The notes beneath the pieces are model-generated. The model was not told the DNA's origin. It saw only the letters and a list, made by a program, of their open reading frames with translations, and did not search any database. Shown piece by piece: positions 1 through 64,000 of a stretch of DNA of 64,000 nucleotides. The position numbers were made by a program, and so were the translations under genes. The stretch lies in contig OZ244922.1 of NCBI GenBank assembly GCA_965221905.1, positions 2,148,845-2,212,844 on the forward strand, given 5' to 3'. Each line of letters begins with the position of its first letter. The first letter of the stretch is position 1. The stretch is from Chloroflexota bacterium (GTDB lineage: Bacteria > Chloroflexota > UBA11872 > VXOZ01).

Positions 1-2
1 CC

Positions 3-794
3 CATATTGCTGATCCTGATGTTGCGAAAGAAGCCAAGGCCCTGAGCGAGACTACCAAACTCCACCTTGGTTTCGGCGCGCAGCCTATCCTCCTGCGCAA
101 TCAACTGAACCTTGCCAGCCTGGATGAGTCGCACCGTCAAGCTGTGGTGGCGCGGGTCAAGCGAGCTGTAGACGAAGCCTACGCGATGGGTATGCGCGTG
201 CTCGGACTCTTCGACGGTCCTTCTTCATATCCCGGTGAAGAGTACAAGGCGCAAGCCCTGAGTGCATTCGCCGAGTCCCTCAAAGAAATCTGCTCCTATG
301 CCGAGCAGCAGCGCACCGACTACACGCTCTGGATATCCCTGGAGCAATTCGACCGGGACATTGACAAGAAGAGCCTCGTAGGCCCAATTGAGGATACGCT
401 CCCCCTCTGCAAAGCGGTCCGAGCCCAGTGCGGCAACTTTGGACTCTTAGTGGATCAGGGGCATCTTCCATTGCTGGGTGAGACACCGCAGGCTACCCTC
501 TCTGCGGCACGTGAGTACTTGGGGCACATACACCTTGGCAGTTGCATTAAGAAACCGGGCCACGCGCTCTACGGTGACCAGCACCCGCGCTTCGGCCACG
601 AGGACGGCGAAAACGACACTGCAGAACTTACTGAGTTTCTCCGCACCTTGTTTGAGATTGGCTACTTTGACATGGTCGTGCCCACGGACAAACCACTCTG
701 CACCTTTGAGTTGAAGCCCGCGCCCGGCGAGGATTCACTATCCGTCATGGCAAATGCCAAACGGACGTTCCAAGCAGCCTGGGCACAACTGTAG
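3..794 (+). CDS. Sugar phosphate isomerase/epimerase (xylose-isomerase-like TIM barrel), 5'-truncated by the window edge
   Basis: Reading frame is open from position 3 with no stop, so the start lies upstream of the window. The C-terminal part resembles xylose-isomerase-like TIM-barrel proteins, and a paralog lies at 20404-21222. Confidence 0.5.
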   Translation, partial: HIADPDVAKEAKALSETTKLHLGFGAQPILLRNQLNLASLDESHRQAVVARVKRAVDEAYAMGMRVLGLFDGPSSYPGEEYKAQALSAFAESLKEICSYAEQQRTDYTLWISLEQFDRDIDKKSLVGPIEDTLPLCKAVRAQCGNFGLLVDQGHLPLLGETPQATLSAAREYLGHIHLGSCIKKPGHALYGDQHPRFGHEDGENDTAELTEFLRTLFEIGYFDMVVPTDKPLCTFELKPAPGEDSLSVMANAKRTFQAAWAQL

Positions 795-827
795 ACTTGA
801 TTGAGCAACGAGAAAGAGATGGAAGAC

Positions 828-1808
828 ATGCAGCCGAAAGTCTATATCACGCGCCGAATACCGGAGTCAGGGATCAAGCTTCTCCAAGAGTCGTGCGACG
901 TGGAAATTTGGGATAGCGATGACGTTGTTCCGCGCGACGTGTTCTTAAAGGCAATTTCCGATAAGGACGCCGTGCTCTGCCTCCTAACGGATAAAGTCGA
1001 TGCCGAGACCATGGACGTCGCCAAGAGTGTAAAGATCTTTGCCAACATGGCCGTTGGTTTCGACAATATTGACGTTGAAGAGTGCACCAAGCGCGGCGTC
1101 ATGGCCAGCAATACTCCTGGCGTGCTTACGGACACAACTGCCGACTTTGCTTTCACGCTGCTGATGGCCACTGCACGCCGCATTCGCGAGGGGCATGAGT
1201 TCATTCAAGCCGGGAAGTGGGAAACTTGGGGGCCCCTTTTGCTCATGGGGCAAGATATCCATCACGCCACGCTGGGCTTGATTGGATTGGGCCGTATTGG
1301 GACGGAAATGGCCCGGCGGGGTCAGGGATTCTCAATGCGTGTGCTCTATAACGACGTAGTGCGACGGGAAGACCTTGAGCAGGAACTCAGCCTGGAGTAC
1401 GCCGACTTTGATACGGTGCTGCGGGAATCCGATTTCGTGAGCATGCACGTGCCGTACATGCCTGCGACGCATCATCTAATCAGCACAGAGCAGCTTGCAA
1501 TGATGAAGCAGTCAGCCGTGCTCATAAATACTGCCCGCGGTCCGATTGTCGATCCGCAGGCTCTTTACACTGCACTGAAGTCAGGTGAGATTTGGGCGGC
1601 AGGACTAGACGTCACCGATCCCGAGCCTATCCCGATGGACGATCCGCTGCTCACGTTGGACAACTGCCTGATCGCGCCGCACATTGCCAGTGCCAGCTTC
1701 AATACCCGCAGCGATATGTCTGAGTTGGCCGCGAACAATATCCTGGCCGCACTCTCCGGCGAACGCCCACCCACAATCCTCAACCCCGATGTGCTGGGGA
1801 ATTCCTAG
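828..1808 (+). CDS. D-isomer-specific 2-hydroxyacid dehydrogenase (glyoxylate/hydroxypyruvate reductase-like)
   Basis: N-terminal KVYITRRIP and NAD-binding GLIGLGRIGTEMARR (GxGxxG) are typical of this family. ATG 828 is preferred over the in-frame TTG 801 because it has a GA-rich Shine-Dalgarno upstream. Confidence 0.8.
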   Translation: MQPKVYITRRIPESGIKLLQESCDVEIWDSDDVVPRDVFLKAISDKDAVLCLLTDKVDAETMDVAKSVKIFANMAVGFDNIDVEECTKRGVMASNTPGVLTDTTADFAFTLLMATARRIREGHEFIQAGKWETWGPLLLMGQDIHHATLGLIGLGRIGTEMARRGQGFSMRVLYNDVVRREDLEQELSLEYADFDTVLRESDFVSMHVPYMPATHHLISTEQLAMMKQSAVLINTARGPIVDPQALYTALKSGEIWAAGLDVTDPEPIPMDDPLLTLDNCLIAPHIASASFNTRSDMSELAANNILAALSGERPPTILNPDVLGNS

Positions 1809-1964
1809 TCTGCTTGTTCGTGCTCTGTCGTCTATTCAGACGATTATCAGGAAGGCGACTGAAGGGCATGGCAGTGTCATGGGGCTTGCGCTGGGATCCT
1901 GAGTGCCACGCATGCAGCATGGACGTGCCGCCTAAGACGAGTTCTTATCCTCGGCGGACTGTGT

Positions 1965-3134
1965 CTACCAGGGCAGCACACGCAACCGCTCCCGCGCGGG
2001 AACCCGGAAGACAGGCGGCATAGCGTAGGTCTTCACACGGCTGTGTACGGCAATGCTCTGCAGCAAACCAATGCCAATGAAGGTAGCAACCAGAGCGCTA
2101 CCGCCGTACGAAAGGAATGGCAAGGGTATTCCGGTTACGGGCAAGAGCCCGATGATCATTCCAACGTTTACGAAGGTCTGCAAGAATATCAGCGCCGCCA
2201 CGCCAACTGCAATATTCTGTCCAAAGTGATCGCGGGCGCTTGTAGCAATCATCGTAGCGCGAATGAGCAGCACCGCAAACAGCGTCAGCACAAGCGCGCT
2301 GCCGATAAAACCTAGCTCCTCGGCCAAAACGGCAAAGACAAAGTCCTTGTGTTGCACGCGCAAATACTCGAGCTGTGTTTGCGATCCCTGAAATAGCCCT
2401 CGGCCCCAAAGCTCTCCTGCGCCAACGCTGATTTGCGCCTGGAGCACGTTGTAACCAGCACCGAAGGGGTCGGCCGTCGGATCAAGAAAGGTGGTAACGC
2501 GTTCCCACATGTAGTCTTTAATTCTTATGAGCTGTAAGAAGACAGCGGCTAACAAGCCGATTGCCACACCAATCAAGTACCGGAAGGGCACGCCGGCCAT
2601 GAAGACCATCACCCCCCAGATTCCAAGGAACATAAGCGTCGTGCCGAGATCCGGCTCTCTATAGACCAAGAACGCCGGCACGGCGGTGATAATCATGGAT
2701 CCAAAGAAGCAACGTATATCCTCCGCCCGTTGCGACCCGGCGCTAAAGTAATGCGCTAGTACCACAATCAGAGCTATCTTTGCGAATTCAGAGGGTTGCA
2801 ATGAGAAGGGGCCAATCAAGAACCACCGCTGCGAGCCCCCGATAGATACCCCGGCATAGAGCACCGCAAAGAGCAAGAGCACAGATCCTCCGTAGCCAAT
2901 CCAGGCCAAGCTACCCAGCCAACGGTAGTTCAGCTTAGGGGAAACGGCAAGAATTACAATGCCAATGCCGAGGAACACACTTTGTTTGATGACGTCGATA
3001 GACGTCCCGGAATCGAGGAGCGTTGCACTGCGAATGAGGATTATACCGATAGTCGCAAGAAGCAGAGCTGCGGCCGTGAGCCAGTAGTCGTAGAGCTTCC
3101 ACTTTCGTATTGCAATCATGCTATAGCTTAGCAC
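1965..3134 (-). CDS. rodA: Rod shape-determining protein RodA (SEDS family)
   Basis: Polytopic membrane protein of the FtsW/RodA family. It overlaps the 3' end of mrdA by 14 nt and is the last gene of the mre operon. Confidence 0.85.
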   Translation of the reverse strand: MLSYSMIAIRKWKLYDYWLTAAALLLATIGIILIRSATLLDSGTSIDVIKQSVFLGIGIVILAVSPKLNYRWLGSLAWIGYGGSVLLLFAVLYAGVSIGGSQRWFLIGPFSLQPSEFAKIALIVVLAHYFSAGSQRAEDIRCFFGSMIITAVPAFLVYREPDLGTTLMFLGIWGVMVFMAGVPFRYLIGVAIGLLAAVFLQLIRIKDYMWERVTTFLDPTADPFGAGYNVLQAQISVGAGELWGRGLFQGSQTQLEYLRVQHKDFVFAVLAEELGFIGSALVLTLFAVLLIRATMIATSARDHFGQNIAVGVAALIFLQTFVNVGMIIGLLPVTGIPLPFLSYGGSALVATFIGIGLLQSIAVHSRVKTYAMPPVFRVPARERLRVLPW

Positions 3135-4977
3135 TCCTAGCAGACTCGAAATAGAAGCGGGTCATCTTATCGGCAATCGGGGCTGCAAATTCGGAACCCT
3201 CACCGGCATCGTAGAGCACCACGGCAAAGGCGATCTCGGGTTCATCGAATGGCGCAAACCCGTTAAACAAGGCGTGTGTCGGCAGGAAACCATTCTCATC
3301 ACGAGGGCCGGGGAATTCTGCCGTACCGGTCTTACCGGCTATTCCAAACGGGTTCGCTGCTATCCGGATCGCAGTACCGCGCACCACCACATCGCGCATT
3401 GCGTTTCGGATAACTGCAAGCACCTCTGCGGAGAATGGCAATTGGCGAGCCACTTGCGGTTCGATTGGCTGCCCTTGCGTGCCGTCAGCGCCCCGTATCT
3501 CAGCAGCAATCCTAGGGTACATCAATTTCCCGCCATTTGCAATAGCCGCGGAAAAGTTGGCAAGCTGCAACGGAGTTGATAAGACATCACCTTGCCCAAT
3601 GGCTGTGTTGTATGAGTCGCCTTGGAACCAAGGCTCCTTTTTGATACGCTGCTTCCGTTCAGGTGTTGGAATGAGACCATCCTGTTCACCGGGCAGATCA
3701 ATGCCGGAAATCTGACCAAAGCCGCTTGAAGTCGCGGCCCGAGCAAGCGCTTCCGGCCCGATGCCCTCAAAACCCGTATGGGGATTGCCGCCAACCAGGT
3801 TATAGAAGCACACATCGCAAGAATTGACCAAACCTTCGTAAACATTCAAGAGTCCGTGTCCGCTGCGCTTCCAGCACCCAAACTCCCACCCTCCTGCAAG
3901 GATCAGGCTGCCTCGACACTCAAACTGTGTTTCCAAGTCCATACCATGATTCTCAAGCCACTCAGCAAGGCTTACAAGCTTGAACGTTGAGGCCGGCGGA
4001 TAGAGCCCGCCAATAGCATGGTTGACCAGAGGTCGCGACGGATCGTTGGCTAGTCGCGCATAATCCTCCTCAGAAATAGATTGGGCGAAGAGATTGTTAT
4101 CGAAGCCAGGCAGGCTAACCAGGGCACGAACCGCTCCTGTGGCTACGTCTAGCGCTACAACGGCGCCGGAGGGCGCTCCTGAATCCGAAAGTCCGTCTTG
4201 GAGCATTTGCGTAACCGCAGCCTGGAGATCCAAGTCCAAACCCAACACAAGGTTGTTACCGGGTTGGGATGGCGTCTCATGGAGAACACGGATGGTTCTC
4301 CCATATGCGTTGACCTCCACGTTTCTCTGACCTTTTTTCCCGTGGAGCTCTGCCTCATAGATGGACTCGATGCCTGCAATGCCAACTTGGTCATCGCGTT
4401 CGTAGCCTCGGTTCAGATAGAATTCAGTTCGCTCATGGGGGATAGGGCCCACGTACCCTAAAATGTGACCGTTGCTAACTCCTGCCGAATACTCGCGAAT
4501 AGGGCGGCTTTCCGCGGAAATACCCGGCAGGTTTGCGTTCTCTTCCTCTATGATCATGGCAACGTGACGCGGCACGTCCCGCTTCAAGATGGTCGGTTGA
4601 TAGGGACTCTGCAGGCCCTCAGTCATAAGTTCCATTATGGTTGGCGCAGGCTTCTCCAGCAGTGCTGAGAGTCGGCGGGATACGTTCTCGATCTCGTCTC
4701 GCGGCAAATCGATCATGCGAGCTACAACGCTGAAATTGGGCACATTTATGGCTACCCTTTGTTCATGTCGATCGTACACAACGCCGCGCAGCGGCTTGAC
4801 GGAAAGCACTCGCAGGCTGTTGTTCTCCGCTTGGTTGCGGAGCTCAGGACCGCGAACGATCTGGATGTACCAAAGCCGAACTACGAGTGCAAGAAACGAA
4901 AGGAGCAATACGATTCGCAGCAGGTAGAAGCGAATTACTTCGCGTCGGGTCAGCCTACGCTTCTCCTCAGCCATCAT
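3121..4977 (-). CDS. mrdA: Penicillin-binding protein 2 (peptidoglycan D,D-transpeptidase)
   Basis: N-terminal membrane anchor, a PBP dimerisation region, and transpeptidase motifs STFK, SCD and KTGTA. Sits between mreD and rodA. Confidence 0.85.
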   Translation of the reverse strand: MMAEEKRRLTRREVIRFYLLRIVLLLSFLALVVRLWYIQIVRGPELRNQAENNSLRVLSVKPLRGVVYDRHEQRVAINVPNFSVVARMIDLPRDEIENVSRRLSALLEKPAPTIMELMTEGLQSPYQPTILKRDVPRHVAMIIEEENANLPGISAESRPIREYSAGVSNGHILGYVGPIPHERTEFYLNRGYERDDQVGIAGIESIYEAELHGKKGQRNVEVNAYGRTIRVLHETPSQPGNNLVLGLDLDLQAAVTQMLQDGLSDSGAPSGAVVALDVATGAVRALVSLPGFDNNLFAQSISEEDYARLANDPSRPLVNHAIGGLYPPASTFKLVSLAEWLENHGMDLETQFECRGSLILAGGWEFGCWKRSGHGLLNVYEGLVNSCDVCFYNLVGGNPHTGFEGIGPEALARAATSSGFGQISGIDLPGEQDGLIPTPERKQRIKKEPWFQGDSYNTAIGQGDVLSTPLQLANFSAAIANGGKLMYPRIAAEIRGADGTQGQPIEPQVARQLPFSAEVLAVIRNAMRDVVVRGTAIRIAANPFGIAGKTGTAEFPGPRDENGFLPTHALFNGFAPFDEPEIAFAVVLYDAGEGSEFAAPIADKMTRFYFESARSAKL

Positions 4978-5068
4978 CTCCTCCTGGAGACTTCAGCACC
5001 GCATGGCGACGACTGCGCCGCTTGTCGACCTCTTCGCCACCTGGCGACCTCTTCGTCGCTTGGCAACA

Positions 5069-5584
5069 TTAGCGTCTCCTGGCACTTGAGCTTCCCGAGG
5101 TCACCTCGAGGAGGCGAAATCCTGCCAGCACTATGAGTGGCGCGAAGGCCGCATTCATTAGTGCCGTCGGCAATGCCATTTGCAGGAGCATATCGCCAAA
5201 CGAAAACCGATAGTCGAACGTGATGAGCAAAGCGCCTAAGAGAACGAAATAAACGAGGGCTACCCAAAGAGACGTTACTGCCGCCACTACTATCCGGTTC
5301 GGCTGCACGATGCTTACAGCAAACCCTCCCACAAAGCCCGCCACCGTAAGTGCTAGGGCGCTTAGACCCCAATGGGCATCAGAGAAAGCATCGATTAGTA
5401 ATCCGCCTACAAAGCCCCAGCCCGCGCCGCCCGCCGGCCCATACCAAAGCGCCAACAGCGTAACGACTTGCAGCATAGGCAACCATACGATGCCGAATAG
5501 CGGAAAGTGCCACACCACGCTAGCCTGCACCAAGGCAGCCATCATCATCACGATCACTATGGCGGGGCGGGAGACGTCGTTCAT
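5069..5584 (-). CDS. mreD: Rod shape-determining protein MreD
   Basis: 171-aa multi-pass hydrophobic protein placed directly after mreC with a 4-nt overlap. Confidence 0.7.
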   Translation of the reverse strand: MNDVSRPAIVIVMMMAALVQASVVWHFPLFGIVWLPMLQVVTLLALWYGPAGGAGWGFVGGLLIDAFSDAHWGLSALALTVAGFVGGFAVSIVQPNRIVVAAVTSLWVALVYFVLLGALLITFDYRFSFGDMLLQMALPTALMNAAFAPLIVLAGFRLLEVTSGSSSARRR

Positions 5585-6447
5585 TGAGTCGGCCCTGAGA
5601 AGTCCCGGTCCTCGAGCGGCAGCGGCACAAAATTCGCAACTACCATCACATGTTCCAATTGCGAGAAATCTACCAACGGCTCAATCTCTGCGGTTTGAAA
5701 CTCCTCGTAGTCCTCTTGCTGCACGTTTTTTACTCTACCCAGCACAAAGTCTTTTGGTAGGCCTCCACCCATGCCGCTCGTAACCACAATGTCGCGCTCG
5801 TTGAGCTCTTCGGTCTGCAAGACATAGCGCATTTGGAGATGTCCATCGGGCGTGCCATAGACAATGCCGAAAGTGCGGCGCAGGCCGCCCTGAACGACGG
5901 CATTGACCGCACTGGAGGGGCTGGTAATTAGTTGCACCTTCGACCAATGTGACGAAACTCTGGTGACTTTCCCAATGACACCGAGATGAGTCACAACGAC
6001 CATGCCCTCCTCTACTCCTCCGCTACTGCCAATGTCAATGATGATGACGTCTAGAATATTTGTCGCATCCCTGCCAATTACCTGGGCGGGAAGATGGACC
6101 CACTTTGAGTTTGCTTGAACGTATCCCAGTTGCTCGCGGAGTGTGCGGTTCTCGATTTCAGCACCGCGCAAGCTGATGATTTCCTGATAGAGCTTCTCTA
6201 CGTCTTGTCGCAGCACGGCATTCTCTTCACGGAGATTCCTCGTTTCCTGGAACGAGCCCAAGACGTAGGCGGCGGCTCCGGTGGTCGAATCGAGGGCGCG
6301 TTGCACCGGAACCGCTACAAAAGCTACTGCACTTTCCACAGGTCGCAACCAACCTTGGCGCGAAAGGAAAATAAGCAGAACTGCGGCAACAATGAGGAGT
6401 GCAAGCCTCAAGGCCAAGGCCTGCGGTTGGAGGTTAAAGTCACGCAT
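5581..6447 (-). CDS. mreC: Rod shape-determining protein MreC
   Basis: Single N-terminal TM helix, a coiled-coil region and a C-terminal beta domain; immediately downstream of mreB. Confidence 0.8.
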   Translation of the reverse strand: MRDFNLQPQALALRLALLIVAAVLLIFLSRQGWLRPVESAVAFVAVPVQRALDSTTGAAAYVLGSFQETRNLREENAVLRQDVEKLYQEIISLRGAEIENRTLREQLGYVQANSKWVHLPAQVIGRDATNILDVIIIDIGSSGGVEEGMVVVTHLGVIGKVTRVSSHWSKVQLITSPSSAVNAVVQGGLRRTFGIVYGTPDGHLQMRYVLQTEELNERDIVVTSGMGGGLPKDFVLGRVKNVQQEDYEEFQTAEIEPLVDFSQLEHVMVVANFVPLPLEDRDFSGPTQ

Positions 6448-6470
6448 TGTGTCTCAGCCGGCACCCAATT

Positions 6471-7562
6471 CTAGGGGGCTACATGCGCGTACTCTCGTGC
6501 ATCGGAAACGAAGAGCTTTTGGTAGAATTCGATGTCGTCGAGGCACTCACCTGTGCCAAGTGCAACACAGGTGAGCGCGTTTTCTGCTACGACGACCGGT
6601 ACAAGCGTTTCCTCAGAAATTCGCTTGTCTATTCCCCCGAGGAACGCCCCACCTCCCGTAAGCACAATGCCCCTATCCACAACATCACTCAGCAATTCGG
6701 GTGGGGTTTCTTCAACAGATACCTTTACCGCTTCGACGATATCATGCACTGGCCCTTCAATAGCCTCACGCATCTCTCCTTGAGTCACAAGCACCGTCTT
6801 GGGGAGCCCGGAGAGCATATCCCGACCGCGCATCTCGAAGGTCTTTTCCTGTTCGTCGGGCAAGGGATACGCAGCGCCTATCGCTATCTTGCTTTCCTCA
6901 GCAGTGCGTTCACCAATTAGGAGGTCGTACGCTTGGCGGGCATAGTCAGTAATCGTCTGATCGATCTCATCACCGGCAATGCGAACTGAGCGTCTGACAA
7001 CGATCCCGCCTAGAGATATTACCGCCACCTCTGTGGTACCGCCGCCAATATCCACAATCATGTTGCCTGCGGGTTCGTCGACCGGCAGACCTGCCCCAAT
7101 AGCTGCCGCCATCGGCTCCTCAATCAGATATGCTTCGCGTGCACCTGCATTGATTGCAGCATCTTGCACCGCACGCTTTTCCACTTCGGTCACACCACTG
7201 GGAATACCCACGATGACCCTTGGGCGCGGCACCAATTGCACGGTTGTGTGTACCCGATTGATGACGTAACGAAGCATTGTTTCAACAGTTTCAAAGTCTG
7301 CAATTACGCCATCTTTTAGGGGCCGCACGGCCACGATATTTGAAGGAGTGCGGCCAACCATCCGCTTTGCCTCCGCACCGACGGCGAGCACGCGTTTCGT
7401 CCGCAAATCCATCGCGACCACTGAAGGTTCGGAAACTACAACACCCTTATCTCTTGCATACACCAAGAGATTCGCAGTGCCGAGATCAATTCCAAGATCC
7501 TGGGAGAAAAGACCGAGAAAAGAGCTAAACGGACCGAGAATACTTGATCGCCAAGAAGACAT
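6471..7562 (-). CDS. mreB: Actin-like rod shape-determining protein MreB
   Basis: Carries the GIDLGTANLLVY phosphate-1 motif and is conserved along the whole length with MreB. Has an N-terminal extension of about 20 aa. Confidence 0.9.
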   Translation of the reverse strand: MSSWRSSILGPFSSFLGLFSQDLGIDLGTANLLVYARDKGVVVSEPSVVAMDLRTKRVLAVGAEAKRMVGRTPSNIVAVRPLKDGVIADFETVETMLRYVINRVHTTVQLVPRPRVIVGIPSGVTEVEKRAVQDAAINAGAREAYLIEEPMAAAIGAGLPVDEPAGNMIVDIGGGTTEVAVISLGGIVVRRSVRIAGDEIDQTITDYARQAYDLLIGERTAEESKIAIGAAYPLPDEQEKTFEMRGRDMLSGLPKTVLVTQGEMREAIEGPVHDIVEAVKVSVEETPPELLSDVVDRGIVLTGGGAFLGGIDKRISEETLVPVVVAENALTCVALGTGECLDDIEFYQKLFVSDAREYAHVAP

Positions 7563-7890
7563 TCCTCACCCCACAACCATATGAATTCTAAGAATTCTAG
7601 GGGAGCCAGATCGGAACCAAGGGGAACGGGTTGCACCAGCCACCCGCAAACAATAGTCTTTCATATCGTACCTAATCTCATTCATTCTAGCATACACTTG
7701 GCTTGTCGAAATACCTAGAGAAAAAAACGCTTCAAGAGAGTGGGTAGCATATTTGGTAGTTTCGGCCTCTCCGGCGCTTGTGCTCTGGCGTGCTTTGCCT
7801 GAACATCTGCTTCCCTGTGGTACACTGTTTTTCACACAAAGCACTATCATTTATTCAATCTCTTATCGTGAGTTCGAAAGGAGCTTTTCT

Positions 7891-8271
7891 ATGCGTGTCG
7901 ATCGTCTGTACAGTCCCAAGGGACCGCGGCCTGCGGGGACATACTCCCAGGCGGTGCGTGCGGGCAATCTGCTGTTCATAGCGGGACAGGGCCCTCTCGA
8001 CCCCCAAACCGGTGAAATCAAGGGCGAGACTCTTGCTGAGCAGTGCCAGCTTACGCTGCAAAACATCAAGAATATCGTAGAGGGTCACGGCGGCGACTTT
8101 CGCAATGTCGTAAAGGTAAATGTCTATCTCGCCGACATTAACGACTTTTCTGAGATGGATAAGGTATACAAGACATTCTTCGGCGAGTACCCACCTGCAC
8201 GCACAACGGTAGGCGTGCAAATGAACGACATTCTGGTCGAGATTGAAGCTACTGCAGTCATTGACGACTAA
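7891..8271 (+). CDS. ridA: RidA family reactive-intermediate deaminase (YjgF/TdcF)
   Basis: 126-aa protein with a typical RidA fold sequence (AVRAGNLLFIAGQGP...). AAAGGAG lies 8 nt upstream of ATG 7891; the longer ORF-track start at 7753 lacks homology. Confidence 0.85.
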   Translation: MRVDRLYSPKGPRPAGTYSQAVRAGNLLFIAGQGPLDPQTGEIKGETLAEQCQLTLQNIKNIVEGHGGDFRNVVKVNVYLADINDFSEMDKVYKTFFGEYPPARTTVGVQMNDILVEIEATAVIDD

Positions 8272-8286
8272 TTGTCAATTACGGCG

Positions 8287-9126
8287 CTACCCGACACCGG
8301 ACTCTTCCAGCTTGGTCATTGTTTCGCGGTAGCGCCGATCCATTTCCGGCCCCTGTCGACTCAAGTATTCTTGCTCCAGAGCACGCGCAACCGTAGTAGC
8401 CGCTGCCGCCGGTATGTCTATTTCTGCAAACGTAATCTTGTCATAGCCGCGTTGATACGCGACCACTTCGCCCTTGCTTACAATGAGATTCTGACCGACG
8501 TTGGCCTGCACGATGGGCACGCCGTTCTCGCGAGCGCGGGCTAAGACCGCCTGGTTTTGCGCCTTGCTCTTATTGCCATAGGTCGGGATAAATAGGACTT
8601 GCGCGCCGTCGAGAACTATCGATCGGGCAATGAGAGGTTCCCAGCGGTCGTTGCAGATAAGCATGCCGGCGCGACCAAGGGGTGTGTCAAATGCACGCAG
8701 CTTCTTGCCAATGCGGTTGAAATGCCAGGATGGATGTGTGCCTTCCGCAAATTGGCTCTTCTGATACGTGCCGCATAACTCCCCCGTGTGATCGATAAAG
8801 ACCACCGTATTATAGATTCCGTTATCCGTCCGCTCGGCAAATCCAAAGCAGAGGCATACGCCGAGTGATTGGGCCAGTTGGCGAAAGTGCCTCACGTAGG
8901 GTCCGTCTAACGGTTCCGCGATCTCCAGCATCTCGTCGGCTGACCGTCTACCCTCGATGACGTCGTAGACAACGTAGCCTTCAAGAGCGCCCTCGATTGT
9001 CACGATCACTTCGGGTGCTTCTGCAGCCGCTTCGCGAATGAACCGCTCCATCTTTGCCGCATTATATGGCTTATCCCACTTCTTCGGTCGCAACGAGATT
9101 GCTGCCGTTTTGATCGTCGTGAACAT
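8287..9126 (-). CDS. Carbon-nitrogen hydrolase (nitrilase superfamily)
   Basis: Glu-Lys-Cys triad context, with the catalytic Cys in GMLICNDRWEP. Confidence 0.75.
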   Translation of the reverse strand: MFTTIKTAAISLRPKKWDKPYNAAKMERFIREAAAEAPEVIVTIEGALEGYVVYDVIEGRRSADEMLEIAEPLDGPYVRHFRQLAQSLGVCLCFGFAERTDNGIYNTVVFIDHTGELCGTYQKSQFAEGTHPSWHFNRIGKKLRAFDTPLGRAGMLICNDRWEPLIARSIVLDGAQVLFIPTYGNKSKAQNQAVLARARENGVPIVQANVGQNLIVSKGEVVAYQRGYDKITFAEIDIPAAAATTVARALEQEYLSRQGPEMDRRYRETMTKLEESGVG

Positions 9127-9448
9127 TTCGCACCTACCTTCTCGGCCTTCAAGTAAGCAGTAATCAGAGTGTCTGCATCTCTACGGCAACGCATGTCCCA
9201 AACGCAGAGCGTCCATGTGGTCGCGCACCCCTACGACGAAGCGACAAGTGCGGGATCGACGAGAAATACGAGCTAGAACATGACGGGAACATTGCTAATC
9301 CGGAATCATCGGGAAGCTACGCCGGTTTGAGCGGTGCACAGCCAAATATCAGTGCATGCGCAAAGACTTCTGCTAACAGGACCGAGAAATACTTAGCAAG
9401 AGAAGCCAACGGATTACGTCTAAATGCGAATCAGGCCCACTGCTCTGC

Positions 9449-10930
9449 TCATGCGAGCTCTGCTACTGCCCCTGCGAAGGCATCTATTGCCGATTTAATC
9501 CGTGTAAGGGTTCGCTCCCGGCCAAGTACTACCATAGTCTCAAAGAGCGGCGGCGTGGCAGTCTTGCCCGTAATCGCCACGCGGATGGGCATAAAGAGCT
9601 GTCCTGCCTTCCACTCCAAGTCGGCGGCTAATCCACGCAGGCAGACTTCGATATGCTCAAGATTCCAATCCTCAAGAGACTGGAGATTGTCGTACGCGCG
9701 CTCCAACGCATCCAGTGAATCTGACGGGGACTGCTTTTTCGCAACGAGGAGTTTCGGTTCGGGCGTCACGTCATCAGCAAAGAAAAAGTCAAGCACCGAT
9801 GGCGCTTCAGCGAGATTCTTCAGACGCTCCTGCTCAAGCGCAACTGCGTCGCGAACGTAGGACCGGTCGACTTTGTCCGGATCGATCATGCCGGCCTCCG
9901 CCAGGAATGGGACAGTGCGGTCTGTTAGGTCATCCACGGTAAGGCTGCGGATATAGACGCCATTCAGCCAAATGAGCTTTTGTAGCTCGAACACCGCATT
10001 GGCTCTGTTGACACGCTCCAGGCTAAATGCAGCTATCAACTCATCTAAACTAAATTTCTCTTGGGTATCGCCAGGGTTCCAGCCAAGCAAGGCCAAGAAG
10101 TTCAAGACTGCCTCGGGCAGGTACCCCTGTGTAGCGTAGTCGCCTACCAAGACGGCGCCAGAACGCTTGCCTAGTTTTGTTCGGTCCGGATTTGTGAGTA
10201 AAGGGAGGTGCGCATAGGCCGGCAAATCAAAGCCCAGAGCGCGCGCGATTGGGATTTGCCGGTGCGTATTGTAGAGGTGATCGGCGCCGCGGATGACGTG
10301 GGAAATCTGCATATGGCTGTCATCGATCACAGACGCAAGATTGTACGTGGGCATGCCGTCAGCGCGCACTATCACTAGGTCATCGAGCTCAGAGGACTCG
10401 ACCTTCATGTCTCCACGTACGAGATCGGTAAAGGAGACCGTCCCCTCGCGCGGCGACAGAAAGCGAATCACGGAACGGGTGCTTGATCGCTCTCGCGCCT
10501 CTCGCTCTGCATCAGTGAGATGTAAGCACGTCTCCGGATACCGGAAGGGACGCCGTTCTTTTTGGGCTTCCTTGCGCAGTGCGTCAAGCTCTTCCGGTGT
10601 ACACCAACACCGGTATGCATGACCGTTTTCCAAGAGCTTCTCAGTACAACTTTGATAGAGCGCCAGACGCTCGCTTTGGCGATACGGCCCAAAGTCTCCA
10701 CCTGCCGCATACCCTTCGTCCCAGTCCAAGCCCAGCCAGCGGAAGCTCAACAAAACACCTTCAACATCCTCATCCGTTGAGCGTTTCGCATCGGTGTCAT
10801 CGATGCGAAGAATAAAGGTCCCACCGATCTGGCGGGCAAAGAGGTAATTGTACAGTGCCGTGCGGGCATTGCCTACGTGGAGATTGCCGGTGGGGCTAGG
10901 CGCTATACGCACGCGGACAGGATTAGCCAT
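9449..10930 (-). CDS. gltX: Glutamate--tRNA ligase
   Basis: HIGH-type motif PSPTGNLHVGNARTALYN, and class I GluRS architecture along the full length. Confidence 0.9.
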   Translation of the reverse strand: MANPVRVRIAPSPTGNLHVGNARTALYNYLFARQIGGTFILRIDDTDAKRSTDEDVEGVLLSFRWLGLDWDEGYAAGGDFGPYRQSERLALYQSCTEKLLENGHAYRCWCTPEELDALRKEAQKERRPFRYPETCLHLTDAEREARERSSTRSVIRFLSPREGTVSFTDLVRGDMKVESSELDDLVIVRADGMPTYNLASVIDDSHMQISHVIRGADHLYNTHRQIPIARALGFDLPAYAHLPLLTNPDRTKLGKRSGAVLVGDYATQGYLPEAVLNFLALLGWNPGDTQEKFSLDELIAAFSLERVNRANAVFELQKLIWLNGVYIRSLTVDDLTDRTVPFLAEAGMIDPDKVDRSYVRDAVALEQERLKNLAEAPSVLDFFFADDVTPEPKLLVAKKQSPSDSLDALERAYDNLQSLEDWNLEHIEVCLRGLAADLEWKAGQLFMPIRVAITGKTATPPLFETMVVLGRERTLTRIKSAIDAFAGAVAELA

Positions 10931-11179
10931 GCTATATGTTTAACTCCTCACTGCGGGTTCTACTTTGGAGTATCGCTCGCTCGCCGGTCTGAAACAGGCG
11001 CTGACTTCCTCGATAATCCCCTAATGACACGAGTGATGGCCTGACATGCCAAGAAGGATCCCAACGCCATGATCCCTGAGGACAAAGCCCGTTAAGTCCT
11101 AGCATTCAGGATCTTCCCGTGAGATGTTCGACCTAGGGGCGCAAGCAATCACGCCGGCTGTTCGGATAGCGATAACTGA

Positions 11180-11269
11180 GGCGGAGAGGGTGGGATTCGA
11201 ACCCACGAGGCGCTTGTGGCGCCTACTCGCTCTCCAGGCGAGCGCCTTCGACCACTTGGCTACCTCTCC
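11180..11269 (-). tRNA. tRNA-Ser (anticodon GGA), type II with long variable arm
   Basis: Folded by hand on the reverse complement: acceptor GGAGAGG/CCTCTCC, anticodon stem CTCGC/GCGAG with loop CTGGAGA, long extra arm, T-arm GGTTCGAATCC, discriminator G, CC encoded. Lies upstream of gltX on the same strand. Confidence 0.85.
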
Positions 11270-11454
11270 ACAGCGCATTTGAGCATGATGAGCCGACGTT
11301 ATGTAGCGCTGGCTGCAATTCGCCGAGTTATAGAATCGAAATCTTCCCGGCGAGAATCGAAGCTATCTCAAGGGTTTCCTCATGCATAGATTCTAGCAGC
11401 GCAGCGCCGGTAGCGTCAAAGTCCCACTGCAGAAAGGAGAACAACCGAAAATAA

Positions 11455-13314
11455 ATGCATCGGTTTGCGCACATGCCGAGGGCTTCCTGTCGGTTGACAG
11501 ACGGCTTCAACCAAATCTACCATAACAGTTACAGCGACACCGCATGCAAGCTATTCCTCACGTTCATAATCAAGTGCATGTCTCAGATTGCGGAATCCTC
11601 CTCTACGCTCATAGCAGACGTCGGTACCTTCAGCACGCGTATCTCTCTCCTAGAGCGCGTTGAAGGGGACTTTCGGCTCGCTGGCGCTGCGCATGTGCCT
11701 AGCACGATCGATCCTCCGATATCCGATGCGATGCTCGGCGTTTCGCGCGCTCTTGCGGAACTGGAGCGCACCACAGGATGGTCCGCCGGACAAGAATCCG
11801 TCACCAAGCTCGCAGTCACCAGCGTAGGGCTTACCGTTGTTACCAGTGTGCTGAGCTTGGGCGACAGCCGCACCTTGAATGCGATGCTCGAAACTCTGCA
11901 AGCATCGCCCATTACGCCTATAGACATCTTCGACCTCCATAATCGACCGCCCGATGCCTATCAGTTCGTGTACCAGCGACTCATAGATTCGCCGCTCGAT
12001 GCGCTCATCATCCTCGGCAGCGATGCCGAGCAAGGTTGGGAGATAGAAATTGCACGGATTGGCGAAATCATTCGGAACGTGCTCGGCGCGCATCGCAACG
12101 CATGGAACGCAACCGTAGTCTTTGTTGGTTCCACGGCTCACGCACAGTTCCTGCGAACTTTTCTTGGCGAGCGGGCAATGCTTCATCACATGGAATTGGA
12201 CCCGGGCCAATCAGAGAGCGCCACCCTTGCCTCTCTCGAAGTCCTTGTGCAGTCGCTCGCCAAAGAGAGACGCCGGCTTCGGTTGCCGAATTATACAGGA
12301 TTTGCCGAGTGGGCAGAGACTGATCCAATTGACTATCAGGAAGCCCTGGGCAGTGTCACCCAGCAGCTAGCACAGCGCTACAGCATTCACGTTCTCTCCT
12401 TGGATCTTGGAGCAAGCCACGTTGCTGCGGTTTCGAGCCTACCGAATGGGGATTTGCGCAGAGTATCTCTGGATGGTTTCGGCACCCTGCGCAGTCCGCA
12501 GAATATCCTGATCGAATCCGGTCGCGAGGCCGTTGAGCGCTGGCTGCCGTACGATCTGGATGAAGACCGGCTAGATAGCTTTCTCTTGCACCGGCTTGCA
12601 CATCCCGCCGCTCTGCCGACGACGGTCGAGAGCCTTGTCTTGGAGCACGCCTTTGCGCGGGAAGCCATTCGCAGCGTGGTTGAGCTCATAGACGATCAAA
12701 CAGTAGACGGGCAGAGAACTGCGCCCTGTGCTACCGCGGATGTGGTAATTGGCTGTGGCGCAACACTGGGCGGCGCACCGCGGCTGATACAGGCAGTAAT
12801 GATGATGCTTGACTCCGTACAGCCCACCGGCTTTACGCAATTTGCCCTAGATCGAGCGGGCTCGCTACCGCTACTGCTGCTCGACAAAGCGATTGAAGAA
12901 GGAAATCCCTTTATCGAGCAGGATGTACTCTTGAGTCTCGGCGTTAGCATATCTCCGACGGGCCGCATGACCGAAAATCGCCCGGCCTTGAGTCTGCGCG
13001 TTGGCATTCCTTCTCGTTCTCCTGAGGAGTTTCAACTAAATTTTGGGGCCATGGAGGTTATTCCATGGGAGGGCGGCGCCGGCTCCAAGCTAGAAGTGTG
13101 GCCCGCTACACGGCTCGACCTTGGTGTAGGGCGGGGTCGGGGAGCCGAGCCACGTGCCAACCTCTATGGCGGCGCACTGGGGCTCATTGTTGACGCGCGC
13201 GGGCGCCCTCTCGAGCTTGATGCCAGCAAGGACAAGCGACAGGCTAAGACCCTTGAGTGGATGCAGACGACGGGGTCGTATCCCACATTGTCTTTCTCTG
13301 GGAGATCGAGCTAG
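11455..13314 (+). CDS. Hypothetical protein with actin-like/ASKHA-type ATPase motifs
   Basis: Three motifs match the ASKHA pattern: phosphate-1-like LIADVGTFSTR, phosphate-2-like LSLDLGASHVAAV and adenosine-like VVIGCGATLGGAP. A GGAGA ribosome-binding site lies upstream of ATG 11455. No confident family assignment. Confidence 0.35.
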   Translation: MHRFAHMPRASCRLTDGFNQIYHNSYSDTACKLFLTFIIKCMSQIAESSSTLIADVGTFSTRISLLERVEGDFRLAGAAHVPSTIDPPISDAMLGVSRALAELERTTGWSAGQESVTKLAVTSVGLTVVTSVLSLGDSRTLNAMLETLQASPITPIDIFDLHNRPPDAYQFVYQRLIDSPLDALIILGSDAEQGWEIEIARIGEIIRNVLGAHRNAWNATVVFVGSTAHAQFLRTFLGERAMLHHMELDPGQSESATLASLEVLVQSLAKERRRLRLPNYTGFAEWAETDPIDYQEALGSVTQQLAQRYSIHVLSLDLGASHVAAVSSLPNGDLRRVSLDGFGTLRSPQNILIESGREAVERWLPYDLDEDRLDSFLLHRLAHPAALPTTVESLVLEHAFAREAIRSVVELIDDQTVDGQRTAPCATADVVIGCGATLGGAPRLIQAVMMMLDSVQPTGFTQFALDRAGSLPLLLLDKAIEEGNPFIEQDVLLSLGVSISPTGRMTENRPALSLRVGIPSRSPEEFQLNFGAMEVIPWEGGAGSKLEVWPATRLDLGVGRGRGAEPRANLYGGALGLIVDARGRPLELDASKDKRQAKTLEWMQTTGSYPTLSFSGRSS

Positions 13315-13316
13315 CT

Positions 13317-14405
13317 ATGGCAACCATGCTTGCGCTGCGCGGCACGGCGAACCCACCGACGCCGACCCCACAGATTGGTCGTTATCTCTTGCGGTTACGT
13401 CGGGTTCTGCCAGCCGACGGCGAAATCTCCGTGCAACCCGGGGATAAAGTAGAGCCACACACCGTAGTTGGCGCTTGTTCCATAACCCCACAGCGATCTG
13501 TGATCGACTTGGCAAGCATGCTGGGTGTCTCTCCTGAGGACGTAGAAAAATCGCTCGAAGTTGCTCCTGGCGAGCGCTGCTCGGAAGGCGCGCTGATTGC
13601 CGCCCGGCGCCGCTTGCTGGGACTGCGCACACGTACAGCAATTGCCCCATTCAGCGGTCATATCGGCGCGGTCTCTTCACGTAGCGGTCTTGCTTGGTTC
13701 GAAGGCGAAAGCCGTGAGGTCCGTTTGCCTGCCGGGCTCTACGGTACCGTCATTGACGTTGTACCGCCGCGCGAGGTTGTCATAGAAGCGGACGCGGTAG
13801 TTGTGCGCGGCGTGTACGCTGTTGGAGGGGAAGCGTCCGGCAATCTAACCACGGTCCTTTCCCAAGGGTCCAATAGCGAAGAGCGGCTCATTCTTGTATC
13901 CCGCGAGCCGGCTACCGTTGAAGTTATGCGGCGCGCCGCCCAACTTGAAGCCGCCGCTGTGGTGGCCCCGTCCGCTGCACGCAAGGACATGGCCGTGCTC
14001 GGCATGGACCCGCTGGCCCGCCCGACGTCGCATGGGTGGAAAGGCCCGCCGCTCCTACTGACGGAAGGTTTCGGCGAGCACCCCATGACGGACACGCTCT
14101 GGGAACTCCTTACCGCCCAGCCGGTGCCATGGGCAACTGTGGTTGCTCGACCCGACCTGCACGTCTTCCTGCTGATTCTGCCAATTCGTTCGCTCGCGCC
14201 GAAAGACGCCTGGACGCGCTTCGGCCCCGGCTCTCGGCTCAAGCGCGCCGGCAAGTCGGTGGAACCGGGAGAGGTGCGTTTGGACGCCTTCATGCCGTTC
14301 CCACTGGCTGTCCCCTCCGGTCTGCGGCTCCCCGCCGCAGAGACCATCGATGCCGATGAACGCCGCAGCCGCGTGCCCCTTTCAGAACTGGAGTGGCTGA
14401 TGTAG
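13317..14405 (+). CDS. Hypothetical protein, translationally coupled to the preceding gene
   Basis: ATG 13317 follows the upstream stop by 2 nt and has a GGGAGA ribosome-binding site. No recognisable motifs and no TM helices. The in-frame extension to 13257 is unlikely. Confidence 0.4.
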   Translation: MATMLALRGTANPPTPTPQIGRYLLRLRRVLPADGEISVQPGDKVEPHTVVGACSITPQRSVIDLASMLGVSPEDVEKSLEVAPGERCSEGALIAARRRLLGLRTRTAIAPFSGHIGAVSSRSGLAWFEGESREVRLPAGLYGTVIDVVPPREVVIEADAVVVRGVYAVGGEASGNLTTVLSQGSNSEERLILVSREPATVEVMRRAAQLEAAAVVAPSAARKDMAVLGMDPLARPTSHGWKGPPLLLTEGFGEHPMTDTLWELLTAQPVPWATVVARPDLHVFLLILPIRSLAPKDAWTRFGPGSRLKRAGKSVEPGEVRLDAFMPFPLAVPSGLRLPAAETIDADERRSRVPLSELEWLM

Positions 14406-14539
14406 CCCTGACTGTGGCACGTTGTGCTCAGTTAGGATTGGTCGCCATTTCCATCTCGTAGGGTTTTCTTACCCAGAACTATCCTCTTGCCGTGGGTCTC
14501 CCCAGCTATCTGCCAATACTGCGCAGCAGAGCGCAACCA

Positions 14540-14660
14540 CTTTGCAGTTATAACACATATCTGTTATAGTAACGTATATCTGTACTATATCTATAGATGC
14601 TATTAGGCAGTAGCTCTGTATTACTTCAATTAAGTTGACATGCAAGATCGGCAGAACAGT
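14540..14660 (+). promoter_or_regulatory. AT-rich island with direct repeats upstream of the lamin-tail-domain gene; putative promoter/operator region
   Basis: A low-GC stretch in a high-GC genome: ATATCTGTTATAGTAACGTATATCTGTACTATATCTATAGAT carries ATATCTGT/ATATCTAT repeats, and TTGACA sits at about 14636. Confidence 0.3.
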
Positions 14661-14815
14661 TAAGTGAAACGCCACCGCTGTGCGCGTGTTGAGAGCTTCA
14701 GATGTTGCAAAGGAAGATAGCAATCGACACATCTGCCAGCTCCAAGGAAACGAACTCGCATTGCTACTGCTCGTAAATATGAAGAAGCAATGTATTCGGG
14801 ATGACTTGACCCACA

Positions 14816-17800
14816 GTGGCAAGCCGAAGTCACCTATATTCCTTGGTCCGATTCTGCCTGGCTGCCATGCTTGCTTGGCTCGCATCCGTTCAGGCCACAC
14901 GCGCGGACGGCTCCGTCGTCATCAACGAAATCTCACCGGGCGACGTCGCTGGAACGTCCAGTTGGATTGAGCTGCACAATACTAGCGACTCTGAGACCGC
15001 TGAAATGGGCTTTTGGCGGCTTGACGCTGAGAGTGAATCTGCCGAGAACTCCCACTACATCTCACTCGACGCTGCCATTCCTCCGGGCGGATACCTCGTA
15101 TTTGAGCGCACCACGACGCAGCTGACAATTGCCCGAAGCGGCACTATTCGCCTCTTGGATCTCGACGAGACTGTAGTGGATCAGACCGACTATACGGTTA
15201 CTGAAGGCGGTGTAGCAATTGCACGGATTCCGGATGGCTCGTCTAACTGGGTGGTTGTTTCAAAATCGACTAAGGGATCATCGAACGCAGTTTCTACACC
15301 AACACCGACCCCGACACCCACACCATCGCCTACGCCGTTGCCTACGCCGTTGCCTACACCCACTCAAACGCCTACACCGACCCCAACACCCACACCATTG
15401 CCAACACCCATACCATCTCCTACGCCCACACCTACACCGTCGCCTACGCCGACCCCGACACCGTCGCCCACACCCACACCATCGCCAACACCCATACCAT
15501 CTCCTACGCCGACCCCGACACTGTCGCCTACACCCACACCATCTCCTACGCCGACCCCGACACTGTCGCCTACACCCACACCATCGCCAACATCCATACC
15601 ATTACCTACACCGTCGCCAACGTCCACACCATCACCTACACCTACACCATCGCCAACGCCTACACCTACGCCGTTGCCTACTCCAACCCCTACGCCAACA
15701 CCCACACCGACACCAATGCCGCTTCCCACACCCAACAGTTCAATCGTCATCAACGAAATCTTTTCTCTGCATGCCAGGCAGGTCCAAGCCGAAGCTCTTC
15801 TCAACCGCGGTCTTGCCCGATTTGCTTTCAATTCAATTGGGAAGCAAGTCAATGAATCACAGGGCTGGGTCGAGTTCTATAACAATGGATCTTCTACCGT
15901 GGACGTGAGCCAATGGTTCCTGGATATCGGTGAAGACACCGGCGACAGGCCTTACCAAATTCCGATCGGCACCAAAATCGCACCTGGCGCATTCTTGGTC
16001 TTTAAGGAAGCAACGACTATATTTCGCATATTTCAGCGGGGCAGAATTCGTCTCCTTGATCTCTACGGCACAATTGTCGATGAGCACGACTATGACACCA
16101 ATGGGGCCACGGGAATTGCGCGAATGCCGGATGGTGCGGATAGCTGGGTAGTCGCATCGGCGCCGACTAAGGGAGAGCCAAACATTGTGCCATCCCCCAC
16201 TCCATCGCCAACACCAACCCCGACACCCTTGCCGACACCGAGGCCTGCCCCCAAGCCGCCCCCACCCACTCCGTCGCCACATCCGACACCGCCTCTGCCG
16301 CTGTCGCTTCGCATAACGGAGGTCTACTACGATGGGCAAGTCTCTCGGACAGAGGGCGATGAATTCATCGAGATCCAGAACCAAGGTACTGCCTTGGCGC
16401 ATCTGGCTCAAGTGCGCGTCTTGGTGAAGAGCGAGCAGGCCGATAGTCCCGTTGTTTACGGCTTCTACGCCGACAATGTGCTCTCGCCGGGAGACATCTT
16501 TGTTATTGCAAAGAATGCCCGTCAATTCGAGGAGCAATTCGGCTTTCGCCCAAGTTTTGAAGCCCGTTTCTCGGGAACCGGCTATGAAGATACGGAAAAC
16601 GTGCGCAACATGCTCCATGAGCGTGAATCGTCGCGGCGCACGTGGGCATTGGCCAATACAGGCGCTGTTGTAGCCTTGATCGGCGATCACGGTACGGTCA
16701 TCGATGCCGTAGCTTACGGCCATGATCCCGGCGGGTACCTTGGTCTACAGGGCGACTATCCATCCGCGTCCGGCGGTCAGTCACTCCTGCGTGTGTCTAC
16801 TGTGGGCGTGAGCGGACGCATGCCATCGGCCTTACGGGCAGATACACCTTCACCGGGCATCGTCCCGCCATCTCCCACCCCTACTCTTCCCACTCCCACA
16901 CCGATACCTTTGCCTTTACCGACGCCGAGGCCTGCCCCCAAGCCGCCCCCGCCCACTCCGTCGCCACACCCGACACCGCCTCTGCCGCAGTCTCTGCGCA
17001 TAACGGAAATCTACTACGATGGGCAGGTCCCTCGGACAGAGGGTGATGAGTTCATCGAGATCCAGAACCAAGGTACGACTTTAGCGTACCTGGCTCGAGT
17101 GCGCGTTTTGGTGAAGAGCGGGCAAGCCGATAGTCCCGTTGTTTACGGCTTCTACGCCGACAATGTGCTCTCGCCGGGAGACATCTTTGTTATTGCAAAG
17201 AATGCCCGTCAATTCGAGGAAAAATTCGGCTTTCGACCGAGTTTTGAAGCCCGTTTTTCGGGAACCGGCTATGAAGATACGGAAAACGTGCGAAACATGC
17301 TCCATGAGCGGGATACGTCGCGGCGCACGTGGGCATTGGCCAATACGGGCGCCGTAGTGGCCTTGATCGGCGATCACGGTACGGTCATCGATGCCGTTGC
17401 TTACGGCCATGATCCCGGCGGGTACTTTGGTCTACAGGGCGACTATCCATCCGCGTCCGGCGGTCAATCACTCCTGCGTGTGTCTACCGTGGGCGTGAGC
17501 GGGCGCATGCCGTCGGCTTTACGCGCAGATACACCTTCACCGGGCATCGTCCCGCCATCTCCCACCCCTACTCTTCCCCCGCCCACACCGATACCCTTGC
17601 CTTTACCGACGCCCATTACGCCCACGCCTTCACCGACGCCTTCGCCAACACCGACGCCAGTTCCCCCTTCGCCTACTCCGACGCCTTTGCCTACTTCGAC
17701 GCCTTCGCCAACACCGGCGCCTATTCCTCCCACACCATCACCGACGCCTTCGCCAACGCCCATTCCTCCCACTCCAACGGCAACAGTCCTGCAGTGCCTG

Positions 17801-18445
17801 ACAGAATTTCCGAGTCAGGAGCCGACGCGGCTGGTGCGCGTGGTTGGCACTGTGACGGAGATCCGTGAAATGCCGCAAGAAATTCGCGTCTACCTTGCCG
17901 ACGATTGCGGTGGCGCCGTTTTGCATTTGGCGGTAGATGCTTCGGCTCCTCCGGTCGGCAGCCAAATCCGGGTTACTGCCCTAGGCTCACTAAGGAATTT
18001 GCAGATCGATCTCTATGTTGCGCCTGAAACCAGACTTGAGTTCCTGCCGGGGACGTCTCAACCACAGGCAATCCCCTTCATGCAGGCAATGCTCCAACGT
18101 GCGCTAACCGGGACGCGGGTTCGGTCGGCGGGCAACATCACGCAAACTACTGACATCACAGTGGATGAGATCTATGATTCTGTTGCCAGCTATGTCAGGC
18201 TTGACCCTCACGCGCAAGCAGTCCCAATTGGCCCTGTGGTTTTCTACGGCATCCTTGAATGGCGCGAAACGGTGCCATTGCTCCGCGTACACTACGTCGT
18301 TCCCGCGAAAGCACGCATATCTACGCTCTGGGAGAGTTTTCAGGACTGGCGAGTGACACGCATCGCCGCGCAGTACGTGCGTGACACCGTCAACGCTCTA
18401 ATCATGCGATCACTTACCCGCGGCAGAAGCACCTCTTTGCCATGA
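14816..18445 (+). CDS. Secreted multi-domain protein: four lamin-tail domains, Pro/Thr-rich linkers and a C-terminal OB-fold-like region
   Basis: Signal-peptide-like N-terminus ending VQA. Lamin-tail-domain signatures recur four times ([10 protein letters not shown]...[14 protein letters not shown]...WVEFYNNG, and twice LRITE[VI]YYDGQ...[11 protein letters not shown]). Long (P-[TS])n linkers separate them. The tail [10 protein letters not shown]...[11 protein letters not shown] looks like an OB fold. The start is GTG; alternative starts are possible. Confidence 0.7.
15290..15735 (+). repeat. Low-complexity Pro/Thr/Ser codon repeats (CCN-ACN units) encoding linker 1 of the lamin-tail-domain protein
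   Basis: About 150 aa of (P-T/S)n. The complementary strand gives spurious Gly/Val/Asp-rich ORFs. Confidence 0.8.
16225..17612 (+). repeat. In-frame tandem duplication, period 687 bp, about 2.05 copies at about 95% identity
   Basis: AGGCCTGCCCCCAAGCCGCC occurs at 16241 and again at 16928. The encoded 229-aa units (lamin-tail domain plus flanking PT linker) differ at only about 10 residues. Confidence 0.85.
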
Positions 18446-18703
18446 AGAGCGAAGCTCACACCATTAACTCCACGTGAGGGCTCTGTCTGGGAAACGCGCA
18501 CCCACGGCATGCCTGGCGCAGCCTGGCCAGGCGGCCATATGTGTCTAAGAGGAAGTGGGGACACGACCGGCAACTCTGCCGCTAGAGTTTTGTTCGCTCG
18601 TCGCTAGATTCGTACGAAGCCAGCAACCAACGTCTGTCGGGATCTACCGCATAGGAATGCAAGCGATAGCGGACGACAGGGGAGCGCACGATTGGCGAGT
18701 TCT

Positions 18704-19456
18704 CTAGCTGGTGGGGGCGAGGAGGCGCTTTGCGTTCAAATGTGCAATAGCCTCCTTGTCAGCACAGGAAATCTTCGCCTTTTCCAGCTTGGCAATGCCG
18801 CACGCAGGATACTGAATCGGAACACCGACGCCGAGCAACACCCGTTGCGCATCAGCCGCTGAGACCAATTGCGCAATGGCGCCGAGGCCCTGGAGGCATG
18901 AGGTCTCCAGCCAGAGATTTGGATTGGCGTTCTGCAGACGAATGCCATTCCAAGACTCTTCGCCATAGTTCAGTCCATGGAGCACGAATTGTACACCCGG
19001 GTATTGGGCAAAGAGGTATTCGTAGGCACCAATGGAAGCAACCGGGAACGACCAATCCATGATGGCACGCACTACCAGTGTAACGATCAATCCACTAGCT
19101 TCGGCCGCGGCGCACAACGGCTCAAGCTGCTGCGGCAAGGTGTTGGAATGCATGCTGGGATAGCAGCGCACGCCTCTTGCGCCGCTGTCCGCATAATTGC
19201 TCAACAGGTCGGTATTGCCGGGCTGTGTACTGTCTATCGTTACAAATGGAATGAGTCGGCCGTTGGATGCTGCAGCCGCTTGGAGGATTTCATCATTTCC
19301 AAGACGCCAATCGGATTGCAGAGCCCTGGTCGAGCCCACTACCGCGCATTCAATGCCATGCGAGTCCATGAGCGCGATTACATCAGCCGCGGTACGCTCC
19401 TTGAGAGGCCAATATCCCCAAGCACCGACGAACCCGGACACGTCCCAAACTGTCAT
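18704..19456 (-). CDS. Amidohydrolase-2 family protein lacking the N-terminal HxH metal motif
   Basis: Similar along its length to the neighbouring amidohydrolase, but it begins MTVWDVSGF instead of IDAHVH. Confidence 0.55.
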   Translation of the reverse strand: MTVWDVSGFVGAWGYWPLKERTAADVIALMDSHGIECAVVGSTRALQSDWRLGNDEILQAAAASNGRLIPFVTIDSTQPGNTDLLSNYADSGARGVRCYPSMHSNTLPQQLEPLCAAAEASGLIVTLVVRAIMDWSFPVASIGAYEYLFAQYPGVQFVLHGLNYGEESWNGIRLQNANPNLWLETSCLQGLGAIAQLVSAADAQRVLLGVGVPIQYPACGIAKLEKAKISCADKEAIAHLNAKRLLAPTS

Positions 19457-19480
19457 TGTGCTATCCGTCCCCTCTTGCCG

Positions 19481-20218
19481 CTATGCTTTGAGCGCCAACA
19501 TACGCGCCATATTGCCGCCAAATATCAAGTCTTTGTCGTGCTGGCTAATGGCGGCCCCGCTGACACGCGCCATCTGCACGCTTACCTCTAGCAGCGGCAT
19601 GTCTGTACCGAAGATAACGCGCTCCGGGCCGATGCGTTCTATTGTGTACTCTAACGAGCCGTTGTTGACCGCGCTGCTTGCGGTTTCCAGCAAGAGTGAA
19701 GGATTGCGTTCCGCAGCCTGCACCGCGCGCATCCAGTCGCCCCTCGCCAGCGCCGTGTTGCCTGAGTGCGCCATCATGAGGAATGCCTCCGGCACCCGCG
19801 AGGCCATTACCTCGCACTCTTCGGCCGTGGAGTGCGCCAGAATCGGCATGCGATGCGAGGCCGCCCGTTCCAGCACAGGAAAGACCGAAGGGCGCACCAA
19901 GGGAATCATCGGATATGAGTAGATCTTGATTCCCCGCATGCCATACTCGTGCACACAGCGGTCGATTTCCTCCAGCGCGCCATTGTCGAAGTTCATCGTT
20001 GGAATGCTGACGTAACCCAGAATTCTGTCCGGGTGCTGACGCACCGCTTTGCCCAAGGCGTCATTCCCTTCGCGCATGTCGTGTACGAGCGCCGTAAAGT
20101 CGGTCACGAAGAGCTTGTCGATGCCGTTCTCATCCGCGAGCCGGAGCAGATCATCTACATTCGCGCTAAAGTTATACGCAGTGGAGACCCCAACGTGCAC
20201 GTGTGCATCAATTATCAT
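19481..20218 (-). CDS. Amidohydrolase-2 family metal-dependent hydrolase
   Basis: N-terminal MIIDAHVHVG metal-binding motif, about 245 aa, TIM-barrel hydrolase pattern. Confidence 0.7.
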   Translation of the reverse strand: MIIDAHVHVGVSTAYNFSANVDDLLRLADENGIDKLFVTDFTALVHDMREGNDALGKAVRQHPDRILGYVSIPTMNFDNGALEEIDRCVHEYGMRGIKIYSYPMIPLVRPSVFPVLERAASHRMPILAHSTAEECEVMASRVPEAFLMMAHSGNTALARGDWMRAVQAAERNPSLLLETASSAVNNGSLEYTIERIGPERVIFGTDMPLLEVSVQMARVSGAAISQHDKDLIFGGNMARMLALKA

Positions 20219-20403
20219 TGCATTCTTCTCCTTGTGGGAATAGGCTAGCAGAGCTTATTCCGCAGCGCAAGAATCCCTGCCCGGCTGGTTCCGGTATACT
20301 GTATTGCGGGTCTTGCAGGCGACAAGCACGCAGATCTATCCAAAATCGTTGGCTGCAAGATCATCGAATAGTATATCGTGCATAACAAAGGTGAAAGAAA
20401 GCC

Positions 20404-21222
20404 ATGAAGAAAGCAGTCTGCGGCAACTGCTTCGGAAGAGACATTCCCCTTGTCGATGCGATGAGTATGGCAAAGGCAGCAGGATTTGAGGGCATCGAAC
20501 CGAGCCTTACGATGGACGGGCCGATATCCACGGATTCATCGGAGGATGACCTAAAGCGAATTCGCGATCATGCGGAGCAAACGGTCGAAATCCATGGACT
20601 CATGGGAGGGCAACCGATTCGCAGCGCGCCGCTGACCACAATAGACAAGGACCAAATCAGGCAAGGCGTTGAAAACATCGCGAAGACCCTGCGGGTGGTA
20701 AAGATTCTTGGCGGCACCAGCCTCTTGGTTGTACCTGGTACCGTGAGTAAGGACGTACGCTACGACATCGCGTACGAAGGCACGTTGGAAGGATTGAAGC
20801 AAGTTGCGCCCATCGCCGAGGATTTGCAGATTTCGGTTGCGGTAGAGAACGTCTGGAATAAGTTTCTGCTGTCGCCTCTGGAGATGCGTAACTTGATCGA
20901 CGAGGTGAACAGCCCGTACGTGGGCTGCTATTTTGACGTAGGGAATTTCCTGGGGTGGGCCATCCCGCAGCATTGGATCGAAATCTTGGCCCATCGCATT
21001 AAGAAGGTACATGTGAAAGACTTCAAGGTTGACGTTGGCAACCGGCACGGTTTCGTGACGCTCTTGCAAGGGGACGTTGACTGGAAGGCAGTGCGACATT
21101 CACTCCGCGCCATAGGGTATAATAGTTATCTGTCCGCCGAGATACCGCTTCATGACACGTTCCCCGAGAAAAGTCTTCTTGACATTAGTACCAGCCTAGA
21201 TACTATCATTGCCAGCGCGTAG
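20404..21222 (+). CDS. Sugar phosphate isomerase/epimerase (xylose-isomerase-like TIM barrel)
   Basis: AP-endonuclease-2/xylose-isomerase-like fold motifs; paralog of the partial gene at the window start. Confidence 0.7.
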   Translation: MKKAVCGNCFGRDIPLVDAMSMAKAAGFEGIEPSLTMDGPISTDSSEDDLKRIRDHAEQTVEIHGLMGGQPIRSAPLTTIDKDQIRQGVENIAKTLRVVKILGGTSLLVVPGTVSKDVRYDIAYEGTLEGLKQVAPIAEDLQISVAVENVWNKFLLSPLEMRNLIDEVNSPYVGCYFDVGNFLGWAIPQHWIEILAHRIKKVHVKDFKVDVGNRHGFVTLLQGDVDWKAVRHSLRAIGYNSYLSAEIPLHDTFPEKSLLDISTSLDTIIASA

Positions 21223-21462
21223 ACTTCGCTAGCGCGTAGACTTCGCTAGCGCACAGACTTCCGCAGGTCATTCAGTCTCTCGATTTGCAAGGCACAGTAT
21301 TGTTGTCAGAGTCGCATGCACCGAATGTTCTCGCACATGACTCTGTGCGCAACCTGACCTTCAAATCGGAATGTCGCCTCCAGGGTACGTTGTTAGGGGC
21401 GCGAACGTATCCTGGTGGGCGGCATTGATCTAAGACTGCTCTGAGAAGACCGAGTTCAATGG

Positions 21463-21828
21463 CTATTGCGCCCGGATGATCTTGCCATCCGGGTCAAGTT
21501 CCACTATTCGAAATGCCCTACCCGCGCGATAAGACTGGCATTGATTCTCGGGCACATCGTCCACCGGCTGACGCGGCGTATGCACGATGTCGGCTACCCA
21601 CCCATCCATCAGGTTTTCCGTGAGGCAAGGGCCGGCGGAAAAGTCTACCCCATCCGCCTTCTTCTGCGCGTAAAGCGCTTGAGCAAGGACAATGGCGCGC
21701 TCACGCTCTTCTACTAAGTCCTCACCCGAGCTTGCAAGACGCACCAGCACAAAGACAAAAAGCAATACGAGCGCAAACGCAATGATAAGTGGCAGTATGC
21801 GGTAACGAAAAACGTCACTTACCCGCAT
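21463..21828 (-). CDS. Small membrane-anchored hypothetical protein
   Basis: One N-terminal TM helix. Overlaps the sulfatase gene's 3' end by 14 nt, so probably co-transcribed. Confidence 0.4.
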   Translation of the reverse strand: MRVSDVFRYRILPLIIAFALVLLFVFVLVRLASSGEDLVEERERAIVLAQALYAQKKADGVDFSAGPCLTENLMDGWVADIVHTPRQPVDDVPENQCQSYRAGRAFRIVELDPDGKIIRAQ

Positions 21829-23371
21829 CGGACCCGCCCACGAATTGGTAGTTCTTCAGTTGTTCGCGCTGCCGCCCGTCAACGGGGTAATGCTCGGTCC
21901 ATTGCGCAAATTGCCAGCCCCTGCCCACGGTTTCCTTATTCTCCACTTCGTCGAGGCGCAACCAGGCGTGGGTTGGCTGGGGATACAGCGCCCATTCATC
22001 ACCGTCCAGCGGATCTGAGTAGCAGGCGGCTTGGAAATGCGCGAACAGTGCATCTATGAGCGTCTGCTTCACGTCAGAAAGCCCTGGTTCGTGGGCATAG
22101 TTCACGAGTTCGTTGCCGCCATCGCGGTAGTTGAGCAAAATCTCCATGCGGTCCGGGGCGCTGTAGATGTATTTCCACTCTTCATTCATCGCGCAGTACA
22201 TGCCTAGTTGCTTCTCTCTGATCTGACCGAAGAGATAGGGTCTGTCAAACGCTCCACCATCGCGGGCCGCGGTCAGGAGCGACTCGCCGTCGCATTCAGG
22301 CTGCCGGTGTTCCACGCCCGCGGCGGAAAGCATAGTCGGCGCGACGTCCTGCAAACCCACCAAATGCTCCCGTACTACGCCTTCCGGCAGCGTGCCCGGC
22401 CACGAAAGAATGTACGGAATGTGACACGCCGGCTCGTGATAGTTGCGCTTGCCGAATGCATGGTGATCGCCAAGAAACTCGCCATGGTCGGCCACGAACA
22501 TGATCAAGGTGTTTTCCCGCTGTTTGGAGGCATCCAACGCTGCAAGAATCTCGCCGACCCAGCTATCAACGAACGAAACGCACGAATAATAATATGCCTT
22601 CATTGTGCGCAGCAAGTTATCATCCGGAAAGAGATCCATCCACTTGCTGCGATTCTGATTCCGCTGATACCACGTGTGCCACCCGATCTCGGCTTCACTC
22701 CGCACCGGTAGGGGCATGTCGGTGCTGCGGTATAGTCTATGCCAGGGCGACGGAGGGTCGAACGGAGGATGCGGCTTTATGAATGAGGTCCAACAGAAGA
22801 ACGGCGCATTCTCATGAGCACGCTCTTCAATAAAGTCAACGGTTCGTTGTGCCGTCCAGGCTGTCGTATGCAGGCGCTCGGGTAACTGTGAAACCTGCGG
22901 AATGTAATAGAGTTCGTGCCTAATGCCGTGCGGTTCTTCCACGTGGCCGTATCCGGCTGCCAACACGTGCTGCAGGAACTCGTCATTTTCCACACTGCGG
23001 GGGACTTCCTCGCTCAGCCACATGCGATCGAAGCCGTGGTGCTCACGTACGGGAGAAAAGTGCATTTTGCCGATGGCCTGCGTAAAGTACCCCGCCGCAC
23101 GCAGCCGCGTCATCAACGTGGGGTGATCTGCGGGAAGCGGGTAGCCGTTGTCAAAGATGCCCGTGCGCAGAGGAAGCTGTCCCGTCATGCAAATCGCACG
23201 TGCCGAGACGCAGACCGGCGATTCTGTGTAGCCGGAGGCGAAGCGCACGCCCTCCGCGCAAAGACGGTCGAGATTTGGAGTTTGGATCAACTCATTGCCG
23301 GCAGCGTGCAGCGCGTCAAATCGCAACTGGTCGCACATAATTAGGAGCAAATTCGGTTGAGCGCGGCGCAT
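21815..23371 (-). CDS. Sulfatase-family (alkaline phosphatase superfamily) hydrolase with non-canonical C-V-S-A-R active-site motif
   Basis: N-terminal LLLIMCDQLRFDAL metal-site region. The signature region reads SPVCVSARAICMTGQ where C-x-P-x-R is expected. Confidence 0.7.
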   Translation of the reverse strand: MRRAQPNLLLIMCDQLRFDALHAAGNELIQTPNLDRLCAEGVRFASGYTESPVCVSARAICMTGQLPLRTGIFDNGYPLPADHPTLMTRLRAAGYFTQAIGKMHFSPVREHHGFDRMWLSEEVPRSVENDEFLQHVLAAGYGHVEEPHGIRHELYYIPQVSQLPERLHTTAWTAQRTVDFIEERAHENAPFFCWTSFIKPHPPFDPPSPWHRLYRSTDMPLPVRSEAEIGWHTWYQRNQNRSKWMDLFPDDNLLRTMKAYYYSCVSFVDSWVGEILAALDASKQRENTLIMFVADHGEFLGDHHAFGKRNYHEPACHIPYILSWPGTLPEGVVREHLVGLQDVAPTMLSAAGVEHRQPECDGESLLTAARDGGAFDRPYLFGQIREKQLGMYCAMNEEWKYIYSAPDRMEILLNYRDGGNELVNYAHEPGLSDVKQTLIDALFAHFQAACYSDPLDGDEWALYPQPTHAWLRLDEVENKETVGRGWQFAQWTEHYPVDGRQREQLKNYQFVGGSDAGK

Positions 23372-23994
23372 AGTCAGGACTCCTCCTTATGTTCCGGTTC
23401 CCATTGCACAACTACAGATGACGAGCAAGTTGATTCGGCACGCTCTCGACACTCCCCTTACCGCCAATTTCGACTTTTGGGGTGATCATCTCCAACAAGA
23501 GAATCCAAGGCTGGCAACTGAGTTTTCAAGGAGTTGTCAGGTTTCGTCGGACTGTGCTAGTTTTCTAGTCGTTGCCTTCTATGCGTGCCTGGAGAGACCG
23601 CAAGACGCGGTTGCCGACCACATTGTCAACTATATTCTAACGTGTCTTGCACTTTGGAACACACCCATGCGCTCTGCAAATCGGTTCATTTGCATCTTGT
23701 GCAGCCATCAGTATAATAGACCGAAGTGCGCGCAAATAGGGCGGATTTCCGGTCACCAATTTGCATCGCGCAGCCGTTGAGAGTGCAATACCAGCGTTAG
23801 AGAATGCACCAATACGTGACAGAGCGAACAAATAAGAATCTACTGCATATTGACCTCCCTGGCGCCCTGCCAGGGCGTTCACTGTCTATGTTAATTCTTG
23901 ATGACTTCAGGGCTTCGATGGCTTTTACTATTGGTTCAACGCTCCCGCGGGACACTAGTCCTGCCGGCGATTTCCGATTTCGAGGAGACTGGGC

Positions 23995-24534
23995 ATGACC
24001 TCTCGTGCCATGCGTCTGACGATAGGTGCTCTTGTTGTCGTTATAGGGCTCCTAGTCATTGGAGGTGTAGCATGGGTGAGCCTGGCCGCTGAAGGCCCGG
24101 AGCAGCCCATTGCCTTTATGCACACAGTGCATGTCGAGCAAAACGACATTGACTGCGTTTTTTGTCACCGTAATGTGGAAACCGGCGCCGAGGCAACAAT
24201 TCCAGCCGTTGAACAATGCATGCTTTGTCACAGTGTCATAAATGGCGAAAACCCGAAGGTAACCAACCCCTTGCATATAGCGGAGATTGCTAAGCTGCAA
24301 GCTAACTGGGAGAACAGAGAGCCCATCGATTGGGTGCGTGTTCACGTATTGCCGGACCACGTGCGTTTCGTGCACGCATCCCATATCAAAGCAGGATTTG
24401 AGTGCGCTACGTGCCATGGTGACATCGGCTCGATGGAACGTGTTAAGCAGGTCCGCTCGCTCAACATGGGCGACTGTTTGGGCTGCCATCGGGAAAACAA
24501 CGCGCCGACCGACTGCACGATCTGTCACCGTTAG
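23995..24534 (+). CDS. actA: Pentaheme cytochrome c, ActA-like subunit of an alternative complex III
   Basis: N-terminal TM anchor and five CxxCH motifs: CVFCH, CMLCH, CATCH, CLGCH, CTICH. Confidence 0.75.
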   Translation: MTSRAMRLTIGALVVVIGLLVIGGVAWVSLAAEGPEQPIAFMHTVHVEQNDIDCVFCHRNVETGAEATIPAVEQCMLCHSVINGENPKVTNPLHIAEIAKLQANWENREPIDWVRVHVLPDHVRFVHASHIKAGFECATCHGDIGSMERVKQVRSLNMGDCLGCHRENNAPTDCTICHR

Positions 24535-24540
24535 AGGAGA

Positions 24541-26799
24541 ATGATGCGACGACGTGACGTCCTGAAATTAGCCGGCACTTCAGGCTTGGGTATGAGTGCT
24601 GTGGCCTTCGCGGGCTGCGGTACGCCGGATCGTGAATTCCACATTCAGAGTCCGGTGGAAATACCGGAAGATACGGTGACGGGTCTCGATACGTGGTATG
24701 CGAGCATTTGCCAAGATTCCGGCGATGGCTGCGGCATTATCGTGCGGGTCAAGAGCGGCCGCGCACGCAAGATTGAAGGCAATCCCGACTATCCCCTCAA
24801 CCGCGGCAAGAGTTCCGCCAAGGCGCAAGCGGCCCTGCAAACGCTGTACAATCCCGATCGTATTCCCAACCCGATGGTCCCGAGACGCAGTCGAGGCTCC
24901 GGTCAATATCGGTTCATGCGTTGGGAGGAAGTGCTGCCGGAGTTCCAGGAAAAGCTTGGCGCTGCCCAAGAGGGCGGCATAGTCATGATTACAGAGCCCG
25001 TCAACGGGCACATGGGTATGATCCTCGAACGGTTTACCCAGAGTATCGGCGCGCGCTGGCTGACGTACGAGCCACTTGAGCAGGCTGCGGTACGACAGGC
25101 CAGCCAGCAGGTGTTTGGGACCACGCGTGTGCCGCAGTTCGATATTGCGAATTCCGCTTACTTGCTTTCCATCGGCGGCAACTTTCTGGAAGGCGGCGAT
25201 GCGCCGGTGCACTACGGCCAAGCCTACGGCAATTTCCGACAAGGAGCGGGCCGTTCTCGGGGCACGTTTGCGCATTTCGATACGCACCTAACGATGACAG
25301 CGGCCAATGCCGACGAATGGCATCCCGTGAACCCCGGCACTGAGGGCATTCTGGCGCTGAGCATTGCGCACGCCGTATTGGATGGCAACGCGGTGCCCGC
25401 CGCGCTCCAACCTCTGACCGGTGGCGAGGGTAATCTGGATGCATATGCGGCCGAAAAAGTCGCTGCAGCAATCGGCGTGCCGGCTGAGGTTATTACGAGG
25501 GTTGCCCATGACTTTGCCGCGGCGCCGACCGCGGTAGCAATGGGCGGCGGCAGCGCTGCCGGCCATACAAACGGGGTCTTCAACATGGCCGCCGTCTTCG
25601 CACTCAATTTGCTGAAAGGCAACGTGGGACAAAGTGGCGGCGTGCTGCTGAATGCCCCGTCGCCCCTGCCGGATATACCCGCTGAAGCGCCAGTGACCTC
25701 GTTCCAAGAGTGGGAGACGTTTCTCAGCGAAATAGACGGCGGCAACGTACCGCAAGTGCTCTTGATACATGGCGCCAATCCCGTGTTTGGCCTTCCTGGG
25801 GTCCTGAACGCGGCCAATTTGCTGGATCGGATACCCTACATCGTCAGCTTTTCGAATGTATTAGACGAGACTACGGCATTGGCAGACTTGATCTTGCCGG
25901 ATCACCATTACCTGGAAAGTTGGGGCACAAGCGTGCCCCCGTTAGGCGCTGAGTATTCCACTCTAGGAATTCAGCAACCGGTTATCCGCCCGTACCACCA
26001 AGAGTTCGAAGGGGAAGCCGGTACGCGTGCCTTCGGCGACGTGCTGCTCGGTTTGGCACAGTTCTTTGGCGGAACAATGGCCGAAGCACTGCCATGGGAA
26101 TCGATGAGAGATGCTATTCGCGCCAGTGCTGATGTCCTTCAAGCCCGAGGCGACGGCTCAGTGACAAGCGATGATCCGGAAGTTTTCTGGCTGTCGGTAT
26201 TGCAACGCGGCGGCTGGTGGGTGCCGTCTGAAAGTGTGTCGGCAGACGCACCGGACCTGACCGGCTTGTCCGTGACAGAAGCGGATTTCAGTAGTGCTGA
26301 CCAAGAGTATCCGTATCATCTCATCGTTACTCCATCAGTATTGCTAGGGGAAGGCAGCGGCAGTCTGGCTGCGTCACCGTGGCTGCAATCAACCAGTGAC
26401 CCCATGACAACAGGTGTCTGGGGAACATGGATTGCCCTTAGCCCAAAGACCATGGAAGCATTGGGCATTCTGGAAAACGACATCGTGCGCATTACGTCGG
26501 TGGCAGGCTCACTAATGGCTCCCGCGTACCCCTATCCTGGAATAGGCGAGGGCGTGGTGAACGTGCCGCTCGGCCAAGGGCACAAGGAGCTTGGGCGGTA
26601 TGCCGAGAACCGTGGGGATAACCCACTGCGTATTTTGGCGCCGGTCATCCAGGAGCAAACCGGGGCTCTAGCCTGGTCGGCTACACGGGTTCGGATCGCG
26701 CCAACAGGACGGCGGACCCGTCTGGCGCGTATCGAGGGTATCACCGCGCCGGTGCAGATGCCCGATGAGCAGACGTTCCAAATCACGAACGAGAGCTAA
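24541..26799 (+). CDS. actB: Molybdopterin-oxidoreductase-like subunit (ActB1-like), Tat-exported
   Basis: Twin-arginine signal MMRRRDVLKLAGTSGLG...AFAGC and MopB-superfamily length and pattern. Confidence 0.7.
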   Translation: MMRRRDVLKLAGTSGLGMSAVAFAGCGTPDREFHIQSPVEIPEDTVTGLDTWYASICQDSGDGCGIIVRVKSGRARKIEGNPDYPLNRGKSSAKAQAALQTLYNPDRIPNPMVPRRSRGSGQYRFMRWEEVLPEFQEKLGAAQEGGIVMITEPVNGHMGMILERFTQSIGARWLTYEPLEQAAVRQASQQVFGTTRVPQFDIANSAYLLSIGGNFLEGGDAPVHYGQAYGNFRQGAGRSRGTFAHFDTHLTMTAANADEWHPVNPGTEGILALSIAHAVLDGNAVPAALQPLTGGEGNLDAYAAEKVAAAIGVPAEVITRVAHDFAAAPTAVAMGGGSAAGHTNGVFNMAAVFALNLLKGNVGQSGGVLLNAPSPLPDIPAEAPVTSFQEWETFLSEIDGGNVPQVLLIHGANPVFGLPGVLNAANLLDRIPYIVSFSNVLDETTALADLILPDHHYLESWGTSVPPLGAEYSTLGIQQPVIRPYHQEFEGEAGTRAFGDVLLGLAQFFGGTMAEALPWESMRDAIRASADVLQARGDGSVTSDDPEVFWLSVLQRGGWWVPSESVSADAPDLTGLSVTEADFSSADQEYPYHLIVTPSVLLGEGSGSLAASPWLQSTSDPMTTGVWGTWIALSPKTMEALGILENDIVRITSVAGSLMAPAYPYPGIGEGVVNVPLGQGHKELGRYAENRGDNPLRILAPVIQEQTGALAWSATRVRIAPTGRRTRLARIEGITAPVQMPDEQTFQITNES

Positions 26800-26820
26800 C
26801 TTCAGCGGGGAGAAACGGCG

Positions 26821-27624
26821 TTGAGACAAGGTGCAGAAGGACAAGAACAAGACACAAGCAAGCCGGTGACAAGCATTGGCCGACGCTGGGGTATGGTGGT
26901 GGACCTAGACCGCTGCACCGGCTGCCAGGCTTGCGTTGTCGCCTGCCATGCCGAGAACAATATCGCATTAAACCTTGAAGACATTGTGCTCCAGCAGCGA
27001 GCGATGAACTGGATTCGCATCGAGCGCTATTGGGAAGGGGAATACCCCAATGTCAAAGCGCGTTTTCTGCCCATGTTCTGTCAGCATTGCAACAACGCTC
27101 CCTGCGAGCCCGTGTGTCCTGTATACGCGACGTACCATAACCAAGAGGGTCTGAACGTTCAGGTTTACAACCGTTGCATTGGCACGCGCTATTGCGCTAA
27201 CAACTGCCCCTACCATGCGCGGTTCTTCAATTTCTGGGAACGCGATCTCGAAGAAGAGCAAAGAGAGTATCTCAATCCCAACGTTACCGTTCGCACCAAG
27301 GGCATCATGGAAAAGTGCACCTTCTGTGTGCAGCGCATCCGCAAGAGCGAATGGGAGCGTCGGCAAGCAGATGAACAATTGCAGGATGGGGACGTAACGC
27401 CGGCATGCGTGCAAGCTTGCCCGACCGGTACGCTAGTATTCGGCAATCTGGAAGATGAAGAGTCTCAAGTATCTCAATTAGCAGAGAACAAGCGACACTA
27501 CCGCGTACTGGAAAACCTTGGCACTGATACCAATGTGATCTACTTGAAGAAGGTTGATCCGCATGCAAGCGAGACAGCACCACACGCTGGAACCGCTGCC
27601 AACACCGGCAGAAATAGCGCGTGA
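26821..27624 (+). CDS. 4Fe-4S ferredoxin-type iron-sulfur subunit (ActB2-like, NrfC/PsrB family)
   Basis: Multiple Cys clusters: CTGCQACVVAC, CQHCNNAPCEPVCP, CIGTRYCANNCP, CTFCVQR...CVQACP. Confidence 0.75.
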   Translation: MRQGAEGQEQDTSKPVTSIGRRWGMVVDLDRCTGCQACVVACHAENNIALNLEDIVLQQRAMNWIRIERYWEGEYPNVKARFLPMFCQHCNNAPCEPVCPVYATYHNQEGLNVQVYNRCIGTRYCANNCPYHARFFNFWERDLEEEQREYLNPNVTVRTKGIMEKCTFCVQRIRKSEWERRQADEQLQDGDVTPACVQACPTGTLVFGNLEDEESQVSQLAENKRHYRVLENLGTDTNVIYLKKVDPHASETAPHAGTAANTGRNSA

Positions 27625-28933
27625 CACATTTAGTCGGGCGTTAGGGAGCAGTGGTGCGTACCGCGTCACGTTGCTCGTCCTTTTCCTGCTCTTTGTTGGC
27701 GGGGTAGCCGGCTTTGCCATGCGGCTCAGCGCCGGCATGGAGGACCGCGGGCCGTGGGGCTACTACGCGGCTGTTTTCGGGTTCCTCTTCACGGTTGGGC
27801 AGGCAGCGCCCATGGTGGCGTTCGTGCCGCGTCTTGCCCGTGCGCGCTGGCATGGGCCGCTCGTACGCGCAGCGCAAGTGGTGGCGGTAGCGGGACTGCT
27901 AAATGTGCTGCTCTTCATACCGCTGCTGTGGCTGGTGCCTTCTAGTGCAGTGCGGACCACGGTGTGGTTCGACTGGCCGTGGGGCGCGCCGCATTTCTTC
28001 GATACGATCTTCGTTCTCATGCTTGTGATGAATGGGTTTGCGTTTCTCTGGGTACAGGCAATGCCGGACCTCGCGTCTCTGCGCGTGCAGAGCGGGGGCA
28101 CCCACCGTTTGGCGCGGCTGCTTTCGGGGTCGTTCATTGGTACGCCCAAGCAGTGGAAAGTGCAACGCATTGCCTTAGCTGTGTTGGGCGGCTGCTATGT
28201 GATGAACTTCATATTCGTGCAATCTCTGATCAGTCTTGACTACGTGATGACACTCGTGCCGGGGTGGAAGAGCTCAATGTTCCCGGCCTTCTACAGCATC
28301 AACGGATTGCTCGCCGCCACGGCGATGACGATCGTCGTAATGGCGGTCATTCGACGGTTTTATGGACTGCAACGGTACATCACTGTTGACCAGTTTTGGA
28401 ACGTGGCAAAGATCATGTTTGCGCTCAATTTGGCCTGGGCCTATCACTGGTGGTCGGACTTTCTCACAACCTGGTACGGTCGCATACCGCGGGAGACCGT
28501 CGTCACGATCGGTACGCGGAGCTTTGGAGAGAACACTGGGCTATTCGCCATTGCATTTATTAGTTGCTTCTTGTTGCCGCTGCTGATTTTGATGTGGAAC
28601 CCTTGGCGCAAGAGCGTTGCCGGCCCAACGATTGTGGCGAGCCTTTCACTCTTTGGCATCTTCATTCAACGCATAATCGACTATGTGCCCGCATATCTCT
28701 CGACCCAGGACCCACTGGACCACGAGTTGCACGAGGCAATTGCAATCCCTTGGCCCGGTTTGCCGGACGTCCTTATCATCGTCGGTGGGTTGGCAGGAGC
28801 CATATTCCTCGTGACATGGGCAGTGAAGGCTCTAGGGCCGCTCTCGAACTGGGAAATGCAGGAGGGCGTACTTCTGCGCCGCAATGAGAAATTCTTGAAT
28901 ACTGAGGTGCCGTATGTCATCAAGCCACAGTAG
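27563..28933 (+). CDS. actC: NrfD/PsrC-family integral membrane quinol-interacting subunit (ActC-like)
   Basis: About 10 TM helices, NrfD-like. ATG 27563 (or TTG 27554) overlaps the upstream gene by about 60 nt. Confidence 0.7.
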   Translation: MQARQHHTLEPLPTPAEIARDTFSRALGSSGAYRVTLLVLFLLFVGGVAGFAMRLSAGMEDRGPWGYYAAVFGFLFTVGQAAPMVAFVPRLARARWHGPLVRAAQVVAVAGLLNVLLFIPLLWLVPSSAVRTTVWFDWPWGAPHFFDTIFVLMLVMNGFAFLWVQAMPDLASLRVQSGGTHRLARLLSGSFIGTPKQWKVQRIALAVLGGCYVMNFIFVQSLISLDYVMTLVPGWKSSMFPAFYSINGLLAATAMTIVVMAVIRRFYGLQRYITVDQFWNVAKIMFALNLAWAYHWWSDFLTTWYGRIPRETVVTIGTRSFGENTGLFAIAFISCFLLPLLILMWNPWRKSVAGPTIVASLSLFGIFIQRIIDYVPAYLSTQDPLDHELHEAIAIPWPGLPDVLIIVGGLAGAIFLVTWAVKALGPLSNWEMQEGVLLRRNEKFLNTEVPYVIKPQ

Positions 28934-28992
28934 GAAATCCTGCTCGCTGCAACTACTGTCTTTCGTGCGGGCGATGAAGGAGATTAATCCCA

Positions 28993-30360
28993 ATGCATGA
29001 GCGCCCCCGGCTCACGCCAATTCAGATAAACCGTGACCTGCTTCGGTCGGTGTTTGAAACGCCGCTGATTTTCTATGTGCTGCTGCTGCTCTTATTGGGT
29101 TTGGTGGGACTCGGCGTGATTGCAGCCACGTTGCTGGTTACGTATGGCTTGGGCGTCACCGGCCTCAATCATCCGGTCTTCTGGGGCTTCTTCATCATCA
29201 ACTTCGTGTTCTGGGTCGGTATCAGCCACGCCGGCACGATGATCTCTGCAATTTTACGGCTTACGTCAGCGGAATGGCGCCGTCCGGTAGTGCGCGCTGC
29301 TGAAGTAATGACGGTATTCTCCCTGATGACTGCTGCGCTCTTCGTGGTGCTCCATACGGGGCGTCCCTGGCGCACGCTCTACTGGGCATTCCCGTATGAC
29401 TTTGTGCGCGGCATATGGCCCGACGTGCGTTCCCCGCTCGTCTGGGACCCCAGCGCCATTTTCACGTACCTTACCGGTAGTATTCTCTTTGTCTACGCCG
29501 CACTGATTCCGGACCTCGCCTTGGCGCGCGATAAGACGACCGGTTGGCGGCGCATGCTCTATGGAGTTCTCTGTCTTGGCTGGCGCGGCAACGCTCGGCA
29601 GTGGAAGCTGCTTAATGCTACGGGCTTGTTGCTCTCTGCACTGATCCTACCGGTGTTTGTATCCGTGCACAGTATTGTGTCTTGGGACTTTGGCATGTCC
29701 CTCGTACCTGGTTGGCACGTGCACATCTTTGCCCCGTATTTCGTTGTAGGAGCCGTGCTATCCGGTGTAGCAGCCGTGATCGCCTTGATGGCGGTAATGC
29801 GCTCTCTATTCCGCCTCCACGACTACATTCGCCCCGAACACTTCGACATGATCGGGCGTCTACTCATAGTTGTTGCTTTGGCCTGGGCGTACTTCTACTT
29901 TATTGATGTAGTCTTCGCGCTATTGAGTAAAGAAGAAGCGGAATACCAGGTGATGAAGCTGCGGCTCTCGCCGCCCTATCTCTACCTGTTCCTCTTGATG
30001 ATCACGTGTAACGTATTCCTGCCGGTGCCAATCTGGATGTTTAGGAGATTCCGCAGAAATATCGGCATCATGGTTTTGACAGCCATCGTCGTCAACATTG
30101 GCATGTGGCTGGAGAGGTTCCTGATCATTGTTCCAACCTTGCAACGACGGCATCCCGATGCGTTCGCCTGGGGAAATTACTCGGCTAGCCTCGTCGAAAT
30201 AGCTCTGGTGATCTTCTCGTTCGCCAATGTATGTCTGTTATTGTTACTTTTTTCCAAGATATTTCCCGTTATTCCCATATGGGAGGAAAAAGAGGGTCAT
30301 ATCTGGAAGCGCGAATTCCGTATTGGCAAACTCCGCTTGCCTGCAATAGTGAGAGAATAG
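28993..30360 (+). CDS. Second NrfD-family integral membrane subunit (ActF-like)
   Basis: A polytopic membrane protein paralogous to the preceding one. Confidence 0.6.
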   Translation: MHERPRLTPIQINRDLLRSVFETPLIFYVLLLLLLGLVGLGVIAATLLVTYGLGVTGLNHPVFWGFFIINFVFWVGISHAGTMISAILRLTSAEWRRPVVRAAEVMTVFSLMTAALFVVLHTGRPWRTLYWAFPYDFVRGIWPDVRSPLVWDPSAIFTYLTGSILFVYAALIPDLALARDKTTGWRRMLYGVLCLGWRGNARQWKLLNATGLLLSALILPVFVSVHSIVSWDFGMSLVPGWHVHIFAPYFVVGAVLSGVAAVIALMAVMRSLFRLHDYIRPEHFDMIGRLLIVVALAWAYFYFIDVVFALLSKEEAEYQVMKLRLSPPYLYLFLLMITCNVFLPVPIWMFRRFRRNIGIMVLTAIVVNIGMWLERFLIIVPTLQRRHPDAFAWGNYSASLVEIALVIFSFANVCLLLLLFSKIFPVIPIWEEKEGHIWKREFRIGKLRLPAIVRE

Positions 30361-30370
30361 GGAGGCAACC

Positions 30371-30883
30371 ATGCCCAGTGTTCTGGGGTTATTTCAAACG
30401 GCAGACACCGCGGCAGCAGCTGCGGACCGACTACAGGCCTCAGGGTTCGGCCCAACTGACTATGAGGTACTAACAGGCGCACCCTATCCGGAAGGTGCCT
30501 TTGGCGAAGATTCCGGAGACCATCGTCTATTCATATTCCCTCTTGGCGGCGCCATAATAGGGTTCGCGGTCGGCTTGATGGTGACGGCCGGCACGCAGCT
30601 ATCTTTTCCGCTCGTTACGGCGGGAAAGCCCATTCTTGGCATACCGCCAATGTTCATCATCATGTATGAAGGCACGATGCTCGGGGCGCTCATCTTTACT
30701 ATCATGGGCGTCATATTCGAGTCTCGTCTCCCAAATCTCACAAATGATCTCTATGATTCGCGGATAACTGAAGGCTATGTGGGGTTGGTGGTTCGTTGCG
30801 ATGACGATGCGCAGGCAGATACCGCCCAGTCAACCCTCACCGATGCAGGCGCTGAAGAAGTGAAGCAGCAAGGACGGAGCTAA
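30371..30883 (+). CDS. actD: ActD-like subunit of alternative complex III (DUF3341-like)
   Basis: N-terminal MPSVLGLFQTADTAAAAADRLQASGF followed by a two-TM region, the typical ActD pattern. Confidence 0.6.
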   Translation: MPSVLGLFQTADTAAAAADRLQASGFGPTDYEVLTGAPYPEGAFGEDSGDHRLFIFPLGGAIIGFAVGLMVTAGTQLSFPLVTAGKPILGIPPMFIIMYEGTMLGALIFTIMGVIFESRLPNLTNDLYDSRITEGYVGLVVRCDDDAQADTAQSTLTDAGAEEVKQQGRS

Positions 30884-30888
30884 CCCGA

Positions 30889-31452
30889 ATGCGAGACCGG
30901 CTACATTCACATGGCCTGTTCCGCTCAATGCGTGACCTTGTGCGCCGGCGCTGGTTGGTACTGGGTATTCTACTTGGCATAATGCTTGCCGCTTTATTGA
31001 CCTCGTGCAATGGCTACGTCTGGGACATCTTTCCCGAGATGCACTACCAGGCGTCCTACCGGCTGCAGGAACCGCCACGGCGAATGCCTCCCACCGATTC
31101 TGTGCCGATAACAGGAAAAGCGCGCGAGTACAGATTCGCGGAAGCCGCAGAGGTAGCCAATCCCCTCACAAGCACGCCTGAAGGCATAGAAGCCGGCAAC
31201 CGGTTGTTCCAGACCAATTGCAAACACTGTCACGGTGCGGAAGGCCTAGGAGACGGTCCGGCGGGCGCCTACTTCGATCCGCCGCCGCAACCGATGCAGG
31301 GCGAGCGCGTGACCGATCGCAGTGATGGTGAGATCTACTGGATCCTAGCGAACGGCTCGGGCAACATGCCCAAGTTTGGCCACCTGTTGGCCCCTGAAGA
31401 ACGCTGGGAGCTTATCCTCTTCATACGGTCATTGCAGCAAGAAGACGGTTAA
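30889..31452 (+). CDS. actE: Monoheme cytochrome c subunit (ActE-like), membrane/lipid-anchored
   Basis: A single CKHCH heme motif, an N-terminal hydrophobic anchor with LLTSC, and a second axial Met context. Confidence 0.65.
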   Translation: MRDRLHSHGLFRSMRDLVRRRWLVLGILLGIMLAALLTSCNGYVWDIFPEMHYQASYRLQEPPRRMPPTDSVPITGKAREYRFAEAAEVANPLTSTPEGIEAGNRLFQTNCKHCHGAEGLGDGPAGAYFDPPPQPMQGERVTDRSDGEIYWILANGSGNMPKFGHLLAPEERWELILFIRSLQQEDG

Positions 31453-31473
31453 CGCTACTGGAGAAGGCGACTC

Positions 31474-31761
31474 ATGGACCATGCATTAGCACTACCGATT
31501 TGGGACGAATTAGACACCGGATTTATATTTTTTTGGCTGGCGCTCGCTATGATGGTCGCCACGGCCGTTTCCTTCTTGCTGGCACACGCCATCATCCCGT
31601 CTCTGGTGGGTACACGCGATCTCCCGCAGGGGTTTGCGAGACTTCGGCCCGTGTTTTACGGTGCCACAATTGTTGGGCTCATTCTTGCTCTCTTCTTGTA
31701 CTACACCACGTGGCAGACCGTTTCCGTATACCTGGACATCTATCCGCGTAAGTGGATCTAA
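31474..31761 (+). CDS. Small two-TM membrane protein at the end of the act cluster (possible ActG-like subunit)
   Basis: 95 aa with two hydrophobic helices; position in the operon. Confidence 0.35.
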   Translation: MDHALALPIWDELDTGFIFFWLALAMMVATAVSFLLAHAIIPSLVGTRDLPQGFARLRPVFYGATIVGLILALFLYYTTWQTVSVYLDIYPRKWI

Positions 31762-31840
31762 GCTACCAGCGGGAAGCTCCAGAGGTCTTGGCAATTCGGC
31801 CAAGAGGCTGTTGGAGGCGCAGTACAATACGTCATTGGGT

Positions 31841-31870
31841 GAGGATTTCTCTTGGATATCCTCATTTTTG
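31841..31870 (+). terminator. Putative intrinsic terminator after the act cluster
   Basis: Hairpin GAGGAT-N11-ATCCTC followed by ATTTTTGTC. Confidence 0.35.
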
Positions 31871-31962
31871 TCTTGCCGAACCCGCACAATTGCCTAGGCC
31901 AGTCGAGCGATTTTGCCCTAAGACCCCAAAACCCAGGTAACCACCCTTGGCAATTCGCGTAC

Positions 31963-31993
31963 CTTGACAGCCTCTCAATTTATTTGCTACTAT
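31963..31993 (+). promoter_or_regulatory. Sigma-70-like promoter for the rhodanese gene (TTGACA-N18/19-TACTAT)
   Basis: Consensus -35 TTGACA and -10 TACTAT about 55 nt upstream of ATG 32048. AAGGAG ribosome-binding site at 32034-32039. Confidence 0.45.
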
Positions 31994-32047
31994 GTAGAGC
32001 AACTTGATCAACTTAATGCGGTTCTTACAATACAAGGAGCATGAAAC

Positions 32048-32887
32048 ATGGCTGAATACGCCGACTCAAATGTCCTCGTTTCGACAGACTGGGTAGCCCA
32101 GCACGGCAACGACGCGAATGTACGGCTCGTAGAGGTAGACGTGGATACCACCGCCTATGAGACGGGTCACATCGCCGGTGCAGTGGATTGGGGCTGGCAG
32201 TCCGATCTGAACGATCCCGTCCGGCGCGACCTTATCGGCAAGGAAGACCTGGAGCGGCTCCTGGGCCAGAGCGGAATCACTGCCGATACCACAGTGGTTC
32301 TCTATGGCGACAACAACAATTGGTTTGCTGCTTTCGCTCATTGGATCCTCAAGATATACGGCCACAAAGATGCGCGCTTGATGAATGGGGGCCGTGTGAA
32401 GTGGCTGGAGGAAGGCCGTCCAGCCTCATCCGATATTCCCCATATCGCGGCAACCACCTACACTGCGCAAGACCCGGACGCCGCCCTGCGCGCCTACCAA
32501 GGCGACGTGCAAGACCGCTTGGGCAATCCAAGCGTCGGTATGGTTGACGTGCGTTCACCGCAGGAATTCACTGGGGAAATTCTGGCGCCCCCAGGCTTGC
32601 CGGAAACCGCCCAGCGCGGCGGCCACATTCCCGGCGCCGCCAATATCCCGTGGGCTTCCGCCGTCGCGGAAGACGGCACCTTCAAGTCTGCCGACGAACT
32701 GAGCGAGATTTATGGCGGCAAAGGCATCGTTCCCGACAAGGAGATCGTTACCTACTGCCGGATTGGCGAACGCTCGTCGCACACCTGGTTCGTGCTCAAG
32801 TATCTGCTCGGCTACCCGGACGTGCGCAACTATGATGGCTCCTGGACCGAATGGGGCAGCATGATTGGCGTGCCTATAGAGAAGTAG
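32048..32887 (+). CDS. Two-domain rhodanese (thiosulfate/3-mercaptopyruvate sulfurtransferase family)
   Basis: Tandem rhodanese domains with an active-site loop CRIGERSSH in the C-terminal domain. Confidence 0.8.
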   Translation: MAEYADSNVLVSTDWVAQHGNDANVRLVEVDVDTTAYETGHIAGAVDWGWQSDLNDPVRRDLIGKEDLERLLGQSGITADTTVVLYGDNNNWFAAFAHWILKIYGHKDARLMNGGRVKWLEEGRPASSDIPHIAATTYTAQDPDAALRAYQGDVQDRLGNPSVGMVDVRSPQEFTGEILAPPGLPETAQRGGHIPGAANIPWASAVAEDGTFKSADELSEIYGGKGIVPDKEIVTYCRIGERSSHTWFVLKYLLGYPDVRNYDGSWTEWGSMIGVPIEK

Positions 32888-32990
32888 CAAACACTGGCGC
32901 TCTAGACGAGTTAAGGCATGACACAACCTTGTACGGTCGACTGGAAAGTACATCGAAAAGTCTTCGACGTAGTAGAGGGAGAACACAACG

Positions 32991-34187
32991 ATGAGATCGA
33001 TTAAGTGCTCCGCAGTAACCGCGTCGGCGAAATGGCGCCGGCTCTTGGCCCCATTGCTTGCCATCCTTGCTGTAGGTTTGTTGGCTTCCGCCTGTGGCAC
33101 GTACGTCATTCAGCCGGAGGCGCCCGTTTCCACTGCCAAATACGAAGTCTGGGCCATGGACCAGACCAACAACATAATCCACATTATCAATCCGCAGCTT
33201 GAAGTAGTGGAGACAGTCGATCTTTCTGAAGCGGGCTTGGAAAGAACACACTGGATCAACTTCACGAGCGACTCCAAATACGCCTGGATAGCCAGCACAG
33301 TCTCCGGCAACACGGCCGTCATCAGGGCGGAAGACCGGCAGGTGATCGCCACGTTCGACACGGGTCCTGCGAGTCATGCCGCGGACATTTACCCGGACGA
33401 TAGCGGCGTTCTCGTCTCCGTGATCAAAAGCGGTGAGCTGGTTGAGGTTGTAGCGGACCACGCTACGGAGACGTTCTCCATAGGCCGCATCCTTAAGATT
33501 GCGGAGGACCCGCTCGTGAAGGAACGGGCAGACGAGTTCCCCTCTGCGAATCCGATTTCATCTGCGTTCACCCGAGACGGGCGCTACGCATATGTGACGC
33601 TGGGTCCTGCCCTTGCCGATGGCGGGCTGGTCATACTGGATTTGGAGACTTTCACCTTGGTCAAGGCGTACTCGCCGGAAGAGGTCAAGGTGAATCTGAT
33701 GAGCGTCCTCTCGCCCGATGGCACAAAGATGTACGTCACCGGGGGCTCGCGGGACGCGAAGAGCCTCTTCTACGTATTTGATACCGCAACGCATGAGGTA
33801 GTCGCCAAGGACGCAACCCGTGGCGCCGAGGCGCACGGCATGGCGCTGACGCCCGACGGCTCCGAAATTTGGATTACCAACCGCTGGACCGGCAACGTCG
33901 GCATCATTAGCACCGAGTTCGACGAATTCATCGAGCGGATACCTTTTGTCGGGGAAGCGCCGGACCTCCTGGTCTTCTCACCTGACGGTGTCTTCGCATT
34001 CATCCTTTTGCGGGGTGGCGGACCTACGGATGCCGGCGCTATGTCCGGCGCCGGCGAACTGCCCGCAGTGGTGGTTGTAGCGGTGGAGACCAGGCAGGTC
34101 ATGGACATCCTGATTCAAGGTGAGCTTACGGATGAAGGCGAACTGCCGGCGCTGGACTACCACGGCATAGCAATCAGGCAGTTGTAA
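32991..34187 (+). CDS. Beta-propeller repeat protein (YVTN/YncE-like), putative lipoprotein
   Basis: Signal peptide with lipobox-like LLASAC. Repeated blade-like segments (YVT, DGSEIWITN, and similar). Confidence 0.5.
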   Translation: MRSIKCSAVTASAKWRRLLAPLLAILAVGLLASACGTYVIQPEAPVSTAKYEVWAMDQTNNIIHIINPQLEVVETVDLSEAGLERTHWINFTSDSKYAWIASTVSGNTAVIRAEDRQVIATFDTGPASHAADIYPDDSGVLVSVIKSGELVEVVADHATETFSIGRILKIAEDPLVKERADEFPSANPISSAFTRDGRYAYVTLGPALADGGLVILDLETFTLVKAYSPEEVKVNLMSVLSPDGTKMYVTGGSRDAKSLFYVFDTATHEVVAKDATRGAEAHGMALTPDGSEIWITNRWTGNVGIISTEFDEFIERIPFVGEAPDLLVFSPDGVFAFILLRGGGPTDAGAMSGAGELPAVVVVAVETRQVMDILIQGELTDEGELPALDYHGIAIRQL

Positions 34188-34221
34188 GCCAGCCAAGATG
34201 AATACAATTCGGTAACAGTAC

Positions 34222-34253
34222 AAAGGCCGGTCTCAGGCCTGAGACCGGCCTTT
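34222..34253. terminator. Perfect 16-bp palindrome, putative bidirectional terminator
   Basis: AAAGGCCGGTCTCAGG/CCTGAGACCGGCCTTT lies 35 nt after the plus-strand stop at 34187. No strong U-tract. Confidence 0.4.
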
Positions 34254-34377
34254 GACTCTGGGAATTCACCGCCTTTTGAAAGCGGAGAGCGGCATCGCTC
34301 TATGTAGAGTAGGCTGCACTGTTTCCGGCCTACTGCGATATTCGGTCACTTTCACATTGGACGAACCTAAGCGACCG

Positions 34378-34418
34378 AAGGCTCTAGCTCTCGCTAAATA
34401 AGCGAGAGCTAGAGCCTT
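34378..34418. terminator. Perfect 18-bp palindrome with AAATA loop, putative terminator for the minus-strand gene
   Basis: AAGGCTCTAGCTCTCGCT-AAATA-AGCGAGAGCTAGAGCCTT lies 70 nt downstream of the stop at 34489 on the minus strand. Confidence 0.4.
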
Positions 34419-34488
34419 CCCTATCTTGTCTTCTCTACGCCTCTTCGCCAGAATGGGAGCATCGCGCGGAATAGGCGTAGGAGTACTG

Positions 34489-36417
34489 CTAGTACAGCTT
34501 TGTTAGCGATACGCCAGTGTAATACATCTTGAGAATATGGTCGTAGGTCATCCCTTGCTCGGCGAGCACTTTTGTACTCTGCAGTGGCATACCGACGCCG
34601 TGGCCGTGCAGTGTAGAACCCTCACTCACCGGGTCGGGCACGCCAACCGCCCACGGAAAGCCCGACCCACCCCACACATCATGCCAGGAGCGAGTCCTGC
34701 CGTCTGCCCGCGAGTAGTACGCCGCGCGGATCACCTTGCCGTCATACGTCAAGAACTGGCCGCGCGTGGCGTTAGCCGCGGCCTCAAGGTTCTTTCCTAG
34801 GGTCTCACGGTAATACCCCAAGTACCACTGATGGGAGCCAACGTAAGGAGGCACATACTTGTGCGATGCGCCGATATCGAACGGCTCTTTATTGCAAAGA
34901 CACCCAAGCCCCGGCCACTGTGGATTCAAGTGTGAAAGCGCGTAGGTGCGGAAGGCAACCGTGGCTGCCTTTAGTCCTTCTGCTGGGAAAGACTCCGGCT
35001 CTTCGCCAATGCCCTTCACGTAATACTCCATGGGCAACTCATTGATCGCCCACAAACGTTCGGAATACGTCGAGTAGCGCACTTCGACAACCTGCCGGTA
35101 CTGCTGATACTGCGGTATATCGACGACTTGAAGAATCGTGTTGCCTTCAGCAATGAAGCGAACCAGGCTTGCCACTTGCGCTACACGCTCGTCGTCTACG
35201 GTCAGGCGATACTGCGATTCCTGGGGCAGGTGTGTCACCGTGACAATCTGATTAGCCTCAAAACTGTACGCAACAGCCCCATTCTCGTCTTCCGCGCGAA
35301 AACTGCCGTTACCTGAGATGCGCATGCTCTGCTCAGTGGTCGAGAATACGCCCACCCGGATCGTCATGCCGTCCGCGTCGGTGATTAGCGTGGTAACGGG
35401 CGCCGGAGGTGGGACAGGCGTGGGAGTGGGCAATGGGCCCTGCACGGCGAGAGCCTGGCGGGTCGTCGCTGAGGAATCGCGCAATGCCGCCCAGCCTCGA
35501 CCCTCCTCCCACAAGTCCCATTGCAGCGTATAATGACCAGCCTGTGCCGGCGTAGATAAAGACATACTTAGCGACGCCACGCTCCCTGCTGGCACCAGGC
35601 TAGGAAGAGCCACCCGCTCACCTTCCAAGACAGTTACCCCATTCCCATCGAGCCAGCGATACCCAACGCTGACGGCTTTCGGTCCCTGCACCGCCCACCG
35701 CCCGATGCCTACGTTTTGCACTGCGATCTGAAGGCTTAGAGTTTGATTGGTAAGCGGCGTAGCAGGCAGTCCGGTGACCCAGAATTGACCGCGCGGACCC
35801 ACCTTTTCCCCTAATTCCTCACCAAGCAGGCCAAGCGTTATCTGATAGATCTCCGGCAACTGCGGATGATACTCAAAACGCGACCGCTGAAAATACTGGA
35901 CGCTTCTGCCATTCTCTTCGACTATCTCCGAGACAGGATACCCAAAGATGTCCAGCCCTCCACGGGTATTAAAGAAACGCAAAAAGGCACCATTTACGAC
36001 GTGTCCAGTTTCCGGGAAATACCGTTGGTCTGCCGTCGTGACGACCGGTGCCGCCTTAGGGAATTCTCGATCGCTGGTGAGAATATCGCCGAGTAGGCCG
36101 AGCTGTACCTCATAGCGCGTGCCGGCGTGTTCAGGGTGGTACTCGAACCGGGCGCGCTGAAAATACTGCACCGTAAAGCCGTGTTCTTGAATCTCAGGCG
36201 TAATAGGATAGCCAAAGATATCCAATCCGCCGCGCTCTTCGAAGAAACGCTTGAACCCGAAAGAGACCGACATGTCGGTCTCGGGAAAGAAAACTGTATG
36301 ATCGGTGGCGGACAACGACTGGGGCCACAGCGAGGCAACCAATGCAAGGACAAGAATAAGCCCTGCGCGATAGGAAAATCGGCGAATAGCACTTGCAAGA
36401 GTGCAAGTCATCGACAT
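34489..36417 (-). CDS. SpoIID/LytB-domain protein with N-terminal LGFP-like repeats
   Basis: The C-terminal AAYYSRADGRTRSWHDVWGG...PWAVGVPDPVS matches the SpoIID/LytB signature. The N-terminal half has repeated FFEERGGLDIFGYPITPE...QYFQRARFEYHP units that resemble LGFP repeats. Signal peptide present. Confidence 0.7.
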   Translation of the reverse strand: MSMTCTLASAIRRFSYRAGLILVLALVASLWPQSLSATDHTVFFPETDMSVSFGFKRFFEERGGLDIFGYPITPEIQEHGFTVQYFQRARFEYHPEHAGTRYEVQLGLLGDILTSDREFPKAAPVVTTADQRYFPETGHVVNGAFLRFFNTRGGLDIFGYPVSEIVEENGRSVQYFQRSRFEYHPQLPEIYQITLGLLGEELGEKVGPRGQFWVTGLPATPLTNQTLSLQIAVQNVGIGRWAVQGPKAVSVGYRWLDGNGVTVLEGERVALPSLVPAGSVASLSMSLSTPAQAGHYTLQWDLWEEGRGWAALRDSSATTRQALAVQGPLPTPTPVPPPAPVTTLITDADGMTIRVGVFSTTEQSMRISGNGSFRAEDENGAVAYSFEANQIVTVTHLPQESQYRLTVDDERVAQVASLVRFIAEGNTILQVVDIPQYQQYRQVVEVRYSTYSERLWAINELPMEYYVKGIGEEPESFPAEGLKAATVAFRTYALSHLNPQWPGLGCLCNKEPFDIGASHKYVPPYVGSHQWYLGYYRETLGKNLEAAANATRGQFLTYDGKVIRAAYYSRADGRTRSWHDVWGGSGFPWAVGVPDPVSEGSTLHGHGVGMPLQSTKVLAEQGMTYDHILKMYYTGVSLTKLY

Positions 36418-36438
36418 TCAGTCCTCCAGTATTATGCT

Positions 36439-37356
36439 CTAGTTTTGTATCACATCCGGCTTGCGCAACAGCAGGCAGACGCCCCCGGCCTTATCCATCT
36501 CATCGTCGTTAAGGAAGCCGCAAATTCGTGAGGGCATCACCGCACTGATCCAGCCGATAAAGAGACGGGAGTATCGGTATTTTGTTGGAAATTGGAGTAG
36601 CCTGAATACACGCTCCATGCGCACGCCAAAATACTCTCTCTTCACTACATTCAGTCCGGTAGGCTCTATGACACGCTCTTCCAACGCAGCACTATTGTAA
36701 ATCCGCTGGTATTGCTCTAAATCGGGTTCGGACCCAGGCGGACGATATACTTGGCCGAACGGCAACGTAAGCGCCATCAGGCCGCCGGGAGCGAGCACAC
36801 GCGCCATCTCGCGTGCGACGTCGCTATCGCCGTCTTCAGGAATGTGCTCCAGGACGGAAACAGAGCAAACGCGTGCAAAAGAACCATCTTCGTACGGCAT
36901 GGCGCGCGCATCATGCAACTGAGGCTTAATGCTTCGCGCCGCAGCCGTCATCCCGGCACGCGTTGCCATGGTAGGCAGGTCCATTACTAGTGGGTCTTGA
37001 TCCAGCGCCACGACCTCTGCTCCATGGTGTGCGAAGAGAATCGTAAGCGGTGAGCGACTTGCCCCCACGTCAAGCAGTGTTCGGCCTTCGAACGGCTGCA
37101 ATGCATTCGCGGTCCAAGGGTATTCCAGGTAGCGACTCATGGGCAAGCCATAGAGAAAACTCAGCGGTCGCAGCCGACCGTGAAACCGATAGAAGTCAAG
37201 CGGAGAGATAGCCTGCATTGCAGAAGCCTCCTGGGGGAGAAGGGGACGGGGATTGCCGTCTTGGTTTGGAGAGGCAGCGTCGAAGTTACTCTCTAAGAAG
37301 ACCCGTGCAAAGCTCTGCGGAACCGGAGGAACTTTGGCAAAAGGGATAGTTTCCAC
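36439..37356 (-). CDS. Class I SAM-dependent methyltransferase
   Basis: LLDVGASRSPLTILFAHHGAEVVALDQD matches Rossmann motif I, with an acidic motif II. Confidence 0.6.
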   Translation of the reverse strand: METIPFAKVPPVPQSFARVFLESNFDAASPNQDGNPRPLLPQEASAMQAISPLDFYRFHGRLRPLSFLYGLPMSRYLEYPWTANALQPFEGRTLLDVGASRSPLTILFAHHGAEVVALDQDPLVMDLPTMATRAGMTAAARSIKPQLHDARAMPYEDGSFARVCSVSVLEHIPEDGDSDVAREMARVLAPGGLMALTLPFGQVYRPPGSEPDLEQYQRIYNSAALEERVIEPTGLNVVKREYFGVRMERVFRLLQFPTKYRYSRLFIGWISAVMPSRICGFLNDDEMDKAGGVCLLLRKPDVIQN

Positions 37357-37505
37357 CCCCGTCCTAGCCCTCTCCCTCAGGAGACGGGACTGTCAGGACT
37401 TGGAAAGTGAAGCGTCGTCCCCGCCAGTACATTTTGCAAGGGTCTCCTTAAGGGTATCACGAACGGGGCTCCCGGCGACTGCCAGCCGACGGAGCCGCAA
37501 CGCGA

Positions 37506-39293
37506 TTACAGCATATCGGAACGTGATTCTGCACTAGCACGCACCCGTGCACAGAACTCCGCAATAGGCAGCGCACCACAATTCTCGCCTGTGCGCAGGC
37601 GCACACTTACGGCGCCATCGTTGATCTCACGGTCTCCTACCACAGCCATATACGGTATCTTCTGAAGCTGCGCGTCCCGTATCTTGGCATTCATTCGTTC
37701 GGAACGGGTGTCTACCTCGGCGCGCAAATTAGCCTCGGAAAGTGCGGCGGCGACTGAGGTTGCATACTCGTTATGCCGGTCGGCAATAGGGATGATTACT
37801 ACTTGAACCGGCGCCAACCAAACGGGAAATGCGCCACCGTAGTGTTCGAGCAATATGCCAAAGAATCGCTCAATAGAGCCATAAAGCGCGCGGTGAATCA
37901 TGAAGGGACGACGGGCAGTGCCATCCTCCCCAACGTACTCCAACCCAAAAGTCTGCGGCAACCAGAAGTCGAACTGGATCGTGGATAGTTGCCAAGGACG
38001 ACCCAGCACGTCAACTATTTTTATGTCAACTTTTGGCCCGTAGAAGGCAGCTTCGCCCTCCATGCGCTTGTAAGAGAGGTCCAGTCCTTCAAGTGCGTCA
38101 ACCAGGCCGGCCTCGGCCATTTCCCAATCTCGCGCCTCACCTGCGTACTTGCTCGTTTCTCCTTGCTGCCACGTGCTCAGTTCCAACTGAAGGTCTTCAA
38201 AGCCATAGGTATCGAGAATCTCCAAGCAGAACTTGAGGACACGAACCAGCTCACTACTCATCTGGTCCGGGCGGCAGAAGAGGTGGGCATCGTCTTGGGT
38301 GAAGCCGCGCACCCGTAACAGCCCGTGCAGCACGCCGGACCGCTCATAGCGGTACACTGTCCCAGCCTCCGTGTATCGCAGCGGTAAGTCGCGGTAACTG
38401 CGCGTGCGGCTCTTGTATACCTGAATGTGGAAGGGACAATTCATCGGTTTTAGGTAGTATTGCTGGTCGTCGACCTCGACCGGCGCGTACATGCTCTCCG
38501 CAAACCAGTTCAAGTGGCCGCTTGTGCGCCAGAGATTGGCCTTGCCGATGTGCGGCGTGTAGACGAATTCGTACCCTCCGGCCCGATGACTCTCACGCCA
38601 GTAGTCTTCCATGATGCTGCGCACGTAACCGCCCTTGGCGTGCCACAGCACCAGACCCGGGCCGATTTCATCGGAAAAGCTAAAGAGATCGAGCTCACGG
38701 CCCAGCCGCCGATGGTCGCGCCGCTCCGCCTCTTCCAAGAACTTCAAGTAGGCTTTGAGTTCTTTCTTTGTCTCCCAGGCAGTTCCGTACACCCGCTGCA
38801 ATTGCTGGCGGTTCTCATCGCCCCGCCAATAGGCGCCAGCCGTGCGGAGCAGCTTGAACGCACCCACGGCACCAGTCCTATCAACGTGGGGGCCCTCACA
38901 AAGATCGATGAAGTCACCATTCCGATAGATGCTCACGTCTCCAACATTAGCGTCCCGTTCTAAGTCTTCGATCAGCTCGATCTTGTACATCTGATCTTGT
39001 TCGCGAAAGAACGTCTTCGCTTCTGCCACCGGCATGGTGGAGTGCGCAAAGGGCTGATCTTGGTCGATGATTTGCTGCATACGCAGGCTCAATTCATCAA
39101 TGTCCTCCGGAGTGAGCGTGCGGGGCAGGTCGAAATCATAGTAGAAGCCATCCTCTATCGCCGGGCCAATAGCTAGTTTGGCTTCCGGCATGTACTCCAG
39201 CATGGCCGTTGCCAGCACGTGGGCGGCCGAATGGCGAACTGTCTGCAGGCGTTCTACACATTGCTTTGCGTCAGCTTCTCGTACTTTCGGCAT
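37506..39293 (-). CDS. thrS: Threonine--tRNA ligase (lacks N-terminal TGS domain)
   Basis: Editing-domain HxxxH (HSAAH), class II core with QDDAHLFC, and a C-terminal anticodon-binding domain. GGAGA ribosome-binding site 7 nt upstream. Confidence 0.9.
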   Translation of the reverse strand: MPKVREADAKQCVERLQTVRHSAAHVLATAMLEYMPEAKLAIGPAIEDGFYYDFDLPRTLTPEDIDELSLRMQQIIDQDQPFAHSTMPVAEAKTFFREQDQMYKIELIEDLERDANVGDVSIYRNGDFIDLCEGPHVDRTGAVGAFKLLRTAGAYWRGDENRQQLQRVYGTAWETKKELKAYLKFLEEAERRDHRRLGRELDLFSFSDEIGPGLVLWHAKGGYVRSIMEDYWRESHRAGGYEFVYTPHIGKANLWRTSGHLNWFAESMYAPVEVDDQQYYLKPMNCPFHIQVYKSRTRSYRDLPLRYTEAGTVYRYERSGVLHGLLRVRGFTQDDAHLFCRPDQMSSELVRVLKFCLEILDTYGFEDLQLELSTWQQGETSKYAGEARDWEMAEAGLVDALEGLDLSYKRMEGEAAFYGPKVDIKIVDVLGRPWQLSTIQFDFWLPQTFGLEYVGEDGTARRPFMIHRALYGSIERFFGILLEHYGGAFPVWLAPVQVVIIPIADRHNEYATSVAAALSEANLRAEVDTRSERMNAKIRDAQLQKIPYMAVVGDREINDGAVSVRLRTGENCGALPIAEFCARVRASAESRSDML

Positions 39294-39349
39294 GAATCAT
39301 TCTCCTCACTTAGTATTATGTCTTGTTGCGAACTCTAACTCTTGGAAAT

Positions 39350-39384
39350 AGAAAAAACCTCTCGTGTCAGGTTTGTACGAGAGG
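39350..39384 (-). terminator. Intrinsic terminator inside the thrS 5' leader (transcription attenuator)
   Basis: Minus-strand reading: CCTCTCGT-N11-ACGAGAGG followed by TTTTTTCTATTT. It ends about 57 nt upstream of the thrS start, and no gene lies upstream of it on that strand. Confidence 0.6.
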
Positions 39385-39578
39385 CCTCAAGCGCTATCTG
39401 CTGTTTCTAGGTTTCGTGCTATTGTCCCCTCGTCACCTGCATGGAGAATTCACTCGTGGTGATATAGGCGATGCATCGCTGAAGATGTATTGAACCACCT
39501 AAACGATACACTACTCAGCATCTCCTCGTTGCGCCCCTATGGGCGCGCTTTGGACGGACAATCAAACCGTACTCATGA

Positions 39579-39607
39579 ATGGTACCGGAGCTTGCCACTA
39601 GTGTCAA
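39579..39607 (-). promoter_or_regulatory. Putative sigma-70-like promoter for the thrS leader (TTGACA-N17-TACCAT)
   Basis: Minus-strand motifs with 17-nt spacing. Would give a leader of about 280 nt. Coordinates are accurate to within 2 nt. Confidence 0.4.
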
Positions 39608-39757
39608 CATTGCTGTGGATCGGGAAAAGTGACTAAACTCCAACGAAAGTCCTCATCCATGACACCGGTCCAAACCTCTTGCTACCAAGGGGGACAGAGG
39701 CTAAAATTGGCGGACAGGGACTAATCCTGAGAACCAATAGGCGAAAGAGGGCATACG

Positions 39758-41041
39758 ATGCAGGTAGATCTCGCATACGGCCGCACTGGACTCAAGGTTT
39801 CGCTTCCGGATGAGCGCGTGGATATTGTAGAGCCGGTCAATCTCTCTGGTGTCGCAGAGTCCTCCGCGGCTCTACGCGACGCACTGCGCAATCCAATTGG
39901 AACAAAACCGCTGTGTGAGATCGCTGGAGCGGAGGATACGGTCGCAATCGTGTTTTGCGACATTACGCGTCCGGCGCCGAATCAACTTATGATACCGGCA
40001 ATTCTGGCCGAACTCACGCACGTGCCCCGAGAAAACATCGTGCTCATCAATGCTACCGGCATGCATCGTCCCAACACCGAGGCTGAATTGTGCGAAATGT
40101 TGGGCGAGGATATTGTGGCCAAGTACCGCATTGTCAACCATGATTCAACGGATGCGTCCCAGTTGCGTTTCCTTGGAGAGACATCCTTTGGCGGCCCGGT
40201 GTGGATCAACACGCACTACCTCGACGCCTCGGTTCGCATACTCACCGGCTTCATCGAGCCGCACTTCTTTGCGGGCTTCAGTGGGGGCGCAAAGCTAATC
40301 TTGCCCGGCATTGCCGGGGCTGAATCGGTGATGCATAACCACAACGCGGAAATGATCGGTCATCCCAAAGCAACCTGGGGGCATCTGGAAGACAATCCCA
40401 TCCACTGCGAGCAGCGCGAGGCGGCCGCCCTATGCCCGCCCGATCTCAGCCTCAACGTGACGATCAACAAACGCAAAGAGATCACGGGCGTCTTTGCCGG
40501 CGAAATGGTCCAGGCACATGAAGCCGGTTGCGCGTTTGCGCGTCGCTCTGTCATGCGACCGGTAGCAGAGCCATACGACATCGTGATTACGACGAATAGC
40601 GGGTATCCCCTCGACCTAAACCTCTACCAAGCCGTGAAAGGCATGTCGGCTGCGTATCAGGTGGTGAAACAGGGAGGCGCAATCGTCATTGCGGCTGAAT
40701 GTGTGGAAGGCATAGGTCACGGGCATTTCGAGGACCTACTGCAGGAGCGGGAATCTCCCACCGCTTTGCTGGATCTGATCAACAGCCCAGGATTCTCCCG
40801 ATTCGATCAATGGGAAGCCCAGATCCTGGCGCAGATTCTCCTGAAGGCTGAAGTGCATCTATTTGCGGAAACTCTCTCAGACCGAGCCATACGCGATGCG
40901 CATCTAATCCCATGCCGCTCGATAGAAGAAACAGTGGCCGCGCTGCAAGAGAGATACGGGCCAAGTGCGAGCATTTGTGTGCTGCCTATGGGGCCTCTGA
41001 CCATACCCTACGTTGCGGAACCGGCAGTGGCTGCGGTCTAG
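39758..41041 (+). CDS. larA: Lactate racemase-like protein (LarA family, nickel-pincer cofactor-dependent)
   Basis: LarA N-terminal (DUF2088-like) and C-terminal domain pattern, including NATGMHRPNT and conserved His/Lys positions. GAAAGAGGG ribosome-binding site upstream. Confidence 0.65.
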   Translation: MQVDLAYGRTGLKVSLPDERVDIVEPVNLSGVAESSAALRDALRNPIGTKPLCEIAGAEDTVAIVFCDITRPAPNQLMIPAILAELTHVPRENIVLINATGMHRPNTEAELCEMLGEDIVAKYRIVNHDSTDASQLRFLGETSFGGPVWINTHYLDASVRILTGFIEPHFFAGFSGGAKLILPGIAGAESVMHNHNAEMIGHPKATWGHLEDNPIHCEQREAAALCPPDLSLNVTINKRKEITGVFAGEMVQAHEAGCAFARRSVMRPVAEPYDIVITTNSGYPLDLNLYQAVKGMSAAYQVVKQGGAIVIAAECVEGIGHGHFEDLLQERESPTALLDLINSPGFSRFDQWEAQILAQILLKAEVHLFAETLSDRAIRDAHLIPCRSIEETVAALQERYGPSASICVLPMGPLTIPYVAEPAVAAV

Positions 41042-41069
41042 GGCACTCTAGAGTGGGTCCTGAGAAGTG

Positions 41070-42221
41070 TTAGACCCTGCGTCTCGCGCCGCTGTATCCT
41101 TCCGATTCGAGCGCCGTTGAGGGCGGAGCCAGGCGGGCCCCAGGGTCCACGTCAAGAGACATATCTGAAACCAGCCCTTGTTGGAGACGGTAGAAGCCGC
41201 ATGCGCCGATCATGGCGGCGTTATCAGTGCAGAACGCAAGATCGGGAATCCGCACCGGCACCGGCGTATGGGCAAGTATCTCTTCGCGCAAGAGACTATT
41301 GGCTGCCACGCCACCAACAACGAGTATAATCTTGACCTTGAACTCTCTGGCCGCTTCCACGGTCTTTGCAACCAATACGTCCGCCACAGACTGTTGGAAG
41401 CTGGCTGCAATCTGGGCCACATAGAGCGGCACGTCCCTATTCACAATGCCTCCGGGAGCTGCCAGCAGTGGATCAGAAAGGTCTTGGTCCTTCATACGAC
41501 TTTGCATGTAGCGCAAGACGGCGGTCTTCAGGCCGCTAAAGCTGAACTCGTAGGTTCCTTGCATCCAGGCTCGGGGCAAGTCCACCATATTGCGCCGTCC
41601 CCGTAACCCATAACGCGACAATTGCTCAGCGGCCAATTGCACCGACGGCCCGCCCGGATAGGGCAGCCCCAGAATGCGTCCCACTTTATCAAATGCCTCT
41701 CCCGCGGCGTCATCGCGCGTGGCGCCAATCAGGCCGTAGTCTCCGTGCCCGCGCATAAGCACAAGCTCCGTATGTCCGCCGGATACCACCAGCGCAAGCA
41801 AGGGAAACTGCGGCTCATCTTCCGGCACGTTGCGGCGCGCTCGGCGCGAGCGTGAGAGCCATGCAGCGTAAACATGACCTTCAAGATGGTTCACGCCAAT
41901 GAAAGGAACACCTAACGAAAACGCTAGGGACTTGGCAAAATTCACACCTACCAGGAGTGCACCCGCCAGACCGGGCCCATAGGTGACCGCTATCCCGTCA
42001 ATCTCTTCCCATACTACGTCCGCCGCAGCCAGAGCCTCAGTTACGACCGGCAAAATAGCTCTTAAATGCTGCCGCGAGGCTAACTCAGGGACAACACCGC
42101 CGTATTTCTGATGAATCTCGACCTGCGAAGCTACAATGTTGGAATGGACGTAACGACCGTCTTCAACAATCGCTGCGGCAGTTTCATCACACGAGGTCTC
42201 AATCGCGAGCAGAGTTGTCAA
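41070..42221 (-). CDS. tsaD: tRNA N6-adenosine threonylcarbamoyltransferase TsaD
   Basis: Kae1/TsaD family, with LAIETSCDETAAAIV and the metal-binding HxxxH (HLEGH). Confidence 0.9.
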   Translation of the reverse strand: MTTLLAIETSCDETAAAIVEDGRYVHSNIVASQVEIHQKYGGVVPELASRQHLRAILPVVTEALAAADVVWEEIDGIAVTYGPGLAGALLVGVNFAKSLAFSLGVPFIGVNHLEGHVYAAWLSRSRRARRNVPEDEPQFPLLALVVSGGHTELVLMRGHGDYGLIGATRDDAAGEAFDKVGRILGLPYPGGPSVQLAAEQLSRYGLRGRRNMVDLPRAWMQGTYEFSFSGLKTAVLRYMQSRMKDQDLSDPLLAAPGGIVNRDVPLYVAQIAASFQQSVADVLVAKTVEAAREFKVKIILVVGGVAANSLLREEILAHTPVPVRIPDLAFCTDNAAMIGACGFYRLQQGLVSDMSLDVDPGARLAPPSTALESEGYSGARRRV

Positions 42222-42939
42222 GGAAACCTCCTGTTTCAGGGTATGTGGTTGCCCAAGAGTGCTTCTGCCTGAGGCCTGCCACCCGCTCCTGAAACATGCT
42301 CTGAAAAGTATCCACGTTTATGTCTTCACTCCACATCACCAATGCATCTTCTTGGTTATCGCTGTAGTATCGCGGTCGAATGCCTGTGGAGCGGAACGAA
42401 TATTTCTTATACAATGAGCGCGCCAAACCGTTGGAAACGCGGACCTCTAAGGTCACCCAGCGCGCCGCAAGGCCGATGGCTATGTCGATGAGTGCCGTGA
42501 GCATAAGTTCGCCGATGTTTTGGCCGCGTACGTCCGGTCGAGACGCAATAGTAGTAATGTGCGCCTCATCCACCATGAGCCACAGCCCGCCATATGCTAC
42601 TAAAGTCGGCTTTCCGTAACGCCACTCCATTTCGCGCTCTTTGTCCACAGACGGAAAGAGAGAGAGTGGAAATGGTTTTGGCCTCTTAAGACTCGATGGA
42701 GTTCCTTGATTATCCTTCCTTGCATCCGCGACCGCATCCAAGTCGCGTATGACTAAGTACCGCGCAAGTTTGTTTTCCACTATTTCCCGGCGATAGGCGT
42801 TGCGCGGCCAAGGCAAGGTGAACGAGGCTTCTTCGATTCCGCGAATCTCGGCCATGTCCTCCAATGACATTGGCTCAATCCGCAGGTTCATCGGGTGGGG
42901 CTCGGGGCGCCCGTCGTAGATAGCTTTAGGTTGTTCCAT
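42199..42939 (-). CDS. rimI: GNAT acetyltransferase RimI-like, with terminal extensions and a low-complexity insertion
   Basis: GNAT motifs, position between tsaB and tsaD, and a 23-nt overlap with the tsaD start. Confidence 0.6.
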   Translation of the reverse strand: MEQPKAIYDGRPEPHPMNLRIEPMSLEDMAEIRGIEEASFTLPWPRNAYRREIVENKLARYLVIRDLDAVADARKDNQGTPSSLKRPKPFPLSLFPSVDKEREMEWRYGKPTLVAYGGLWLMVDEAHITTIASRPDVRGQNIGELMLTALIDIAIGLAARWVTLEVRVSNGLARSLYKKYSFRSTGIRPRYYSDNQEDALVMWSEDINVDTFQSMFQERVAGLRQKHSWATTYPETGGFLDNSARD

Positions 42940-43173
42940 TTCACCACTCAGAAGTGCGACCTAATCATTGGTTGGGATGGCTAGGAACCTTAGTTGCATT
43001 GCTGTGTCACTCCCCGCAAGGAAGATCGACCCGATACGGTTCTATCGCCGTTGCGTTGGCTATTTCTCCGATTGACAGGCAACAGCCTAGACCACTGACA
43101 ACTACCCCAACTCTTTTGCTTCTTTCGCTCCCTTAACGCTGTCGCTGCAGCCCGAAGATCACCGTCTGTCCGG

Positions 43174-43974
43174 CTAGGGAGCCGGTTCGCCATCCATCGG
43201 GTTAATCCGGTGACGCGGCACTTTGGCTGCAGGACGCCGCAAGTATTCAGGCTCGGCTGTGAGCGGGTCTACTGTCCCGCCCTTTGCAAGATAATCAGCT
43301 CCAAGTACAGCAACTGCCCCTGCTCGGCGAACACTGAAGAGGCCGGAGGGGAAGACGAGCAGCTTTTTTGTAACATTTTCCTCAAGCTGCCCTCGGAGCT
43401 CCGGCGATATTTCTCCACAGATAATCGTCCGCTTCACAATTCTCTTGGATATGTCGGATACTCCCAGAATTGCAAAGTCCTCGAGGCGACGCCAATTCTT
43501 ACCGACTGAGCGATACCAGCCTACGTAGTATTCGCCGCGTCCGGCCCCAAGCAATGCGCAAACGTGAGCATTGGACTTTTGCAGGTGAGGAAAGGCGACA
43601 GCATCCAAGGTGGACACGGTCACGAGCGGCACACCCAGTGTCATGCAAAAGCCCTTTGCCGTTGCCATGCCCACACGCAAACCCGAAAACGAGCCAGGTC
43701 CCGAGACAACAGCTACCGCGCTAATTGGGATTTTACTCCGGGTAACGGCATGGAAACCCTGCACCGATGCAGCCCTTGCATCATCTGCAATGGGCGCTGG
43801 GGAGTCGGGCGCTTCGCCACTGCCGGCAATCATCGACCAAAGCCAGCTTATGCTCTCCATGAGCTGCTCGGTAGCATGGAACCCCGCAACCCAGTTGATT
43901 TCTCCCAAGATACGTTCGTTAGCGAAAAATGCCACACCAAGTTGACGGGTAGACGTATCAATTGCCAAAAGCAT
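43174..43974 (-). CDS. tsaB: tRNA threonylcarbamoyladenosine biosynthesis protein TsaB
   Basis: YeaZ-like inactive Kae1 paralog, MLLAIDTSTRQLGVA. Confidence 0.8.
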   Translation of the reverse strand: MLLAIDTSTRQLGVAFFANERILGEINWVAGFHATEQLMESISWLWSMIAGSGEAPDSPAPIADDARAASVQGFHAVTRSKIPISAVAVVSGPGSFSGLRVGMATAKGFCMTLGVPLVTVSTLDAVAFPHLQKSNAHVCALLGAGRGEYYVGWYRSVGKNWRRLEDFAILGVSDISKRIVKRTIICGEISPELRGQLEENVTKKLLVFPSGLFSVRRAGAVAVLGADYLAKGGTVDPLTAEPEYLRRPAAKVPRHRINPMDGEPAP

Positions 43975-43998
43975 TGCAAAAAACTTATACCTGTTTAA

Positions 43999-44499
43999 CT
44001 AAAATCCGAACGCTAGCCTGCGATACTCGTGAAGAACTTCCTGAAAACGGTCGCCTTCCGATTCAAAGTGCAGTTCCCGCTTTGTATCCGTCATAATTTC
44101 AATATTTATGAGTAGCCAATTTTCCGGCAAAAAGTCTCGCACTTTGCGGGCCCATTCAATCACACAAATGCCATCACCTTCAAGATATTCTTCAAGCCCC
44201 AAACTCCACAAGGAGTCGTCTGAGCCGACGCGGTAGAGATCGATGTGATAGAAAGGAAACTTGCCGGACTGATATTCTTTGATAAGCGTATAGGAGGGAC
44301 TGGTAACGTGCTCCTTTACCTCCAAGCCAAGAGCGACACCTTGCGCAAATACCGTCTTGCCTGAGCCCATAGTGCCTTCAAGCAGGACAACACTGCCAGG
44401 CTTAACCAGCGTTCCCAGCCGCAGACCTAGGCGCTGGGTCTGCGTTTCACTGTGACTAATGCAATCGAGCTTCTGTTCCACACCTTTACTGGTAGACAC
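43999..44499 (-). CDS. tsaE: tRNA threonylcarbamoyladenosine biosynthesis ATPase TsaE
   Basis: P-loop GTMGSGKT and YjeE family size. Confidence 0.8.
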   Translation of the reverse strand: MSTSKGVEQKLDCISHSETQTQRLGLRLGTLVKPGSVVLLEGTMGSGKTVFAQGVALGLEVKEHVTSPSYTLIKEYQSGKFPFYHIDLYRVGSDDSLWSLGLEEYLEGDGICVIEWARKVRDFLPENWLLINIEIMTDTKRELHFESEGDRFQEVLHEYRRLAFGF

Positions 44500-44511
44500 A
44501 AGTGTACCCCT

Positions 44512-45537
44512 TCAATGGGCGGGAGGAAGAACCCCGGCATTGCCAAAATGGTCGTATCCTCTATGGGGAATTGGCAACACTTTGCCACCCTCATCGCACA
44601 CAGCAACCTCTCCGCTCTCACCAGCTACGATTCTACCGATAACTGTGCTTTGTACGAACCCCTCCGCTGCCAAGTAGCTCTGCGCCCGTTGCATCGTGTC
44701 TGGCGGCGCGGTAAACAACAATTCAAAGTCCTCGCCGCCGCCTATGGCCCGTGTACGAAAGGAACCTCCCAGCACTTTTGGGAGTTCCGGGTCGGTAGGG
44801 ACACTTGAAAGCATGATCTCCGCACTCACCCCGCTAGTTGCACAGAGCTTCTGCAAGTCTGCTACCAAACCGTCACTAATATCCATGCCACACCGCACTC
44901 CGGCTTCGATAAGCGCCCGGCCTTCGCGCAACCGCGGGACCGGCCGCCGCTGCGCAGATTTGAACCGTGCCCCATAATCCGTACCGCGGCTTTCGCCTTG
45001 CTCAAGGAGCACCAGCCCCGCTGCCGCGTTTCCCAAGACTCCTGTAACGGCTACCTGATCGCCAACTTGTGCGGTGGAACGCCGGAGAGTGCGCTCTCGA
45101 CTCTCCACTTCTCCAATCACCGCCACATTTATTGTCACCTGCGCGCTCGAAGATAGATCCCCGCCAACGATTGGAGTTTCTGCATCTTCAGCCAACAGTG
45201 ACATACCCCGGTAAAACGCTGAAACGTCCGAAGCCTTGACTCCCGGTGGCAAACAAAGGGTAACGAGCGCTCCGCGCGGTACACCACCCATTGCTGCAAT
45301 GTCGCTAAGATTTACAGCGAGCGCTTTCCATCCAATGTCTTCCCAACTAAACGTGCGCAGCCGAAAATCGACATCCTCCACAAGGGCGTCAGTGGTGGCG
45401 ATTATCCATCCTTCGCCCTGCCGCCACAAAGCCGCATCGTCCTGAAAGCCCAACGCCATGTCCGGTGACGTGAATACTTTCTCCGCAATACGGCCAATGA
45501 GCCCAAGCTCACCTATATCCTCAAGCGTCTCAGCCAT
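44512..45537 (-). CDS. thiL: Thiamine-monophosphate kinase
   Basis: AIR-synthase-related fold, with LIGRIAE...GFQDDAAL. Confidence 0.8.
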   Translation of the reverse strand: MAETLEDIGELGLIGRIAEKVFTSPDMALGFQDDAALWRQGEGWIIATTDALVEDVDFRLRTFSWEDIGWKALAVNLSDIAAMGGVPRGALVTLCLPPGVKASDVSAFYRGMSLLAEDAETPIVGGDLSSSAQVTINVAVIGEVESRERTLRRSTAQVGDQVAVTGVLGNAAAGLVLLEQGESRGTDYGARFKSAQRRPVPRLREGRALIEAGVRCGMDISDGLVADLQKLCATSGVSAEIMLSSVPTDPELPKVLGGSFRTRAIGGGEDFELLFTAPPDTMQRAQSYLAAEGFVQSTVIGRIVAGESGEVAVCDEGGKVLPIPHRGYDHFGNAGVLPPAH

Positions 45538-46056
45538 TCTTCCTCGCCATGTATACAGCCGAGTTCAGAATAGCAGGCATGCCGAGCACGGGCAAATCGC
45601 AGGCGAATTGATGGCGCATCTATGGTGTCGTACAAGCTTGCTCGCGAACACCTGCACGCAACGTTCCTATTGAGCGAAAGGACAACCATCGTATCCGCTT
45701 AGCGATTTCGCGCCTCAGTGTGACCACGTATGCTACCATTCTCACAGTTTGGCGCGGTACGGGACACTTTGGGCATGTTGGTAAAGGGCGCTCTGCTGAC
45801 GGCGAAAAGGTGGACGAAACATCCGGCGAGCAAGAGCGCAATAATCTCGGATCGCCCGCCAGTAGACAGATGCGCCCGGTAGCAATCACGAGTATTGCTC
45901 GAAGTTTCCAGGTTCTTGAGCCGACGTTTAGTATCCAGTCGGTGGATGTCCGAACGACTGTCTAGCGGGCGGGAAGCAGACTGTCTGGCCGCTATTCTAG
46001 GGGTTGTCCAGTTGCTGCTTATGTAAATTAGTAAGTAAAGGAAAGGGAATTCGCCA

Positions 46057-47163
46057 ATGGCAGAAGCATTGAGAAAATGGTTACGGGAAGAAATACGCAG
46101 CCTGGCGGGTTTGCATGGCCCCTCCGGTCGTGAGCAAGCAGTCGTTGCCGCCCTGGCCGAGCGCTTGCGCCCGCTCGCGGAATCGGTTCACATAGACCAA
46201 ATGGGCAACGTTTTCGCAAATTGTGGAGGGCCGGCGGACGCGCCCCTGATACTGTTGGACGCTCATGCGGATGAAATCGGCTGCCTCGTGCGCAGTATTG
46301 AGCCGGAGGGCTTCTTACGCATTTTCAAGGTAGGCGGCATCCTTGACGGCCTGCTCACTGGGCGCAAGGTCTCAGTAAACGGCCTGCGGGGCGTGATCGG
46401 AGTGAAGGCCGGGCACCTGCAGTCACAGGAAGAACAGCGCACAGTCGTGCCGGTAAAGGATCTTTACGTAGACATTGGGTTCTCTTCTGCTGAAGAGGTA
46501 AGGCAAGCGGGAATTGCTGTCGGCGACCCGGTGACGTACGTCAGTGAAGTCGAGGAATTAGCGAATCCAAACCGCCTCTGCGGCAAAGCAATTGATAACC
46601 GCGCCGGCTGCGCGGTGTTGCTCAAGGCAATCGAGCTACTAACGAAGGATTCTCTTCCCTTCCGTCTCGTAGCTCAGTTTACGGTGCAAGAGGAGACGGG
46701 ACTACACGGCGCCGGACCGGCGGCGTTCAATTTCGAACCCCACCTTGCGATTGCGATCGACACCGTGCCTTGCGGCGATACGCCCGACGTGAAGTTCCAT
46801 AGCGAGCTTCCCATCGCCCTGGGAAGAGGACCGGTGATCCAGGCCGCAAGCAGCAGCTTATACGGAGGCATGATTACACCCGAAGCGGTGCTGGCTTTCG
46901 CAGTACGCACTGCCAAGCAGATTGGAATTCCGTATCAGGAAGCAATCCTCGAAGGCGGAAGCACCAACGCAACTGCCATTCACTACTCTCGGAACGGCAT
47001 CCCGGCAATCGCGATCACAATTCCCCGTCGTTACTCGCACTCGCCCATAGAGGTGGTCGATTTAAACGACGTCACGGCCACGCTGCAACTTGTGGTAGTA
47101 ATGGCACAGAAGGCTGACAGAGAAGGCTTTGCATTTGTCTCTAGCGGGCCGAAGACGGGCTAG
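46057..47163 (+). CDS. M42 family metallopeptidase (glutamyl aminopeptidase/FrvX-like)
   Basis: M42 family length and motifs, including conserved metal-binding His/Asp/Glu positions. Confidence 0.7.
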   Translation: MAEALRKWLREEIRSLAGLHGPSGREQAVVAALAERLRPLAESVHIDQMGNVFANCGGPADAPLILLDAHADEIGCLVRSIEPEGFLRIFKVGGILDGLLTGRKVSVNGLRGVIGVKAGHLQSQEEQRTVVPVKDLYVDIGFSSAEEVRQAGIAVGDPVTYVSEVEELANPNRLCGKAIDNRAGCAVLLKAIELLTKDSLPFRLVAQFTVQEETGLHGAGPAAFNFEPHLAIAIDTVPCGDTPDVKFHSELPIALGRGPVIQAASSSLYGGMITPEAVLAFAVRTAKQIGIPYQEAILEGGSTNATAIHYSRNGIPAIAITIPRRYSHSPIEVVDLNDVTATLQLVVVMAQKADREGFAFVSSGPKTG

Positions 47164-47987
47164 TCCTGCCCGGAGGCATTGCCTGGCGCCCCGTGTGTAG
47201 GAGTGGCCCCGCGCCAAAAGTGATTGACTGGGCTATGGCCGGACCCGATGGAATAGGAGTGTCGCAGCGCTCCCGTCAAGTATTCCTTTGCCTCACCTAC
47301 GGCGTCAGGAAGAGAGAGACCCCGTGCCAGGTAGGCGGCGATGGCAGACGCCAGCGTGCAGCCTGTGCCGTGGTCGTTGCGCGTGATTACCCTTTCCTTC
47401 TCAAACGTGTAGTAGTTTGTGCCGTCGAATAGCACGTCACGCGCGGAACCGGCAGCGTGTCCGCCTTTGATAAGTGCCGCTCGGCACCCCAATCCAACGA
47501 TCGCCTGCGCTGCCTGGCGCATTTCACGCTCCTCTCGCACCGGCGTGTCGAGCAGCCGTTCCACTTCAGGCAGATTGGGTGTGACGACAGTGGCGAGAGG
47601 GAAAAGCGTCTCGCGGTAGGCGGCAACCGCAGTATCGTCCACAAGCGGATCGCCGCTCTTTGCGGTCATCACCGGATCCACCACAAGCGCCTGTGGGATG
47701 TCTGCTTTCATCGAATCCGCAACCACGTTGATGATCTCGGCGTTGGCCAGCATCCCGGTCTTGATCGCATCGGCGCCAATGTCCGACCGCACCGAGTCTA
47801 TCTGCGCCACCACCAGCGCGGGGGGCAATGCCATCCAATCTTGCACGCCGCAGGTGTTTTGGGCAGTAACGGCGGTCACCACAGTACTACCGTAGACGCC
47901 AAGCGCACTGAAGGTCTTCAAGTCCGCCTGCAATCCGGCGCCTGCTCCAGAATCTGAACCCGCAATGGTCAGGACACGCTTCGCCAT
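47160..47987 (-). CDS. thiD: Hydroxymethylpyrimidine/phosphomethylpyrimidine kinase
   Basis: VLTIAGSDSGAGAGLQADLKT. Start taken at MAKRV (GGAGG ribosome-binding site 6 nt upstream) rather than at the upstream in-frame M. Confidence 0.8.
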   Translation of the reverse strand: MAKRVLTIAGSDSGAGAGLQADLKTFSALGVYGSTVVTAVTAQNTCGVQDWMALPPALVVAQIDSVRSDIGADAIKTGMLANAEIINVVADSMKADIPQALVVDPVMTAKSGDPLVDDTAVAAYRETLFPLATVVTPNLPEVERLLDTPVREEREMRQAAQAIVGLGCRAALIKGGHAAGSARDVLFDGTNYYTFEKERVITRNDHGTGCTLASAIAAYLARGLSLPDAVGEAKEYLTGALRHSYSIGSGHSPVNHFWRGATPTHGAPGNASGQD

Positions 47988-48394
47988 TGTTTCCTCCGCA
48001 CTATTGCGCAATCTTGCGCAACCACTGTCATCCCTCGCTCACGCGCCGCAGCAATCGCAGTATCGGATTCCGAACCCGGTTGCATCCACACATTCAGGAT
48101 TCCCAGCGCAAAACACGTTTCGACGGTCTGCTCGGTTACGGCGGGAGGCACCACCGTCACGACAACATCGGGCCTTTTAGGCAGGTCTGCCAGGGCGGAA
48201 AACAGCTCATCTCCTGCCACGACACCGCCCTTCGGATTCACGCCCTGCACCTGATACCCCGATTCAAGCAATGCCAGAAACACACGGTGACCGAATTTAA
48301 GCGGATCATGAGAAACGCCTACCACGGCCCACGAGCGCAGATTGATAAGCCTCGACACGCTTGCTTCATGATCCGACGTAGACCGGACAGTCAT
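47969..48394 (-). CDS. CoA-binding domain protein
   Basis: The Rossmann-like CoA-binding domain pattern WAVVGVSHDPLKFGHRV. Its 3' end overlaps the thiD start by about 19 nt. Confidence 0.6.
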   Translation of the reverse strand: MTVRSTSDHEASVSRLINLRSWAVVGVSHDPLKFGHRVFLALLESGYQVQGVNPKGGVVAGDELFSALADLPKRPDVVVTVVPPAVTEQTVETCFALGILNVWMQPGSESDTAIAAARERGMTVVAQDCAIVRRKQWRSVS

Positions 48395-48646
48395 TGCACT
48401 CTACCCAACTCCACCGATAAATCTTCCAAGACGAACCCACCGGCTCGAATGCGCCGAAGAAGCCGACCTCACTCAGATTACGACTTCTAAATGGCAAAGG
48501 TCGAAAGAGCCCCATCTATTGCAGTATCGGAAGTGCCCGGCCGTCCTCATCGAAACGACAATATAACCGAATGAGTGTGTCCTTACGTTGCCCTGGAATA
48601 GTCCCCGCAAGCTCTCCAGTTAGCGACAAGCCCGCTCGCTCGAACC

Positions 48647-48991
48647 CTACCGCACGTCCTCGCGGAACTTCTCAATGCGTGATAACTGGCAGGTCAACCA
48701 AACGTCTTTAGGCATGATGGGGTGGGCATATGCCGTTATCACTGTCTCACCTGAACCCTCTAAACGGTCAAGGAGACCTGTAAATTCCAATTCCAGAAAG
48801 GCCAACGTGAGTTTCGCCCTTGGCAACGTAGCAAGTCTCGCCTGCAGCAGCACAATGTTGGATTCTACAACATCAAAGGGCTCGTAGATGTGTCCGAATG
48901 CAAGAGAAGGATCATTGATCAGCCGCTGGGTGGTCCGTCGGAAAGCTGGTCGTGCCACTAATACCTTCTCTCTTCCAAGACCTATCGACAC
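48647..48991 (-). CDS. Hypothetical protein (114 aa)
   Basis: ORF only; no recognisable motif. Confidence 0.3.
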   Translation of the reverse strand: MSIGLGREKVLVARPAFRRTTQRLINDPSLAFGHIYEPFDVVESNIVLLQARLATLPRAKLTLAFLELEFTGLLDRLEGSGETVITAYAHPIMPKDVWLTCQLSRIEKFREDVR

Positions 48992-49047
48992 GCGGTCCCA
49001 TCGCCTCTACTGATCACAGAAGTCCAATTAGCTAACCTGCTGCATCG

Positions 49048-49076
49048 TTGACACGTGGCTGGCTCCAGTATACTAT
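49048..49076 (+). promoter_or_regulatory. Sigma-70-like promoter for dnaN (TTGACA-N17-TACTAT)
   Basis: Consensus -35 and near-consensus -10 about 83 nt upstream of the GTG start. A 7-bp stem hairpin (CCGCCAA-GGAAAT-TTGGCGG) at 49089-49108 falls in the predicted 5'UTR. Confidence 0.5.
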
Positions 49077-49158
49077 GGGCTACACAGGCCGCCAAGGAAA
49101 TTTGGCGGCGGTCTAGTTTTGTCAATATATATCGAAGTACGTATGCGGAGCGCGATTA

Positions 49159-50286
49159 GTGAAAATCTCGTGCCTACAAGAAAACCTCGCCAAAGGCCTC
49201 GCCATCGTTGGCCGGGCAGTGGCAACGCGCAGCCCCCTCCCTGTACTGAGCAATGTCTTGATCGCTACCGACCAAGGGCGTCTAAAGCTCTCGGCAATGA
49301 ATCAAGAGATTGGAATCGTCCATTGGATTGGCTGTAAGGTCGAGACAGAGGGCGAAGTCACAGTGCTCGCGCGGTTGCTTAGCGAGTTTATCGGTTCGCT
49401 GCCCAATGAACGTGTGGATTTGGAACTAGATAGTGAAAACCTTACGCTGCACCTCAATTGTGGACGGTACCAGGCAAACGTCAAGGGGATCGCAGCGGAG
49501 GAATTCCCCCCAATTCCGTTGGGTGACGGGGACCCCACGCTTGTGCTGGACGCAACGCTGCTGCGGGAGAGCATCGAGCAGGTGGCCATGGCGGCAGCCA
49601 GCGATGACCCCCGTCAATACCTTCAAGGAGTGGCGGTAATCATCGAGCCGGATAAGGTCGTGCTTGTAGCGTCAGACGGGTTTCGCATGGCCGTGCGTAC
49701 GCTCGCGGTCGAGAGCGGCGTTAGCGAGAAAACCGAGTTCATTGTACCTGCCCGCAGCTTGACGGAGCTATCGCGCGTCTTGACCGATAGCGAGCATCCG
49801 GTAGAGATTCGCCTTACCCAGAATCGCAACCAAGTAATCTTCAGTACCGGTGACGTACACCTGGTCTCACGCCTCATCGAAGGCACTTTCCCCAACTACA
49901 CGCAGATGATTCCTGCCGACCACCAGACGGACATTCAGGTCTCCACGGCTGATCTCATGCAATGTACTCGCATGGCGTCGTTCTTTGCGCGCGATGGGGC
50001 CAATGTGATCAAACTGGAAGCCACACCGGACGATGAGAAAGGCAACCTTACCATTACGGCAACCGCCACCGAACTTGGCGATAACCGCTCAGACCTGGAG
50101 GCGCAGGTCACTGGTGAGGAAACGCTCATCGCATTCAATGCTCGCTATCTACTCGATTGCATAAATGCCATTAATTCACCTGACATGAAAATCGAGCTTG
50201 CAGGTTCGACCAGCCCGGGGGTTATTCGCCCTACTGACGATACTGACTATGTCCATGTGATTATGCCTATGCACACAGTACGGTGA
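49159..50286 (+). CDS. dnaN: DNA polymerase III beta sliding clamp
   Basis: Three-domain beta clamp: LQENLAKGLAIVGRAV...LPVLSNVLI. GTG start. Confidence 0.85.
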   Translation: MKISCLQENLAKGLAIVGRAVATRSPLPVLSNVLIATDQGRLKLSAMNQEIGIVHWIGCKVETEGEVTVLARLLSEFIGSLPNERVDLELDSENLTLHLNCGRYQANVKGIAAEEFPPIPLGDGDPTLVLDATLLRESIEQVAMAAASDDPRQYLQGVAVIIEPDKVVLVASDGFRMAVRTLAVESGVSEKTEFIVPARSLTELSRVLTDSEHPVEIRLTQNRNQVIFSTGDVHLVSRLIEGTFPNYTQMIPADHQTDIQVSTADLMQCTRMASFFARDGANVIKLEATPDDEKGNLTITATATELGDNRSDLEAQVTGEETLIAFNARYLLDCINAINSPDMKIELAGSTSPGVIRPTDDTDYVHVIMPMHTVR

Positions 50287-50288
50287 GT

Positions 50289-51224
50289 ATGCGTACAGAG
50301 GTCGAACAGAATCTCATGATTCGGGAAGACACGCTGCCCTCGTCTGAGCGAGGCAATGTGATTCGAACCGCAGTTTGCCAGTATGCGCCGGTGCTCGGGG
50401 ACTTGCCTGCCAATGTTGAAAAGGGCGCACAGGCGATTCAAGAAGCGGCCGATAACGGCGCCGACCTGATCGTACTACCTGAGATGGCAAACAGTGGCTA
50501 TGTCGTGTTTTCCAGCGACGAAGCACGTGCGCTAGCGGAGCGACCGGATGAAAGCCCTGCCATGGCACGCTGGCAGCAGCTCGCGCAAGAGTATGACACA
50601 CATATCGTCGCCGGCATTGGCGAAAAAGTTAGTGAAACTGAGCTCTATAATTCGGCTCTCGTCATTGGCCCCGCCGGCATTCTCGGCACATACCGCAAGA
50701 CGCATCTCTTCTATGAGGAAAAACTCTACTACAGGCCTGGCAACTTGGGCTATCCGGTCTTTGACCTGCCGTTCGGTCGTGTCGGCATTCTGATTTGCTA
50801 TGACCTTAGGTTTCCTGAGGCAAGCCGCATTCTGGCGCTGCGGGGGGCTGACATGATCTGCGTACCTACGAATTGGGTAAGCATGATGACCCCGGATAGA
50901 CTGTGGGATTCGCAAGGGTACTGTCAGGCGAACTATGTGGCTCTTGCCAATGCCGTGATGAACCAGGTGTTCATGGCGTGCGCCGACCGCGTAGGCAAAG
51001 AGCGCGGCGTTCAGTTTCTGGGCTGCAGCCTCATCATCGATCCCGCAGGCACGCCCCTGGCCGGCCCGGCCAGCACCGACGGTGATGAAGTGCTGGTAGC
51101 GGAAATGAACCTCTCCTCCGCCCGCAGAGCGAAGCATAGAAACGAACTCAACCATGCCTGGCTCGACCGTAGAACAGACCTCTATAGCTCTACGCTTGGT
51201 TATGAAGCAGATCCACACCCATAG
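50289..51224 (+). CDS. Carbon-nitrogen hydrolase (nitrilase superfamily)
   Basis: Catalytic Cys in GILICYDLRFPE. The ATG lies 2 nt after the dnaN stop, so the two are translationally coupled. Confidence 0.75.
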   Translation: MRTEVEQNLMIREDTLPSSERGNVIRTAVCQYAPVLGDLPANVEKGAQAIQEAADNGADLIVLPEMANSGYVVFSSDEARALAERPDESPAMARWQQLAQEYDTHIVAGIGEKVSETELYNSALVIGPAGILGTYRKTHLFYEEKLYYRPGNLGYPVFDLPFGRVGILICYDLRFPEASRILALRGADMICVPTNWVSMMTPDRLWDSQGYCQANYVALANAVMNQVFMACADRVGKERGVQFLGCSLIIDPAGTPLAGPASTDGDEVLVAEMNLSSARRAKHRNELNHAWLDRRTDLYSSTLGYEADPHP

Positions 51225-51445
51225 AGTGTCACTTCTTGAAGACTTAGAGAAGAGCTACCCTCATTGGTGAGACCTCGTCTGGTGTAAACGGATCAGTTAC
51301 TTCTCAGCCGGGGACTTCCACATAGAGGAGGAGCGTCTTGCTAGTGTGCGGCAAAGAAGCTTGTTCGCAGAGAGGAAGCGCAATTTGCCAGCTACCTATC
51401 AATCCCCTTATTCCCATTCAAGGCACTAGGAGCTAGCGTATTCAA

Positions 51446-53803
51446 GTGAGTCTGCCGACATTCCACGTAGCTCACAAGTCTGTGCCGTCTTCCGTGCCTG
51501 GGCAGACACCGTTCCTTACTTGCGAGAGCAAGTGTAACTTGACGGTACCTGGAGTGAAGACACTCAGGGCATCAAGAGTTGCCACCCGAGCACTCAGGCA
51601 AGTCTTTTGCATCTTGGGTCTGCTCCTCGCAGGAAGCGTTATACTAGCATCCTGCGGCGACAGAGATAAAGAGGCCGAGACTCCATCCGCCGCGATCCCG
51701 CCATCTGCCGCCAATCTAACCGAGGCATCTACTCTCCTCTCATCACTGCCTTGCTTTACCGACCTCACCGCAGCGCACAAGGCTGGTCCCGTTGCAAGTC
51801 CAACACCGGAGACCATTAGGATCCAGATGCTCGAGCGTCCATACCGCATAGTCCCCAATGATATCGTGCTCAAGCGGGGTCGCAGCTATCGGCTCATCAT
51901 ACAGGCCAACGAGGAGTGGCAGCACTTCGCCTCAGGCGTACTAACCTATGACATTAACCTTCCCCCTCACGGCCAAGCGGAGGTTCTCCTGCAGCCACAG
52001 CAACTCGGCGTGTTTCCAATCTCAAATCATCGTCACATTCCGGAGAGCATCCTTAGAAGCACCATAACCGTAGTACCAGCGAGCATTGAAGTCTCCACAT
52101 GGAATCCACTCTGTGCGGAACTCTCCGTTGAATCTCCACCGACCGGCGCTGACTTGAGCACACCATTCGTTATCCAAGGCTCCGTGATCCATCCCGGCGA
52201 CAGTAGTCTTCGCGTAACGCGCATAGAGGCCTGGAGTAACGATATTCTGGTGGGTAGTACCGCAAGTGAGCAGCTTATTCCTCGCGGCAATAGCAGCGAA
52301 TTCTTCCTCACCGTCCTAGACCTGCCTCCAGGCGACCACTCCCTACTGCTCAAGGCTTCTCTTCAGAACGGCGCTCTCGCAGCTACTGCGACCATGCAAA
52401 TCTCTACACCCGCAGAAAGCCCACCTACTGCTTTGCTGCCTGGCTATCGTGGCAACATCGATCTTCCTGCCGAAGGCGGCTTTCTCAGTCTTCCCGTTAC
52501 AATTCAAGGCTGGGTCGTCATACCGGGAAGCAAGAGTGGCACCGGTGTTGGATCTGTTGAAATCTGGAACGGACCACGTGAAACGGGTACGTTTCTCACT
52601 GAAGCAGTCTACGGCACGTATCGCCCTGATGTAGCCGAAGCACTAGGTGACCCTAACTACTCCAGCAGCGGGTTTTACGCCGAAGTCTTCGACCTACCTG
52701 CCGGCCCCGTTGAGCTCCACCTTTACGTACGCGACCGCGAAGCCGGTGAGTACGTGTCCCCCCGATTTCGCCAATCTTCGCTTACCCGCAGCGTCTCCCT
52801 CGCTGAAGGCAAAGTCACCGATGCAGACTGGCCTGTGGCCCTGGCAGCCGCTCCAGACGGCAGGCTCTTCTATGCTGAACTCCTCACCGGCAACATACGC
52901 ATTTGGCGCGACGGTCAGCTTCTCCCGGTTCCCTTCGGCTCTATCGTTGACGTCTCAAATCATGGAGAGTCCGGTCTCCTTGGCCTTGCCCTTCATCCAG
53001 AATTCCCGCAAGAGCCGTATGTCTATGCCATGTACACGGTAGATTATCCGGAGACGGGCTTCCCTCTTATCCAGCGCGTCGTTCGTTTTCGCGACGATAA
53101 CGGAACCGGCAGGGATTACACTGTGATCATCGAAAACCTCCCCGCAACAACAACGGGTCTTCACAACGGCGGTCGCATTGCCTTTGGGCCGGATGGCAAG
53201 CTTTATCTCACAATTGGCGATACTGACATACCGGACCTAGCCCAAGACCCCACAAATCTGGCAGGCTCCATCCTGCGATTCAATCCCGATGGCACCATCC
53301 CCAACGATAATCCCATTCCTGGTTCTCCTATTTACGCCATGGGATTGCGAAATGTCTTTGGTCTTGCATTCCAGCCGGAGAGCGGATACTTGTTCGCGAC
53401 TGAGAACGGGCCGGGCGGATTTGACGAGGTAAATAGGATTCAAGCCGGCCATAACTACGGCTGGCCGGGCTATATGGGTGTAACCAATGAGAAGGGTTTT
53501 ACCGATCCAATCATAGTCTTTGGCACGTGGCCGAATCCGACCTACGGCCCCACCGGGGCGGCCTTCGCACCTGGAAATCCGGAACTCTTCCTCTTCTGCG
53601 CCTTCCACGTGCCCTCGCTCCATGCGCTGCAATTGGGTGGTCCTGACTACAGCACGGTAGAACGCGAACTGGTGTTGTCGAAGCACTGTATTCTGGACGC
53701 AGCGGCCTCTGACGACGGTTGGATCTACTACAGCACTACCTCCGCCATCTTCAGAGCACGGCTTGATGACCTGTTGCAACTTCACGAGTATGAGGCACAA
53801 TGA
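51446..53803 (+). CDS. Lipoprotein, paralog 1 of 3: cupredoxin-like domain, Ig-like region and PQQ-type sugar dehydrogenase (SGDH) beta-propeller
   Basis: Lipobox ILASCGD. The N-terminal PTPETIRIQMLERPYRIVPNDIVL... is cupredoxin-like and has no Cys. The C-terminal AWPVALAAAPDGRLFYAELLTGNIRI...HNGGRIAFGPDG...NYGWP matches glucose/sorbosone dehydrogenase. Confidence 0.65.
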   Translation: MSLPTFHVAHKSVPSSVPGQTPFLTCESKCNLTVPGVKTLRASRVATRALRQVFCILGLLLAGSVILASCGDRDKEAETPSAAIPPSAANLTEASTLLSSLPCFTDLTAAHKAGPVASPTPETIRIQMLERPYRIVPNDIVLKRGRSYRLIIQANEEWQHFASGVLTYDINLPPHGQAEVLLQPQQLGVFPISNHRHIPESILRSTITVVPASIEVSTWNPLCAELSVESPPTGADLSTPFVIQGSVIHPGDSSLRVTRIEAWSNDILVGSTASEQLIPRGNSSEFFLTVLDLPPGDHSLLLKASLQNGALAATATMQISTPAESPPTALLPGYRGNIDLPAEGGFLSLPVTIQGWVVIPGSKSGTGVGSVEIWNGPRETGTFLTEAVYGTYRPDVAEALGDPNYSSSGFYAEVFDLPAGPVELHLYVRDREAGEYVSPRFRQSSLTRSVSLAEGKVTDADWPVALAAAPDGRLFYAELLTGNIRIWRDGQLLPVPFGSIVDVSNHGESGLLGLALHPEFPQEPYVYAMYTVDYPETGFPLIQRVVRFRDDNGTGRDYTVIIENLPATTTGLHNGGRIAFGPDGKLYLTIGDTDIPDLAQDPTNLAGSILRFNPDGTIPNDNPIPGSPIYAMGLRNVFGLAFQPESGYLFATENGPGGFDEVNRIQAGHNYGWPGYMGVTNEKGFTDPIIVFGTWPNPTYGPTGAAFAPGNPELFLFCAFHVPSLHALQLGGPDYSTVERELVLSKHCILDAAASDDGWIYYSTTSAIFRARLDDLLQLHEYEAQ

Positions 53804-54082
53804 GTTACTGTGGTGGCAAGCCAACGATACGTCTTCATTCGCCAGGCAAAAGGGCAAAGTGCCGGGCAATTTGGGGAAGGTGAAGTGCTCTAATTCTTGT
53901 CCTTAGTCAGACACACTCTCTACAACGTGAATAAGCGCCTGTAGACACAGGCTCTGTTTCAAAGTCATTAGAGTTGGCGAAGTGCCGAATTATCGCAATT
54001 GCAGGATCACAGAATGTCGCACCTTTCGCAATTGAGTTGCACAGATGTGACTGATCAAGATAAGTAAGGAGAACCTAGCAAG

Positions 54083-56347
54083 TTGCTGGTGGAGGAACGC
54101 GGTGGCTACTCTCACACGGTGAATTCTTACACTTACATCCTTAGCATGATTGTCTTAGGGTCGATCCTGTTGGCGTCATGTGGCGACGGTGGGGAAAAAA
54201 TCGCTGCGCCCACAGCGTTTCTTCCTTCGCCAGAACCGGATGCTACACGTCTACCCAGCCAGGCTCCGTTTGCACCCCTCCCGCCGCTATTGCCATGCCA
54301 CATTGAGCTTGTTGAAGCGGAAAAGGCTGAACCCATTGTTAGCCCCACGCCAGAGACAATCAGACTGCAAGTGCTTGATCGTCCTTACCGAATAGTTCCT
54401 AACGACATCGTCCTCATTCGTAATCGTAGCTATCGACTAATCTTGCAAGCGCACAACGATTGGCTCCAATTTTCCGTAGGCATCTTGAGCCACGACCTTC
54501 TCATACCACCAAACGGAGAAGCCGAGACAATTGTGCAACCCAAAGTCCTAGGCATCTATCCAATCTCGAATGTTCGTCACCTACCTGAAACCGACTTGGC
54601 AAGCACCATTACGGTGGTTCCTGAAGGCGCATCCGTGTCAACGTGGCATCCGTATTGCGCCGAACTGTCCGTTCTAGCTCCACCGCCAGACGCCACTGTG
54701 AGTGCGCCATTCGTCATTCAGGGTTCAGTCGTGGAACCCAGCGTTGGCGATCTTCGCGTTACGCGTATCGAGGCCTGGAGCGATGGCAGGAAAGTAGGCG
54801 AAACGTCAAGAGAGCACTTCATATCCCAAGACTCATACGAAGACTTCCTCCTTACCATTCCATACTTGCCTCCAGGCACCCACTCACTGCTCCTCCAGGC
54901 TTATCTTCAAAACGGAAGTCTGGCCGTTACGGCATCTTTGCCACTCTCCATACTCGCTGAACCTGCCTCTACCACTCCATCCCAAGGTTACCGTGGCAGC
55001 ATAGACATCCCTGACGAGAACCGTCTCCTTAGCCTTCCTGTCACAGTTCAAGGCTGGGCAGTCATTCCTGGCAGTAGGAACGGCACTGGTGTCGGTTCGG
55101 TCGAAGTCTGGAACGGGCCGCGCGAGACCGGTTCATTTCTCACCGAAGCTATTTACGGCACGTATCGCCCTGATGTAGTTCAAGTCCTCGGCGATCCCCG
55201 TTTTGCGAGCAGCGGATTCTACGCTAGAATTCCCAATCTCTCTGCAGGTCCCGCCAACCTCCATATCTACATCCGTGACCGCGAATCCGGCGACTACGTG
55301 TCCCCCCACCTCTTTCAATCGCCTTTAGTACGCAGTTTCTCCCTAGCAGAGGGCAAAGTCACCGATGCGGCCTGGCCTGTGGCCCTTGCGGCCGCCCCAG
55401 ACGGCCGGCTCTTCTTTGCCGAGCTACTCACCGGCAATATTCGCATCCTGCAAGGTGATAAAATTCTCCCAGAACCCTTTGCTACACTTAGGGATGTATC
55501 GAACTATTGGGAGTCTGGCCTTATGGGGCTTGCCCTCCATCCAAACTTCCCACAAGAACCATACGTCTACGCAATGTACGTCGTGGAAAACCCTGAGACA
55601 GGTCTGCCCAGCGGCCAGCGCGTCGTGCGCTTTCGTGATGTCAACAATGCCGGTCAAGACTACACAGTGATCCTCGACAATCTGCCCTCTACGACCACCA
55701 ATAGACACAATGGCGGACGTATTGCCATAGGTCCCGACGGCAACCTCTATCTCTCTATCGGTGACATTGACATTCCTAGCCTCGCTCAAGACACCACGAG
55801 CCCCGTTGGTTCTATTCTTCGCATAAGTGCTGATGGCAGCATTCCCGATGACAATCCTATTTCCGGTTCACTTGTCTACGCCAGTGGTTTGCGCAATGTA
55901 TTTGGCCTCGCCTTCCAACCAGAGACTGGATATCTCTTTGCGACCGACAACGGCCCGGGCGGTTTCGATGAAGTGAACAAGATCGAAGCCGGCCACAACT
56001 ACGGCTGGCCTCTTCATATGGGCGTAACACGTTCAGAGGGTTATACCGACCCTATCGCCGTTTATGGTAACTGGCCTGAGAGACCCATCGGGCCTACCGG
56101 CGTGACCTTTAGTCCTGAACGACCGGACTTGCTGCTCTTTTGCGCTTACCACGACTTCTTCCTGCGCGCGGTGCGATTGAGCGGTCCAGAGTTCGAGTCC
56201 GCTGAGAGTACCACGGTACTGTCGAGAAACTGCGCGCTTGACGTGACTTACAGCGCTGACGGTTGGCTCTACTACAGCACAGTGTCCGCAATCTTCCGAG
56301 CGCGGCTCGATGACCTCGTGCGACTCCAAGAGGCAGACGCCAAGTGA
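54083..56347 (+). CDS. Lipoprotein, paralog 2 of 3: cupredoxin-like domain, Ig-like region and PQQ-type sugar dehydrogenase (SGDH) beta-propeller
   Basis: Same architecture. AAGGAGA ribosome-binding site before TTG 54083. Lipobox ILLASCGD. Confidence 0.65.
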   Translation: MLVEERGGYSHTVNSYTYILSMIVLGSILLASCGDGGEKIAAPTAFLPSPEPDATRLPSQAPFAPLPPLLPCHIELVEAEKAEPIVSPTPETIRLQVLDRPYRIVPNDIVLIRNRSYRLILQAHNDWLQFSVGILSHDLLIPPNGEAETIVQPKVLGIYPISNVRHLPETDLASTITVVPEGASVSTWHPYCAELSVLAPPPDATVSAPFVIQGSVVEPSVGDLRVTRIEAWSDGRKVGETSREHFISQDSYEDFLLTIPYLPPGTHSLLLQAYLQNGSLAVTASLPLSILAEPASTTPSQGYRGSIDIPDENRLLSLPVTVQGWAVIPGSRNGTGVGSVEVWNGPRETGSFLTEAIYGTYRPDVVQVLGDPRFASSGFYARIPNLSAGPANLHIYIRDRESGDYVSPHLFQSPLVRSFSLAEGKVTDAAWPVALAAAPDGRLFFAELLTGNIRILQGDKILPEPFATLRDVSNYWESGLMGLALHPNFPQEPYVYAMYVVENPETGLPSGQRVVRFRDVNNAGQDYTVILDNLPSTTTNRHNGGRIAIGPDGNLYLSIGDIDIPSLAQDTTSPVGSILRISADGSIPDDNPISGSLVYASGLRNVFGLAFQPETGYLFATDNGPGGFDEVNKIEAGHNYGWPLHMGVTRSEGYTDPIAVYGNWPERPIGPTGVTFSPERPDLLLFCAYHDFFLRAVRLSGPEFESAESTTVLSRNCALDVTYSADGWLYYSTVSAIFRARLDDLVRLQEADAK

Positions 56348-56572
56348 CCAGAGGCATGTGGGAGAATACTGCCATACCGTCCACCGAGAGTCTTTACAGA
56401 GCATCGGATCAAAAGATTTCAAGAAGCTTTGGGTCTTGTGGTACTCGCCGCTTGACAAATCTTCTTCAATTGAGAAGGAATGGCGAGTTGGAGGAAAGCG
56501 CCGGGCGCAGCGGAAGCAGCCAAGAGGGTGGTCCGGAAAGTACCTTGAGCAATATCCATCACTCTGCTTGGC

Positions 56573-58906
56573 GTGAAGAGAAAATTAGTGAGTAGAATAC
56601 GCGAAAAGAATGAGGAGCAAGCAATGGTTGAAGCAGAAGTCGCAAGAAGCGACTTACGATGCTGGTTGCGGCCCTGGCTCGCTTTTCTTCTCTGCTGCAT
56701 GTTAGTGGCCGTAACGATTCTCTTGGCGTCCTGCGGAGACGACCAAGAAGACTCTGAATCAGCGTCGTCGCCCCGGGCCTCAGTAGCAGGAGAAGCTACT
56801 GCCACGCCCATTGAGCAGTTTTTTGCGTGCTATATACACTTGAATTCGGCAAGTGTAGGTGAACCGTTGGTCACTCCAACCCCAGAGACAATCAGGATTC
56901 AGATGCTCGAGCGTCCTTACCGCATTATTCCTAACGACATTGTCCTCATACAAAACCGACCGTATCGCCTAATCATCCAGGCTGGCGAGGAGTGGCACCA
57001 GTTTGCCACGGAAGTCTTGAGCCAAGACGTATTGCTGCCACCAGGTGGCGAAGCGGAGATCCTTGTTCAACCACAGTTACTTGGCATATTCCCAATCCAT
57101 AACAACCGCCGCATTCAAGAAAGCTTACTGCCAAGCACAATCACGGTAGTACCCGAGGGAATTGAGCCTTCCACGTGGTACCCTTTTTGTGCCGAGTTCT
57201 CCGTGCATTCTCCGCCGCCCGATGCAAGCCTGAGTACACCGTTTGTCATTGAAGGTACTGTTGGGCCAGTAATACTGCAACCAACCATAATGGAGCCGGT
57301 TGGTCAGTTTCTCTTTGTCTCTCGTATTGAAGCGTGGAACAACGGGCGAATTGTTGGTACTGCCACAAGTGAGCAATTTAGGTCCCGCGGCCTCGACAGT
57401 GACTTCTACATTACCATTCCGAACCTGCCTCCTGGCACCCACATTTTACACCTCCAAGCTTCCCTTCAGAACGGCTCCATTGCTGCAACGGCAACTCTCC
57501 CCCTTGTGATTCCGGTAGACACATCGAGTGGGTCCCTCCTCCCAGGCTATCGTGGCAACATCGATCTCCCAATCGACAACGCGTTTCTTGATCTTCCTAT
57601 CACCATCCAGGGCTGGGTGGTCAACCCCGGCAGTGAAGACGGCACAGGCGTTGGTTCCGTAGAAATCTGGAACGGCCCTCGCGAGAGCGGTCAATTCCTC
57701 ACGGAGGCCGTTTACGGCACGTACCGCCCTGATGTAGCAGAATCACTGGACGATCCCACCTACGCCAGCAGCGGCTTCATCGCTCAACTCTCCAATGTGC
57801 CCGCCGGCCCTGTCAACCTCCACCTATACGTCCGTGACCGCGAGTCAGGTGATTATGTATCGCCGCGTTTCCGACAGTCGCCACTAATGCGTAGCGTTTC
57901 CCTGGCGGAGGGTAAAGTCGCCGATGCGGCCTGGCCTGTGGCCCTGGCTGCCGCTCCGGACGGGAGGCTCTTCTACGCTGAACTCCTCACCGGCAACATC
58001 CGTATTGTGAAAGACGGCCAAGTCCTACCGAAACCCTTCGCGACCCTCGAAAACGTCTCGAATTTCCGGGAGTCCGGCTTCATGGGCCTTGCTCTTCACC
58101 CGGACTTTGCCACTACCCCCTATGTCTATGCCATGTACGTCGTGGACAATCCCAGTACTGGCATCCCCAGCGGCCAGCGCGTTGTCCGCTTCCGCGACGT
58201 AGATGATATCGGCCAGGAATACACCGTGATTATCGACAACCTTCCCGCGCTAACGATCTCCTTCCATAATGGTGGGCGCATTGCTTTCGGCCCCGATGGG
58301 ATGCTTTATGTCTCCATCGGCGACACCGGCGAAGGCGAGCTTGCTCAGGACCCCAAGAGACTTGAGGGCTCCATTCTGCGCTACAATCCCGATGGCAGCA
58401 TCCCAAGCGACAATCCCATCCCAGGTTCTCCGGTCTATGCCATCGGTTTGCGCAATGTCTTTGGTCTCGCCTTCCAACCTGAGACCGGATTCCTCTACGC
58501 TACAGACAACGGCCCCGGCGGCTTCGACGAAGTAAACAAGATCGAAGCCGGTCTAAATTACGGGTGGCCGGGTCACATGGGGGTGGACAGCCCGGAAGGT
58601 TATACTGATCCAGTTGCAGTCTACGGCAACTGGCCCGAAACACCCATCGGGCCTACCGGTGCGACCTTTAGTCCTGAGCAACCGGACTTGCTGCTGTTCT
58701 GCGCTTATCACGGCTTTTTCCTACGCGCTGTGCGATTGAACGGTCCAGAATACGCAACAGCGCAAAGCACGACCGTGCTATCGAACAATTGCGCACTCGA
58801 CGTGACCTACAGCAGTGACGGTTGGCTGTATTACAGCACCATTTCTGAAATCTATCGTGCGCGACTGGAAGACCTCTTGCGCCTGCGTGAGGAGAATGCT
58901 CAATGA
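56573..58906 (+). CDS. Lipoprotein, paralog 3 of 3: cupredoxin-like domain, Ig-like region and PQQ-type sugar dehydrogenase (SGDH) beta-propeller
   Basis: Same architecture. The start may be ATG 56624 (GAGGAG ribosome-binding site) rather than GTG 56573. Lipobox ILLASCGD. Confidence 0.65.
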   Translation: MKRKLVSRIREKNEEQAMVEAEVARSDLRCWLRPWLAFLLCCMLVAVTILLASCGDDQEDSESASSPRASVAGEATATPIEQFFACYIHLNSASVGEPLVTPTPETIRIQMLERPYRIIPNDIVLIQNRPYRLIIQAGEEWHQFATEVLSQDVLLPPGGEAEILVQPQLLGIFPIHNNRRIQESLLPSTITVVPEGIEPSTWYPFCAEFSVHSPPPDASLSTPFVIEGTVGPVILQPTIMEPVGQFLFVSRIEAWNNGRIVGTATSEQFRSRGLDSDFYITIPNLPPGTHILHLQASLQNGSIAATATLPLVIPVDTSSGSLLPGYRGNIDLPIDNAFLDLPITIQGWVVNPGSEDGTGVGSVEIWNGPRESGQFLTEAVYGTYRPDVAESLDDPTYASSGFIAQLSNVPAGPVNLHLYVRDRESGDYVSPRFRQSPLMRSVSLAEGKVADAAWPVALAAAPDGRLFYAELLTGNIRIVKDGQVLPKPFATLENVSNFRESGFMGLALHPDFATTPYVYAMYVVDNPSTGIPSGQRVVRFRDVDDIGQEYTVIIDNLPALTISFHNGGRIAFGPDGMLYVSIGDTGEGELAQDPKRLEGSILRYNPDGSIPSDNPIPGSPVYAIGLRNVFGLAFQPETGFLYATDNGPGGFDEVNKIEAGLNYGWPGHMGVDSPEGYTDPVAVYGNWPETPIGPTGATFSPEQPDLLLFCAYHGFFLRAVRLNGPEYATAQSTTVLSNNCALDVTYSSDGWLYYSTISEIYRARLEDLLRLREENAQ

Positions 58907-59155
58907 ACGTCCTTAGAGCACAATGAGTGCTACGTCTCTTCTCGCGAGACTGCGGAAAACATCGAATCCTCTGCGACACATGGCAAGTCTGAGACCTAGT
59001 TATGAGACGCTCTGCTGCTAGCTGCTGGGCTGGCAGTGCGGACATCTTCCCGTAGACGACCTGTCCTTTGGCAAAACCAATGCAGGCAATCGAGTACTCG
59101 CTTATGATGGGTGAAGTTGATTGATCCCCGTATTCGACGATGGAGGCACAATTCC

Positions 59156-60055
59156 ATGAATCTCACTTCCTCTACCCTTCGCGGCGTTAACGTCGCCATC
59201 GTGACACCGTTTCAATCCAATCACGACTTGGATTTGGCCGGGGTCAAGCGGCTAACGCGGTTTCTGATTGACGCCGGAGTCCACGGCATTATGACAACCG
59301 GCGGCAATGGCGAGTTCCCCCATATGCTGCGGGAGGAGAAGAAAGCGGTAACGGCAGCCATCGTGGAGGAAGCTGCCGGTGAAATTCCTATCATTGCCGG
59401 AACCGCGGCCGCCGGCACCAGGGAAGCGGTGCTCTTGGGTCAAGATGCGCAAGAGGTTGGCGCGGATGGCACCATTGTTACTGCGCCGTACTACTTCCAG
59501 GTCTCAGAAGATGCTCTGTTTGTACACTACGAGACGATTGCACGTGAAGTGGACTTGCCGATGGTCTTGTACAACAATCCGCTCTACACCGGCAATGAAA
59601 TCACGCCCGGCCTGATTGACCGATTGGCGGCGGTTCCCAACGTGATCGGCCTCAAGCAGAGCAACGCGGACTTTGGCATCCTCATGGAAAATATCCGCAT
59701 GAACGGCGACAAGGTGGCGGTTCTCACCGGCATAGACAGCCAATTCTACGCTGCCATGGCATCGGGAGCGACCGGCATCTTCTCTACCGCGGCCTGTGTG
59801 ATTCCGCGAGAGATGGTAGCAATCTACGACTTAGTGCAGGCCGGTGACTTCGCAGAGGCGCGCCAACTCCAATTGAAACTGCAGGCCCTGAATCGCTACT
59901 TGGAGTACGATCCCGGTTACGTAGGGCCCTGCAAAGCGGCCCTGCGCATGCTGGGGCTGCCCGCCGGCCCGGTCCGCGGTCCGTTGCCGGAAGTCACCCC
60001 CGATGAGGAGGCAGGAGTCCGCAGCGGACTAGAGGCGCTTGGGTTGCTGGCCTAA
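59156..60055 (+). CDS. Dihydrodipicolinate synthase/N-acetylneuraminate lyase family (DapA-like) class I aldolase
   Basis: GVNVAIVTPF...GIMTTGGNGEF and conserved Lys region. ATG 59156 with GGAGG ribosome-binding site; the GTG 59111 extension is unlikely. Confidence 0.7.
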   Translation: MNLTSSTLRGVNVAIVTPFQSNHDLDLAGVKRLTRFLIDAGVHGIMTTGGNGEFPHMLREEKKAVTAAIVEEAAGEIPIIAGTAAAGTREAVLLGQDAQEVGADGTIVTAPYYFQVSEDALFVHYETIAREVDLPMVLYNNPLYTGNEITPGLIDRLAAVPNVIGLKQSNADFGILMENIRMNGDKVAVLTGIDSQFYAAMASGATGIFSTAACVIPREMVAIYDLVQAGDFAEARQLQLKLQALNRYLEYDPGYVGPCKAALRMLGLPAGPVRGPLPEVTPDEEAGVRSGLEALGLLA

Positions 60056-61950
60056 GCCTCGATAGCTTCCGCAATCACGCGGCCCTCGGCATTGCGCGGT
60101 TGCGGCACACCCAAGAGGTGGGCAACCGTGGGTGCAATGTCCACACTGCGCGCCTGTCCCTGAAGGCCCAGCCCGCTGCGAATGTGGGGGCCGTTGATGA
60201 TGAACGTCGTATGCTGACCGCCAATTCCCAAACTAACGGCGGGCAGATGCCGGCCGTGACATGCGTCGAATTCAGGATGCACGGCCCACACGACATCACC
60301 CACGAGATCGCCCCATAGATTGAGCATCTCGGCGTTCTCTCGCGTGACGGCGAGGGCGAAGGGTTGCTTGCCGGTGCCGGGGTCCACGTAGGTCGTCAGG
60401 GCATGGATAATCTGCTGCTGCACTTTATCGAAGTCTTCCGGTTCAACGATCCCTCCAGGATCGCGCCCCTTCAGATTGATGAAGACATGTATCGTCCCGA
60501 CCGGAATGGCTGCGCTCCGGCTGAGATCGGTCTCCCCAGTGGCCGGGTCTAAGACAAGCAGACCGACCTTTTCGAGAACGTCCGCCGCGGCAATGGGCGG
60601 CACAAAGTCCGGTGTGCCGCCGTGGTCGGACGTGACCACTACAACCGTTTCGTCGTCCTGCAGCTCCAGTAGCCTCCCTACCCAGCGATCAACCGAGGCA
60701 ATCAGGCGGGTCATGCCCTCAAGCGAGCGGGCAACGACACTCTCCGGCGCACCGCAGCGCGGGTCCGTCTGGGCCATAAAGAAGTGGTTGCCATAGTCGA
60801 GCGAATGGACCTCCGTAAAGAGCACGTCCCAATCGCGCGTGGCGCAGAGGTGATGGGCGACGTCGGCTAAGCAGGCGTGGTGCATGTCCAATAGCTCGAA
60901 GAACGTCTCGTCGTCAACCAGACCCAAGGTGTCACGCCCGGGATTCTGCAGAAATGGACCCACGTGGGTATCGATTTCCGTCGCGACCTCCTCAGGGTAC
61001 GTATACCCTTCAGTCGCCCAAACCTGCGGCATGAAGACTTCAAACGTGTCACCATCAGGCGTGAGCGTGATGAGCTTGAATCGCACATACCCGGTAAGCG
61101 GGCGGCTACCGATTGTGAATTGCTGCCGTGACCAGTCACTCCAGTCGGCAACTGCCAGGTCCGCAATTGCCTGGCTGCCGTCGCGACTTGTGCAGATACG
61201 AACCCGGTCGTAGCCTGCGGCGGATTGCGCGTAGACGAGGCCATAGAAGGTCCGTGCTACCGCCCCCTCGGTGCCCCAGGCGGTCAAATCTGAGCGGCCG
61301 CGAGCCAATGGCTGGACCGTGAGTTCCACCTCAAGAGCAGGCTTTGCCGAATCGGGCAGGTGCGACCATTGATCGCCGTCGACTGGTCGCAGGTCAACAT
61401 GGTCGACGTCTTCACCAGCTTGCAGCGTGCTGGGATCCACCGCCGCCGCATCAACCCCTCCACCAATGGGACGGGGACTCCAATTCCCCGAAACCCACAG
61501 ATGGTATCCCGCAATCTGATGGTGGTTAGCCACGCCCGGCCCCGTGCCTTCAACTTGGACACCCTTGGTAATCGTCGGCGGCCAAGACATTTCCCATTTC
61601 ACCAGAATAGGTGTCTTGTCCGCGCGCTCCAATGTATTCCAAAAATACTCAGCTTTGGATAGCTGCGTATTGACTCCCCAAACCGTTTCTGTCAGCGGTT
61701 TGCCGCGCGCGCGGATATTGAAGTCCATCACCTCATGGGTACCAGGCCACGCACCGGTCGAGATGGAGGTCCAGCCTGGCGGCGTGAGCGTGGGGAACAC
61801 TCCCAGCATCGGCCGCCACGCGCCGGTGTCCATCAAACGCTTGAGATTCGGCGTAGCACCCTTGTCCGCCATGTGACGGACAATCTCCATGCTTGCCCCG
61901 TCAATGCCAATTATGATTGCTCGTTCGGCCATTGCCGCCATAGTCATCAC
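60052..61950 (-). CDS. Alkaline-phosphatase-superfamily protein (type I phosphodiesterase/nucleotide pyrophosphatase-like)
   Basis: N-terminal IIIGIDGASMEIV..., metal-site residues, and a C-terminal VVVTSDHGG. Confidence 0.65.
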   Translation of the reverse strand: MMTMAAMAERAIIIGIDGASMEIVRHMADKGATPNLKRLMDTGAWRPMLGVFPTLTPPGWTSISTGAWPGTHEVMDFNIRARGKPLTETVWGVNTQLSKAEYFWNTLERADKTPILVKWEMSWPPTITKGVQVEGTGPGVANHHQIAGYHLWVSGNWSPRPIGGGVDAAAVDPSTLQAGEDVDHVDLRPVDGDQWSHLPDSAKPALEVELTVQPLARGRSDLTAWGTEGAVARTFYGLVYAQSAAGYDRVRICTSRDGSQAIADLAVADWSDWSRQQFTIGSRPLTGYVRFKLITLTPDGDTFEVFMPQVWATEGYTYPEEVATEIDTHVGPFLQNPGRDTLGLVDDETFFELLDMHHACLADVAHHLCATRDWDVLFTEVHSLDYGNHFFMAQTDPRCGAPESVVARSLEGMTRLIASVDRWVGRLLELQDDETVVVVTSDHGGTPDFVPPIAAADVLEKVGLLVLDPATGETDLSRSAAIPVGTIHVFINLKGRDPGGIVEPEDFDKVQQQIIHALTTYVDPGTGKQPFALAVTRENAEMLNLWGDLVGDVVWAVHPEFDACHGRHLPAVSLGIGGQHTTFIINGPHIRSGLGLQGQARSVDIAPTVAHLLGVPQPRNAEGRVIAEAIEA

Positions 61951-62235
61951 TCCTCTTCAGAGAAATCTACACTCAAGCTGGGAACTGCACTTGCAAATTG
62001 CGGTTCATTCTTTCAATCTATAGTTCCGGACAATGCTTTCCGATAGTAGATATGCACGTGCCGCTTGTTTGGCCCTCTTAGAATGCGGTATACACCCGAT
62101 TCTGACTTGCCATGACCTGCGCACCTAGGGAAAGCAGGCTGCCGCGCGTGGGGTGTTCTTAACACACAGGCCAATAGCAAACTTGCACGGGACTTCTACA
62201 GGCGGCAGCAGCCAAAGAGGTCGCAATTTGAGCCC

Positions 62236-63336
62236 CTAGACCATTACCTCTTCCCTTGAAATCACCCGTCCGCTCTTGCTTGAACGAATGGCCGCAGCAG
62301 TCATCGCAATGGTATTGAGGTTGTCCCGCGGCGTCACCGCGGGCTCGCGTCCGTGCGCGGAAGCGGCGATCAGATCGCCAAGCGGGCCCTGGAAAGCATC
62401 ATTAAACCATGCGCCCTCAAGCTGGAAAGTCTGCACATTGCGAGGATCATCGGCACGAACGACTGAGACCTCACTACTCGTACCCCACACACTGCCTTCC
62501 GTACCGTCGATCCACCAGTTGTAGCTGTGGGCTCCCGATGCGCGCACTATGTTATTGAATACCAAGCTTGCCATCAGACCAACCCGACCGCCCACTTCCC
62601 CAAACTCGACATTGGCTGAGTAGATGAGCGGATCCGGCCCGTTTTGGTCCGGCAACATGGCGGTTGTGCAGTGGAGTTGCGTCCATTCACGGTTACCTGC
62701 CATTGGAGACGCGGCAAAGTAACGGCAAAGGTCGAGGTAGTGTACGCCATGGTCGCCGATATTGAAATTGGCCATGTTCGTCCACCAACGGTCCGGCTGA
62801 TCCTGAAACGAGCGCCTGAGGTGCTGGATGCTATATATCTGCCCCAGCACGCCTTGGTCCATGAACACGCGCAACGCTTTGTGCTCCGGCGCCCAGCGTG
62901 CCTGCTGGTTTACCGCCAGCAGGATTCCTGCATCTTCTGCTATGGCGATGAGTTCCTCTGCCAGGGAATATTCCATGTGCAGTGGCTTCTGCGTTAGAAC
63001 CGGTCGAGGAGCGTGAGAAATCGCCTGCAGTGTTTCTTTGCGGGCGGCGGGATGCAAGGCCATATCAATGACCTTCACCTCTTCGCGCTCCAAGAGGGCA
63101 TGTATGTCCGTCGTCCAAAACGGTATGTGCCAGCGCTCCGCCGTGTTCCGCGCCGCTTCCTCATCCACGTCGCAGCATGCAACGATGTTGTAGCCTGCCT
63201 TCTGGTAGGCCGGCAAATGAGCGCCGTTCGCAATGCCGCCGCAGCCAATCAGCCCGACACCGTATTGAGTCAGGTCGATATCCGGCGGCGGCCCAGGTCG
63301 GTACTGCTCCAATTGAAGGGCCAAATTTGCCATCAA
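62236..63336 (-). CDS. Gfo/Idh/MocA family NAD(P)-dependent oxidoreductase
   Basis: N-terminal Rossmann GVGLIGCGGIANGAHLPA with a C-terminal alpha/beta domain. Confidence 0.75.
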   Translation of the reverse strand: MMANLALQLEQYRPGPPPDIDLTQYGVGLIGCGGIANGAHLPAYQKAGYNIVACCDVDEEAARNTAERWHIPFWTTDIHALLEREEVKVIDMALHPAARKETLQAISHAPRPVLTQKPLHMEYSLAEELIAIAEDAGILLAVNQQARWAPEHKALRVFMDQGVLGQIYSIQHLRRSFQDQPDRWWTNMANFNIGDHGVHYLDLCRYFAASPMAGNREWTQLHCTTAMLPDQNGPDPLIYSANVEFGEVGGRVGLMASLVFNNIVRASGAHSYNWWIDGTEGSVWGTSSEVSVVRADDPRNVQTFQLEGAWFNDAFQGPLGDLIAASAHGREPAVTPRDNLNTIAMTAAAIRSSKSGRVISREEVMV

Positions 63337-63441
63337 AAGACTCCATTATTCCAAGAGCCGACAGTCAGCGATCAATTGAGACAACGAGCCCGTCGCATTG
63401 TAATTAGATGCTATCCGGCGGGCAAACCCCTCGGCAGGAAC

Positions 63442-63963
63442 TCACGGAGTCTCAAGCAAATCTTGTCCAACTGGGCTATGCCGCTCGTACCTGCGGTTGC
63501 GGTAAAGAAGCGGCAGTTGCTCACTGCCCACACCGGCAGCCTCCACTCGACCTATGAAGAGCACGCAGTTCCCTGCTACATGCTTGGCAAAGACAGTGCA
63601 ATCGAGCCAGCAGACGCTGTCCTCAAAAATGGGGGATCCGGTCACGGCAAAGCGATGGGGAATGCGGTCGAATACCGAACTCTTCACAGCTCCGGGACGC
63701 GCAAAATCCGCACCTATCGAGTGTTGCCCTGCGCCTAGCACATTGACGGCAAACGTACCGACTGCCTCAATCCGGCCGCACGTCGCATTGCTCTCGCCAA
63801 CACTTATGAGGATAAGCGGCGGTTCCGTAGCAATCGAAGTGAATGAACTGGCGGTCATGCCGTGGAAGCCGCTAGCATCCCGCACCGTAACTACCGTGAC
63901 AGGCTGCGCAACCTGACGCATCACGGTTCGAAAAGTATCAGAGTCAATCGGCATGTCGTTCAC
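63442..63963 (-). CDS. Flavin reductase-like domain protein (NAD(P)H:flavin oxidoreductase)
   Basis: FRTVMRQVAQPVTVVTV...GMTASSFTSIATEPPLILISV pattern. Confidence 0.75.
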   Translation of the reverse strand: MNDMPIDSDTFRTVMRQVAQPVTVVTVRDASGFHGMTASSFTSIATEPPLILISVGESNATCGRIEAVGTFAVNVLGAGQHSIGADFARPGAVKSSVFDRIPHRFAVTGSPIFEDSVCWLDCTVFAKHVAGNCVLFIGRVEAAGVGSEQLPLLYRNRRYERHSPVGQDLLETP

Positions 63964-64000
63964 GCATCCTATGTGAAGGTATAGTTTCCACTCATAGTAT

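What the first reader, a model, noticed from the sequence alone, without database searches (positions are those of the whole stretch)
51446..58906. Three tandem paralogous lipoproteins fusing a Cys-less cupredoxin-like domain to a PQQ-type sugar dehydrogenase beta-propeller
Three consecutive genes (785, 754 and 777 aa) share the same architecture. Each has a lipobox signal (…LASCGD) and a cupredoxin-like domain that lacks the Cys/His/Met type-1 copper ligands, followed by Ig-like beta-sandwich segments and a C-terminal soluble glucose/sorbosone dehydrogenase-like propeller. Their propeller halves retain about 85% nucleotide identity, pointing to recent duplication or gene conversion, while the N-terminal halves diverge. 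A cupredoxin-like module fused to an SGDH propeller, in triplicate, suggests a family of extracytoplasmic quinoprotein dehydrogenases with differing substrate or partner specificity. They may deliver electrons to the nearby cytochrome/ACIII machinery. I do not recognise this fusion as a characterised family.
Basis: partly seen in the sequence, partly recalled or inferred. Interest (0 to 1): 0.5.

Follow-up and report, generated by a model that had tools for sequence, protein, structure and literature searches.

The report
Tandem lipoprotein sugar-dehydrogenase-like propeller genes
Three neighbouring genes of an uncultured Chloroflexota bacterium encode membrane-anchored surface proteins that join a copper-less "blue-copper-like" domain and two Ig-like domains to a sugar-dehydrogenase-type propeller with an altered cofactor pocket. 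They form an uncharacterised, lineage-restricted variant of a well-known enzyme family, not a new kind of system.

Summary
The three ORFs exist exactly as described: 51446-53803, 54083-56347 and 56573-58906, all on the + strand. Each has a lipobox (L-A-S-C), a disordered linker, a cupredoxin-fold domain without the copper-binding Cys, two Ig-like domains, and a Pfam GSDH six-bladed propeller.

The propeller halves are 68-73% identical in nucleotides, not 85%, and the duplication is old, with third-codon-position identity of 43-46% and separate orthologues in sister genomes. The ACIII operon lies about 20 kb away and is not linked to the array.

The propellers keep the catalytic His, the Arg-Asn pair and the Gly-Pro Ca2+ site. 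The Lys/Arg/Arg clamp that holds the PQQ carboxylates is replaced by His/Cys/Leu, with an invariant Cys pair.

A sister Chloroflexi family has the same altered pocket, and 41 of its 55 clusters carry a canonical type-1 copper motif in a C-terminal cupredoxin domain. This argues that the clade is redox-active.

The array varies from 3 to 5 copies in five related Chloroflexota species at one syntenic slot, and all three window copies are under purifying selection.

Most likely these are extracytoplasmic, lipid-anchored quinoprotein-type dehydrogenases with a non-redox cupredoxin module. I rate this a new variant of a known kind, of moderate interest.

The parts
51446..53803 (+). Paralogue A (785 aa from the first GTG; the true start may be GTG 51554, which gives a 33-aa signal peptide)
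   Evidence: ORF. GSDH E 7.7e-60. Start candidates. AF2 model pLDDT 80.7, pTM 0.71.
51644..51655 (+). Lipobox L67-A-S-C70 of A. Cys70 is the predicted lipidated first residue of the mature protein.
   Evidence: Sequence. Cys is conserved in 51/52 family members and the following Gly in 50/52. Predicted helix 42-68 is followed by a disordered stretch 69-95.
51755..52111 (+). D1 of A (aa 104-222): cupredoxin-fold domain without copper ligands, bracketed by the invariant C103 and C223
52118..52408 (+). D2 of A (aa 225-321): Ig-like beta-sandwich, Big_7-like; among the most variable parts of the family
   Evidence: All-beta in the AF2 model. Big_7 PF17957 hits in 6/52 members. Column entropy 1.66 bits.
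52445..52801 (+). D3 of A (aa 334-452): Ig-like domain of a widespread repeated type
   Evidence: Exhaustive phmmer gave 972 hits, mostly as 3-7 repeats in large multi-domain proteins such as subtilases and BNR/sortilin-type proteins.
52805..53803 (+). Six-bladed GSDH/Asd-type propeller of A (aa 454-785)
   Evidence: Pfam GSDH. phmmer against 3a9g, E 1.3e-52. Foldseek target-normalised TM 0.82-0.84 to 3a9g and 2ism.
53162..53164 (+). Codon of H573 in A, equivalent to the general base His144 of sGDH
   Evidence: Lies in the HNGGR motif aligned to solved enzymes. Invariant, 52/52.
53348..53353 (+). Codons of R635-N636 in A, equivalent to sGDH R228/N229, which bind the quinone oxygens
   Evidence: Alignments. 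R in 52/52 and N in 49/52 members.
53597..53599 (+). Codon of C718 in A, the first Cys of the invariant propeller Cys pair; H721, three residues later, replaces the K377-equivalent Lys
   Evidence: Profile alignment to 2g8s and 3a9g. C in 52/52 family members and 55/55 sister-family members.
53687..53695 (+). Codons of C748-I-L750 in A, replacing the R-x-R PQQ-carboxylate clamp (sGDH R406/R408; YliI 'RIRDV')
   Evidence: alignments. C748 in 52/52 and L750 in 49/52 members.
54083..56347 (+). Paralogue B (754 aa; TTG or GTG start preceded by AAGGAG)
   Evidence: Protein identity 62% to A and 66% to C.
54170..54181 (+). Lipobox L30-A-S-C33 of B
54299..54655 (+). D1 of B (aa 73-191), cupredoxin-like; ligand positions L/N/H
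   Evidence: Alignment. Ligand table.
55349..56347 (+). GSDH propeller of B (aa 423-754)
   Evidence: Pfam E 1.2e-56. Key residues present.
56573..58906 (+). Paralogue C (777 aa from the first GTG; the likely start is ATG 56624, preceded by GAGGAG)
56723..56734 (+). Lipobox L51-A-S-C54 of C
56831..57187 (+). D1 of C (aa 87-205), cupredoxin-like; ligand positions H/N/R
57908..58906 (+). GSDH propeller of C (aa 446-777)
   Evidence: Pfam E 7.3e-56. Key residues present.
58885..59136 (.). Indel junction: 252 bp here stand in place of 2.8 kb in the closest relative (L001), which holds a fourth paralogue
   Evidence: megablast colinearity breaks at 58884 and 59137. The fourth copy lies in L001 at 17780-20014.

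Best explanation
The three genes are members of a copy-number-variable tandem array of 3 to 5 copies. The array sits in one syntenic slot in a small clade of uncultured Chloroflexota.

Each protein is exported and lipid-anchored through the lipobox Cys to the outer face of the cytoplasmic membrane (inferred from sequence). It is held away from the membrane by a disordered linker of about 30 residues and three beta-sandwich domains (D1-D3).

D1 is a cupredoxin fold that lacks a type-1 copper site. It is kept under strong purifying selection. I therefore infer that it acts as a structural or docking module, not as an electron carrier.

The C-terminal six-bladed propeller is an Asd/sGDH-type active site. 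The general-base His, the Arg-Asn pair that polarises the quinone carbonyls, and the Gly-Pro backbone Ca2+ site are all retained.

The most likely activity is oxidation of an aldose or another sugar-like alcohol or hemiacetal at the cell surface, using PQQ or a closely related quinone. Electrons would be handed to a separate soluble or anchored carrier, a cupredoxin or a c-type cytochrome.

The cofactor must be held differently from solved enzymes. The Lys/Arg/Arg carboxylate clamp is replaced by His/Cys/Leu, and an invariant Cys pair probably forms a disulfide across the pocket floor. The disulfide is inferred; I had no coordinates to check it.

Paralogues differ mostly in the linker, D1 and D2, so they probably differ in partner, localisation or polymer binding more than in chemistry.

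Shown: architecture, folds, residue conservation, array evolution, selection. Inferred: lipidation, disulfides, PQQ use, substrate class, electron acceptor.
For: - Architecture and folds.
- Catalytic residues are invariant or nearly so in 52 family members (H573, D592 and R635 52/52; N636 49/52; G655 50/52; P656 51/52) and present in A, B and C.
- The closest solved relatives are genuine PQQ enzymes: PaeAsd 3a9g at 1.3e-52, 3das PQQ-bound, YliI and sGDH.
- The closest non-family GSDH domains belong to a sister Chloroflexi family: P0070 and about 55 clusters, 42-44% identical. They share the C718/C748 pair (55/55), H721 (41/55) and L750 (35/55). In 41/55 they carry a C-terminal Cupredoxin_1 domain with a canonical C-x4-H-x4-M motif preceded by a His. 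A built-in blue-copper acceptor only makes sense if this propeller clade is redox-active.
- Purifying selection between the window and its closest relative: dN/dS is 0.15-0.18 overall, 0.09-0.10 for D1 and 0.10-0.18 for the propeller.
- Extracytoplasmic location: the lipobox is conserved in 51/52 members, and there are two invariant Cys pairs.
- Variability is concentrated in the linker, D1 and D2. Entropy is 1.6 bits there against 0.85 bits in the propeller.
- Fused or adjacent electron-acceptor domains are a known theme for six-bladed PQQ enzymes (PMC6881789; bioRxiv 10.64898/2026.07.10.737718). A Chloroflexi six-bladed enzyme was shown there to bind PQQ.
Against: - The residues that bind the three PQQ carboxylates in solved bacterial enzymes are absent.
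- The family scores 116-121 bits against the TIGR03606 cutoff of 434.55.
- It would fail the nine-residue PQQ signature of the 2026 preprint, which includes the R406-equivalent Arg.
- No PQQ biosynthesis gene, cupredoxin or dedicated cytochrome lies in the window next to the array. PQQ synthesis is mostly proteobacterial (PMC13088180), so the cofactor would have to be scavenged.
- No biochemical data exist for any member.
- I could not inspect model coordinates, so the disulfides and pocket geometry are unverified.
- Several array copies in related MAGs are split by frameshifts. This could mean relaxed constraint, or long-read assembly errors.
Confidence: 0.58

Rival explanations
1. The propeller is a non-redox Ca2+-dependent enzyme, such as a lactonase, esterase or lyase acting on a cell-surface or environmental substrate. 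It would reuse the His and Ca2+ site without PQQ.
For: - The PQQ carboxylate clamp is lost.
- Six-bladed Ca2+ propellers fused to other domains can be lactonases, for example DrSOD (PMC12362111).
- There are weak hits to SSL_N, Vgb_lyase and ScyE families.
- No PQQ genes lie in the window.
Against: - The known lactonases belong to the SGL/SMP-30 family, not to GSDH.
- The Arg-Asn pair, which in solved enzymes contacts the PQQ quinone oxygens, is conserved (R635 52/52, N636 49/52).
- The sister family with the same pocket is fused to a canonical type-1 copper domain, which points to redox chemistry.
- The best matches are all PQQ enzymes.
Confidence: 0.15
2. The proteins are non-catalytic surface binding or adhesion proteins, with an HHIP-like use of the propeller. 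The variable Ig-like and cupredoxin-like stalk would mediate strain-specific interactions.
For: - They are lipid-anchored, with a stalk of beta-sandwich domains.
- Copy number varies from 3 to 5, and some copies in relatives are split.
- Variability is concentrated in D1 and D2.
- There is a recent recombination tract over gene B.
- HHIP is a recognisable structural relative.
Against: - The active-site residues are conserved (H573, D592, R635, N654, D660, E661 and W673 in 52/52; N636 49/52), and propeller dN/dS is 0.10-0.18. A pure binding scaffold would not be expected to keep this.
- HHIP matches are far weaker: E 8e-7 by phmmer against 1e-52, and TM 0.48-0.50 against 0.82-0.84.
Confidence: 0.12
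3. The cupredoxin-like module is a functional electron-transfer partner, the paralogues arose by recent duplication or conversion, and they feed electrons to the nearby cytochrome/ACIII machinery.
For: - A cupredoxin fold is fused to a dehydrogenase-type propeller.
- An ACIII operon is present in the same 64-kb window.
- 13 of 52 family members have a His/Asp/His triad at the ligand positions. This resembles Cys-less sites that bind Cu2+ weakly, as in FtrB (PMC11966278).
Against: - None of the three window genes has that triad. A is Q/N/H, B is L/N/H and C is H/N/R. No Cys or Met ligand occurs in any of the 52 members.
- Nucleotide identity is 65-73% with saturated third positions, and each copy has distinct orthologues in sister species.
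- ACIII is 20 kb away and separated by housekeeping genes.
- ACIII oxidises quinol and reduces periplasmic carriers (PMC7439408), so it is not a sink for periplasmic dehydrogenases.
Confidence: 0.04

Closest known systems
Soluble aldose sugar dehydrogenases (Asd): Pyrobaculum aerophilum PaeAsd (3A9G/3A9H), Thermus TTHA0570 (2ISM), Streptomyces (3DAS), E. coli YliI (2G8S)
   Same: Six-bladed GSDH propeller: 35-38% identity and target-normalised TM 0.82-0.84 for the best matches (3A9G, 2ISM), 27-29% and 0.78-0.80 for 3DAS and YliI. It shares the HNGGR general-base motif, the G-x-R-N pair, the (E/D)-x-G-P...D-E-x-N Ca2+ loop and the NYGWP motif. It is extracytoplasmic.
   Different: - The Asd enzymes are single-domain and soluble, about 350 aa.
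- The R-x-R and Lys clamp for the PQQ carboxylates is replaced here by C-x-L and His, with an invariant Cys pair. Gln231 is replaced by Phe.
- This family adds a lipid anchor and three beta-sandwich domains.
Acinetobacter calcoaceticus soluble glucose dehydrogenase (sGDH/GdhB; TIGR03606 non_repeat_PQQ)
   Same: Same fold and catalytic His/Arg/Asn.
   Different: Identity is only 23-25%. The score is 116-121 bits against the TIGR03606 cutoff of 434.55. The sGDH-specific insertions and K377/R406/R408 are absent.
Sister Chloroflexi family: YVTN/YncE-like propeller + GSDH + C-terminal Cupredoxin_1 (P0070 and about 55 clusters; sources name them 'PQQ-dependent sugar dehydrogenase', 'glucose/arabinose dehydrogenase/plastocyanin'); uncharacterised
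   Same: - It holds the closest GSDH domains outside the family (42-44% identity).
- It has the same Cys pair, His721 and Leu750 pocket, and the same N-G-P-G metal loop.
- P0070 also has a lipobox.
- It is also associated with a Cupredoxin_1-type domain.
   Different: - Its cupredoxin is C-terminal and keeps the His...C-x4-H-x4-M type-1 copper ligands (41/55).
- It has an extra N-terminal seven-bladed-type propeller instead of Ig-like domains.
- An HMM of its copper domain does not detect D1 of the window genes. Common origin of the two cupredoxin modules is therefore not shown.
Cys-less cupredoxin-like domains: Cupredoxin_1 (4HCF), EfeO N-terminal domain (Cup-I), FtrB (Cup-II)
   Different: Those domains are stand-alone or attached to iron-uptake proteins, and some still bind Cu2+. 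D1 is fused to Ig-like domains and a GSDH propeller. In the three window genes it has no plausible ligand set.
Bacterial PQQ six-bladed propellers of the AA12/CcPDH type, many predicted to be lanthanide-dependent (bioRxiv 10.64898/2026.07.10.737718)
   Same: These are exported six-bladed PQQ-type propellers, widespread in soil phyla including Chloroflexi. Disulfide pairs and fused or adjacent electron carriers occur among them.
   Different: That class is defined by nine CcPDH PQQ-binding residues, including the C-terminal Arg, and by NERD...D or NGRD...D metal motifs. The window family lacks the Arg. Its metal loop is Asd-like: N-G-P-G...D-E.
Hedgehog-interacting protein (HHIP) propeller
   Same: A recognisable GSDH-superfamily propeller used without PQQ.
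   Different: It is a much weaker match, with TM 0.48-0.50. It is a eukaryotic signalling protein.

Membership tests
Pfam GSDH (PF07995) glucose/sorbosone dehydrogenase superfamily | Score above the curated gathering threshold (25 bits) | tested here: met
   190-203 bits for A, B and C. All 52 of 52 family members hit.
Pfam GSDH (PF07995) glucose/sorbosone dehydrogenase superfamily | Six-bladed beta-propeller fold | tested here: met
   AF2 model with propeller pLDDT mostly above 85. Foldseek target-normalised TM 0.82-0.84 to 3a9g and 2ism.
PQQ-dependent soluble sugar dehydrogenase (sGDH/Asd type) | General-base His (sGDH H144) and the quinone-binding Arg-Asn pair (R228/N229) | tested here: met
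   H573 and R635 are in 52/52 members and N636 in 49/52. All are present in A, B and C.
PQQ-dependent soluble sugar dehydrogenase (sGDH/Asd type) | Active-site Ca2+ loop with Gly-Pro backbone ligands (sGDH G247/P248) | tested here: met
   The motif (E/D)-N-G-P-G-G-F-D-E-V-N is present. G655 is in 50/52 and P656 in 51/52 members. This is sequence-level evidence only.
PQQ-dependent soluble sugar dehydrogenase (sGDH/Asd type) | Basic clamp for the PQQ carboxylates (sGDH K377, R406, R408; YliI 'LK' and 'RIRDV') | tested here: not met
   Replaced by H721 (37/52), C748 (52/52) and L750 (49/52). Residue roles are from PMC6881789.
PQQ-dependent soluble sugar dehydrogenase (sGDH/Asd type) | NCBIfam TIGR03606 (non_repeat_PQQ) trusted cutoff | tested here: not met
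   116-121 bits against 434.55.
PQQ-dependent soluble sugar dehydrogenase (sGDH/Asd type) | Binds PQQ and oxidises aldoses with an artificial or natural acceptor | not testable with these tools
   Needs protein biochemistry or ligand co-folding.
PQQ-dependent soluble sugar dehydrogenase (sGDH/Asd type) | Source of PQQ (pqqABCDE or an importer) in the genome | tested here: inconclusive
   None among the roughly 44 largest ORFs of the 64-kb window scanned with Pfam; a few smaller ORFs were not scanned.
Type-1 (blue) copper cupredoxin | Greek-key cupredoxin beta-sandwich | tested here: met
Type-1 (blue) copper cupredoxin | Cys thiolate ligand plus two His and an axial Met | tested here: not met
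   The Cys position is N or D in 52/52 members. The Met position is mostly Leu. The second His position is mostly I, M or L. The first His is present in 43/52 members but only in C of the window genes.
Pfam Cupredoxin_1 (PF13473) | Score at or above the gathering threshold (27 bits) | tested here: not met
   No hit for A, B or C at E<=1. 16 of 52 family members hit at E<=0.1, and one (P0020) scores exactly 27.0 bits.
Bacterial lipoprotein (Lgt/Lsp substrate) | Signal peptide ending in the lipobox [LVI][ASTVI][GAS]C | tested here: met
   L-A-S-C follows a hydrophobic helix in A, B and C. Cys is in 51/52 members. Presence of Lgt/Lsp in the genome was not tested.
ACIII-associated electron donor | Genomic linkage or conserved co-occurrence with act genes | tested here: not met
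   The act genes are at 23995-31452, 20 kb away. The array's conserved neighbours in five species are dnaN and a CN-hydrolase gene on one side and DHDPS-family, phosphodiesterase and GFO/IDH/MocA genes on the other.

The most novel reading that the evidence does not exclude
Together with the sister family that carries a true blue-copper domain, these genes define a Chloroflexota-specific clade of GSDH propellers in which the canonical PQQ carboxylate clamp has been replaced by a disulfide-braced His/Leu pocket. The clade would then either bind PQQ in a previously unseen mode or use a different quinone-type or metal cofactor. In that reading, the copper-less cupredoxin of the window family is a docking module that recruits a separate auracyanin-like carrier, which would make it a modular 'quinoprotein-cupredoxin' respiratory input not yet described in bacteria.
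Probability: 0.2. Interest if true: 0.6.

Novelty: new variant of a known kind. Interest (0 to 1): 0.35.

Why it matters
If the propellers are active, this would be a lineage-specific set of cell-surface dehydrogenases in an uncultured Chloroflexota group. They would feed electrons from external sugars or related compounds into respiration without uptake.

Their altered cofactor pocket would widen the sequence rules used to recognise six-bladed PQQ enzymes. Current signature-based inventories would miss them.

The sister family is a natural dehydrogenase-cupredoxin fusion. It offers a direct test bed for intramolecular quinone-to-copper electron transfer, and it may interest biosensor engineers who now build such fusions artificially.

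The window genes themselves remain an uncharacterised variant of a very common enzyme superfamily, so the immediate impact is modest.

Tried and rejected
- **Exhaustive phmmer and a profile search with D1.** They found only family members and N-terminal fragments, with no other architectures. D1 therefore gives no guilt-by-association clue.
- **HMM of the sister family's copper domain.** It detects neither D1 nor any other ORF in the window. hhalign gives only E 9e-4 and probability 23%. I therefore do not claim that D1 is a degenerate copy of that domain.
- **Recent gene conversion among the three window genes.** Rejected. Only the B-C C-terminal bins reach 0.75-0.81.
- **C as a C/D recombinant left by deletion of the fourth copy.** Rejected. 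C tracks L001 copy 3 along its whole length.
- **A functional operon with the flanking genes.** Not supported beyond conserved synteny. The neighbours are dnaN, a CN-hydrolase, and DHDPS-family, phosphodiesterase and GFO/IDH/MocA genes.
- **Promoter and terminator scans.** Uninformative, at or below shuffle expectation.
- **AFDB fold library.** Unavailable.
- **Oubrie et al. 1999 (PMC1171589).** Not held. Residue roles were taken from PMC6881789.
- **Cluster look-up.** It gave no names or accessions.


Full report
**Observation**

The window holds three consecutive + strand ORFs at exactly the reported coordinates: A 51446-53803 (785 aa), B 54083-56347 (754 aa) and C 56573-58906 (777 aa). They are separated by 279 and 225 bp.

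Each contains I/L-L-A-S-C-G-D after a hydrophobic stretch. The most plausible starts give signal peptides of about 30-36 residues. These starts are GTG 51554 for A, TTG 54083 or GTG 54089 after AAGGAG for B, and ATG 56624 after GAGGAG for C. The upstream extensions of A and C in the maximal ORFs are probably not translated.

Pfam finds GSDH (PF07995) in all three, with E 1e-56 to 1e-60. It finds nothing in the first ~450 residues, even at E<=1. NCBIfam TIGR03606 (sGDH-type PQQ dehydrogenase) scores only 116-121 bits against a cutoff of 434.55.

**How similar the copies are**

Protein identity is 62-66% over the whole mature length. Codon-aligned nucleotide identity is 65% in the N-terminal modules and 68-73% in the propellers. 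Third-position identity is 43-46%. Only the signal peptide and linker are unalignable.

The highest local value is 0.81, in one 150-nt bin between B and C. The copies are therefore old paralogues.

**Fold evidence**

A 52-sequence family alignment (A1) gave an AlphaFold2 model of A with mean pLDDT 80.7 and pTM 0.71. Its parts are:

| Residues of A | Feature |
|---|---|
| 42-68 | signal-peptide helix |
| 69-95 | disordered linker |
| ~104-222 | D1, all-beta |
| ~225-321 | D2, all-beta |
| ~334-452 | D3, all-beta |
| 454-772 | propeller |
| 773-784 | terminal helix |

Foldseek against the PDB puts PQQ sugar dehydrogenases first: 3a9g, 2ism, 3das, 7cdy/7cgz, sGDH and YliI. Target-normalised TM is up to 0.82-0.84. 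HHIP follows far behind.

At sequence level, the D1 family profile reaches 4hcf with E 5.9e-4 and also picks up COX2 domains. Sixteen of 52 members hit Pfam Cupredoxin_1 at E<=0.1.

D2 is Big_7-like, with hits in 6/52 members. D3 belongs to a widespread, usually repeated Ig-like domain of large secreted proteins, with 972 phmmer hits.

**Copper site**

The family motif E-W-H aligns its His with the N-terminal His ligand of 4hcf, COX2 and the sister-family domain. The other ligand positions are as follows:

| Ligand position | What the family has |
|---|---|
| Cys | Asn (32/52) or Asp (20/52) |
| second His | mostly Ile, Met or Leu |
| Met | mostly Leu |

No member has any Cys inside D1 other than the invariant C103 and C223 that bracket the domain. 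In the window genes the three informative positions are Q/N/H in A, L/N/H in B and H/N/R in C.

Thirteen of 52 relatives have His/Asp/His. This recalls the weak non-classical Cu2+ site of FtrB (PMC11966278). None of the window genes has it.

D1 is nevertheless under strong purifying selection, with dN/dS 0.09-0.10 between the window and its closest relative. It is a functional non-redox module, not a decaying relic.

**Active site of the propeller**

Alignment of the family profile to solved enzymes and column counts show what is kept:
- H573 in H-N-G-G-R, equivalent to sGDH H144, the general base;
- D592;
- R635-N636, equivalent to R228/N229;
- the (E/D)-N-G-P-G-G-F-D-E-V-N loop, equivalent to the G247/P248 Ca2+ site;
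- N-Y-G-W-P.

All of these are present in A, B and C.

The residues that bind the PQQ carboxylates in bacterial enzymes are K377, R406 and R408 (roles from PMC6881789). They are replaced by H721 (37/52), C748 (52/52) and L750 (49/52). Gln231 is replaced by invariant F638.

C748 and another invariant Cys, C718, lie in neighbouring top-face loops according to the model's strand order. I infer a disulfide there, but I could not measure it because coordinates are not exposed.

The pocket is therefore remodelled while the catalytic machinery is kept.

**The sister family**

The nearest GSDH domain outside the family, P0070 (42% identical), has the same C718/C748/H721/L750 pattern. It is also a lipoprotein and ends in a Pfam Cupredoxin_1 domain.

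Searching with it retrieved about 55 clusters. Their sources name them 'PQQ-dependent sugar dehydrogenase [Chloroflexi bacterium]' or 'glucose/arabinose dehydrogenase/plastocyanin'.

All 55 keep the Cys pair. Forty-one of 55 end in a domain with ...H-[AS]-[FL]... C-P-x-x-x-H-x-x-x-G-M, a canonical type-1 copper ligand set.

A built-in blue-copper acceptor is hard to explain unless this propeller clade does redox chemistry. This is the strongest argument that the altered pocket still holds a redox cofactor.

I do not claim that D1 derives from that domain. An HMM of the sister copper domain finds neither D1 nor anything else in the window, and hhalign gives only E 9e-4 and 23% probability.

**Distribution and array dynamics**

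About 69 clusters share the full architecture, at 55-92% identity. None carries a specific name in its source: the few names given are generic ('glucose/arabinose dehydrogenase', 'hypothetical protein'), and the cluster look-up added no others.

In one-genome-per-species GTDB data the family occurs only in five Chloroflexota MAG species. In all five the genes sit in the same slot: dnaN and a CN-hydrolase gene, then the array, then DHDPS-family, AP-type phosphodiesterase and GFO/IDH/MocA genes.

| Genome | Copies |
|---|---|
| window | 3 |
| L002 | 3 |
| L001 | 4 |
| L004 | 4 |
| L003 | 5 |
| L005 | at least 4 |

Five of the 20 copies in the relatives are split by frameshifts. Trees of the N-terminal and propeller halves resolve at least six paralogue lineages with orthologues across species.

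Compared with its closest relative (L001; dnaN 99% identical in protein), the window lacks the fourth copy. There, 252 bp (58885-59136) replace 2.8 kb.

Between these two genomes, synonymous divergence is 0.14-0.24 for flanking genes and 0.18-0.19 for A and C. It is only 0.018 for B, and the first ~300 nt of C are identical. This indicates a recent recombination tract.

Overall dN/dS is 0.15-0.18 for A and C, so the genes are functional.

Across the family, variability is concentrated in the linker, D1 and D2, at 1.6 bits. D3 is at 1.13 bits and the propeller at 0.85 bits.

**Context**

The ACIII operon is real. It comprises a multihaem ActA, ActB split into two ORFs, an NrfD-like subunit, ActD and a monohaem ActE at 23995-31452.

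It lies 20 kb upstream. Genes for rhodanese, SpoIID, tRNA synthetases, LarA, TsaD, ThiD, DnaN and others lie in between. It is not part of the conserved neighbourhood of the array.

ACIII is a quinol:electron-acceptor oxidoreductase that reduces auracyanin or cytochrome c (PMC7439408). A periplasmic dehydrogenase would donate downstream of it, not to it.

No PQQ biosynthesis gene and no canonical cupredoxin were found among the roughly 44 largest ORFs of the window that were scanned. The rest of the genome could not be examined.

**Interpretation**

The best reading (confidence about 0.58) is a family of lipid-anchored, extracytoplasmic Asd-type dehydrogenases. A linker and three beta-sandwich domains form the stalk.

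The catalytic His/Arg-Asn/Ca2+ machinery is intact. The cofactor is most likely scavenged PQQ, held by a non-canonical, probably disulfide-braced pocket. Electrons would pass to a separate carrier.

Paralogues probably differ in partner or localisation, through D1 and D2, more than in chemistry.

The rivals are:
- a non-redox Ca2+ hydrolase or lyase (0.15);
- a non-catalytic surface binder (0.12);

**Comparison with known families**

The proteins are members of Pfam GSDH. They work like Asd/sGDH in every feature I could test except the carboxylate clamp. They fail the sGDH-specific NCBIfam model. They would also fail the nine-residue PQQ signature used in a 2026 survey of about 22,000 six-bladed PQQ propellers (bioRxiv 10.64898/2026.07.10.737718). 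I therefore do not file them as established PQQ enzymes.

D1 has the cupredoxin fold but is not a blue copper protein.

Multi-domain GSDH proteins and genomic expansions of GSDH genes are common (PMC6657660).

The following appear undescribed:
- the combination of a copper-less cupredoxin, two Ig-like domains and GSDH;
- the Cys-pair pocket shared with a cupredoxin-bearing sister family;
- the variable array.

Verdict: a real feature, mostly correctly observed. It is a new variant of a known kind, with moderate interest (0.35).

Noticed in passing
window 54083-56870 (gene B, the B-C spacer and the first ~300 nt of C): This tract is nearly identical to the closest relative L001: dS is 0.018 for B and 0 for the start of C. 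Flanking genes and paralogues A and C have dS 0.14-0.24. This looks like a recent recombination or transfer tract inside the array.
   Followed up: partly
window 58885-59136 vs L001 17440-20227: The window lacks the fourth paralogue that its closest relative carries. A non-homologous 252-bp stretch replaces 2.8 kb. Copy number at this slot ranges from 3 to 5 across five species.
   Followed up: yes
L002 15128-17450; L003 7060-9415; L004 1820-4127; L005 15376-17308 and 18055-20326: Five of the 20 array copies in related MAGs are split into 2-3 reading frames, while the flanking genes are intact. These are either pseudogenes or long-read assembly errors concentrated here. Many N-terminal ~200-aa fragments of the family also exist in the protein database.
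   Followed up: partly
L010 6001-8643 (P0070) and about 55 related clusters: A sister Chloroflexi family joins a YVTN/YncE-like propeller, a GSDH propeller with the same Cys-pair pocket, and a C-terminal cupredoxin with a canonical type-1 copper motif (41/55). It is a natural dehydrogenase-blue-copper fusion that appears uncharacterised.
   Followed up: partly
window 23995-31452: An alternative complex III operon. ActB is encoded as two separate ORFs: a molybdopterin-like one at 24541-26799 and an FeS one at 26821-27624. A 459-aa ORF (27554-28933) has no Pfam hit and lies before the NrfD-like subunit, ActD and a monohaem cytochrome c.
   Followed up: partly
window 14816-18445 (+): A 1209-aa protein with four Lamin Tail Domain (PF00932) repeats, E 1.4e-39. 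It is preceded by a 619-aa protein with a weak MutL-type (PF13941) match and a 382-aa ORF with no Pfam hit.
   Followed up: no
window 32048-34187 (+): A tandem-rhodanese protein is followed by a 398-aa protein with a sub-threshold Cytochrom_D1-type propeller match. Both lie immediately downstream of the ACIII operon.
   Followed up: no
window 1965-7562 (-): A complete rod-shape cluster (MreB, MreC, a 171-aa ORF with no Pfam hit, PBP2, RodA) in this Chloroflexota genome. A LarA-type lactate racemase homologue lies at 39758-41041.
   Followed up: no
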